A stretch of 64,000 bases of DNA. Source: the human T2T-CHM13v2.0 reference genome, Homo sapiens. The number at the start of each line of letters is the position of its first letter. Positions within the stretch are counted from its first letter, which is position 1. The notes beneath the pieces were generated by a model. It searched no databases. It was not told the DNA's origin and saw nothing but the letters and a program-made list of their open reading frames with translations. Of the stretch, positions 1-64,000 are shown piece after piece. The position numbers and the translations under genes were made by a program. The DNA is taken from the NCBI RefSeq assembly GCF_009914755.1, contig NC_060948.1; one strand, written 5' to 3'.

Positions 1-1740
1 CCATCATAATAACCTGTAGTTACAAGGAAAAAAAATGTAAGTTGTAAAAACCACACTTTCCAAATTATTTCATTTTAAAAACCACTGACAAAGGAATCAC
101 TACAGATGTTATTCCACTGTCTCTCAGTAGTATATTGTTACCATCAGTTACCTACAGCCTTGGTTAAGATGGGATAACTTATCATCAGTTGCAAGATACA
201 CATTCAATGTCAAATAGCTTTAACAAAATAACAATATTGATTTACTAAAAGAAATTAAGTCCACGCATTTTCATTAAAAAGGCATTTTGGAATTCACTTT
301 ATTCCAATTACCTTAATTTGCAAATGGTAAAGCAATGTCCAACTAAAAATCAAATTGTTTCTCTCACTATGCAGAATGTTGCCCTTACTCCACTCCTATC
401 ATCCTGTCATTTATGATACTGTCGTAAACCAACAACTAAGTTGCCTTTGTACATAGAAATTCTTCAGGTATCTTAGATTTCTGTTTTCTTAATCTTCCAT
501 GGAAAAGTGTATAAATCTGTCCTTGTAATATAGAAGAACCTCTCATAACTCTGGTGCAGCAGCTATTGACCATGCTCTTTCACATAAATTCTAGAAATAA
601 AGATATATCACCAAAGGTAAGAGATGAATTACATCAATATTTGCTTTTGAAAATATATGTTCTCAAAAAATATTAAATTCTTTTAATATAAAAAGTATAT
701 TCCTTTTAGAGGAAGGTGATCAAGATTGCTGACTAGAAAGAGGCAGCTAGACTCTGTAGTTCTCATAGACAGGAATGCAAGGTGTGCATAAATACGTGAC
801 GTTCAGCTGAAACACCAGGTACTTGCATTGAGACTAATCAAAGAAGCAACTTAACATAAGGAGAATGGAGTAAAGCAAGGCAGGACACCGGGACACCTGA
901 AAGCAACATGGAGCCAGGGACACCTTCACAGCCAGTAAGGCAGTAAGTGAATGCATGATCCTGGGAACCCATGATTCTTCCACAGATCTTTGCAACCCTC
1001 AGGTAAGGTGATCCCCTAATAAACCCACTTCACCGGGGCCTTTTGTATAATGCACATAGCTACAGGGAGTCTCAGCAGAGCAGCCACTCAAGACTGCAGT
1101 GATTCAAGAGCCTTAGATTCGCTGACTTTCCAGCCTTCCCAGAAAAATTCGCTGGAACTCCAGCAAAGCAGGAGGTTACAATCTTGAACATATCCATAGG
1201 AAAAAGGCAGAATTCAGGGCGCTTAGCATTGATGGTCTGTAGGACGCATTTTCTCAGTGCCTCACAGGGTAAGATGTACTGGCTTAGAATTCCAGCCAAC
1301 CATTGGTAGCAGCACTGCATCTCCCTGGGATGGAACTACCAGAAAGAGGAGTGGGCCGTCATCTTTGCTGCCTGGGAAACTTAGCCATTTCAGCCTTCAG
1401 GCTTTGAAGAGCCCAAGCTGACTAGAATCACAAAGCATAGTACAGGTGCTCTAGAAAGACATGGCCAGACTGCCTGTTAAAGCAGGTCCCCAATCTCCTT
1501 CTTCCTCACTGGAAAGTACTTCCTGATGAGTTTCTCCAGCTAACACCACTGGTACTCTTTGGTTGATGGAATTTTGAAAACTTTTTGGGCTACAGTTCCT
1601 AGAGCAAAGAGTGAGCTGCCATTTTTCCTGTTTGTGTCACTTACCTGTTCCATCCTTCTGGCTTTGGAGAATCCAAATAAACTGGATGGAAGTGGTACCT
1701 CTGCACAGCAGACCTGTTCTACAAAAGATGGTTACAGTGC

Positions 1741-1858
1741 TTCCTTCCTTCCTTCCTTCCTTCCTTCCTTCCTTCCTTCCTTCCTTCCTTCCTTCCTTCC
1801 TTTCTTCCTTTCTTTCTTTCTCTTTCCTTCCTTCCTTCTTTCTTTCTTTCTTTTCTTT

Positions 1859-1904
<46 letters not shown>

Positions 1905-1981
1905 TTCCTTCCTTCCTTCTTTTTCTTTCATTTTCTCTCTTTCTCTCTCTCTTTCTCTTTCTTTCTTTCTTTCTCTCTTTC

Positions 1982-2037
<56 letters not shown>

Positions 2038-2121
2038 TGTCTTTCTTTCTTTCTCTCCTTCCTTCCTTCCTTCCTTCCTTCCTTCCTTCCTTCCTTCCTT
2101 CCTTCCTTCCTTCCTTCTTTC
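1741..2121. repeat. Compound (TTCC)n/(TTTC)n/(TC)n microsatellite
   Basis: Directly visible; almost pure pyrimidine for ~380 bp. Confidence 0.98.
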
Positions 2122-2406
<285 letters not shown>

Positions 2407-5400
2407 AGGCTGCTTTCTTAAGTGGATCCCCAGTCATTTTCTTTTCACTGGGGAAGACCTTTCCACAGGCATTTCTGGCTACTTCCTACAAGTGCTTTTG
2501 GGCTGAAAACAGGTCTATACCTCCCTGGGATGGAGCTCCCAGAGAAAAAGGCATGTGCCATTGTTGCTTTTTTTGCACATTCACTGGTGATAACTTCAGG
2601 TACCGGAAAATCTGAGGTGACTAGATACTGTAGTGGACACCCAGCGTATTGCAGATGCAGCAGCTTTTCACAAAAGGGGTCAGACTGTTACATGTGTTCC
2701 TGTTCTTATATATTCTCAGTGGGCAGGTCCTCCAGGCCTGGGCCACTAGCCAATCATTGCCAGAGCTATTGAGCCAGCAAAAACTTAGGAACTCCATGGA
2801 CACAGCTTCCAGGGGCAACTGAATATATTTCATCATTGCCTGTGCAGAAGAGCTGTCCCTGCTACCCTCAAACTAATGAAATATCCCAAACCCTAATTGC
2901 CTTATTCACACCTCAAACGAGCTGCATTATGCCCAAGGAGAGGAGGTTAGACCATCCTCCATGGGGCTCACAAACTCCCCAGTGCTCCTCACCAGACAGT
3001 GAGCCCCTAACTTGGCTGAAAGCACATATTTTCCATCCAGGGCTGACTGCACCGAGGGATTGATGACCTACATCTCTCTCAAGTGCAGCCCCCCAGAAGA
3101 CCAGCAAAGAGGTGGGGCAGTAAGCCAGCTCATATGGTTTCCAGAGGGTTTGGTGCAAGAGCATCTATAGTAAAATAAGGCCAGTGATGGCCATTTCTAT
3201 AGACTAAACTTGCTCCCATAAGAGACTTTAGCCTGAGGGGAACTAATTTCTACAGGATAATGTTGCAAATCAGAAGGGGTGGTCCAACCGAGCACTCCTT
3301 GGTCTTCGGGCCTCTCCCAGGGTCCCAGTCTAGCTACAGTTGCTTACAGGGCAGTCTCAGTTACCCTGGAAGATAATACCACAGCATCGGCAATGGTAAT
3401 CCATGCCTGACCCCTGAAGAACTACAGCAAGGCAGACCCTATCACTGCAGCTTACATGTATCTTCCCCATTCTGCAGCCCACATGTATCTTCCTCATACT
3501 GCAGCTTCCCCTGATACCACGGCAACTCTCCATATTACTTTCCTGGCATATGTCTGCAAAGGTGGGTTTGGCTTTGCTTGCCCCACCAGCAAGTGGGAAT
3601 GCAGTATGCCTCTGCCACCCTCAGCAACTTCTACTGTAGATAAAGCTCTGGTGGGTAGAGAACCAGAAAGCCTCACCCCTGCTTTTCTGCTAACACTGTG
3701 TGGTGAGCAGTGTATCCTCCCACACTCTGAACAATTAGAACTTCATGAGGGGCCACAAATAAGACTTTAGTGCAACAGCACACACAGTCTCCAGCAGATA
3801 CAGCCTACTCCCCTCTTAGCTGCTTTGTTCCTGTCACTGAGGTGAATGCCCAAAGACAGGCAGAAACCCCATATCCACTAACACTCTTCTGAAGCTGTGA
3901 CACATTAGTCACAAAGAGTGGTGGACTCTAAATATCAAGGAGCCAGAGAAGACAGCTGGAGCTCAATACAGGTTCCTAAGAGTATGAAGCCTCCGAGCAG
4001 TGAGCTGAGCATAGCCGCTCCACCACCAAAAAAAAAAAAAAAAAAAAAAAAATCTCCCAGGAACAAAGCCTGTTAGTTGCAAACACCTTATTCCACATCA
4101 AATATTCAAGACCATTAAATAGGATCAAAAAAAAAAAAAAAACAAACAAACAAACCCAAAACCCCATTCAAAGGTCAGCAATCTCAAAGATACACGCACA
4201 AAGATTAGACAAAATCAGTGCAAAAATGTTGAAAACACAAAAAGCCACAGTGACATCTCTCATCCAAATGAAAAAATTACATTTCCACCGAGGCCTAAGA
4301 TGACAGAAGTATAATTCAGAATACGGAAATGAATAAACTTCATTGAGCTACAAATGGAGTTGCAACCCAATGCAATGAAGGGAAAAAAATTGCAGGAATG
4401 GATAGAAAAAATTGCCAATGAGGAGGAAAATGTGACCAATCTGATAGAGCTGAAAAAACACAATATGAAAACTTTGTAATGTAATCACAAGTATTAACAG
4501 CAGAATAGGCCAAGTAGAGGAAAGAATCTCAGAGCTTCAATACTGGCTTTCTTAAATAAGACAGACAAGATGAGTGAAAAAAAAAAAAAAGAGGAATAAA
4601 CAAAACCTCTAAGAAATATGGGATTATGTAATGAAACCAAATCTATGATTAAAAAGAGTGCCTGAAAGTGATGGGGAGAATAAAAACAACTTGAAATACT
4701 TATTTTCAGATATCATTCAAGAGAGCTTTCCCAGCCTATATAGAGAGGCAAACATTCACATGCAGGAAATGGGGAAAATCCCAGTAAGATACCTCACAAG
4801 AAGGTCATTTTCAAGACACGTAATCATGAGATTCTCCAAGGTCAAAATGAAAGAAAAAAAATGTATTAAAGGCAGCTAGACTAAAAAGACAGGTCACCTC
4901 TAAAAGAAGGCCATCAGGCAAACAACAAACCTTTCAGTTGAAATGCTACATGTCAAAAGAGATTAGGGACCAATATTCAACATTCTTAAAAAAAGAATTC
5001 CAAATCAAAAATTTATATCCAACCAAAGTAAGCTTCAGAAGTGAAAAATAAATGTGATCCTATTCAGATATGCAAATGCTGAGGAAATCTTTTAGCACAG
5101 ACCTGACTTACAAGAGCTTCTAAAGAAAACATTAAATAAGAAAAAGACTATAACAGTCACTACAAAAACACACTAAAAATCATAAATTGATGACACTATA
5201 AAGCAACCACATAAATGTGCAAAATAGCCAGCTGAGATCATAGTGACAGAATCAAATCCATACATATGAATACTAACCTTAAATGAAAATGGGCTAAGTT
5301 CCCCAATTACAAAACAGAGTGGCAAGCTGAATAAAATATCAATATCTAATGATGTGCTATAATCAAGACACCCATCTCAAATAAGCTCGAAAAAAGGAAA

Positions 5401-5614
5401 AAAGAAAAATCTACCAAGCAAATAGAAAACAGAAAAAAAGTAGGGGCTGCAATCCTAGTTTCTGGCAAAACAGACTTTATGTCAACATAGGTTTTAAAAA
5501 AGACAAAGAATGGCATTACATAATAGTAAACACTTATATATGTACCCAACAAAAAAGCACTCAGATTATGAAGCAACTTCCTAGAGACTCTCCAAGACCA
5601 TAAGTTAAATGTTC

Positions 5615-6851
<1,237 letters not shown>

Positions 6852-7401
6852 CTAAGAAAATAAAAGGACTATAAATCTCTCCCTCATTAGACTCAGGTGA
6901 ATACAACTTACAAATATATAATTAAACAAAGCACATTAACAAGGTGACAATAAAATATCACAGGCTCTAATTCCTTAATACAAATTTAAACTTAACAGAA
7001 ATACACCGATCAAAATGCCTTTGTGAGAAGTCTAATAACCAGGTAAAAATTTGCAGCACCCGAAGGGAGCAAAATGCAAAAAACCACATAGTGGTTTAAT
7101 AAAAGTATTTTGCGTTTACCCACGAAAGCCATTCTTCATCCTATGATGACTTTAAATATCGACTCCCAACTCCTGTCTCCACCGTCCAATAATAAATAAA
7201 ATAGTGACACCTGTGTCCATGCTTCTGGGTTTTTGAGACCTTACAATAAACTAATTTCTATATTCCATGGCAGTGTTGAAAGGAAAGTTGGTAACTGACA
7301 GTTTTGGATAGCTGAGACCAAAGTTAAATGACTGTTACAAGTGAAGGCAGAAAAGGGGTATAGCAACTGACTATAGGATCTCAATAAGAAACATGGAGAA
7401 T

Positions 7402-7690
7402 GCCGGGAGCGGTTGCTCGCACCTGTAATATCAGCAATTTGGGAGCCTGAAACAGGCATATCACCAGAGGTGAGAAGTTCAAGACAAGCCAGGTCAACAT
7501 GGTGAAACCTTGTCTCTACTAAAAATACAAAAGTTAGCTGGGTGTGGTGGCAGGCTCCTGTAATTCCTGCTATTCAGGAGGCTGAGGATGGCGAATTGCT
7601 TGAACCCAGGAGCTGGAGGTTGCAGTGAGCCAAGATTGTGCCATTGTACTCCAGCCTGGGTAACAACAGTGAAGCTCCCACTCAAAACAG
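7402..7690 (+). mobile_element. Alu (AluS)
   Basis: Dimeric Alu with tactaaaaatacaaaa linker. Confidence 0.9.
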
Positions 7691-7694
7691 AAAG

Positions 7695-8232
7695 AAATAC
7701 CATTTGACCTAGCCATCCCATTACTGGGTATATACCCAAAGGATTATAAATCATGCTGCTATAAAGACACATGCACATGTATGTTTATAGCGGCACTATT
7801 CACAATAGCAAAGACTTGGAACCAACCTAAATGTCCAACAACGATAGACTGGATTAAGAAAATGTGGCACATATACACCATGGAATACTATGCAGCCATA
7901 AAAAATGATAAGTTCATGTCCTTTGTAGGGACATGGATGAAACTGGAAACCATCGTTCTCAGCAAACTATCGCAAGGACAAAAAACCAAACACCCCACGT
8001 TCTCAATCACTGGTGGGAATTGAACAACGAGAACACTTGGACACAGGAAGGGGATCATCACACACTGGGGACGGTTGTGGGGTGGGGGGAGGGGGAGGGG
8101 GAGGGATAGCATTAGGAGATATACCTAATGCTAAATGACGAGTTAATGGGTGCAGCACACAAACATGGCACATGTATACATATGTAACAAACCTGCACGT
8201 TGTGCACAGGTACCCTAAAACTTAAAGTATAA
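7695..8232 (+). mobile_element. 5'-truncated young L1 3' end (L1PA3/PA4-like)
   Basis: ORF2 C-terminus [37 protein letters not shown], 3' UTR G-tract and cctaaaacttaaagtataataa end. Confidence 0.92.
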
Positions 8233-8432
8233 TAATAATAATAATTAATAATAATAATATTAAGAAGAAGAAGAAGAATAAAAGAAAGAAAGAAAGAAAG
8301 AAGGCAGGAAGGAAGGAAAAGGAAAGAAGATAGGTAGGAAGGAAGGAAGGAAGGAAAGAAAGAAACAGAGAGAAAGAAAGAAAGAGAGAAGAAGGAAGGA
8401 AGGAAAAGAAGAAAAGAAAAGAAAAAAGAAAA
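8229..8432. repeat. Compound (TAA)n/(GAA)n/(GAAA)n/(GGAA)n repeat
   Basis: Directly visible. Confidence 0.95.
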
Positions 8433-8599
8433 ATATGGGAAAACCTTTTAAACTAAAAAACACACAAGCCCAGAGAAAACATTTACAGAATAAGCTTTAG
8501 AGACCGAAGAATATCTAGCCTAAAAAATGTGTATTTTATTCCCCCAGACAAAAGAAACTTAATACAGATTTTGACATGTCACATTTTATTATACAAATT

Positions 8600-10525
8600 G
8601 CAACCTAAGATTACAACATATATGAAACATCAAGATAATATGGCTCAATCAAAGATAAAAATAAATATCCAGAAATCAATTATTAAAAAACGGGGAGGTA
8701 AAAATTAACAGAGACAATATGAGTTATAGTCTAGATATATTCTTAAAAAAATTAATTACCCTTAAAAATTAACATTGCCGATTTAGTGATGCTCCGTGAG
8801 TAAAATGGAAATAAATAAATTAAGAAAAAGGAAATAAATGAAATAACAAAAATTAAACCAACAAAAAATAAAAAGCACAAAAAGAAATAAAAATTGTGGA
8901 GTGGAAATACAGAAAAAGACTAATATGTACTTCACCATTAGTAAAAAAAAAATGAGAAGATCAATAAGCTCAGCAAATTTCAAATAAAATTAACATTAAG
9001 AGATTTACAACAAGACACAAGTTAAGCAACGTTTTGGAAGTCACATAAAAGAGAATGAAGAATGCAGAAAGAAAAAAAAACAAATGTATTATTTATATTC
9101 ACACTTCTGCAAAATTACCAGTAAATTTATGAACATAAATCTTTCAAGCAAGAAGCGGGTAGGATGACATTGGTAAAACGCTGAAAAAAAAAAGTTCTAA
9201 ACAAGAATACTATATTTTGCAAAAGTATCCTTCAAAATGAAAAAAAAAAAGACCTCTATCACTATCTATAAGAACATCTAACTATGTCATGTCTTCAAAA
9301 GACTCATTTCATATCTAATTTTAAAAGACTGAAAATCACAGGATAAAAATACATTTCATGCAAGTGTTAACCAAATGAGAGGAGAAGAGGCAACAATTCC
9401 TTAAGATGAAAACTACCATATTTCATATAATTTACTTTATGTGAAAATTAACAAGAGACAAAGTAGGACATTCAATTATAGTAAGAGGGTTTATTCACTA
9501 ATAACTTATAAATATATGACAATTTTCCCAAACACATAAAGCAAACATTGACAGAATTGAAGAAAAAATAGACAACCATATAATAATGGAAATACATCAA
9601 TATTTCACTTTCAGTAGTAAATAAATAATGAGAGACTATCAACGAGGGAACAAAAAACCTGAATGCATTACACAATAGTTACACCTAACAAATGTATGCA
9701 GACAACAGAATCACATTCTTTTCAATACCTCAGAAAACATTTTTCTAGATGGACCACATGTGACACCACAACAGAAGCCTTAATAATTTTTTAACTAAAA
9801 TTTTACAATTATTTACAGCCCAAATGGAATGAAACTAGGAATCAGTAACAGAAGAAAAGCTGAAAAATTCAAAACTTATAAAGATTAAGCAACACAATTT
9901 CCTGTTTTGTTTTGTTTTGAGATGGAGTATCTCTTTCACTAGGCTGAAGCGCAGTCGTGCAATATCAGCTCACTGCAACCTCCACCTCCGGGTTCAAGCG
10001 ATTCTTCTGCCTCAGTCTCTGAGTAGCTGGGATTACAGGCATGCACCACCTCACCCAGCTAATTTTATGTATTTTAGCAGAGACGGGGCTTCACCATGTT
10101 GGCTAGGATGATCTCGATCTCCTGAACTAGCCATGCATCCTCCTGGCCTCTCAAAGTTCTGGGTTAGAGGCATGAGCCACTACCCCCAGCTACAACACAC
10201 TTTTTATTACGCTCTTTTTCAATGGTTGGAAGACCTAATATTGTGAAGATACCCATGCTGTTTAAAGTGACCAACACATTCAACACAGCCTGTTTCAATT
10301 TTCAATTATACTTTTGCAAAAATAGAAAAAAACCCCACAAAGTTATGTAAGATCTCAAGGCACCATGAAAAGCCTGGCAATCTTTAAAAAGAATTAAAAT
10401 ATTGGAAGCATTATACTTAACAATTTCCAAACACAAAACAAACCTGTCGTAATCAAAGCACTCTGGTACTGGTATAAAAATAGAGCACCAAAGTAATAAA
10501 ACAGAATGCAGCACAGATATAAACT
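8600..10525 (+). mobile_element. Old L1 (L1M-type) ORF1/ORF2 fragments in the former ZNF intron
   Basis: A-rich L1-like segments (caagaatactatat..gcaaaagtatccttcaaaatg; aatggaatgaaactaggaatcagtaac; gtaatcaaagcactctggtactggtataaaa). Confidence 0.65.
9905..10190 (-). mobile_element. Alu (AluS, Sc-like)
   Basis: Antisense dimeric Alu. Confidence 0.9.
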
Positions 10526-10529
10526 GTTG

Positions 10530-13500
10530 AAGAGAGAGTACAGGCATACCACCTAGGTTTTACATTCAGCCATATGTCACAATTCCTTTGGTAAGCAGGA
10601 CCCAGGCAGGAGAGAAGAGTTACATTACATAGACGCTAGTTTCAGTGATATTTAAAACTGTCCTCTGGGAGCAAAGCACAGACTGGAGAGACACATCACC
10701 TAGCTGATAGACCCAGAGATATGTGATAATATTCCCTGTTTACAGGGCCCAGGCAGAGGAGTCAAATTATTATGATTCTAACCCATCGATATGTAACAAT
10801 GCACCCACAGAAAGGGATTTGAGACAAAAAGTCTCAACACCAGGGTACTAGGCCCAGTGATATGACACAATCCCATCATCTTTGAGGATGACATTGTTAA
10901 CATTTAGCTGAGCATGTATATTAGAGTCACAATCTCACATGTATGCTCAGACAATATATAACTTTCTCTACAATATTCGAGGGCTTTATGAAACCTGTAT
11001 GAGAGTTGCAAACCTCTCTGTGGCCTGCCTGCTCCTATGGACTCACAATCTTGCATATTGCTCTAAACCACGTTTGATAGTCGACATCTATAGGCAGGGT
11101 TAAGGGAGAAGACTCATTATTATGCCTGTGGGCTGGGTCCAGAAATGAATCACCATCTCCCCTGTGGCCAAAGCCACATATAAATGTCACAATTTTAACT
11201 GTGTACTGTATTCTTTTGTTAGACTCAGGACCTCAATAGTGGGAATTATAAATATGGAATGGTGACAACTCTTAACTGCACCTGGGTGTGTAACCAAGAG
11301 TCCCATTCTGAACCTTTTGCTGGTCCCTGTTATGAAACTCTTTACCACCAAAGAGTTTAAACAATATAAGTTAGTGTTGTAAGCTTATGTGTGTTAGTAC
11401 AAATATGCAACCCAGGACCTTAAATATTGCCTTAAGCCAAACAATGAGAGGAAAAATATCTCCTATTGGCTGTATCCCAATATAAGTTTGATCTTTGTGC
11501 CTGTGAACTAAAGCAAGGTATATGTCATAATTCCACATGTGGGCAAAAAACAAGACAGGAGGGTAACATTACATAGATCATGTACCAAGCAATATGTCGC
11601 AATGCCTTCTCTAGGCAGGGTATAAAAATTTGGGTCACATTAACCTGGTGCTGGACCAAGCATTGGACAACATTTCACATGTGGAAAATACCAAACCAAG
11701 TTATGAGAGCCAAAACCCCTACATAATGGGCCCAAGACATGTCAAGGTATATTCGGTGGCTCCAGCATGGGCAGGAGAGTCACAGTCATAAGGGTGCTGG
11801 GCCTAGCAATATGCAATATGCCATAATTTCCTCTTTATGCATAATCCAGGAAGAAGCGAAAAATCACCTTGGTGTTGAGCCATTCAGTAGGTCAAAATTT
11901 CTTCTTTGTGGGTATAATTCAGGAAAAATAGGAGAGTTACATGTTTTGAGTGCTGGGCTTAGCAATATGCCAAAATCCACCTATCGTGAAGGCCCAGGCA
12001 ACAAAAGAGCCACATCACTTAGGTCAAGGGCTCAGAGATATTGCAAGGTGTCCCAAGTAGTCAGGGCTCAGGCAGATGTGGAGAGTCATATCACCTAGAT
12101 GCTGCCCTAGGAATATGTCACAGTGGAACATGAGAGCAGCATGCAGGCAGAAGGTCCACATCACTTGAGTGCTGGGTTCTGAGGTATTTCATAAGGATCT
12201 CTTCACATAGCACCCAGCAAAGAGAGTTTCATCAACTAATTGAAGGTCCTCTGCTCATGTCACAATGCTCCATGTGGGTAGGGTCCAAGGAGGGACTCAC
12301 ATCTCCTAGGTGATAGGCCCAGAGATGTGTCACAATATCCTCTATGGAACATAGCCCTGGCAAAAGAGTACCATCACCTGTGTGCCTTGCCTAGAAATAT
12401 GTCACACTCCAGGTTGACAGGACCCCAACAAGAGCCCCACATAGCCTAGGTAGCAGGCCCAGAGATATGTCATGATTCCCTTCTTTGGGCATGGCTGTGG
12501 CAAAATAGTTCTCTTGCCTGTGTGCCTGGCCTTGCAATATGTCTCTATATTTCCTTTGTGCAGGGCCCATTCCAGACAGGAGAGTTATATAACCTATGAG
12601 GCGAATACAGGGATATGTCCTAATAATTTTGGTGGGCATGGCACAGGCAAAAATGTAACATCACCTGGGTGCTAGATCCAGTGATAAGACAATCCTTACG
12701 GAGAGAAGGGCCCTGGCAGGAGAGTCACACCACCTTGAGGCTGGCGTAAGTAGATATCACAATCCCATATATGAGCTGAAACAAGTCTAGAGAGTCAGAT
12801 TACACAAGTGCTTGGCAATAATTTATATCACAATCACACTGTCAGAAAATTCCAAAGGTGAGATTTTAAATACCAATCATTTCTTATTTTCATCTTTGAC
12901 AATTGACTTCATCCATGTGAGGTAATGATAATTCTTACTGTCAGCTGGGTGTGAGTACAAGACTCACAATTTTACCTGTGTGCTGAGCCCGGCTTTGACT
13001 CCCTCTGTATAACCCAAAGACTTGGTAAAATATGTGTGAGTGTTGTAATCTTTTGCAACCTTTGTATAAAAGATGGTCCACGGTATCAGTCATGTCCCTA
13101 AAACTAGTTATCTAGTTATAAAAGTCAAAATAGCCTCTATTGCCTGAGTCCACATACGACAGTCATTATCATTCCTGTTAGCCATGCCTAGATATAGGAT
13201 TTAATTCCCTCTGCGGTTATGAAACAGGCAGAACAGGCACATCACCTAAATGCTGGGCCAGAAATATTCCAGTATTCTTTTTGTAGGCAGGGTTCTGTCA
13301 CAAATATCATATATTTGTGTGCTCAGTTCAGCTCTGTGTCACAATGTTTCTTGTGGGCAGTCTCCAGGCAGGAGAGGAGAGTCATATCACCAAAATGATG
13401 GGCCCAAAAATATGTCACAGTGCTTCCTGTGACAGAGCCCAGGCAAGAGATTTATATCATTTGGATGCAGTGTTTGGAAATGCTACAATTACTAAAGGAA

Positions 13501-16500
13501 GCCAGGTACAGGCAGGAGAGGAGAGTTATGCAACCTAGATGATGGGTCCAGAAATATGTTACAAATCCCCTTGAGGACATTGTTAAGATAGCACAGTCAA
13601 ATCACCAAGTTACTTGGCTCAGGTACTTATGAGACTATTGTTTTTGGGCTATACCTATGCAGAATTATTAAATCACTTAGGAGCTGGACAAAGGTATAAG
13701 ACACAATTACACTTGTGGAAAGGCTTAAGAATAAGGGTCACCATCCTGCATATGTCCTGGCTCCACTCATATGAGTTGTTATTAGACTTTTGCTATGGTT
13801 TGTGGTATATGGCACAATATTACCTGGCCAGAAGGAAAGCAAGAAATTCACATAACCTATGAGGGTTTGGCTCCAGTGTGATATCACAACTTACTTTGTG
13901 GACAGGACACTGGCTGAAGGGTCACATCACCTGAATGCTGATTTCAGTGACATATGAAAACTTTGTGTGTAGGCAAGACTTTGACAAGAAAGAGACTTAC
14001 TTCACCTAGGCAATTGGCCTAGATTTATGTCACAATGTCTGTTCTGTGCAGTACAAAAGCTGGAGAGTGACCTCACATTGGTGCTGGGACCAGCAATATG
14101 TCACAATCTCCATGTGGTTAGGGTACAGGAAAAGTGAACCAACGTCACCTAGGTGCTCAGCCAAGCGTTATGTTTCAATGCTTTCTGTTGGCAGAATCCC
14201 CCAAAAAGAATCACATCACCTGGATGCAGTTATGTGTCACAATGCATTGTAAGTGCAGGGCTAAAGGAGTAGAAGGGAGTCACATCACTTATGTGATGGA
14301 CCTAGTTATAAAACACAATTCCCTTTGTAGCCATGTTTTAGGCAGATAATTCACATCACCAGGGTGACGATACGAGTGATAAATAAAAGTGCCCTTTGTA
14401 GGAGAAACATGGTAGATGTTATATATTGCAAAGGTGTTTGTTATACTTATGGCGCAATTTTATCTGTGGTCTGGGCCTAGAAAAAGAGTCAAATCATTCA
14501 TGTGCTGGGAAAAGTTACCTGACCCAATCACACGCTCAGAAAAGTTTGCAAATAAGTTTCGCATTCCACATAAGTTCTCGTTTCCTGTATGTAAGTCGTC
14601 AACTCTTTCTATGAGTTTGGTGGAAGTAGAGGAGTCAAAATCTCAACAATGGTCAAGATCCATGTATAGGAGCTCCAGTCCCATTGGAAGATTGTGTTCC
14701 AGTAGGGGAGTCACAGCACCGCAGGCATGCTGAATCATGGTTCAAATGTTGCCAAAACACCTGTGAATCTAATCCCCGTATGAGAGTAATGATTTCAATC
14801 TTTGATGACTTTTATGTGTGAGATTTAGTACCTCATTACTAGGCCCTGTTTATGCGTGAGAATCACAATTGTATCAACTAGGTGTGCATAGAGAGTCACA
14901 TTCTTGTCTGGTTGCTGGGGATAGTGACTTGTGGCTCAACCATATGTCACTATCCCCAACTGTGTTCAGGGCCCGTTCTGAGGAGAGTTATATCGCCTAA
15001 GTGGTTGACACAGTGATGTGTCACAATAATTTATGTGGGCATGGCTCAGCTGATTCTTACTGAGAGTGGGGCCCAGGCAGAAGGGTCAAACCACCTAGAG
15101 ATTGGCCCTCATAGATTTCAAAATAACATCACTGGGCTGGAACCGGTCTGGAGAGTCAAATCACACAGATGCTCGGAAAAGATTTATATCACAGTCAGAC
15201 TGGCAGAAAATTCCCAGGATGAGACTAACAATACCACATATGTCCCATTTTTATCAGTGACAGTTGGCTTTATATATATGAGATGGTTACAGTCTTTAAC
15301 TGTCAGCTGGGTGTTCATATGAGACTCACAATTTCACCTTAGTGATAGGTCCTGTTATGACACCCTCTGTACAAGATGAAGGCTTTTTAAAATCACTTAT
15401 GCTGTTACAATCTTCTGCAATCTTTTTACCATAAAGAAACTTAATCACTTAAATAACTCTAAAGCAAGTTATGAGATTAAAAATTACTCCTATTTGAGGG
15501 TTCTACATATGGGAGTCCTTATCATGCCTGTGAGCTGTGCTTAGATATATGTCACAATTTACACCGTGGTAATGAAACAGGCATGAGAGCCATATAATCT
15601 AAATGCTGAGGCAGAAATCTTCCAATATTATTCTTTTTGGCAAATTCCTAGAAGAAAAATCACATAACTTTGGGCCTATGCCCAACTGTATGGCACAACA
15701 CCCCTTGTGGGCAGTGGTCCAGAAAAGAGGAGAGTCATATCATGTAAATGATAGGTCCAGAGGTAAGTCATAATGTCTCTTGTTGAAAGGATCAGGCAAG
15801 AAATTCATATAATTTGAATGCAGTGTTTAAAAATGCTACAATACCCAGTGGAAGCAGAATTCAGGCAGGAGAGGGGACTGAGGTAACCTAGATGATGGAT
15901 CCAGAGACATGCTACAAACGTGCCTGAGGATAACGTTAAGACAGGAGAATCAAATCACCAAAGTGCTCAGCTGAGATATATGTCCAAATCTCAATTGTGC
16001 GCTATACCTAGGCAAGATTACTAAATTACTCAGGAACTGGGCAGAAGTATATGTCACAATAACACTGGTGGAAAGTTCCAGGAGTGGGAGCCACCATCAT
16101 GCATATAACCTGGCTCCAGGTTTAAGAGTCATGATTAGTCCTCTTATCTGGTCTCAGTTGTATGGCACAATATCCCCATGGGCAGACAGCAAGCAAAAAG
16201 GTCACATCACCTGGGTGGGTGCTGGTCCAGTGAGCTGTCACAATCTTTATTGTGGGCAGACTTCTGGAAGAAGCATCACATCACCTGAATGCTGGTTTAA
16301 ACGATGTATCAAAATTTCCCTTTTGGGCTTGGCTTAGAAAGGAGAGGAGACTCACTTCACCTAGGCAATTGGTATAGATAAATGTCACAATGGCCACTAT
16401 GTGCAGGACCAAAGTTTGAAAGTGACCTTAACTTGGCGCTGGATTTAGCAATGTGTCACAATCTCCCCTGTGGTCAGGGCAGGTCAAGAGAGGAGAAACA

Positions 16501-19500
16501 TCATCTAGGTGCTGAGCCAAGTTACATGTTACAAAGCTTTCTGATGGCAGAAACCAAAATGGAGAGTCCCATCAGTTGGGAGCAGTACCCAGTTATGTGT
16601 CACAATGCACCGTTAGTGCAGGGCCAAGGCAGTAGAATTGAGTAACATCACTACATGATGAACCCAGACATAAGCCACAGTGCTTTTCATAGGCAGGCAT
16701 TAGGCAAATAATCCACGTTACCTGGGAGCTGTTCCCAGTGACATGTAAAAGTGCCCTTTGTCTACAGGCCCAGGCACCTATGCTTAGGTGTATGGTCCAT
16801 GTATATCACAATTTCATCTGTGGTCATGGGCCTAAAGAAGAGAGTCAAATTATTCAGGAGCTGGGCTAACTTTTATGTCCTAATCACACAGTAGGAAATA
16901 TTCAGAAATGTTTCACAGTCACAGAAGTCCTGGCTTCACGTACGTACAGGAGGAGTCAACACCTCCTGTGAGTTGTGTCAAAGCAGAGGAGTCCCAATCT
17001 CAACAATGGGCAAGATCCATGTATAAGATGCCCAGTCCCACTTGAAGATTGTGTTCCAGTAGGGGAGTCACGGCCTCACAGTTGTGCTGAATCATGTATC
17101 ACCAAACCACCTGTGGGTCAGATTTGTGTATGAGAGAAACAATTTCAACCTTCAACTGATCTTTTTTGTAACAATTTAGTACCTTATTTGTAGATCATAT
17201 TTTTGTGAGGGAATGACAATCGTGTCAGCTAGGCATGCATCCAAGAGTCACAATCGCACCTGGTTACTGTTCCCTGTTATGACAGTTTGTGTACCACTCA
17301 GACTTTATATGATATGCTTGAGTGTCATAATCCTTTGTGAACTTTATGCAATTAGGAGACTCATTTCTTTACTTATGGCCATGAGACTGACCATGAGAGT
17401 AAAAATATGTCTCCCTTCTGGGTAAAGATATGATAGTTATATTTGTGTATGTAAGCTGAACTCAGGTATATGTTAAAATTTCACCTGTGGGCAGAAACAA
17501 GGCAGCATAATTGCCTTACTTGGATTCCGAGCACAGAATTCATTATAATCTCCTTCATAGGCAGGCCAAGTCAGAAGATTCATGTCAACGGAGAACAGCC
17601 TCAATGAATATGACACCATGTCGACTGTAGACAAGGTTGAAGAAAAAGAGGAGAGTCACACCTCCTAGGTGCTTAGCTCAGCAATACGTAATAATTTCCC
17701 CTATTGGCTGCCTCCAGAATAAAGGGGATGGTTACATTACCTAGGTTTTGCGCTCAGTAGTATGTCACAATTCCTTTTGTGGGCAGAACCTAGGCAAGAG
17801 ACGAGAGTCACATTTCCTAGATGCTATGACCACTGATGTCACAATGTGCCTTGGGGCAAAAGTACAGGAAAAATAGGCAAATCACCTAGCTGATCGGCTC
17901 AGAGAAATGTGATAATATCCCTTGCTGTCAGGGTCCAGGCAAAAGAGTCACACTGTTATGATTCTTATGCAATGATATGTCAAAATACACACATGGGAAA
18001 CAATTAAAGCACAAGTTTTAACACCTGGGTACTCGGCACAGTGATATGACACAATCTCCTCATGTTTGAGGGTGACACCTTTAACTGTCAGCTTGGCGTC
18101 TGTAACAAAGTCACATTGTCACGTGTGTGTTGGACCACCGAATGACACCCTCTACAACATCCAAGGGCTTCAAACGGCATCCATTATATTTGCAAACTTC
18201 TCTGAGGCCCATAGGCTCATATGGACTCACAATCTTATATATTGTCTTAAATCCAGGTATGATAGTCAATATCTCTAATTTAGGCCACATTCAGGAATGA
18301 GAAGCATTTTTATGCCTGTGAGCTGGGCCCAAAAATGAGTCACGATTACACCTGTGGCCAGATCCACATGTGAGAGTCACAACTCCATTTTTGTACTGTG
18401 TTGTCATGTTAGACTCAGTAACTCCATAGTGTACTTTGTAAATGTGGGATGGTGACAACTTTTACTTTCACCTGGGTGTGAAACTGAGAGTCACAATTTT
18501 AACTTTTTGCTGGGCCTTGTTATAAAATGCTCTGTACCACCCATAAAGTTTATACCACAGGAATTCGTGTCGTAAACTTCTGTGAGCTTTGTAGAAATAT
18601 TCAACCAAGAATTTTTTCTATTGCCATAAGCCTAGTGATGAATGGCAAAATATCTTCCATTGACTGAATCCCAGTATAAGTTTGCTCATCATGCCTGTGA
18701 ACTGAAGCAAGATATAAACCATAATCCCATTTGTGGGCAAAAAATTAGAAAAAAAAAGTGTAACATTACTTAGGTGATGTGGCAATTAACATGTCACAAT
18801 ATTCTCTCTACACAGAGTCTAGGAAAGAGGGCCACATTAACTGGATACTGGACCCAGCAATATGACACAATTCCACATGTGGAAAAACATAATGAAGAGA
18901 TGAGAGCCAAAACACTTACAGAATAAGCCAAAGATGTGTCAAAACACCCTCTGTGGCTCTGGCACAGGCAGGACAGTAGCATCATCAGGGTGCTGGACTT
19001 ATCACTATGCAATAATTATCTCTTTATTCAGGATTCTGGCAGAAGAGTAACATCATCTGGGTGCAATAGGTCAAAATTTCCCTTTGTGGGCATGGTTCAA
19101 AAAAAAGAGTAGAGTCACACAACCTAAATGCTGGGCTCAGCAATATGTCATAATCCCACTATTTTAAAAGCCCAGGCAGGGGGCGAGAGTCATATCACTT
19201 AGGTCATGGGCTCAGAGATATGTCCCAGTGTCCCCAGTAGGCAGGACTCAGGCAGAAAATGTGGGTCATATCACGTAGGTGCTTCTTTATGTGTACATCA
19301 CAATATAACACATGGGGAGAACCCAGGCAGAAGAGCCACATCACCTGGGTGCTGGGTGCTGAGATATGTCACAAGTTTCCCTAGGACAGCACTAGATTGA
19401 AAGAGTTACATCATCTTGATGCAGGTCTAACTTTTACGTTGCAACGATCTATGTAGGTGAGGCCCAAGCGTTCGGTCACATCACTTAGGTGACAGGCCCA

Positions 19501-20502
19501 GAGATATGTCACAATGACCTCCTTGAAATATATCCCTGGCAAAAGAGTATCATCACCTGTATGCCCTGGCCTGCCAATATGGCACTACCATTCTCTGTGT
19601 TCAGGGTCCATTCCAGAGAGGGGAGTTACATCACCTAAGTGGTGGACACAGTAATATGTCACAATGATGCCTGTGAATATGGTCCAGGCAACAATGTAAC
19701 ATCACCTGAATGTTAGATCCAGTGGTATGTCTCAATCCTTACTGAGAAAAGGGTCCAGGCAGGAGAATCACATCACCTAGACGCTGGCTCAGGTAGAGAT
19801 CACAATCTCATATACATGCTGGAACCTGTCTGGAGAGTCAAATCACACAGATGCTTGGCAAAGATGTGTATGACATTCACACTGGGAGATTATTGCAGAG
19901 ATGAGATTTACAATAACATACATGTCCTGTTTTCATGTTTCACAGTAGGCTTCATATACATGAGATGCTGACAGTACTTCCTGTCAGCTGGGTGTGCATA
20001 TGAGACTCACAACTTCATCTTTCATTTGGGTTTTGTTATGGCATTATCTGTACAAGCCAAGGGCTGTAAAATATTTGAGGGTGTTATAATCTTCGGTGAC
20101 CCTTTTACCAGAAAGAGATCTAAGACATCACTTGCATTGCTAAAGCGAGTTACAAGAGTCAAACTTACTCCTATTTGGGAGGTCCACATATGAGTCATTA
20201 TCATGCCTAGTGATTTGTCAGAATATTGAGCTGTGCCTAATTATTTGTCAAAATTTACTCTGCAGTAATGAAACAGGCATGACAGCCACATAACCTAAAC
20301 GCTGAGGCAGAAATGTTCCCATATTCTCCTTGTAGGCAGGCTCCTGGCAGAAAAATCATATAACTTTGGGGCTGTGCCCAACTGTATGGCACAATGCCCC
20401 CTATGGGTAGTGTCCAGGCAGAAGAGGAGAGTATATCACTTAAATGATAGACTTAAATGACCAGAGATATGTCACAATGCCTCCTGTTGAAACGGCCAGG
20501 CA
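10530..20502 (+). repeat. Diverged complex beta-satellite (BSR/Sau3A 68-bp family) array 1
   Basis: Recurrent ~70-bp monomer GATATGTCACAAT...GGCAGG...GAGAGTCACATCACCTAG/GG, resembling the beta-satellite consensus. Confidence 0.85.
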
Positions 20503-20504
20503 CG

Positions 20505-21520
20505 TATTATTTATAATTGTAGCCGTTTTAACTGGAGTCATTTGGTATCTTGTGGTAGCTTTAATTTGCATTTTTCTAATGATAATGTTGAGCATCTTCA
20601 CATGTACTTGGCCATTTGCATGTCTTCTTTGGAGAAGTGTCACATAGTGTATCTTGCCTATTGCTAAATTGTGAGTTAGTTTTGCTGTTACGTTTCTTAT
20701 ATATCTTTATGTTTTTCCATTGTGATATGTATATTTTGCAAATATATTCTCCCACACTGTAAGTTGTCTTTTCACTCTGTTAATTTATTTTTGCTATGTA
20801 AATTTTTTTTTTAGATTCTGTTAATTTTATTTGTCTGCTTTTGCTTTTCTTGCCTGTGGTTTTGAGATCTTATTTAAAATGTTTTTCCTGTCCTGTTTAG
20901 TAAAGAATTTCTCTATGTCTTATTCAAATAGTTTTATAAGTTTGAGTTTACATTTCAATCTTCTATTTATTTTTATTTAAATTGTTTTAATATGGTAACA
21001 GGTAGGCAACTAGTTGTATTCCTCTGTATTTAAATAATCCATTTTCTTAGCACCATTCGTTGAAAAGATTGTCTTTTCTTCAATGTATGTTCTAAGCAAC
21101 TTAAAAATTACTTGGCTCTAGGTTTATGAATTTTGTTACTGGGATCGTTGGATACTTTGGTCTATGTGTCTGTTTTCTATGCCAGTATCATGCTGTTTTG
21201 CTTGTTATAGCTTTGCAGTATGTTTTGGAGTCAGGTAGTTTGATATTTTCAGATTTGTTCTTTTTTCACAGCTATTTGGGGAGTGTTTTTTTGGTTCCCC
21301 ATAAATTTTATGCCTCTTAATTTCATTTTTGTTCAAAAATGTTCTTGGCATTTTATAGAGTTTGCACTGAATTTGTAGATTTCCTTGTGTAGCATAGCCA
21401 TTTTAGCAATATTTTTTATAACTCATGAGCAAAAATATCTTTTTTTTTACTTTTTTCATCAATATTTTATAATTTATAGTGTAGAGAGTGTTTCTCTTTT
21501 TAATTAAGTTTACTGCTACA
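20505..21520 (-). mobile_element. Old L1 ORF2 3' part (L1M-type)
   Basis: Minus-strand ORF IIRKMQIKATTRYQMTPVKTATI is typical of the L1 ORF2 C-terminal region. T-rich plus strand. Confidence 0.75.
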
Positions 21521-21689
21521 CATCTTTATTTTTTATTCTAGATAAACAAAAAGTATTTGGAAAATTTTACGTGACTTTGTAATTAAAAACAACTGAACAA
21601 ATTAGGTATAAATGATATGTACTTCAACACAGCTAAGGCAAAATATGACAAATCAATAAACAAATTAAATATTGTCACCGGCAGGTCTT

Positions 21690-23186
21690 CATGATTTTTT
21701 TTTTTTAAATTAGAGGACTGGATAGAGAAAGATCATGTATCAAAACTTATACATTTGTCATTAAATTTTAAAACCATGAAGTTTGAATTTTTGCCTACAT
21801 TTTAGACCAACCATGCTTATTCCTATGAAAAAGCTTGCAGTCTTCAACCGCAGCTCAGAAGAAACAAAAAGGGATGAGCGATGAAAAATCTGGTTTAATA
21901 TTCTAGTTCTAGGCAATTACCCTGCAAATTTTTCAGTGATGAAAATAAACAGGGTGCCCCCCCAAATCTTGGCAAAGTTAACTATTGCCACTAGTTATCT
22001 GGGTTTGTCACAAGCATTTTTTTCTCTTCCTTGTGGAAAGAGGACTCAATTCCACAGCTTTATCTTAGCATTTAGCTGCTAATGAGGAGTCCATGCAATC
22101 CCCTGAGGAACATTTTTGTCCCAACCTCAATTCCAAGCCTCAGGTTGAAGCCCTAAGAAAGAATACTGGATCTGAGAAATCCAGAGGCAGATGATTATGG
22201 TGGTTAAAATTCACCGTGGAAGTGAGCATGACTAATTCCAGTGGATTAAGCCAAGCCTCACATTTCACGGATAAAGGCCATGATAGTATCTGTTGCATAA
22301 ATGAAGTCTAATGAACTCCAGAACTACTGAGAGCAGGGAAGATAGGACATATGTAGGTAAGAGCAGATATTTCCACCCCCAACAGGCCTTCCTGTTAACA
22401 TGAGTGAAAGCTGCTTTGACATCCATGGGTTGCAACCTATCACAATCCCTGGAACTCGGGGATACAAGGATGCAAGGGGGAAAGACAACATTCTTTCTTC
22501 TATCCCTCAACATACACTGGATATTTCCTAGAAAGATAAAGGAATCAGGGATACATGGTCTTCACTCTCCTTCTAGATGAGTAGCCATTCATTATCAGTC
22601 TATATTCCTTTTAAATGCATCCTGAAATTTTGGGCCTCCTTTGAAAAAATGCTTACTTTTTACCTTGTTTTCTCCTCTGTCTTCTTTTTACAGACAGGTA
22701 ATCATGTATTCATACTATGGGACAGTCACCTCAGATGCATTCTCCAACCTTAGACTGGTTGGCTTAACTTAGGATTGGACTCAGGGCAAAAGAACACAGA
22801 AGCCAGACATGCTGGCAAAAGGGTGAAAGAAAATTTTCAAGTTGTGCTTTTGTCCTTCTCCTTCCTATGTAAACTGGAAAAATACCTTGGAATTTTTGAG
22901 CTGTCCTTGCCACCTTCCCCTTGTTTTATTTTACTTTATTTTAATACATGATTTTTAATAACCCAGTTTGATTCTTCTCCCATTTAGGTTACCAAATTCA
23001 TGCCACCAGAGCCTCAGACAAGGCCCCTTTCACTGGAGACACTTAGGTAGGCCTCTTAGGAAAATCTGACTGCCGGTTTTCCAAAACAGTGCCCCCTGTC
23101 AACAGGAAGCTCTTAAAAGTGGTGTTGGTCCTGATCCTTCTCCTCATTCTAATGGCAGTTAGATGTACTTCTTTATATGGGGAAAT
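21690..23186. mobile_element. ERV1 (MER4-group/HUERS-like) internal remnants, apparently in both orientations
   Basis: Leader-like motifs (caattccaagcctcaggttgaagcccta..ggatctgag..ccagaggcag) and a 3' end (cagtgccccctgtcaacaggaagc..gcagttagatgtacttc) followed by a degenerate polypurine tract. Confidence 0.5.
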
Positions 23187-23607
23187 AACAGAGTTAGAAA
23201 ACAGCCAATGGTCCTGGGTGAAACCCCATCTTCAAGCCTAAAACAGCATAAAGACTGAAAAATCAGACTGCTTCTCCCAGATGAAGCCTGCCTTTTTTCA
23301 ACTGATTCTCTCTGAATAGTATCCATGTCCACACTAGGGGAAGTGATTGGAGCCAGGGAAACTTCACTCCTTGTGCAGGGAGAAGGAGACTGGCCTCTGC
23401 AGTTCTTGTGTGATGGTTTAGTGTTAATCTACCCAGGAGGTGGGACTTGTAAACAGGACTCCCACTCACTCTGTTGACAGTTTTTCTTTCCTTCTTTTTA
23501 CCCAATCAACTCTACCCTTCATCCTTCAGAGTATCCCTGGGCCTAATCTTTCCTAGTCACGTGAGAAGAACTCAATTTTGCTGAAGTAAGGAGAAAGTTC
23601 TGCAACA
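23187..23607 (+). mobile_element. ERV1 LTR (LTR1/LTR9/LTR27/MER61-like; subfamily uncertain)
   Basis: Follows the PPT-like ggggaaa and ends ..gctgaagtaaggagaaagttctgcaaca. Confidence 0.6.
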
Positions 23608-23609
23608 TG

Positions 23610-24510
23610 AGGATTGGGAACCCTCATTTATGATAAGCTGAGTATATGCATGTGGATTTATTTTTGCCTTCTCTTATCGGTTTCAACATTTATTTTTCTG
23701 TCTTTATGCCAGCACCACACTGTTTTGATTAATGTAACTTTGCAATATGTTTTGAAATACAAAACTATTATTCCTCTGAGTTTATTTATTTTTTTACAGG
23801 TTGTTTGGTTACTTGTGGTTTTTTGAGTATTTATAGAAATCATAGGGCAATATGTGTTGGCTCACTCCTGTAATCCTAGAACTTTGGGGAGCCAAGCCAA
23901 GGTAGGTGGGTTGCTTGAGCCTAGGAGTTTGAGACCAGCCTGGGAAATATGGTGAAACCCTGTCTCTAAAAAAAAAAAAAAAATACAAAAACTTTCTGAG
24001 CATGCCAACATGCACCTGCAGTTTCAGCACTTGTGAGGCTGAGGTAGGAGGATCAACTGAGCTTTGGAGGTCAAAGATACAGTAAGTCATGATTATGATA
24101 TTATACTGCAGCCTGAGTTACACAGGTAAATATTGACTCAAACATTTTAGAATAATTTAGTACTTCTGCAAAAACTATCACCATTTTTAAACATCTCATT
24201 GATCCATAGATCACCTGGTATACCATTAACATCTAAAAAACTTGCACGTTCTAACACTTGAAAAATAGTATGCTCAAGAATATGTCCAGTTTTCAAATAT
24301 ATGCAAACATGATGGTTTTGTTTTAACTTCCAGCTGTATTTTATTGTAGTCAGAAAAAATACTTTTTGTGATTACCATCAGTTTAAATATGCTAAAACTA
24401 GCATGCTACCTCACAAGTTTGCCTATCTTAGAAAATGTGTCATATACAATTAGAAGTATTATGTATTATGCTGTTGTTGGGTGAAATGTTTTGTAGATTA
24501 ACCTGACGTC
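23610..24510 (-). mobile_element. Old L1 fragments split by an AluJ
   Basis: Minus-strand ORF FKTYCKVTLIKTVWCWHKDRKI is an L1 ORF2 motif. Confidence 0.65.
23845..24141 (+). mobile_element. Alu (AluJ-like)
   Basis: ttgcttgagcctaggagtttgagaccagcctggg and ggaggatcaactgagc are J-type features. Confidence 0.85.
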
Positions 24511-24519
24511 TTATTTCTC

Positions 24520-25000
24520 TATTTAACTTTTTATTTTTGTGCATTCTCTTTATCTTTATTTTGTTTCTCTTTATTTTTCATTTTATCTATTAATTTAATT
24601 TAATTTTATTTCTATTTTTCTTTTTTCTCATTACATTCTCTTCATTTCAAATATACTTCAACTTGTATCTTGTTTTTAGCAGTTTATTTAATTTTATATT
24701 TTTTCTGTTATTTGTTTCTAGTCATATTCCTTCATATTATCTTATTTTTTATCCATATTTCTTTTTTATTTTTTCTCCTTATTCTGAAACTTTTTATTGG
24801 AAATTATTTCATTTCTGTTTATTTCTTTTATTTTTTGTATTTATTGTTTATCTTCATTTTATTTTCACTTATCTTAATTACATTTCTCTATTTTTCTCTA
24901 TTTCGGTTTATTTTATTTGTCCTTACTATTTTTCACTTGCTTTAAATTTATTTTTACATTTTATTTCTCTTGATTTTTTTTTTTTAATTTACCTTTCTAT
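24520..25000. repeat. T-rich low-complexity tract
   Basis: Almost G-free T/A/C sequence. Confidence 0.85.
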
Positions 25001-25404
25001 GTTCTGCTTCATAAAACAGAAGAGATAAGATATTTTAGATTGCCCCAGCCATAGTCATCAAGGCTCGTGTTTGCTGAGGTTCTCTCTCAGCTACTCTGCC
25101 CCGGAGTCTTCAATCCAAATCATAGTCATGGCATCCTAGTAAGATTGCTAAGATCTCTGGGCAGATCTTTCATTGTTACAGGCCCATCTAGCATTCAGTG
25201 TCACGGGCCGGTTTTGCTGCTTTCAGAAGCCCCCTGCAAGCCTCAGTGTTGCTAGGCCAAGACCTGACTGCCTCTTCATTAGTGTCCCAATGGATCCCAC
25301 AAACATAATCCAAGGTCCTGACTGTTCTTCTCCTTTCCCAGAACAGGATCATACACACTTTACTCCACCAGGACATGTCTAGATCATATGTGTGTCTCTA
25401 CATT

Positions 25405-25707
25405 TTATTTTATTTTTTTTTGAGACAGAAGCTTGCTCTGTCACTCATGCTGGGGTGCAGGGACGTGATCTCTGCTCAGTGCAACCTCTGCCTCATGGAT
25501 TCAAGTGATTCTCCTGCCTCAGCCTCCCAAGTAGCTGAGATTACAAGTGCCCATCATTTTTTTTTTTTTTTTTTTTTTTGTATTTTTAGTAGAGATGGTG
25601 TTTCACCATATTTGCCAGGCTGGTTTCGAACTCTTGACCTGAAGAGATCCAACCTCCTCGGCCTCCAAAACTGCTGGGATTACAGGTGTGAGCCACCACG
25701 CCTGGTT
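25405..25707 (-). mobile_element. Alu (AluS) with an expanded middle T-run
   Basis: Antisense Alu. Confidence 0.9.
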
Positions 25708-25749
25708 GAAATTTTTTTTTATATTAACTTGACATATAACTGATTTATT

Positions 25750-26079
<330 letters not shown>

Positions 26080-26914
26080 CTATACATGCAAATATGTGCA
26101 AAAAATGCTAATGATACGAGGAGATGAACATTTCTACATTTTATCTAAGGATTTCATGGAGTTGCTATTTTACCTTTTCCAGTCTTTATCTCTATATATT
26201 CAATGGGAAAATCCTCAATGAAGACTCCTCACTGTGATAGACAAAATGTTCAATTAGTCATTGACAGATGCAGTGAGTTAACTTCTGGTTTTTATTTGGA
26301 GCCCTCACAGCTAGGATTAAAAACTGTTGGCTCTAAACTCACATGATGAGGAATTATACTATGCTGTCCTCTTCTATACACTTGTCTACCATCACAATTT
26401 TTTGAACTTGCCAAAGGAAATTGTGGGAAATTGTTTCCCTCAGACCTACTCATCTCCGTTTCATAAGTTTTAAGATTGGGCATTGTTTAGATTTCTTATA
26501 AGCTCATAATCACAGAGGTCATGTTTGTCAGGAGAAAGCTTTCTTGCAGCAGGATTAAGTAAAGACATTTGCCAACCATGGCTTATGGTTCCTCCAGAGG
26601 CAGAATGGAGCTTAAAAACCATTGCTGAAGCCAAAAAGTGGTGAAAGAAGTTGAGGGCTGCCCAGAGGATAAAGAAAAAATGCTACTTTTTACTACCAAA
26701 GCAGTCACAGCTCATTTTGGCATTAATCTTGCTTCTGACCACGATATGTTTCTTACTGGTCTTTCTTTGTATTCCACTGATTGTACATTTAAAAAAAGAG
26801 GCCTGGATGAGAGTGGTAAAAAAAATAAATTCATCCTTCTATAGCTGATGCCTTGGTGAGCTTTGAAGCACACTGAGCAGAGTCTGAAATCCTTCCTCAC
26901 TATGGGGTAAGTTG

Positions 26915-27547
26915 TGTCAAACTCGACACCCATTGAAATGGCACAAGGATCAAGATGTCAAAGAAGAGACTCAGAACCAGTAAATGAGATATGGACTTTT
27001 AGTGGAAACTTCCACAGAGAGCAGAAAGTACAGTGTCAGTGGGCCTAGCTGAATAACCAGGCCCACTTGCAAAAAACATGCAGTTTGTATGGCCTTTTTA
27101 TTTAGCACTTTTTTTTCTGAACAAGCTTTCACCTGTCAGCCCTCATTTAACAAAAATGGAATAGCCTCACTTCCTTGTGTGACCTGTATTCCTATGCCAC
27201 ATGATGGGACAGAACAGGGGCTCAGACATTATTGGCGCGGTGGCTTATGCCTGTAATCTCAGCACTCTGGGAGGCCGAGGCGGGCGGATCACGAGGTCAG
27301 GAGGTCGAGACCATCCTGGCTAAGACGGGGTTTCACCGTCTTAGATAGATCTCTCTGAGATACTGTTCTCAGATAGAACTCAGGACAGTATCTCAGATTA
27401 CTCATAGATAAAGAGTAAGCTCCAGGTTGACCATGACAAGGTTTTTTAGATTTGGAACTCTGAACACTCAGAAGCATCTATTTATAGAGGGTCAGTAACC
27501 AGGTATGCCCAAGTCAAGATAACACCGTCAGTTTCATCCATCATACA
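26915..27547 (-). mobile_element. Probable ERV1 solo LTR (MER4-group-like), interrupted by a rearranged Alu fragment
   Basis: TG..CA ends, and gaagagactcagaaccagtaaatgagatatgg resembles the antisense 3' end of MER4-group LTRs. Family not determined. Confidence 0.45.
27234..27340 (+). mobile_element. Alu left-arm fragment without a poly-A tail
   Basis: ggcgcggtggc..gagaccatcctggctaa followed by an inverted segment. Confidence 0.88.
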
Positions 27548-29254
27548 GGCTGGTTTAGGCAGTGGAGTTTCTTCTTCCTGAGATTTTAGATTCAAAATAG
27601 TTATTGCTTTACTTGAATTGTTGTGTTGGCAGGAGTTTATCTGAAAGTCCTGATGTGTGTGCACATTGCAGGTACAGTTGTATAAGTTAATGTGATGGCT
27701 TCTTAGTTGGTAGAGTCTGTTTTTGTTACGGGTGTGACTGGGTATATACAGGCTGCTGAGGTGACCGTCTCCATATTCACCGGACCACGACAATATGGGG
27801 CCCCAGTTCCACTATTTTCCAAAGTATGACATGCTGAACAAGACCCTGAAATTGTGGTTCACTGTGACCAGGCTGAGGCTGCGCTTTAAAAGGCAGAACT
27901 GCCAGCTTGGTGCCTTATTTTCCTTGTCATTCTAATGCATCTTTTGATAAGGAGACCAGAAAAGAGTATTTTAGTACGGAGACCAGAAAAGGGTCTGAAT
28001 ATGTGACAGCCCTCCTCATAGAGTTGGTACTATTTATTCATGACTCTCTTAAGTGTCAAGAAAGGTTGAGAGATCTGCTTCCTGGCACAGCCTGAGTAGG
28101 CTAGAGCACTGTGACCCGTAATGCTTAGCTCATGCGGTCTTCACAGAAATTTCAAAAAATCATAGGATACGCGGGGTAGAGAAAGAGCTGGTACAAATAA
28201 CAACTTGCAGGTGAAATAATTGGAAGCAGGAAGAGAATGGGATCTGCTTGGAAGAGTATACACACTGCCTAGGTGCAGCTGAACAGTCAAGTCTGTTCTC
28301 TGATTTGAGCCTTGTGTCTTGGAATTAACAGGTCCAGTTTGGCTCTGGCCTGAGTACTAAAATTTTGGTTCTAGAACCAAATGTGAACTCTGGACTCTGG
28401 AATTCCAGTTGGGTTTCACAGGCCGGTGGATTAAGGAGGCCCACATGAGCCCATAAATTGGGCTGTGGGTGGCTTTGCCACACATGACTGGCTGCTTTTG
28501 TGCCTAGACTCTCAAGGAAGAGGCATCTTCTTCCTCAAGGCAAGCCCAGGGAGGTCTGAAACTTATGGCTGCCAGTGAAGAAAAATGGTAATGCCTCTGG
28601 CCAGTGCTTTTGCCCCTCCTGCCTTGTGGCTTTGGGGATTCAATTTGCTCATCAAAAAATGGGCAATGAAATCCCCTCAGTGACTGGCTGCTCACCCCAC
28701 ATTTGCCTGGCCACTGCACAGAGCCCACTCACCACCTCCAGTTACATCCTGTGCTTCCACTGATTGGCTAGGGGAACATGCTCACTGAAGCCCAGGTGAC
28801 CTATCCTTTCTCCAATGCACAGCCTCATGCAGATGCCACCCAGCTTTCCTTTTAGATTGTAATCTTAGGGAGTTAGAGAGCACTAACTCATTGACGAATT
28901 AATCTGCTCTAACTTACTGACTAATAAATCAATAAGTCACTTAATGTTACAAGATGGGTGTGGGACTTGATACTCTTGATTTCTTTCCTCAGGTGGGACT
29001 GCACTGGGCATTGCCATCCTGATTTCGTTGTGAAAAAAGCTAGCAGGTGAGGCAGGATTCAAGGTCCAGGAACAGATCACAGCACCCAGGCTGGCCTGCA
29101 CAGGGGCCTCTGAGGCCCTTGCAGGCAGGAGGGCTCACTGGAAGTCCAGGCCCCTTTTCTAGGATGGTGACCATAGCCCCTCCCTGGACCTCTGAGGACA
29201 GCCTACTTGTTCTGCAACTTGCAACCACTGGATTCTAAGGGGTGAGCATCCAAT

Positions 29255-29278
29255 TGTGTGTGCGTGAGTGTGTGTGTA

Positions 29279-29322
<44 letters not shown>
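29255..29322. repeat. (TG)n microsatellite
   Basis: Directly visible. Confidence 0.97.
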
Positions 29323-29323
<1 letters not shown>

Positions 29324-30098
29324 ATGGCCTTCTGCTTCATTTCCATGGGATGTTCTCCTAGAAGAAATTCCTAGGGAATCCTGGGACTGTGCTGGAGATT
29401 CTCAAACTGCCAAATTCAGTAAGAGTTGTCTCAAGAATATAATTAGTAGTATTTTCTGCAGATTACTATGTCAGGGTTTCCTTTGCCAAAAAAAAATGTG
29501 TAAAAAACAAAGTTGTTAGTCCTTTACATTATTTTAATTAGGTCATCAAATAAACCTTTTATTTTCTTCAAACTTATTTTTATGACAATCATTGAATTTT
29601 TGTTTTCTTCTTTGTTCCAACTGTTACCTGTTTTAGAGAAAAATATTTAAAAAATGTGATACACAATTACTAACAAGTGACAGCAATTTATTTAAAATGC
29701 AATTAGATTTCTTAAATGAGTAAACAATTTCAGTAAACTTAGTTTGTGTTACTTGTATAAATTATTTTTCATCTTATCCTCAATCTTAAAAAAATTTAGC
29801 TAGGTATGCAATTCAAAATTGATAGATGTTTTATATAGACAACTTAAAAACATTTTATAGGTCATGTTGGGTAGTATAATTCTCACATATTTTATCTTAG
29901 AAATCAACACATTTGACAATTGATATTTATAGTATCTATAAAAGTGACTTTATAAACATGCTTTTATAGTTGCTAAAATTTTTGGAGAAAAAAATCTATT
30001 CTGGCCTTCATTAGTAAAACTTAAAGATGATAGAAATGAGACTATATTTACTGGCTAAATTAACGACAAAAACTGAAAGAGATTCATTTACTTATTCT

Positions 30099-31170
30099 TT
30101 ATCTTTCAGTATCTGATAATGAACAGAATTAAAGATGCTCAGAATCTGCATCAGTATAGAAATAAAGCAAACAGCTCTTGTGAAAGAATTATTGAAAATA
30201 TACAGAACAAACCTATCAATTATATTTAAAAATTTACCCAATTCATAGTCCAAAAAATACCACTCTTACAGAGGTTTACTACTGGCAGAATCCAGCGTTT
30301 CTTATGACCTGATACAACATAACCACTCTTTATATATCATCTGATTGCCCAAAATCTACCCAGAACTGAAGGCTAATCCTGCCAGTTCCTAAAAAGACAG
30401 TCTTCACACACAACCCATTTTCATTTAAGCTTGTTTCCCACATCAACCTTTCAGTAATGTCTGCCAGAACTACACTTCTGAAAGTCCAGGACAGCAGGGC
30501 AGAAAGGAAGACTACTTAGGTTATAATAAATGTTTTGTTTTGTTTTTCCATATCACACAGTATTTCTGTCCTCAGAGACATTAAGTTGAGGATGAGCTGT
30601 TTCAAAACCTAGAAATAAGGCTGGGTGTGGTGGCTCATGCCTGTAATCCTAGCATTTTGGCATGCCCAGGTGGGTGGATCACAAGGTCAGGAGATCAAGA
30701 CCATCCAGCCTAACATGGTGAATCACTGTCTCTGCTAAAAATACAACAAATTAGCCAGGCTTGGTGGAGGGCACCTGTATTCTCAGCTACTTGGTATACT
30801 GAGGCAAAAGAATAGATTTAACCCAGGAGACAGAGGTAGCAGTGAGCCGAGATTGTGCAACTACACTACAGCCTGGGCAACAGAGTGAGATTCCATCTCA
30901 AAGAAAGAAAAAATACCTAAAATCAAATGTAAAAAAGTGGCATGATAATTCTGTCTATGCCAGAATATAGAGGAGGAAGACTAAAACCATATTTTGTTAA
31001 TCTAAATGAAAAGAGTTCAGGGCATTTTAGGTTTCAATACCTGTGGTGAATACCCTTAACATGTGTCAGCCATTCCAGGTTTGACTGCATAGGCTAGCGC
31101 TCTGCCTTCCTCCATAGATGTTTAAATGTAGCACCATAATCCAATAATTTTACAAGGTTTTCATACAATT
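30099..31170 (-). pseudogene. TRIM60P: TRIM60-like pseudogene, 5'-truncated (end of coiled coil plus PRY/SPRY), Alu-interrupted
   Basis: Minus-strand translation gives NLKCPELFSFRLTKYGFSLPPLYSGIDRII, TAHPQLNVSEDR, CPAVLDFQKCSSGRHY*, RNWQD*PSVLGRFWAI and DSEHL*FCSLSDTER*, matching recalled TRIM60. Many stops. No RING or B-box seen. Confidence 0.88.
30619..30912 (+). mobile_element. Alu (AluS) inserted in the TRIM60 pseudogene
   Basis: Dimeric Alu with a degenerate TSD aaaacctagaaataa / aatacctaaaatcaa. Confidence 0.9.
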
Positions 31171-32544
31171 ATGATCTCTTTTTGAGAACAATTAATGTCA
31201 TTTATTATAGATGTTTTCAATTTTTCACTAGAGACAGTAGGCTAATTTTAAAAAGACTATTTTTTAATCATGTAGCTTCTATTACATAGCTAGTTTTGTC
31301 TTTTTTACTTCGTGTATATGCCAAAAAGACCTCATGACTTATTAAACATTCAACTATTTACTTGAATAAATTGGCCCTATGCATTTAATCAGCTCAATTA
31401 TATCAATTTTATGAAGTAAAATGAACAATAACTAAACAAAAATTGGATTAATCGCATTTTCTAATTGAAACAAAATATAAAATATACTAAATAAATAACA
31501 TTCAATAATGCACACACTGTGAAATTACTCACATGTGAAAGTTATTTTGGGAACACCATTATATTTTACCAAAGCCACTTTCATAATCTGTGAGGAAATT
31601 ATACAAATAATGTTTTACAAAATTGGACAAAAACAAAATTGTGTATTATGTTTACAGTTAGCCACAAATGAACAGATATAAAAAAAGTAATTTGCATAAG
31701 ATATTTCAAAGCCAGGAGCAATGACATATTAGATAAATACGTTTAATACAAAGCAGAGAAAATAAATTTGCTTTCAAATTCTTTGAAGATTCTGGTTTGC
31801 TGGTGACTTATCAATGCTTGTATAACTACCTATTTCATTCTAATATTTTTCTTTTCTTCTCAAAGTAGGTACATGACCGTAAACAAATACGATTATTCTC
31901 TATAAATCTGTTACACCTAAAGTTTATTTTACAGTGATATATCTGTATATTTAAAACCATGTAAACCAAAACTGAAAGTCTGTATATGTTTAGCAGACCA
32001 GAGAAGTCATATTTTTAAAAAAAAGTTGGATAAAATGTTTTAAATAGTTGTTCAGAATTCTGAAACATGTAGTTCCATTATACTCAAAGTCTTCATTGCA
32101 ACCATCATAATAATCTGTAGTTACAAGAAAAACAAAAATGTAAGTGCTAGAAACCATATTCTCAAAATTATTTTCAGTTAAAGACCACTAACAAAGTAAC
32201 CACTAGAGATGTTATTTCACTGTCACCAGATAGTATATTGTTACCATCTGTTACCTACAACCTTGAGTAAGATGGGAAAAGTTAACATCAGTGGCAAAAT
32301 ACACATTCAATGTAAAATAGCCATAACACAAAAACAACAATTTTGGCTTATTAAAACAAATTAAGTTCACACATTGCCATTAAAAAGGCATTTTTAAATT
32401 CACTGTATTTTAATTACATTAATTTGCAAATGGTAAAGGAATTTTCTTCTAAAATTCATATGGTTTCTCTTACTGTGCAGAATGCTATCCTGATCACTTA
32501 AAACACTCCTATCATCCTGTCACATATAATACTGCTGTTAACAT

Positions 32545-32888
32545 GGCCAGATGCAGTGGCTCATGCCTGTAATCCCAGCACTTTGGGAGGCTGAAGCGGG
32601 CAGATCACCTGAGGTCGGGAGTTTGAGACCAGCCTGACCAACGTGGAGAAACCCCGTGTCTACTAAAAATACAAAATTAGCCAGGCGTGGTGGTGCATGC
32701 CTGTAATCCCAGATACTCGAGAGGCTGAGGCAGGAGAAGTACTTGAACCTGGTTGAACCTGGGAATTGGAGGTTGCAATGAGCAGAGATTGGGCCATTGC
32801 ACTGCAGCCTGGGCAACAAGAGTGAAACTCCAACTCCAAAAAAACAAAAACAAAAACAAAAACAAGACAAAACAAAACAAAACAAAAA
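32545..32888 (+). mobile_element. Alu (AluSp-like) with a (CAAAA)n tail
   Basis: cctgaccaacgtggagaaacccc. TSD atactgctgt(t/a)aac. Empty site at ~416-433. Confidence 0.92.
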
Positions 32889-33097
32889 TACTGCTGTAAA
32901 CCAACCATTAAGTAGCCTTTCTACTAAGATTTTCTTCATTTACATTAGATTTCAGTTTTCTTAACCTTCCATGAAAAAGAATATAAATCTGTCTATCTAA
33001 TTTAGAAGAACCTCTCATAACTCTGGTACAGCAACAATTGACCATGTTCTTTCACATAAACACTAGAAATGAAGAGAGCATCAAATGTAAGAGTTAA

Positions 33098-33434
<337 letters not shown>

Positions 33435-33469
33435 TAATTTCTTTTAAAATAAAAAGGTAGGTTTCTTTT

Positions 33470-36165
33470 AGAGGAAAGTAGTCAAGATTGCCAGCTAGAA
33501 TCTGCTGGACTGCGTAGTTCTCACAGAGAGAAATGCAAAATATGCATAAATACAGCACCTTAAACTGAAACATCCAGGTACTAGCATTGGGAACAATCAA
33601 AGAAACGACTTATCTAATGGAGAATGGAGTAAAGGAAGGTAGAATAATGGGCCATCCGGGAAAAACAAGAAGCCAAGGGAAACTTTCCACCCAGTAAATC
33701 AGTAATTGCATGTGTGACCCTGGCAACCCACAATTCTGTCACTGATTTTGCAACCCTCAGGTAAGGAGATACCCTCGTTAACCCACTTCATTATGGCCTT
33801 CCGTTTAACAAACAGAGCTACATGGAGTCACAGCAGAGCAGTCACCCAGGCCAGTGCAGAGATTCAAGAGCCTTAGATAATCTGGCTCTCCAGGCTTCCA
33901 AGAAAAATTAGCTGCAACTCCAGCAAAGCAGGAGGTTACATCCTTGTACACTCCCATAGGAAACAGGCAGAATCCAGGGGCCTGAGCAGCGATGGTCTGT
34001 AGGACTCATTTCCACAATTCCTCACAGGGTAAGATCTACTGGCTTACAATTCCAGCCAACCATTGATAACAGCATTTCACCTCCACGTGATGGAGCTACC
34101 AGAAAGAGGGGTGGCCCACCCTCTTTGCTGCTTTGGCAAGTTAGCCATTCCAGCCTTCAGGCTTTGAAGAGCTCAAGCCGACTGGGGACAGAAAGAATCT
34201 CCTAGCACAGTACAGGTGCTGTAAAAAGACATGTCCAGATTGCCTGTTAAAGCAGGTCTGCAATCTCATTCCTCCTCACTGGGAAATACTTTCCAACCAG
34301 GGTGTCCATCTACCACCACTGGTGCTATTTGATCGATGGAATTTGGAAATGTCTTTGGGATACAGTTCCTGGAGGGAAGAGTGAGCTGCCCTTTTTGCTG
34401 TTTGTGTGACTTAGCTGTTCCAGCCTTCTGGCTTTTGAGAATCCAAATAAACTGAGGGTGGAAGTGGTACCTCTGCCCAGCAGAGCTGTCCTACAGAAAT
34501 GTGGCTAGATTGCTTTTCAAGTGGGTCCCCAATTATGTCACCCTCACTGGGTAAGATCTTTCAACTGAGATTTTTAGCTACCTCCTATATGTGCTTTTGT
34601 GCTGGAAACAGGTCTAACCTCCCTGGGACAGGGCTCCCAGAGAAAAGGGCATGTTGCCATTGTTGTTGTTTTGCAGCATTTACTGGTGATAACTTCAGAT
34701 ACTGGAAAATTGGAGATGACTAGAAACTGCAATGGACACTCAGGATAATCCAACAGCCCTTCAGAAAGTGGCCAGATTGTTACGTAAGGGCCTGTTCTCC
34801 TATATTCTCTTTGGGAAGGTTCTCCAGGACTGGCCCACTAGCCAATCATTCCCAGAGTTATTGAGCCAGTAGCAAGTTAGCAATTCCCTGGACAGAGACT
34901 CCAGCAGCAATTGAAAATACTTCTGCCACTGCCCCTGCAGTAGAACTGTCCTTGCTTCCCTCAGGCTAATGAACAGTCCAAAAACTTAAGTGCGTTATTC
35001 ACACCTTAAACAAGCTGCAGTTTACCCAAGGAGAAGAGGCCAGTCCATCCTCCTTGGGTTTCACACACTCCTCACTGCTCCTCACCAGACAGTGAACCTC
35101 TACTTGGCCAAAAGCAGAGCTCCTCCATCCTGGGCTGACTGCACTGAGGGATTGCTGACCTACATCTCTCTGAGATGCAGCCCCCCAGAAGAGAAGCAAA
35201 GAGGTGGGCCAGCAAGCCAGCTTATGTGGTGTCCAGTGGGTTTGGCACAAAAGCATCTGTAGGAAAGTGTGGCCAGTGATGGCCATTTCTCTAGGCTAAA
35301 CTTTCTCTCATAAGAGACTTTAGCCCTAGAGAACCTGTTGGACCTAATTTCTGCAGGATAGTCTTGCAAATGAGAAGAAGCGTCTCCAACTGAGCACTCC
35401 TTGGTCTGCTGGTCTCTCCCAGGGTCCCAGTCTGGCTGCAGCCACTTACAGGGCAGTCTCAGCTCCTCTGGAAGAGTAGTTTACCATACCATGGCATCTG
35501 CATTGGTGGACGATGCCTGAGCCCTAACTGCTCCAGCAAAGCAGCCCCTGTGGCTGCACCAGCACACAGGTATGTTCCCCATACTGCAGCTTCTCCAGAG
35601 ACCATGGCAACTCCTGATATTACTTTGGTGGCACATGTCTGCAAAGGTGGGTTGGACTTTGCTTGATCCATCAGCAAATAAGAATGCAGTATTCCCCTGC
35701 CACCCACAGCAGCTTCTACTGTAGATGAAGCTTTGGTGGGCAGAGAGCCAGAAAGGCACAACTCTGCCTTTGTGTTAACACTGTGCAGAGAACTGTGTAT
35801 TCTCCCACACTCTGAACAATCACTTCTTTATTGGTGGGGCACAAAGAAGGCATCAAACATTCACTGGCCAGCTTCCTGCACCAAGCTAACACAACCAACC
35901 ATTATTAGCGCAACAGCACACACAGTGTCCAGCAGTTACGTCCTCAGTCACCTCCCAACTTCTTTGCTCCTGCCACTAAGGTAAATGCCCAGAGGCAGGC
36001 AGAAAACCCATATCCACTACCACTTTGCTGCAGCTGCGGCATGCTAGTCCTACAAAGTGATGGACTTGAAATATCAAGGAGCCAGAGAAGATGGTTGGAA
36101 ACAAATACAACTGCCCCAGAGTATGCAGCCTCTGAGTTGTGAGCTGAGCATTGTCTCCCTGCCAC

Positions 36166-36198
<33 letters not shown>

Positions 36199-38893
36199 CC
36201 CAGGAACAAAGCCCGTAGGCTCAATCTACTTTATACCACAATTGGATATTACAGGCCATTGAATAGGATTAAAAAAAAAAAAAAAAAACTCCATTCAAAT
36301 GTCAGCAACCTCAAAGATATGCCCACAAAGATTTGACAAAATCCGTGCAAAAATGTTGAAAACACAAAAAACCACAGTGACTTCTTTCATCCAAATGACC
36401 AAATTATGTAATTTGGTCATTTCAGCAAGGCCTAAGATGACAGAAGTAGAATTCAGAATATGGATAGAAATAAACTTCATTGAGCTACAAATGTAAGTTG
36501 CAACCCAATGCAATAAAAGGAAAAAATTGCAGGAATTAATGGAAAAAACAGCCAATCAGGAGGAAAATGTGGTCAACCTGATAGAGCTGAAAAACACAAT
36601 ACAAAACTTTATAATGTAATCAAAAGTCTTAACAACAGAATAGGCCAAGCAGAGGAAAGAATCTCAGAACTTCAAGACTGGCTTTCTGAAATAAGACAGA
36701 CAAGAATAGTGAAAAAAGAATACAGAGAAATGAACCAAAGTCTCTAAGAAATACAGGATTATGTAATGAAACCAAATCTATGATTAAAAAGAACATCTGA
36801 AATTGATGGGAAGAATGAAAACAACTTGAAATACCTATTTCCAGATATCATCCATGAGAATTTTTCCAGCCTAGACAGAGAGGTCAACATTCAAATGAAG
36901 GAAATGTGGAGAACCCCAGTAAGATACCCTACAAGAAGGTCACCCTCAAGACACGAAATCGTGAGATTCTCCAAGGTCAAAATGAAAGAAAAAAATGTGT
37001 TAAAGGCAGTTAGAGTGAAAGGCCAGGCCACCTGTAAAAGAAGACCATCAGACAAACAACAAACCTTTCAGCTGAAATCCTACAACTCAAAAGAGACTAG
37101 GGGCCAATATTCTACATTCTTTAAAAAAAAAGAATTCCAAACAAGAATTTTCAGAGGAACCGGCCCCGAATATTTCAACATAGGTTCTTTTCTATTTTCC
37201 CTAAGTGTTGGCTGGTCTGAGAAATAAAGGGAAAGAGTAAAAAAAAAAAAAAAAAAAAAAGGGAAATTTTACAGCTGGGCCTCTCGGAGTGACATCACAT
37301 GTCAGCAGGTTCTGTGATGTCCACCTGAGCCACAAAACCAGGAAGTTTTTATTAGGGATCTCAAAAAGGGAGGGGTGTATGAATAGGGAGTGGGTCACAG
37401 GGTTCACATGCTTCATAGGGCAATAAAAGATCACAAGGCAAGGGGGCAGAGCAAGATCACAAGGCAAAGGTGAAATTAGAATTACTGATGAAGGTCCATG
37501 TCCCAATGGGCATGCACTATCATTGATAAACATCTTAACAGGAAACAGGGTTTGAGAGCAGACAACGGATCTGACTAGAATTTGCCAGGCTGGAATTTCC
37601 TAATCCTAGCAAGCCTGAGGGCACTGCAGGAGACCAGGAAGTATTTCATCCCTTATCTTCAACTGCATAAGACAGACACTCCCAGAGCAGCCATGTTAGA
37701 GAACTCCCCCTGGGAATGCCTTTTTTTCCCAGGGCTATTCCTTGCTGAGAAAAGAATTCAAGGATATTTCTCCTATTCACTTCCTGCAAGAAGAGAAGTA
37801 TGATTCTGTTCTGCCTGGCCCCGTAGGCAGTCAGACCTCATGGCTGTGTCCCTTGTTCCCTGAACATCGCTGTTATCCTGTTCTTTTTCAGGGTGCCCAG
37901 ATGTCATATTGTTCAAACACACATGCTTTACAAACAATTTGTGCAGATAACGCAATCATCACAGGGTCCTGAGGCGACGTACATCCTCAGCTTATGAAGA
38001 TGAAAGGATTAAGAGATTAAAGTAAAGACAGGCATTGGAAATTATGAGAGTATTGATTGAGGAAGTGATAAATGTCCATGAAATCTTCCCAATTTATGTT
38101 CAGAGATTGCAGTAAAGACAGGCATAAGAAATTATAAAAGTATTCATTTGGAGAACTGACAAATGTCCATGAAATCTTCACAATTTATGTTCTTCTGCCA
38201 TGGCTTCAGCAGGTGCCTTCATTCAGAGTCCCTGACTTCTCACAACAAGAATTCTATATCTTACCAAAGCAAGCTACAGAAGTAAAAAATAAATATAATC
38301 CTATTCAGATAAGCCAACGCTGAGGAACTCTGTTACCACAAGACCGGCCTTACAAGAGCTTCTGAAGAAAGCAGTAAATAAGAGACTATTACAAGTCACT
38401 ACAAACAAAATAAAAACAAAACAAAAACAAAACAAAACAAAACAAACCCCCAAAAAACCCACTAAAGTACATAAACAGCTGGCACTATAAAGCAACTACA
38501 TAAATGTGAAAATTAGCCAGCTAAGATCACAGGGACAGAATCAAATCCACGCATAAAAATGCTAACTTTAAATGTAAATGGGCTAAATATCCCAGTTAAA
38601 AAACAGAGTGGCAAATTGCATGCAGAGTTAATATCCAAGGGTATGCTGTAACTGAGACACCCATCTAAAATAAGATAACAATAAATTGAAAAAGAAAAAT
38701 CTACCAAGCAAATAGAAAACAGGAAAAAAGCAGCCGTTGAGATTATAGTTTCTAGCAAAACAGACTTTTAAGTCAACATAGATTTTTTTAAAAAGACAAA
38801 AAAGAACATTACATAAGAGTAAAGTGCTATATATGCACCCAATACAGACACATACAGATTATAAACCAAGTTCTTAGAGACCCTCCAAGATGT
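33470..38893 (+). mobile_element. Paralogous old L1 5' half, interrupted by a MER11 LTR
   Basis: Colinear with 710-5597. ORF1-like IIHENFSSLDREVNIQMKEMWRTPVRY at 36826. Confidence 0.8.
37150..38247 (-). mobile_element. MER11 solo LTR (HERV-K11/HML-8)
   Basis: Minus strand begins tgttgtgagaagtcagggac..gaagccatggcagaagaacataaattgtgaag. Internal 90-bp tandem at 38021/38111. 6-bp TSD AGAATT at 37144-37149 and 38248-38253. Empty site in the paralogue near 5005. Confidence 0.88.
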
Positions 38894-38904
38894 TAAGTAA
38901 ATGG

Positions 38905-39705
<801 letters not shown>

Positions 39706-40256
39706 CTGAAACAAACAAACAAAAAAAGACAAAATTTCTCCCTCATTAGACTCAGGTGAATACACTTGACAAATGTGTAATTATACAAAGCACATTAACA
39801 AGGTGACAATAAAATACCACAGGGCCTAATTCCTTTATAAACATATAAGTTTAACATAATATACTTACCAAAATGCCTTTGTGAGAAGTCCAAGACTCAG
39901 TTAAGCATTTGCAGCACCAAGTGAGCAAAATGCCAAGAACCACATAGGAGTGTAATAAAAGTATTTCATATTTACCCACTACACACATATTTTATCCTAT
40001 GAAAAGTGTAGAGACTGACAACTCCTGTCTTACCCCTTCAAAAATAAATAAAACAGTGACATGTCCATGCTTCTGGCTTTTTGAGTTTTTACCAAAGACA
40101 AATTCCTACATTCCAAGACAGTGTTGAAAGGAAAGATGGTATACTTTGACTGAGACTAAAGACAAATAACTGTTACAAAAAAAGAAAGACTTCAGTATCA
40201 TAGGCAGACTATGGGTATCCAGCTGACTGCAGGATCTCAGTGAGAAATATGGGGAA

Positions 40257-40362
40257 CGGCTGGGAGTATTGGATCACACCTGTAATTCTAGCTATTTGGG
40301 AGGCTGAGGTGGGTGGATCAGCTGAGGTAAGAAGTTCAAGACCAGCCAGGTCAACATGGTGA
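40257..40362 (+). mobile_element. Alu left arm, remainder deleted; paralogue of 7402
   Basis: Same flank (gagaaatatggggaac) as 7385-7400. Confidence 0.85.
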
Positions 40363-42100
40363 AATATCCAGAAATCAGTTATAAAAAATGGAGATATAAA
40401 TGGTAATATAAAAATTACCAGAGGCGATTTGGGTTAGTTTAGATCTATTTTTAAAAAGAAAAAAAAAAAGTGCTAAAAAGTGAAAATCACCGTGTCAATG
40501 ATGCTTAATCAGTAAAATAGAAATAAAGAAAAAAACATAAAAATAAATAAATGAAACCAACAAAAGATAAAAGTCACAAAAAGGAATGAAAATTGTGCAG
40601 TAGAAGCACAAAAAAAGACTAATATGCAGTTCAACATCAGTAAAAAATTTTAAGAAACTCAAGAAGCTCAGACAATTTCAACTAAGGTTAACACAAAGAG
40701 ATTTCTAACAAGACAAAACATAAGCAATGTTTTGAAAGTCAGAGAAAAGAAGAGAATCTGGAATTCAGAAATAAAAAATAGATGTGTTATTCATATGTAT
40801 GCTTCTGCAAGATTACCAGTAAATTTATGAATGTCAATCTTTTGGGCATGAAGGGAATAAGATGACATAGTTAAAACACTGAAATAAATAGCCTAATAAA
40901 GAATACTATAGCCTGCAAAATTATCTTTCCAAATGAAAAAAAAAAATGTGGCTATGTTGTAGTCTATATCAGGATGTAACTATGTCATGCCTTTAAGAGA
41001 CTCATTTCAGATCTAATAAAAATTAGACTGAAAATGGCAGTATAAAAATACATTCCATGCAAGTGTTAATCAAATGAGAGGAGAAGAGGTAACAATTTAT
41101 TAAGTTGAAAACTGTTATATTTATATAATTTATTTTATGTTAAAATTCACAAGGGACAAAGTAGGACATTCAAATGCAGTAAGAGGGTTCATTCACTGAG
41201 AACCTATAAATGCAGGACAGTTATTCCAAACACATAAATCAAACATTGACAGAATTGAATCAAAAATAGGCAGGCAGCAATGAGATAGTGGAAGTATATA
41301 TCAATACCCCACTTTCAGTAATAAATAAAGCAAGACAGAATATCAATGAGGGAACAAAAACTTGAATGTACTGTACAACAACTACACCTAAGAAATGTAT
41401 AGAGACAACAGAATAGACTTTCTTTTCAATAGCACATAAAACATTTTCCTAGATGGACCACATGTGACACCACAAAAGAAGTCTTAATTATTTTTCAGTT
41501 GAAATTTTACAGAAAATTATTTATAGCCCAGACGGAATGGAACTAGAATTTAGTAACAAAAGAAAAGCAGAAAAACTCCAAAAATATAAAAATTAAGCAA
41601 CACAGTTTTTTTTTTTTTTTCTTTTGAGATGGACTCTCACTCTGGCACTCCGGAGCTAGGTTGGAGTCCAGTGGCACAATCTCAGCTCCACTGCAATCTC
41701 CACCTCCTTGGTTCAAGCCCTACTTGGCCTCCAAAAATTCTGGGATTAGAGGTATGAGCTACCATGCCCAGAAAACAACGCACTTTTAAGCATGCTGTTT
41801 TTCAAGGGTTGGAAGATAAAATATTATGAAGATGTCCATACTGCTTAAAGTGAAGCACACCGGCAACACACTCCTTTTCAATTTTTAATTTTACTTTTCC
41901 AAAAATAGACAAAACTCCACAAAATTACTTGAGATTCCAATAAACCGTGAAAAGCCTGACAATCTTAAAAATATATATAGGAAGCATTACACATAACAAT
42001 TTCCAAACACAAAGCAAACCTACATTAATCAAAGGATTGTGCTGCCGGTATAATGGTAGAACACCAAAGTCATGAAACAAAATTCAGCACAGATATAAAC
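40362..42100 (+). mobile_element. Paralogous old L1 fragments
   Basis: Colinear with 8663-10525. Confidence 0.65.
41605..41771 (-). mobile_element. Internally deleted Alu; paralogue of 9905
   Basis: gttcaagccc|tacttggcctcc fusion, with the same flanks as 9905-10190. Confidence 0.8.
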
Positions 42101-45100
42101 TCTTGAATAGACAGGAGAGACATCACCTAGGTTTTGCATTCAGCCATATGTCGCAATTCCTTCAATAAGCAAGACCCAGGCAAGAGAGCGGAGTTACATT
42201 TCAATAAGCAAGACCCAGGCAGGAGAGCAGAGTGATATTTCAAAATGTCCTCTGGGTGCGGGACACAGGCTGGAGAGACACATCACCTAGCCGAAAAGAC
42301 CAGAAATATGTAATAATATCCCCTGTTGACAGGGCCCAGGCAGAAGAGTCAAGTTATTATGATTCTGTCCCATTGACATGTAACAATAAACCCATGGAAA
42401 GGAATATGAGCCAAAAAGTCTCAACACCTGCATACTATGTCCAGTCGTATGACACAATCTCCTCATCTTTGAGAGTGACAGTTTTAACTTTTACCTGAAT
42501 ATGTATATTAGCGTCACAATTTCACATGTGTGCTGGGCCAATATACAACACTGTCTACAGGAGCTGAGGGTTTTATAAACCTGCATAAGAATTGCAAAGC
42601 TCTCTGAGGACTACATGCTCCTATGGACTCACAATCTTACATATGGCCCTAAACTCAGGTTTGATAGTCATCATCTCCCTATAGGCAGGGTTAGGGAGGA
42701 AGACCCATTATTATGCCAGTGGGCTGGGTCCAGAAATGAGTCACCATCCCAACTTTTGTCAGATTAACATATAAAAGTCAAACCTCCAACTTTGTGCTGT
42801 ATTCCCTGTTAGACTCAGGACCTCAACCTTGGACATTGTAAACGTTGGATGATGACAACTTTTGATTTCACCTGGGTGTGTAACCAGGAGTCTCAATCTG
42901 AACTTTTTGCTGGGCCCTGTTATGAAACATTCTACCACCAAAGAGTTTGAAAAAATATAACTCAGTGTTAAGCTTCTATGACCTTGGTAGAAATATGTAA
43001 CCCAGGAACTTACCTATTGCCCTAAGCCTAATGATGAGAGGTAAAATATCTCCTATTGGCTGAATCCCAAAATAAGTTTGATCATCATGCCTGTGAACTA
43101 AAAGCAAGATATATGTCATAATCCCATATGTGGCCAAATAAGTATGCAGGAGGGAAACATCACTTATATGGTGTGCCAGGCAATATGTCAAATTGCCTTC
43201 TTCAGGCAGGGTATAGGGGATATTAGGTCACAATAACCGGGTGTTGGAGCCAGCAATATGACAACATCTCACATGTAGAAAATACCCAGCCAAGTTAGGA
43301 GAGCCAAAACATCTGCATTATGGGCTGAAGATATGTCAAAATACCTTCAGTGGCTCCAACACAGGCCGGAGAGTCACATCATAAGGATGCTGGGCTTATC
43401 AATATGCAATATGCCATAGTTTCTTCTTTGTGCAAAACCCAGGCAGGTGAGTAACATCATCGGGATGCTGGGCCCTGCAATAGGTCCAAATTCTTTTTTT
43501 GTGGGCATGGCTCGGGAACAAGAGGAGAGTCACATATTCTGCGTGCTGGGATCAGCAATGTGCCAAAATCCTCTTAATGTGAAGCCCCAGGCAGAAAAAT
43601 AGAGTCACATTTTTAGATCATGGGCTCAGAAATATGTCCAAATGTTTCCAGTAGGCAGGGCTCATTGAGACGAGGAAAGTCATATCACCTGGGTGCTTCC
43701 CTTCAAATATGCATAATGTAACATGTAAGCAGAAACAAGGTAGAGGAGCCACGTCCCTTGGGTGCTGGGTCCTGAGATATGTCACAAGGCTGTCTTAGGA
43801 TATCATCCAGGAAAGGGAGTTACATAAATGAGGTACAAATTCTCTGCTTATTCCACAATGCTCCATGTGAGTAGATCCCAGAGAGGGAGTCACTTCAACC
43901 AGGTGATAGCTGAAGAGACGTGTCACAGTGTCCTCTATGAAGCACAGCCCTGGCTAAAGAGTACCCTCACCTGTGTGCCTGGCCTAGAAATATGTCACTC
44001 TCCAGGTTGGCAGGGCCCAAGCCGGAGAGCCACATAACTTAGGTGACAGGCCTAGAGATATGTCACAGTGCCCTACTTTCAGCATGGCTCTGGCAAAAGA
44101 ATACCCTCACCTGTGTGACTGGCATTGCAATATGTCACTATCCTTCCTTCGGGCAGGGCCCATTCCAAAGAAGAGAGTTACATCACCTATGAGGTGGACA
44201 CAGGAATATGTCACAGTAATTTTTGTGGACATGGCACAGGCAAGAATGTAACATCACCTGGCTGCTAGATCCAGTGATCTGTCACAACACTTACTGAGAG
44301 AAGAGCCCAGGCATGGCAGTCATATCCCCTTGAGGCTGACCCAGCTAGATATCACAATTTCATATATAAACTGGGACCATTCTGGAAAGTCCAACTACAC
44401 AGGTGCTTGGCAAATATGTATATCACAATCACACTGTCAGAAAATGTCAAAGGTGAGTTTTATGATACCACACATGTCCTGTTTTTACGTGTGACAGTTG
44501 GCTGCAACCATGTGGGATGATGACAGTTATTTCTGTCAGCTGGGTTTGCATACAGGACTCACAATTTCACCTGTGTGCTGAGTGCTACATTGGTTCTGCT
44601 TGTATAACCCAAAGACTCTATAAAAGTATGTGTCAATGTTGTAATCTTTTGTGATGTTTGTACAAGAATGTGATCCATGATATCACACATGTCCCTACAC
44701 CTAGTTATAAGAGCCTAAATATTCTCTATTTGCTGAGTTCACATCTAAGAGTCGTTATCATTCCTGCGAGCCTTGCGTAGGTATATGTTACAATTCCATG
44801 AGTGGTTATGAAGCAGGCAGAACAGCCTCATCACCTAAATTCTGGGCCTGAAATATTTCAATATTATCTTTGTAGACAGGGTCCTGTCAGAAATGCCACA
44901 TGACTTGTGTGCTGGGTCCAGCTCTGTGGCACAATGTCCCTTGTGGGTAGTGTCCAGGAAGAAGAGGAGAGTAATATCACCTAAATGATAGGCCCCAAAA
45001 TATGTCAAAATGCCTCCTGTTGACAGGGCCCAGGAAAGAGAGTCGTATCATTTAGATGCAGTGTTTAGAAATGCTACAATTACCAAAGTAAGCAGGGTAC

Positions 45101-48100
45101 AGGCAGGAGAGGAGAATCATGTAACCTAGATGATGTGTTCAGAAATATGATACAATCCCTCCTGAGGCCATTGTTAAAATAGCACGGTAAAATCATCAAG
45201 TTACTTGGCCAGGTATTTGTCAAAATCTGATTTGTGGGCTATACCTAGGAAGAATTATTAAATCTCTCTGGAGCTGGACAAAGGTATGTGTCACAATTTC
45301 ACTTGTGGAAAGATTTAGGAATTACAGTCACCATCCTGCACATGTCCTGGCTCCAAACATATGAGTTGTTATTAGGCTTTTGTTTTGGTCTCAGGTATAT
45401 GACACAATATCACCTGTGGCCAGAAAGAAGGCAAGAAACTCACATCACCTACATGGGTGCAGGTCCAGTGAGATGTTGCAATCCACCTGGTGGGCAAAAC
45501 GCTTGCAGAATTGTCAGATCACTTGGATGCTGGTTTCAGTGATATATTTTTAAAAAGCCCTCTGTGGGAAGGACTTTGGCATGAGAGAAGACTCACTTCA
45601 TCTAGGAAATTGGCCTAGATTATGTCACAATGACCATTAACTGCAGTAAGAAGGCTAAAGAGTGCCCTCACCTTGGTGCTGTACCCAGGAATATGTCCCA
45701 AGCTCCCTGTGGTCAGGACACAATGAAAAGTGAAGAAACATCACCCAGGTGCTGAGCCAAGTGGTATGTTACTATGTTGGCAGAACCCCCCAAAAAATCA
45801 CATCTCCTGGGTGCAGTAGCCTGTTATGTGTCACAGTGCTCTGTAACTGCAGGGCCAAGACAGTAGAAGAGAGTGACATCACTTATGTGATGGACCTAAA
45901 TGTAAGACACAATTCTCTTTTTAGGCAGTTTTCAGGCAGGTAAATCACATCACCTGGGTGACGGTCCCAGTGATATATAAAAGTGCCCCTTATAGGCAGA
46001 GACAAGGATGATGTTATATATTGATTAGGGGCTTGTTCCGCATATGGCAAAATTTCATCTGTGGTCTGGGCCTAGAAATGTGCATCAAATTACTCATATG
46101 CTGGGAAGGGTTGCATGACCCAATCATACTTTCAAGAAGGTTCAGAAATAATTTTCAGTTCACTCAAGTCCGAGCTTTGAGTATGCGAATCAACACATTC
46201 TACGAGTTGGGTTGTAGTACAGGAGTCACAATCTCAGCAATGGGAAGATCCATGTGTAAGAGCCCCAATCCCACCCGAAGACTGTGTTCTAATAAGAGAG
46301 ACACAGCACCACAGTTCTACTTAATCATGGTTCCAATGCCATCAAACACCTGTGGATCAGATTCACGTACAAGTGTAACAGTTTCAAGTCTTATGTGTGT
46401 GAGATTTAGCACTGCATTGGTAGGCTCTGTTCATGTGTGAGAATAACAATTGTGTCAGCTTGGTGTGCATTCAAGAGTCACAATACCACCTGGTTTTGGG
46501 TGCCTGTTATGACACTCTTTGTACCACTCAGGCTTTATACGATATGCCTGAGTGGGATACTTTTCTGTGTATTCTTAGAGGTGGGTAATATAGAACTCTA
46601 CCCATGGCCATAGAGTTATTATTGTGCATGTGAGCTGAATCCAGGTATATGTCCCAAATTCACCTTTGGACAGAGACAAGACAGAAGAGTCTCATCATCT
46701 GGATTCTGATCCAGGGATACATTTTATTCTGCACTGTAGGCAGGACTCAGTCAGAAGAATCATATCACCTGGGTACACTCTCAAATAATATGTCATCATG
46801 CCTACTGAATACAGGGATTAAAAAAAGTGGATAGTCAAATTCTCTAAGGACTGGGCTCAGCACATCTTCTCGGACTCTCTTGGCAGAGCCCAGGACAAAG
46901 GGGAGAGTCACATCACCTAGGTTTTTCACTCAGTGGTATGTCACAATTTCTTCAGTGGGCAGGATTCAGCAGGAGAGGAGATTCACATTACCTAGATGCT
47001 TTATCTAGTGATATGTCACAGTGTCCTTTGTGGGCAGGGCACTGGCAGGAGAGACACACCACTTAGCTGATAGGCCTAAAGACATGTGATCATATCCCCT
47101 GTTGTCAGGGTCCAAGCAGAGGGTTAAACTATTATGATTCTAAGCAAGGGATGTTTTACAATGCAACCATGGAAAAGAATTTAAGCCTAAAATTCTCAAC
47201 ACCTAGAGGTACTAGGCCTCGTGATATGGCACAATCTCTTCATCTATTAGGGTGACAACTTTGACTGTTTGGTGAGTATATAGGAGTCACAATCTCATGT
47301 GTATTCTGGGTGATCCTATGACACAATCTACAACATACAAAGGCTTTAAGCAACATGCATGAGAGTTGCAATCCATTCTGAGGCCTACATGCTCCTATTG
47401 ACTCACAATCTTACATACTGCTTTAAACTCAGTTATGATAGGCAACATTCCTCTTATAGGCTAGATTCAGACAGAAGACACATTATTATGCCCCTGATGT
47501 GGGTCCAGAAGTGAGTTACCATCTCACCTGTAGCAAGATCCATATATGAAAGTCACAATTCCATCTTTGTACTTTATTTACTTGTTAGACTCAGGACTTC
47601 AACAGTGGGCTTTGTAAATGTGGGATTTTGACAACTTTTTCTCTCACCTGCATGTGTAATCAAGAGTCAAAACCTTAACTTTTACTGGGCCCTGTTATAA
47701 AACTCTGTGTACCAACCAAGGAGTTTATAGATTATGTGTTACTGTTGTAACCTTCTGTGAACTTTGTACAAATTTGCAACTCATAACCTTACCTATTGTT
47801 CTAAGTGTAGCCATGAAAGGCAAAACATCTACTATTGGTGAAATTTCAATTTCAGCTTGATCATAATGCGTCTGAATTGAAGGAATGTAAATTTCATACC
47901 ATTTGTAGAAAAAAAAAAAAACTTTTCAGAAAGGTAGCATACTTAGGTGCTGTGCCAAGCAATATATCACAAGGCCCTCTCAATGCAGGTCTAGAAATTG
48001 GGGTTATGATAACTGGGTGCTGGACTCAGCAATAAGACATAAACCCAAATGTAGAATATGTAGGAAAAAGAAATGCATACTAATGATGAGAACAAGATTA

Positions 48101-51100
48101 CCTACAGAATAGGCCCATGGTATGTAAAAATACTTTGTTATTCTAGCACAGGCAAAAGAGTTACATCATCAGGGTGGGGGCCCCAGCAATATGCCATAAT
48201 TCTCTCTTTATGCTGGACCTAGTAACAAGAGAACTGTCATCTTCATGCTGGGATCAGTGATACATCAAAGTTCCTTTTCATGGGCATAGTTCAGGAAAAA
48301 AGGAGTCAATTTACCTAAGTATTGGGCCTAGCAGTATATCACATCACCCCATTCTAAAGGCTCTTGCAGAAAAAAAGATTCACATCACTTAAGACACAGG
48401 CTCAGATATATGGCCCAATGTCCCAAGTAGGCAGGACTCATGCAGAAGAGAAGAGTCATATCACCTAGGTGCTTCCTAGGTATATGACACAATCTAACAT
48501 GTGAGGTGAAGCCAGGCAGAAGAGTCACATCACCTTGATGCTGGGTCCTAAGATATGTCACAAGACTTCCTTAAGACAGGACACAGAAAAGAGAGTTACA
48601 AAAAATAAGTACAAAAAAATATCACAATGCTCCATGTGGGCAAGACAGAAGCAGGGAGTCACATCACCTAGGGGACTGGCCGAGAGATATGTCACAATGT
48701 CCTCCTTGAGTCATGGCCCTGGTGAAAGAGTACCATCACCCATGTGCGTAGCCTAGCAATATGTCCACTATCCAGGTAAGCAGGACCCAAGCAGGAGAGC
48801 AACATCATCTAGCTGATAGGCCCAGAGATTTGTCACAGTGACCTCTTTAGGACATGGCCCTAGCAAGAAAGTACCATCACCTCTGTGCATTATGTTGTTA
48901 TCCAGGTAAGCAGTACCCAAGCAGGAGTGCAGTATCACCTAGGATAGGCCAAGAGATTTGTCACAATGCCCTCTTTAGGACATGGTACTAGCAAAATAGT
49001 CCTGTCACCTCTGTGCCTGGCCCAGCCACATGTCACTATCACCCACTGAGTGCTGTGCCCATTCTAATAAGGAGAGTTGTGTTGCCTAAGTTGTTGACAC
49101 AGTGGTATGGCCCAGTGATTTCTCTATGCATGGCTTAGGCAAAAATGTAACATGACCTGGGTGCTGGATCTAGTGATATGTCATGATTCTTAATGACAGC
49201 AGGGCCGAGGCAGGAGCATCACATCACCTAAAGTTTGGCCCAGGTAGGTATCACAATAACATATGTGGACTGGAACAAGTCTGGAGAACAAAATCACACA
49301 GGTGCTTGGCGAAGATTTATATCACTCACACTGGCAGAAAATTCTGAGGATGAGATTTATAATACCACACATGTCCTGTTTTCATGATTGACAGTTGGCA
49401 TCATATATGTGAGACGGTGACAGTACTTGCTGTCAGCTGAGTGCACATATAAGACTCACAGTTTCACCTTTCTCTTGGGTTCTGTTATAAAACTCTCTGT
49501 ATGGGCCAAGGTGTTTATAAAACATCTGAGGCTCTTATAACCTTCCTTGTCTTCTTTTTTACCAGAAAGTGATTTAATCTCTCATGTTTCTGAAGCAAGT
49601 TATGAGACTCAGAATTAACCGTATTTACGGGGTCCACATATGAGGGTCATTATCATGTCTCTAAGTTGTACCTAGGTATATGTAACAATTTATATTGTGG
49701 CTTATGAAATAGGCACGACAGCCAAGTACACTAAATGCTGAGCCAGAAATGTTCTAATATTCTCCTTGTAGGCATACTCCTGGCAGTAAAGTTGCATAAA
49801 CTGGGGGTTACACCCAGATATATGGCACAATGCTCCTGTGGGCAGTTTCCAGACAGAAGAAGAGACTCATATCACCTAAATGCTAGGACCAGAGATATGC
49901 CGCAATGTCTCGTGTTGAAGGGACCAGGAAATGGAGTCATATCATTTGGATGGCATGATTAGAGATGCTGGAATCCCCAGTGGAAGGAGGGTTCAGACAG
50001 CAGAGGAGAGTAAGACAACTAGACGAGGGGTCCAAAGCCATGTTACAATCCTTCCTGAGGATATTCTTAAGACAGGAGAGTCAAATTGCCAAGGTGCTCA
50101 GCTGAGTAATATGTCCAAATCTCATTTGTGGGCAACATTTAGGCAAGATGATTAAGTCACTCAAGAGATGGGAAATAGACTATGTCACAATAACACTGGT
50201 GGAAAGTTTCAGCAATGGGAGTCACCATCTTTGATGTGACCTGGCTTCAGGTCTAACAGTCATGATTAGTCCTCTTGTTTGCTCTCAAGTATATGGCATG
50301 ATATCGTCTATGGACAGAGAGCAAGCAGAAATGTCACATCACTTGTGAGGGTGCTGGTCCAGTGAGATGTCACAATCTTTCTTGTGGCCAGGACCCTGGA
50401 AGAAGAGGCATATCACCTGGAAGCTGGTTTCAGTGATATGTCAAAATTTCTTCTGTTGGGCAGGGCTTAAGAAGGTGAGGAGAATCACTTTACCTACATC
50501 TAGGCAATTGGCCTAGATATATGTCACAATGGCCACTAGGTGCAAAACCAAAGTATGAAAATGACCTCACCTTGGAGGTGGGTTTATCAATATGTCACAA
50601 TCTCCCCTGTGGTCAGGGTGAGGTAGGAGAGTAGAAACATCACCTAAGTGCTAAGCCAAGTGATATGTTACAAAGCTTTCTGTTTGTAGAACCCAGAATG
50701 GAGTGTCACATTTTCTGAGTATACTATCCAGTTATGTGTCACAATGCACCATAATTACAGGGCAAAGGCAGTGGAAGTGAGTCACGTCACTTACATGATG
50801 GACCTAGATAAAAGCCACAATGCTTTATATAGGCAGGAATCAAGCAAATAATACACATCTCCTGGCTGCTCATCCCAGTGATATGTAAAAGTGACATTTG
50901 TAGGCAGGCCCAGGCACCTTTGCTTAGGTTTTTGGTCCACATATGTCACAATTTCATCTCGGGTTATGGCCTAAAAAGGAGAGTCAAATTACTCAGGACC
51001 TGGGCTAACTTTTAAGTCCTAATCATACACCAGGAAATATTCTGAAGTAAGTTTCACAGCCCCACACAAGTCCTGGCTTTATGTATGAAAGTCAACACCT

Positions 51101-51296
51101 TCTGTGAGTTGGGTCGAAACAGAGGAGACACAATCTAAACAATGGGCATAATCCATGTAGAAGATGGCAATCCCACTTGATAACTGCATTCCAGGGGGAG
51201 AGTCCCAGCCTCACAGATGTGCTGAACCATGCAACCCCAAACCACCTGTGAGTCAGATCCACATATGAGAGGAACAATTTCAATCTTTTACTGCTC

Positions 51297-51837
51297 TTTT
51301 GGTGAGATTTAGTACTTTATTTGCAGGTTCTGTTCTTGTGAGAGAATGATAGTCGCGTCAGCTGGGTGTGAATCCAATAATCACAATAGCATTGGTTTGC
51401 TGTTCCCTGTTATAACACTCATTGTACTACTCACATTTTCTATGATACGCTGGGAGTGTCATAATACTGTGTGAACTTTATACCACTATGAGAACCATTA
51501 CTTTGCTTGTGGCCATAAGAATGGCAATGAGAATCAAAATATCTCTCCTCTTTGGGTCCAGGTATGATAGTTGTATTATTGCATGGTATCTGAAGCTGGG
51601 TATATGACAAAATTTTACCTGCGGGCAGAAACAGAGCAGGAGAGTCTCATCACCTGGATGGTGAGCTCAGGATACATTATAATCTTAGAGAAACAGAGAA
51701 GACTCACATCACCTGGGTGCTGGACTCCGCAATATGTGATAATCCCTTGTTTTGGCAGACTCCAGAATAAAGAGGAGAGTTGCATTACCCAGTTTTTGCA
51801 GTCAGCGTTATGTCACAATTCTTTTAGTGGGCAGGAC
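51297..51837 (-). other. BPY2: Putative BPY2 3' UTR exons (about 51713-51837 and 51297-51618)
   Basis: Acceptor ctctcctgcctag|GTCC at 51837, donor CCCAG|gtgatgtgagt at 51713, acceptor tttctgcccgcag|GTAA at 51618, and AATAAA on the minus strand at 51316-51321. The choice among many similar sites leans on my recollection of the mRNA and is unverified. Confidence 0.5.
51316..51321 (-). terminator. Candidate polyadenylation signal AATAAA for BPY2
   Basis: tttatt on the plus strand, at the end of the putative terminal exon. Confidence 0.45.
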
Positions 51838-54800
51838 CTAGGCAGGAGAGAAGAATCACATTTCCTAGATGTTATCACCGATGATGTCACAATGTTCTTT
51901 GGTGAAAAAGCAGAAGCAAAATAGACAAATCACCCAAGAAATAGGCTCAGATATATGTGACAATATCCCTACTTGGCAGGATCAAGTAGTAAAAAGTCAC
52001 ATTATTGTGATTCTGACCCAACGATATGTCACAATGCACACATGGGAAACAAAGCAGTTTTTACACCTGGGTACTAGGCCCAATGATATGACAATATCTC
52101 CTCATCTTTTAGGGTGACACCTTTAACTGTTAACTCATATGTATGTAAGTCACATTGTCACGTGTGTGCTGGGCCATTGTATGATAACCTCTAGAACATC
52201 TGAGAGTTTTATACAACATGCGTGAGATTCACAAACTACTCTGAGGTCCACATGCTCATTTTGACTCTGAATATTATATATTGCCTTAAACCCAGATATG
52301 AGAGTCAGTATCTCTCATTTATGCTTAGTTCAGGAATGAGGCTTATTTTTATGCCTGTGAGCTGGGTCTAAAAATGAGTGATGGTTGCACCTGTGGCAAA
52401 ATCCACAAATGAGAGTCACAATTCCATCTTTGTACTGTTTTACTTGTTAGACTCAGTATCTCAGCAATGGGCTTTCTTAATGAGGGGTGGTGACAAGTTT
52501 TACTTTCAATTGTGTGTGTAATTCAGAATCACAATCTTAACTTTTTGCTGGGCTTTGTTAGGAAACGCTGTACCACCCAAGGAGTTTATACAATATTAAT
52601 TATTGTTCTGTGAGCTTTCCTCAAATACGCAACCCAGGATTTTACCTATTGCCCTAAGCCTTGCGATGAGAGGCAAAATATCTTCTATTTGCTGAATCAC
52701 AATGTAAGTTTGACCATCATACCTGTAAACTGAAGCAAGGTATATTTTATAATCCCATTTGTGGGCAAAAAATTACCAAAAAGAGTAATGTCACTTAGGT
52801 GCTGTGGCACGCAGCATGTCACAGTGCTGTCTCTAGGCAGAATACAGAAAGCAGGGTCATGTTATCTGGATGCTGGACCTAGCAATATGACACAATTTTA
52901 CTTGTTAAAAAAAGAAACTCAACCAAGGGATGAAAGCCAAAACACTTACAGATTTGGCTGAAGATATGTCAAAATGCCCTCTGTGGCTCTGGCACTGGTG
53001 GGACTGAAGCATCATTAGAGTGTTGGGCCTACCATTATGCAATCACTCCCTCATTATTCAGGACTGCAGCAGAAGAGTAACATCATCTGAGTGCAATAGG
53101 TGAAATTTTCCCTTTGTGGGCATGGTTCAGAAAAAAGGAAATAGTCACATAACCTAAATCCTGGTCTCAGAAATACATCACAATTTCAGCATTTTAAAGG
53201 CTGAGGCAAGGGAAGAGAGTCATATCACTTAGGTCATGGGCTTAGAAACATGTCCCAATGTCCCCAGTAGGCAGAAGTCAGGCAGAATTCAGGCAGAAGA
53301 GGAGAGTGGTGTCTCATTGGTGCTTCTTTAGGTGTATGTCTCAATCTAACACATGGGCAGAACCAGACAGAAGAGCCATATAACCTGGGTACTGGGTCCT
53401 AAGGTATGTTGCAAATCCCGATTAGTTCAGAACCAAGGTGAAAGAGTTACATCACCTTGGTTCAGGTTTCACTTTCATGTCACAATGCTCTATGTGTGTG
53501 AGGCCAAAGCATTTAGTCCCATAAACTAGTTTATTGGCCCAAGAGATAGGTCACAAAGTCCCCTGTGAAGCATAGTCTTGGCAAAAGAGTATCATCACCT
53601 GTGTGCCTGGCCTAGAAATATGTCATTCTCCAGGTTGTCAGGGCCCAAGCAGGAGAGCCGCTTAACCTAGGTAATAGGTGCAGAGATATGTCACAATGCC
53701 CTACTTTGGGCATGGCTGTGGCAAAAAGTACCCACAGCTGTATGCCTGGCTTCACAATATGTCACCATCCTTCCTTTGTGCAAGGCCCATTCCAGAGATC
53801 AGAGTTTCATCCCTATGAGGTGCACACACAAATATGTTCACAATAATTTTGGTTGGCGTGGCACAGGCAAGAATGTGAACATCACCTGGATGCTAGATCC
53901 AGTGATATGTACAATCCTTACTGAGAGAAGGGCCCAGGCAGGAGAGTCACATCTCCTTGAGGTTGGCCTAGGTAGATATCACAATCCCACATATGGGCTG
54001 GAACAAGTCTGGAGAGTCAAATTACACTGGTGCTTAGCAAAGATTTATATCACAATCACACTGTCAGAAAATTCCAAAGATGTGATTTACAATACCACAC
54101 ATGTCCTGTTTTCATGTGTGACAGTTGACTTCATCCATGAGAGATGATGACAGTCCTTACTGTCAGGCGGGTGTGCATACAAGACTCACAATTTCACCTG
54201 AGTTGAACCCTGCTTTGACTCTTTCTGTATAAACCAAAGACTCTGTAAAATGTGTGTGTTGTAATCTTTTGTGATGTTTGTACAAGAAAGTGATTCAGGA
54301 CATCACGCATGTCCCTAAACTGAATTATAAGAGTAAAAATATTCTCTGTTGGATGAGTCCACATATAAGAGTCATTATTATTCCTGCAAGCCCTGCCTAG
54401 GTATTTGTTATAATTTGTTCTGTTGTTATGAATCAGGCCTAACAGCCACATCACCTAAATGCTGGGCCAGAAATATTCCAGTATTCTTTTTGCAGGAGGG
54501 GTCTTGTCCAAAATATCACATAACTTGTGTGCTAAATCCAACTCTGTTGCACAATGTTCATTTTGGGCTGTGTCTAGGCAGGAGAGGAGAGTCACAGGAC
54601 CTAAAAGCTGGGCTCAAGCATGTGTCAAAATGCCTCTCAACAGGAGAGTTTCTCCAAAAAAAGAGAGCCATGTCATTTGAATGCAGTGTTTAGAAAAGGT
54701 ACAATTACTATAGGAAGCAGGGTACAGGTCAAAGAGGAGAGTCATATACCCTAAATAATGGGTCCAGAAACATGTGACTATTTTGCCTGAGGACACTTTT

Positions 54801-55662
54801 TAGATAGCACAGTCAAATCACCAAGGTGCTTGATGAAGATATTTGTCAAAATCGCTTTTGTAGGCTATATCTAGGCAGAATTATTAAATCACTCAGGAAC
54901 TGAAATACAATATATGTCACAATTACACTTGCGGAAAGGTTTAGGTATAAGACTCAACTGTGGGCTTTGTAAATGTGGGATGGTGGCAACTTTTAATTCC
55001 ACCTGGGTGTGTAATCGAGAGTCCCAATTTGAACTTTTTGCTGGCCCCTGCTATAAAAATTTCTACCACAAAGGAGTTTATAAAATGTAAGTTAGTTGTG
55101 TAAGTTTCTGTGAGCTTGGTACAAATATGCAGCCCAGGACCTTATCTATTGCCCCAAGCCTAACAATGAAAGGCAAATATTTTCTATTGGCTGAATCCCA
55201 GTATAAGTTTGATCATCATGGCTGTGAGCTTAAACTGGGTATATGTTATAATGACATATGTGGGCAAAACACTACGCAGAAGGGTAACATCACTCAGATG
55301 CTGTGCCCAGCAATATGTCACAATGCCTTCTGTATGCAGGGTGTAGGAAATTGGGTCACGTTAACTGGGTGCTGGACCCAGAAATACGACACAATTTCAC
55401 ATGTGTAAGAAACCCAGCCCAGTTATGAGAGCCAAAACACCTACATAATGGGCATAATATATGTCAAAATACTTTCGGTATCAGCAGCACAGGCAGGAGC
55501 ATCACATCTTAAGGGTGCTGGGCCCAGCAATATACAATATGCCATAATTATCTCTTTATGCAGATCCCATGCAGAAGAGTAACATGATCTGCATGCTGGG
55601 CAATAATATGTGTCAAATTTCTTTTTTGTAGGCATGGTTCAGGAGAAAGAGAAGAGAAACAG

Positions 55663-56123
55663 ATCCTGAGTCCTGGGCTCAGCAATGTAACAAAATCCTC
55701 CTTTTATGAAGGCCCAGGAAGAAAAACAGAGTCACATCACTTAGGTCATGGGCTCAGAGACATGTCCTAATATTCCAACTAGGCAGAGCTCAGGCAGGTG
55801 AGGACAGCCGAGAGTCACATATCCTGAGTCCTGGGCTCAGCAATGTGACAAAATCCTCCTTTTATGAAGGCCCAGGAAGAAAAAGAGTCACATCACTTAG
55901 GTCATGGGCTCAGAGACATGTCCTAATACTCCAACTAGGCAGAGCTCAGGCAGGTGAGGACAGCCGAGAGTCACATATCCTGAGTCCTGGGCTCAGCAAT
56001 GTGACAAAATCCTCCTTTTATGAAGGCCCAGGAAGGAAAAGAGAGTCACATCACTTAGGTCATGGGCTCAGAGATATGTCCTAATACTCCAACGAGGCAG
56101 AGCTCAGGCAGATGAGGACAGCC
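55663..56123 (+). repeat. Recent ~157-bp triple tandem repeat inside the beta-satellite array
   Basis: atcctgagtcctgggctcagcaatgt starts at 55663, 55821 and 55977; the copies are nearly identical. Confidence 0.95.
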
Positions 56124-58493
56124 ATATCACCTATGTGCTTCCATCAAAATATGTCACAATTTAACATGGGGGCAGAAACTATGCAGAAGAGCCACATCAC
56201 TTGGGTGCTGGGTCCTGTGATATGTCACAAAGTGCTCTTAACACAGCACCTAGCCAAGAGAAATACATCATACTAGGTGAAGGGTCTCTGCTTATGACAC
56301 AATGCTTCATCTGGTTAGGACCCAGGGAGAGAGTCACTTCATTTAGGTGATAGGCCCAGAGATATGTCACAATGTACTGTGTGAAGCATAGCCCTGGAAA
56401 AGGGTACCATCACCTGTGTGCCTGGCCTAGAAGCGTGTCACTTTCGAGGTTGGAAGGACCCTAGCAGGAGAGCCACATAATGTAGGTGATAGACCCAGAG
56501 ATATGTCACATTGCCCTCCTCCAGGCATCCACAGGATAAGGAGGAACCTTGCCTGTGCGCCGGTCCTTGCGCTATGTCACTATCATTCTGTTGTGCAGTG
56601 CCCATTCCAGAGAGGAGACTCACATCAACTATGAGGTAAACACAGAAATATGTCACAATAATTTTGGTGGGCAGGGTGCAAGTAAGGATGTAACGTTACC
56701 TGGGAGCTAGGTCCAGTGATATGTCACAATCATTACTGAGAGATAGGACAAGGCAGGAAAGTCATGTCACCTCGAGGTTGGCCTAGGTAGATTTCATAAC
56801 CCCACCTATGAGCTGGAACAAGTCCGGAGCCTCAGATTACACAAGTGCTTAGCAAAAATTTATATCATACTCACACTGTCAGAAAATTCCAAAGATGAGA
56901 TTTACCATCTTACCACACATGCCCTGTTTCATGTGTGACAGTTACCTTTATCCATGTGAGATAATGAGTTCTTACTTTCAGCTGGGTGTGCAAACAAGAC
57001 TCATGATTTCATCTGTGTGCTGAGCCCTGCTTTGACTTTGTGTGTATGACCCAAAGACTTTGTAAAATATGTATGAGTGTTGTAATATTTTGTGACCTTT
57101 GTACAAGAAGGAGATCCAGGACATCATGCATGTCCCTAAACTGAGTTATAAGATGCAAAATATCCTCTATTGGCTGAGTCCACACATGAGAGTCATTATC
57201 ATGGCTGTGAGCCATGCATAGGTATATGTTACAATTCACTCTGTGGTTAAGAAGGAGGCCTGACAGCCATATCACATAAATGCTGGGTCAGAAATATTCC
57301 AATATTCTTTTTGTAGTCAGAGCCCTCTCAGAAATATCACATAACTTATGTGCTATGTCCAGCTCTATGGCTCAATATCCCTTGTGGACAGTGTCTAGGC
57401 AGGAGAGGAGAGTAATATCACCTAAATGATGGGCCCAAAATTTTGTCACAATTCTTCCTGTTGACAGGTCCCAGGCAAGAGTGTCATATCATTTGGATGC
57501 AGGGATTATAAATACTACAATCCACCAAAGAAGCAGGGTACAGGCAGGAGAGAAGAGTCACGTAACCTAGATGAAGGGCACAGAAATATGTTACAAGAGC
57601 CCCTGAGGACATTTCAAGATACATCAGCCAGATCACCAAGGTGCTTGACCAATGTATCTGTCAAAATCTCATTTGCTATACCTAGGCAGAATTATTAAAT
57701 CACTCAGGAGTTGAGCAAAGGTATATGTCACAATCAGACTTGTGGAAAGGCTTAAGTCTAAGAGTCACCATCCTGCACAAGTCGTATGCTCTAGTCATAT
57801 GAGTTGTTACTAGGCTTTTGTTTTGGTCTCTGGCACATGGCAGAATATCACCTGTGGCCAGAGAGAACACAAGAAAGTCCCATCACCTATGTGGGTCTGG
57901 GCCACTAAGACATCACTATTCACCTTGTGGGTAGGAACCTGGTGGAAGAGCCACAGCACCTGGATTTCAGTGACATATCAAAAGCCTCTCTTCTGGGCAG
58001 GGCTTTGGCAAGAGAGGAGACTCACTTCACAAAGGCAGTTGGCCTAGATGTTTGCCACAATGTCTATTCCGTGCAGTAACCAAACTGTAGAGTGGCCTCA
58101 CATAGGTGTTTGTCCCAGGAAATATGTCACAATCTGCCTGTGGTCTGGGCCAAGGCGAAAGTGAAGAAACATCACCTAGGTACTGAGCCAAGTGATATGT
58201 TCAATGCTTCCTGTTGGCAGAACCCAAAAAGAAGAATCACATCACTTGAATGCAGTACCCAGTTCTTTGTCACAATGCCCTGTAAGTGCATGGCCAAGGA
58301 AGTAGAAGAGAGTCACATCACTTACAGGATGGACCTAGATATATAACAAAATTCCTTTTGTAGAAAGGTTTCAGGCAGATAACTCACATCATCTGGGTGA
58401 TGGTCCCAGTGACATATGTAAAATTTCCCTTTGAAGGCAGAGCCACGATGGATGTTATCTATTGCTTAGCTGCTTGTTCCACATATGGCACAA

Positions 58494-58512
58494 TTACTTC
58501 TGTGATCTGGGC
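58494..58512 (-). CDS. BPY2: BPY2 last coding segment (R)PRSQK-stop; the exon probably continues as 3' UTR to a donor at 58388
   Basis: Acceptor cattttctag|G CCC AGA TCA CAG AAG TAA. Phase fits (AG|G = Arg) and matches the recalled BPY2 C-terminus RPRSQK. Downstream donor GATGAT|gtgagt at 58388/58387. Confidence 0.93.
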
Positions 58513-59204
58513 CTAGAAAATGAGTCAAATTATTCATTTGCTGGACAAAGTGACCTATCCCAATATGACACTCTCATATATGTTCGGAAATAAGTTTCAC
58601 ATCCCACACAAGTCCTGGTTTTGTGTATGTGAGTCAATTCTTTCTGTAAGTTGGATCAAAATGGAGGAGTCAAAATCTCAACAATGGGCAAGATTCATGT
58701 ATAAGAGCCGCAATCCCCCTTGAACATTGTGGTCCAGGAGGGGAGTCACGGCACCACAGGTGTGCTGAATCCTGGTTCAAATGTTAACAAACCACCTGTG
58801 GATCAGGTCCATGTAGGTGAGTAATTATTTCAAACATCGACTGCTTTTTATGTGTGAGATTTAGTCCCTCATTCCTAGACCCTGTTAATATGCGAGAATG
58901 ACAATCATTTCAGTGAAGTGTGCATACAAGAGTCATATTCTTACCTGGTTGCTGGTCTCTGTTATGACACTCTTTGCACCATTAATGCTTTATATGATAT
59001 ACCTGAGTATTATAATCCTTCGTGACTTTTATACAAGTGAAAAACACAGGGCTTTACCCATGGCCGTGAGACTGGCTATGAGAGTCAAAATATTCCTACA
59101 GGCTGGGCCCAGGTATGAGAGTTATTTTTGTCCATGCGTGCTTAACCCAGGTACGTGTCAAAATTTCACCTGTAAGCAGAGACAAGGAAAGGGAGTCAAC
59201 TCAC

Positions 59205-59310
59205 CTCGACACTGAGCCAGTGATACAGCATAATCTCATTTGTATGCTGGGCCTAGTCAGAAGAGTCACTTCACCCGGGTACAGTTTCACATAATATGTC
59301 AGCAAGCCCA
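59205..59310 (-). CDS. BPY2: BPY2 internal coding exon, 106 nt, (V)GLLTYYVKLYPGEVTLLTRPSIQMRLCCITGSVS(R)
   Basis: Acceptor ccctgtccatag|TGG, donor TCGAG|gtgagt. The phase joins the upstream exon (G|TG = Val) and the translation matches recalled BPY2. Confidence 0.95.
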
Positions 59311-62164
59311 CTATGGACAGGGAAGAAAAAAGAGAGGACAGTCAGTCCACCTATGTGCTGGACTCCGCAATATGTAACAACCCTCTCTCTTGGTAGAGTC
59401 TAGAATATGAAGGAGAGTCACATCATGTAGGTTTTTCAATCAGCGGTATGTCACAATTTGTTTGCTGAGCAAGGCTCAGGCAGGAGGTGAGAGTCACATT
59501 ACCTAGATGTTAAGCCAAACAATATTTCACAATGTCTTCTGGGTGCAGGACACTGTCAGAAGAGACAAATCCTCTAGCTTATAGACCCATAGATATGTGA
59601 TAATATCCCCTTTTGGCAGGGTCCAGACAGAAGAGACACATTATGATTCTAACACAGTGATATGTTACAATCCACCCAAGGAAAGGAATTTAAGCCAAAT
59701 AGTCTCAACACCTAAGCACTATGCCTATTAATAGGCCAAATCCCCTTGTCTTTGAGAGTGACATTATAAACTCTGAGCTGGGTGTGTATATGAGAGTAAC
59801 AATTTCACTAGTATCCTGGGCCGTTGCATGACTCTCAACAATTTTCAAAAGCTTTATACATCACGCATGAGAGTTTCAAACCACTCTAAGGCCTACATAT
59901 TCACATGGATTCATGACCTTACATATTCCCCTAAACCCAGGTATAATAGTCAGCATCTCCTCTATAGGCTGGGTTAGAAATGAGACTCATTTTTATGCCT
60001 GTGAGCTGGATCTAGAAATAAGTCACAATCCCACCTGTGGCCAGATCCACATACGAAAGTCACAATTCCAACTTTGCACTGCATTCATTTGTAAAACTCA
60101 GGTTCTTAACAATGGCCTTTGGACATGTAGAATGATGACAGCACTTGCTTTTACCTGGGTGTGTAATCAAGAATCTCAAACTGAACTCTTCACTGGTCCC
60201 TATCACCAAACTCTCTATACCAACAAAGAAGTTCATACATTATGAGTTAGTGTTGTAAAGCTCTGTGAGCTTGGTACAAATATGCAACCCAGACTTTATG
60301 TATTGCCCAAAGCCTAGCAATGAAAGGTAAAATATCTCCTATTGGCTGAATCTCAGTATAAATTTGACCATCATGCCTGTGAACTGAAGTCATAGTCCCA
60401 TTTGTGAGCAAAAAAAGTAGGCCCGAGGGTAACATCACTTAGGTGTTGTGCCAAGCAACATGCCACAGTGCCCTCTCTAGGTAACATAGAGGAATTAGAG
60501 TCATGTTAACTGAGTTCTGGACTCAGCAATATGAAACAATCCATTATGTGGAAACAAACAAAAACAAAAGTGAAAAAAAAAAAAAAAAAAACAGCAAAAA
60601 GATAAGAGCCAAAACACCTACATAATGGGCCCAGGATCTGTGAAAATACCTTCTCTGCCTCCAGCAAAGTCATGAGTTTTATATTTTCAGGATGCTGGGC
60701 CCAGCAGTATGTTATAATATTCTCTACATACAGGACCCACGTAAAGGCGTAACATTATCTGGGTGCTGGGCCCTGCAATAGGCCAAAATTTCTGTTAGTG
60801 GGCATGATTTGAGATTAAAAAAAAAAAAGGTGAATCAAATAACCTGATTGCTAGGTTGAGCAATATTTCACAATCTCTCCATTGTAAAGACCCAGCAGAA
60901 AAAGAGAGTCACTTCCCTTAGTTCATGGGCTCAGAGATATAGTCCAGTGTACCCAGTGAACAGGGCCCAGGCAGAAAGGGAGACTCATATCACCTAAATG
61001 TTTCCCTAGTTATATGCCAAAAACCTTACCCACGGGCAGAAACCAGGCAGAAGAGCCACATCACCTGGGTACAACTGCAAGTAATATGTCACCATCCCCA
61101 GCATAGATAGGTTTCTTATAAAATTAGATAATGACACCACGTGGGTGCTCTGCTCACCAATATGTAACAATTCCCTCTCTTGACAGAGTCCAGGAAAAAA
61201 AGGGGACTTCTGTCACCTAGGCTCTGCACTCAATGGTATATGACAATTTTTTCAGTGAGGAGGATCCAGGCAGTAAAGATGGGTCAAATTTCCTAGATTC
61301 TAAATCCAGCAATATGTCAGTGTCTCCTCTGGGCAAAGTACTGGCAGGAGAGACATATTACATAGCCAATAGGCCTGGAGATATGGGAAAATATCCTCTG
61401 TTTGCAGGGCCCTGGAAGAAGAGTCACATTATTTTGATTCTGACCCAGTGATATGTAACAATGCCCTAATGGAATGAAATTTAAACTAAAAGTTCTCAAC
61501 ACCAGCTAGTAGGGCAAGATATATGACAAAATCTCCTCATCTTTAAGGGTGACACCATTAAATGTTAGCTATCTGTGTATAAGAGAGTCACAATCTCATG
61601 TGTGTGCTTGCCATTGTATGACACTCTCTATAATACCTGAGAACGTTATGCAACATGCATGAGAGTTGCAATCCTCTCTGAGGCCTACAGGCATTTACAG
61701 AATTATGATTATGCATATTGCCCTAAACCCAGGTATGACAGTCAGCATCTCTCCTATAGACTGGTGTTAGGGATGAGATCATTATTATGACTGAGAGTTG
61801 GCTCCAAAAATGAGTCACCATCCCACCTGCGGCCATATTCATTTATGAAAGTCACAACTCCATCTTTGTGGTGTATTTGCTTAGACTCAGGATCTCAACA
61901 ATGGGCTTTGTAGATGTAGGATGGTAAAAACTTACTTTCATCTGAGTGTGCAGTCAAGAATCATAATCTTAACTGTTTGCTGGGCACTGTTAAGAAACCC
62001 TTTGTATCACCCAGGAAATTTTTATTACATGAGTTAGTGTTGTAAACTACTGTGAGCTTTGTAGAAATGTGCAATGAGTAACCTGACTCTTTGACCTAAA
62101 CCTGGTGGTGAGAGGAAAAATCTCTCCTATTGGCTGAATCCCAACATAAGCTTGATCATCATAC

Positions 62165-62282
62165 CTTTGGACTGAAGCAAGGTATTTCTCACATTCCCAT
62201 TTTTTAGCAACCTATGCAGAATATTAACATCACTTAGGTTCTTTGTCAAGCAATATGTCATGATGCCCTCTGTAAGCAGCAC
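62165..62282 (-). CDS. BPY2: BPY2 (VCY2) internal coding exon, 118 nt, VLLTEGIMTYCLTKNLSDVNILHRLLKNGNVRNTLLQSK plus 1 nt
   Basis: Hand translation of the minus strand matches BPY2 residues ~27-65 as I recall them. Acceptor ctttcctag|GTG, donor AAAG|gtatg. Length is 39 codons + 1 nt. Confidence 0.95.
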
Positions 62283-64000
62283 CTAGGAAAGAGGGCCACA
62301 TTAACTGCAGGCTGGAGTCAGCAATATAATACAACCACACGTGGAAGAAATTCAGCAAAGTGGTAAGAGTGAAAACACCTAGAAAATGGGCCAAAGATAT
62401 GTCGAAATACCTTCTGCGGTCCTGGCACAAGCAGGAGAGTCACATCATTAGGGTTCTAGGCCAAGAAATATGCCACAATTTTCTCTTTATGCACAACCTA
62501 GGCAGAAGAGCAGCTTCATCTGGGTACTGGGCCCTGAAATACGGCAAAAGATCTGTTCCTGGGCGTTGTTCAGTTACAAGATGAGAGTCACATTACCTAA
62601 ATGCTGAGCTCATCAATATCTCATAATCTTACCATTGTAAAGCCCTAGACAAAAATAGAGTCACATCACTTAGGTCACAGGCTTAGAAATATGGCCCAAT
62701 ATCACCAGTAGGCTGGGTTCAGACAGAAGAAGAGTCATATTACCTAGATGCTTCTTTAGCTATATGTCACAATTTAATATGTGGGTGAAAACCAGGTTGA
62801 AGAGCCACATCATGTGGTCCTGGGTACTGAGGTATTCACAAGTCCCTCTTAGAAAAGGACCCAGGCAAGAGAGTTATGTCACCTAGGTGCAGATTCCACG
62901 CTTATGTCTCAATACTTCATGTGGGCAGGACCAAGCAGGAAGTCACATCACCTTGGTGATAGGACCAGGTATATATGACAAGGCATTTTTGAAAGCATGG
63001 CCCTGGCAAAAGAGTTCCATCACCATTGTGCCTGGCCTAGCAGTATGTCACTATTCAATTGGGCAAGTTTCAAGCAGAAGAGCCGTATCACCTACACGAT
63101 AGGTCCTGTGATATGTCAAATGCCCTTTTTTGGGCATAGCCCTGGGAAAAGAGCATCATCACCTGTGTGCCTGGCCTAGAAACAGGTCACTATTTTGCCC
63201 AGTGTTCAAGGCCCTTTCCAGAGAGGAGAGTGACATCTTCTAACTGATGGACACTGCAATATGTCACAATGATATCTGCGAGCATGGCGCAAGCAAGAAT
63301 GTAACGTCACCTGTGTGCTGGATCCAATGATGTTATAATTCTGAGTGGAGGGCCCAGGCAAAAGAGTCACGTCACTTCAAGGTTGGCTTAGGTAGATACC
63401 AAAATCCCATAGGTAGGCTGGAACCAATCTGAAGGGTGAACTCACACAGGCACTTGGCAAAGATTTATATCAGTCATGATGGAATAAAATTCTAGGGATT
63501 AGATTTACAATATCAGGCGTGTTCTATTTTTATGTGGGACAATTGCCTTCATCATCTGTAATGGTGAAAGCCGTTACTGTCAGCTGAATGTACATATGAG
63601 AATCCCAATTTTCTCCATGTGCTAGGCCCTGTTATGACTCTCTCTATACGACACAAGGATGTTATAAAATATGTGTGAATGTTGTAATCTTCTGTGACCT
63701 TTTTACCAGAAGGAGATGCTGGATATCACTTATCTCCCTAAGCCTAGTTATAAGAGTCAAAATGTTTCCTATTGGCTGGGTTCACATATGAGAGTCCTTA
63801 TCATGTATTTTAGATGTGTCTACAGATACGGCGCCATCTCATCTGTGGTAATTAAACAGGCAGAAAACGACATCACCTAAATCCTAAGCCAGAAATACCC
63901 CAACTTTATTTTGTAGAGAGGGCCCTAACAGAAATATGACAAAACTTAGGTGCTAGACTCAGCTCTATGGCATAATGCCCTTTGTGGAGTGTGTCCAGGC

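What the first reader, a model, noticed from the sequence alone, without database searches (positions are those of the whole stretch)
58388..62282. BPY2 coding exons are made of antisense beta-satellite: candidate protein-coding gene born from satellite DNA
Seen: all three coding exons and their introns lie inside the satellite array, with no unique-sequence island. The exons contain monomer motifs (aacatcacttagg..caatatgtcatgatgccctc in 62165-62282; aagagtcacttcacccgggt..aatatgtcagc in 59205-59310) and have non-coding paralogues in neighbouring higher-order units. Known: BPY2 is a small testis-expressed AZFc protein with no recognised domain. Inference: the ORF arose de novo by exonisation of a complex beta-satellite rather than by duplication of an older gene. 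I do not know whether this has already been published.
Basis: partly seen in the sequence, partly recalled or inferred. Interest (0 to 1): 0.88.

Follow-up and report, generated by a model that had tools for sequence, protein, structure and literature searches.

The report
BPY2 exons built from satellite repeats
About two thirds of the coding sequence of the Y-linked testis gene BPY2 is made of old, decayed beta-satellite-like repeat units read on their reverse strand, which names the raw material for a gene whose origin from non-coding DNA was already published in 2015.

Summary
Window 42.4-64 kb (continuing to at least 73 kb) and 10.5-20.4 kb are one-orientation arrays of a degenerate 71/76-bp monomer. 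At E<=1e-3 there are 265 hits on + and 0 on -. A model built only from a 68-bp GATC-bearing array on chr1 finds 142 + / 0 - hits in the window. These cover the coding exons 62165-62282 (E 3.4e-9) and 59205-59310 (6.6e-6), and exon 58388-58512 (1e-6).

BPY2C is transcribed from the opposite strand. Its splice junctions reuse four monomer positions. Exons 2 and 3 read the monomer in the same frame.

Corrections:
- There are four coding exons. The ATG exon lies outside the window at 64342-64419, and its first 48 nt cannot be shown to be monomeric.
- The array fails two defining beta-satellite features, the 68-bp period and the Sau3A site.

De novo origin from non-coding 8q11 DNA is already in print (Cao 2015, PMC4370482). 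That paper never mentions satellites, and six literature searches found no paper that links them. Verdict: real; a new detail on a known case; moderate interest.

The parts
42400..64000 (+). Degenerate beta-satellite-related tandem array holding the in-window part of BPY2C. All monomers are on +, with median period 71 bp (modes 71 and 76). It continues beyond the window to at least 73,000, past the annotated gene end at 72,500.
   Evidence: nhmmer monomer model: all hits on +. Significant monomers cover 48% of 42.4-73 kb and 0% of the - strand. The chr1-only model gives 142 + / 0 - hits. Monomers still flank 72,500.
10500..20450 (+). Second array of the same monomer family and orientation, lying downstream of the pseudogene ZNF736P2Y.
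   Evidence: Coverage is 49% at E<=1e-3 on + and 0 on -. Blocks are paralogous to the 42.4-64 kb array at 74-81%.
62165..62282 (-). Coding exon 2 of 4 (CDS nt 79-196, 39 codons plus 1 nt), made of about 1.6 monomers read on the reverse strand.
   Evidence: Window model: E 5e-10 and 3.9e-4. chr1-only model: E 3.4e-9 over 99 of 118 nt. Consensus alignment: 0 of 2000 shuffles reach the score. The acceptor is at monomer junction 41|40.
59205..59310 (-). Coding exon 3 of 4 (106 nt), made of about 1.4 monomers. It reads the monomer in the same frame as exon 2.
   Evidence: E 1.7e-11, 5.1e-11 and 8.6e-4. chr1-only model: 6.6e-6 over 93 nt. Acceptor at junction 28|27, donor at 66|65. Frame and peptide alignment.
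58388..58512 (-). Exon carrying the last 19 coding nt (58494-58512, including the stop) followed by 3' UTR.
   Evidence: E 5.3e-6 and 7.6e-11. chr1-only model: 1e-6 over 66 nt. Acceptor at 41|40, donor at 61|60. The translation ends in a stop.
51713..51837 (-). 3' UTR exon, monomer-derived.
   Evidence: chr1-only model: E 1.2e-7, 3.1e-7 and 7.7e-6. Acceptor at 41|40 (monomer E 1.9e-12). Donor at 66|65 (monomer E 0.042).
51297..51618 (-). Last exon. The acceptor sits in a monomer; the rest lies in a repeated block that is not recognisably monomeric.
   Evidence: Acceptor at junction 28|27 (monomer E 8e-12). Block 51297-51598 has 22 same-strand copies in the array.
55659..56123 (+). Young local triplication of a 156-bp monomer dimer inside a BPY2C intron.
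   Evidence: TRF: period 156, 3.0 copies, 96% matches.

Best explanation
BPY2C is a transcription unit that lies inside an old, decayed tandem array. From its annotated 3' end at 51,297 to its annotated 5' end at 72,500, monomers are present throughout. The array is homologous to 68-bp beta satellite, and the gene is read from the strand opposite to the monomers.

That reverse strand carries ready-made splice-like signals at fixed places in each monomer. One is a pyrimidine run followed by ..CCCACAG|G. Another is the same kind of run followed by CCTGG, where one G-to-A change gives CCTAG|G. The third is CCTAG|GTGATGTGAC, which offers two GT donors. It also has one frame that stays open for about 37-39 codons.

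The exons are 1.4-1.7 monomers long and begin and end at these few positions. Splicing joins four short open pieces into a 106-codon frame. Exons 2 and 3 are paralogous monomer stretches read in the same frame.

Shown here: the homology, the orientation, the junction positions, the paralogues, and the disabling differences in the chr8 copy.

Inferred: the order of events. The array would have been duplicated from pericentromeric chr7/chr8 DNA to the Y, then gained the ATG, the donors and the frame-opening changes on the Y, as Cao et al. 2015 proposed without recognising the satellite. It is also inferred that the ATG-bearing 48 nt are a decayed monomer.
For: Repeat family
- Monomer model: 265 + / 0 - hits at E<=1e-3.
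- A model built from 82 chr1 monomers only gives 142 + / 0 - hits in the window and covers 4 of the 5 in-window exons at E<=7e-6.
- The chr1 array has period 68 and a GATC site in its consensus.
- The window consensus matches the chr1 consensus at 55 of 74 columns.

Coding sequence
- 202 of 321 CDS nt lie in monomers at E<=1e-3, and 232 at E<=1e-2.

Splice junctions
- Acceptors: 41|40 three times and 28|27 twice.
- Donors: 66|65 twice, 61|60 once, and 28|27 once for exon 1.
- Five random reverse-strand AGs fall in <=2 phases with P=0.0065.
- Reverse-strand GT is present at 64-65 in 158 of 218 monomers and at 59-60 in 136 of 250. AG is present at 28-29 in 108 of 264 and at 41-42 in 26 of 263.

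Reading frame
- The longest open frame in the tandem reverse consensus is 37-39 codons.
- Exons 2 and 3 align co-linearly over about 100 nt in the same codon phase.

Non-coding relatives
- The chr8 copy is co-linear (77%, 87.6% and 82.3% for coding exons 1-3). It has ATA before the second ATG, TAA at nt 42, and GC or TG where the Y has GT donors.
- Paralogues occur only on chrY, chr8 and chr7.

Other
- 0 Pfam families for 3 exon peptides.
- Cao et al. 2015 (sections read) independently report the same disablers and an 8.5-kb internal duplication.
Against: - Coding exon 1 is weak. As 78 nt it is not more monomer-like than shuffles (486 of 2000 reach its score).
- Its ATG-proximal 48 nt are not significant in BPY2C or in any of 13 paralogues; the lowest count is 131 of 2000.
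- Only its 3' 30 nt overlap a monomer hit, at E 0.0046.
- About half of the array is not recognisable as monomers at E<=1e-3.
- The array lacks the 68-bp period and the Sau3A site. 'Beta satellite' is therefore homology, not membership.
- The protein-level repeat between exons 2 and 3 is weak (143 of 5000 shuffles).
- Donor clustering alone is not significant (P=0.24).
- One donor (62165) maps only by extrapolation from a hit of E 2.5.
- I could not run RepeatMasker/Dfam or look at other primates.
Confidence: 0.8

Rival explanations
1. The ORF is a chance open frame in a satellite-derived, testis-expressed non-coding RNA. BPY2 would then not be a functional protein-coding gene, so nothing was 'born' beyond a transcript.
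For: - A 2026 preprint reports BPY2 evolution consistent with neutrality and a low-confidence predicted structure (10.1101/2024.04.02.587783, passages).
- Another preprint reports that no non-human BPY2 exon location matches the human ones, and that bonobo and orangutan ORFs are not homologous to the human protein (10.1101/2023.03.02.530874, passages).
- No Pfam match.
- The reverse-strand consensus has about one stop per 18 codons, so a 106-codon frame in one of many possible splice forms is not extremely unlikely (the estimate is my inference).
Against: - Cao et al. 2015 (discussion read) cite testis-specific protein detection and binding partners (UBE3A and a MAP1S-like protein). I did not see the primary papers.
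- Full-length 106-aa ORFs were found in human and of similar length in gorilla.
- The three Y copies are identical over the two segments searched, around coding exons 1 and 2.
Confidence: 0.3
2. The start-codon segment (about 48-60 nt around 64372-64434) is a non-satellite insert inside the array. The gene would then be a chimera of unique and satellite DNA.
For: - There is no significant similarity to the monomer consensus in BPY2C or in 13 of 13 paralogues for this half.
- The slot between flanking monomers is about 50-63 nt, shorter than one monomer.
Against: - The segment is itself part of the repeated higher-order unit: 15 further copies on chrY, chr8 and chr7, always in the same context.
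- It is flanked within 0-16 nt by monomers of the same strand.
- By eye it keeps a CCTAAT(A/G)ATGAC motif resembling the monomer's CCTAGGTGATGTGAC. This is not statistically supported.
Confidence: 0.25
3. Gene first: an older protein-coding gene was amplified, and its exons seeded the repeat array.
For: Exons 2-4 have many paralogues in the array.
Against: - The exons match a model built only from a 68-bp array on chr1 that has no link to BPY2.
- Exons are only 1.4-1.7 monomers of a 31-kb one-orientation array.
- The chr8 paralogue aligned here carries a stop and lacks splice sites and the first ATG, and Cao et al. report the same kind of disablers in other autosomal and primate copies (section read).
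- No Pfam family.
Confidence: 0.03
4. The resemblance to beta satellite is chance or convergence, and the array is an unrelated tandem repeat.
For: The period is 71/76 rather than 68. There are 0.11-0.13 GATC sites per monomer against about 1.0 in the chr1 array. GC is 42.5% against 47-48%.
Against: - 142 hits at E<=1e-3 with the chr1-only model, all on one strand.
- 55 of 74 consensus columns are identical, with two long shared cores.
- Reciprocal hits of the window model on 5 of 5 chr1 loci, at 68-69-bp spacing.
Confidence: 0.03

Closest known systems
De novo origin of VCY2 (=BPY2) from non-coding autosomal DNA (Cao et al. 2015, PLoS One, PMC4370482; abstract and sections 13, 14, 16, 20, 22 read)
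   Same: It concerns the same gene and reaches the same conclusion: the ORF arose from non-coding DNA transposed from 8q11 (BEYLA/LINC00293), with a related chr7 copy in a ZNF cluster. The disablers I see in chr8 match theirs (ATA for ATG, a stop 42 nt downstream, a 4-nt insertion in the Y copy). Their 8.5-kb duplicated '5'-UTR segment' corresponds to the ~9.7-kb higher-order repeat I see.
   Different: The paper does not contain the words satellite or tandem (0 occurrences). It treats the source as an lncRNA locus or segmental duplication. It gives no monomer structure, strand relation or splice-position analysis.
Canonical beta (Sau3A) satellite: 68-bp monomers on the acrocentrics and chromosomes 1, 3, 9, 19 and Y (review PMC8125562, section 2.4 passage read)
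   Same: The sequences are homologous. Two conserved cores are shared (ATATGTCACAAT.. and ..AGAGT.ACATCACCT.GG). The arrangement is head-to-tail with higher-order repeats.
   Different: The window monomers are 71/76 bp and lack the GATC site. They are only about 72% identical to their own consensus and about 70% to the chr1 consensus. They lie in a Y ampliconic segment rather than a homogeneous pericentromeric array.
Complex beta-satellite blocks in the 19p12 zinc-finger gene cluster (Eichler et al. 1998, Genome Res 8:791; I saw the title only, in a reference list; the paper is not held)
   Same: Here too each array follows a ZNF736 pseudogene. The chr7 relative also lies in a ZNF cluster, according to Cao et al.. 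This suggests the same ZNF-associated kind of beta satellite.
   Different: Not tested. I did not compare the window with chr19 sequence and could not read the paper.
Exonisation of antisense Alu elements
   Same: A repeat read on its reverse strand supplies a pyrimidine tract plus near-consensus AG and GT sites, so one or two point changes create exons.
   Different: Here the repeat is a tandem satellite. Every exon tested comes from it, and together they supply most of a whole ORF rather than one cassette exon in an existing gene.

Membership tests
Beta (Sau3A) satellite | Sequence homology of monomers to canonical beta-satellite monomers | tested here: met
   A model built only from the chr1 68-bp array gives 142 + / 0 - hits at E<=1e-3 in the window. 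The consensus sequences match at 55 of 74 columns. The label 'beta satellite' for the chr1 array rests on its 68-bp period, its GATC site and its chromosome, as given in review PMC8125562.
Beta (Sau3A) satellite | 68-bp monomer period | tested here: not met
   The median period is 71 (IQR 70-75; modes 71 with n=52 and 76 with n=26, out of 202 adjacent pairs). Autocorrelation peaks at 71, 76 and 147.
Beta (Sau3A) satellite | One Sau3A (GATC) site per monomer | tested here: not met
   0.11-0.13 GATC per 70 nt in the window arrays, against 0.94-1.07 in the chr1 loci.
Beta (Sau3A) satellite | Head-to-tail tandem arrays with higher-order repeats | tested here: met
   All monomers share one strand. 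Repeats of about 9.7 kb and about 1.8 kb show 70-85% identity.
Beta (Sau3A) satellite | Annotation as BSR/Beta (or LSAU) by RepeatMasker/Dfam | not testable with these tools
   No repeat library is available. NCBI's masking in the hub table gives no family names.
De novo protein-coding gene | Homologous sequence elsewhere is non-coding (disablers present) | tested here: met
   The chr8 copy has ATA at the first ATG, TAA at nt 42, indels, and no GT donors for exons 2 and 3. Cao et al. report the same in several primates.
De novo protein-coding gene | No protein homologue or domain | tested here: inconclusive
   0 Pfam families at E<=1 for three exon peptides of 39, 34 and 26 aa. Short queries have little power. 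The full spliced protein was not searched, and no wide protein-database search was run.
De novo protein-coding gene | Evidence that the ORF is translated and functional | not testable with these tools
   Literature only. Protein detection and partners are cited in Cao et al.. Neutral evolution and non-conserved ORFs in apes are reported.

The most novel reading that the evidence does not exclude
The reverse strand of this ZNF-associated beta-satellite type acts as a built-in exon generator. Every ~73-bp unit offers the same few splice junctions and a frame that stays open for ~38 codons, so arrays of it repeatedly yield new spliced testis transcripts and occasionally an ORF.

On this reading BPY2 would be the first documented human protein-coding gene whose coding sequence is mostly classical satellite DNA. 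The lineage-specific, mutually non-homologous 'BPY2' transcripts and ORFs reported in bonobo, gorilla and orangutans would be independent exonisations of the same array at the same monomer positions. The same could hold for the neighbouring TTTY and LINC00293 RNAs.
Probability: 0.35. Interest if true: 0.75.

Novelty: new variant of a known kind. Interest (0 to 1): 0.55.

Why it matters
De novo gene birth is usually described from unique intergenic DNA or from transposable elements. A case in which classical tandem satellite DNA supplies the exons, the splice sites and most of an ORF would widen the list of raw materials.

It would also explain why BPY2 exon structures differ so much among apes. 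An array offers hundreds of near-equivalent splice sites. That idea can be tested directly on the complete ape Y assemblies and on existing long-read testis transcripts.

It is a caution as well. An ORF stitched from a periodic repeat may be open by chance, which bears on whether BPY2 should count as a fertility protein in AZFc deletions.

Tried and rejected
Steps that led nowhere
- nhmmer on the isolated 63-nt ATG segment returned no alignment at all, so the shuffle comparison was meaningless. I replaced it with consensus alignment plus shuffles.
- TRF on one unassigned block (51900-52800) found nothing even at score 30. Per-block autocorrelation gave only weak 38/77/114 periodicity in some blocks. 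Whether these blocks are decayed monomers or a second repeat is settled only indirectly, by the 86:4 strand bias of weak hits.

Sources I could not reach
- Papers not held: Eichler 1998, Waye & Willard 1989, Bhowmick 2007, and the Nature version of the T2T-Y paper. They may bear on whether the satellite nature of the green amplicon is in print.
- The bioRxiv version of the T2T-Y paper has 0 mentions of BPY2 in its main text.
- No supplements were opened.

Searches without a relevant result
- One literature search was badly designed and uninformative: it asked for any 2 of 6 terms.
- Pfam gave nothing.

Rejected readings
- I considered gene-first amplification and chance resemblance, and rejected both (see rivals).

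Full report
**What is at the coordinates.** The recurring words are ..ATTGTGACATAT.. and ..AGGTGATGTGACTCTC... Autocorrelation peaks at lags 71, 76, 147 and 38 in 42-64 kb and in 11-20 kb, but not in the rest of the window.

An nhmmer model seeded from one 156-bp unit of the window converged on 263 hits. All are on the + strand and all lie in 10-20.4 kb or 42-64 kb. A 70-column single-monomer model gives 265 + and 0 - hits at E<=1e-3, and 355 + against 12 - at E<=10. The empty opposite strand is the control.

The array runs on beyond the window, with 60 + / 0 - hits in the next 9 kb. Monomers still flank the annotated gene end at 72,500. BPY2C is on the - strand, so the gene is read from the strand opposite to the monomers.

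**Is it beta satellite?** A 16-nt core of the window consensus occurs 3,591 times in the genome, and 0 times when the pattern is read backwards. The first listed matches lie at chr1:128.1-128.6 Mb at 67-68-bp spacing.

TRF on one such locus gives a 68-bp unit with 24.2 copies and a GATC site. That fits the definition of beta (Sau3A) satellite in review PMC8125562: a 68-bp monomer on chromosomes 1, 3, 9, 19, Y and the acrocentrics (passage read).

- The window model hits 5 of 5 chr1 loci at 68-69-bp spacing.
- A model built from 82 chr1 monomers alone hits the window 142 times at E<=1e-3, all on +.
- The two consensus sequences match at 55 of 74 columns.

Homology is therefore secure. Membership is not:

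- The window period is 71/76 bp.
- GATC occurs 0.11-0.13 times per monomer, against about 1.0 in chr1.
- GC is 42.5% against 47-48%.
- Monomers are only about 72% identical to their own consensus.

I call it a decayed beta-satellite-related array. Which strand counts as 'sense' is a database convention that I could not check.

**Exons against monomers.** The three in-window coding pieces translate to 80 aa plus a stop. That leaves 78 nt upstream. I found that fourth coding exon, which is the first in the gene, outside the window at 64342-64419. It has an ATG, 26 codons and a GT donor.

With the chr1-only model:

| Exon | E-value | nt covered |
|---|---|---|
| 62165-62282 | 3.4e-9 | 99 of 118 |
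| 59205-59310 | 6.6e-6 | 93 of 106 |
| 58388-58512 | 1e-6 | 66 |
| 51713-51837 | 1.2e-7 | 77 |

The last exon is touched only at its acceptor. With the window model, 202 of 321 CDS nt lie in monomers at E<=1e-3, and 232 at E<=1e-2.

Coding exon 1 is the weak point:

- As 78 nt it is no better than shuffles (486 of 2000 reach its score).
- Its ATG-proximal 48 nt are not significant in BPY2C or in any of 13 paralogues.
- Its 3' part plus donor region is significant in 13 of 13 paralogues (<=1 of 1000 shuffles), and 4 of 1000 in BPY2C itself.

**The rest of the array.** Significant monomers cover 46-49% of the array. All 13 unassigned blocks of >=100 nt between 51.3 and 64 kb have 6-37 same-strand copies elsewhere in the array, at about 70-85% identity. 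Weak monomer hits in such blocks are 86 on + against 4 on -. They are therefore probably older, decayed units. There is a higher-order repeat of about 9.7 kb (58-62 kb against 68-72 kb), which matches the 8.5-kb duplicated 5'-UTR segment described by Cao et al..

**How it seems to work.** I mapped splice junctions to monomer positions.

- Acceptors: 41|40 for exons 62282, 58512 and 51837; 28|27 for exons 59310 and 51618.
- Donors: 66|65 for exons 59205 and 51713; 61|60 for exon 58388; 28|27 for exon 1.
- The donor at 62165 maps to 66|65 only by extrapolation from a hit of E 2.5.

Five random reverse-strand AGs fall in <=2 positions with P=0.0065. Donor clustering alone is not significant (P=0.24).

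The reverse-strand consensus reads ACCTAG|GTGAT|GTGACTCTCCTTCTGCCTGG|GTCCTGCCCACAG|GGGGAATTGTGACATATTGC... It has two native GTs, present in 72% and 54% of monomers. It has a native pyrimidine tract plus CAG, present in 41%. A second tract becomes an acceptor by one G-to-A change, present in 10%.

In tandem, the reverse consensus is open for at most 37-39 codons in any frame. That is close to the size of the coding exons (26, 39 and 35 codons). Exons 2 and 3 align over about 100 nt in the same codon phase, giving GIMTYCLTKNLSDVNILHR against GLLTYYVKLYPGEVTLLTR. The protein-level score is weak (143 of 5000 shuffles). Splicing at fixed monomer positions thus re-enters the open frame. This last step is my inference.

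**Non-coding relatives.** The exon-2 region has paralogues only on chrY, chr8 (87-81%) and chr7 (83%) among the 40 candidates scored out of 154. The exon-1 region has 18 matches (18 of 18 candidates scored), again only on Y, chr8 and chr7.

A 10-kb chr8 stretch is co-linear for coding exons 1-3. It shows ATA before the second ATG, TAA 42 nt downstream, the absence of the Y-specific 4-nt insertion, and GC or TG where the Y has GT donors. The exon peptides match no Pfam family.

**What is in print.** Cao et al. 2015 (PMC4370482) already argue for de novo origin of VCY2/BPY2 from non-coding 8q11 DNA, with the same disablers. Their text has 0 occurrences of 'satellite' or 'tandem'.

- Searches for BPY2, VCY2, BEYLA or LINC00293 with 'satellite' or 'beta', and for 'beta satellite' with 'de novo gene', returned no paper that makes the link.
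- Of the papers those searches returned, I opened five, checking passages only. I also checked the bioRxiv version of the T2T-Y paper, fetched by its DOI. None makes the link.
- Subscription papers, and four papers I asked for, are not held. Priority therefore cannot be excluded. The overlap may also be visible to anyone viewing a RepeatMasker track.

Two preprints bear on function. BPY2 evolves in a way consistent with neutrality. Non-human ape BPY2 transcripts use other exons, and in some species encode non-homologous ORFs.

**Verdict.** The de novo claim is already known. The new elements are the satellite source, the strand relation, and the reuse of four monomer positions as splice junctions.

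Noticed in passing
window 5648-10767 then 10500-20450; 38701-39708 then 42400 onward: Each of the two arrays begins just downstream of a ZNF736 pseudogene (positions from the hub's gene table). This suggests that a 'ZNF pseudogene plus beta-satellite block' unit was duplicated, as reported for ZNF clusters. I saw only the title of that report.
   Followed up: partly
window 55659-56123: Three copies of a 156-bp monomer dimer at 96% identity sit inside the old array, whose units are about 72% alike. This is a recent local amplification in a BPY2C intron.
   Followed up: no
window 42400-64000: Monomer spacing has two modes, 71 and 76 bp, and autocorrelation peaks at 147. This suggests an alternating dimer. 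There is also a half-period of 36-38 bp inside the monomer.
   Followed up: partly
L010, L014 against L015-L021 (G000:C1:128.10-128.14 Mb): The canonical chr1 68-bp array switches strand between about 128.111 and 128.120 Mb.
   Followed up: no
G000:C24:7.47-8.16 Mb (46 listings): Many further copies of the exon-1 and exon-2 regions lie on Yp at 73-91% identity. The best is near 7.593 Mb: 85% over exon 1 and 91% over half of exon 2. This is probably the BPY2DP pseudogene region named by Cao et al.
   Followed up: no
window 60548-60591: A poly(A)/poly(T) tract of about 40 nt interrupts the array inside the intron between coding exons 2 and 3. I did not check whether it marks an inserted element.
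   Followed up: no
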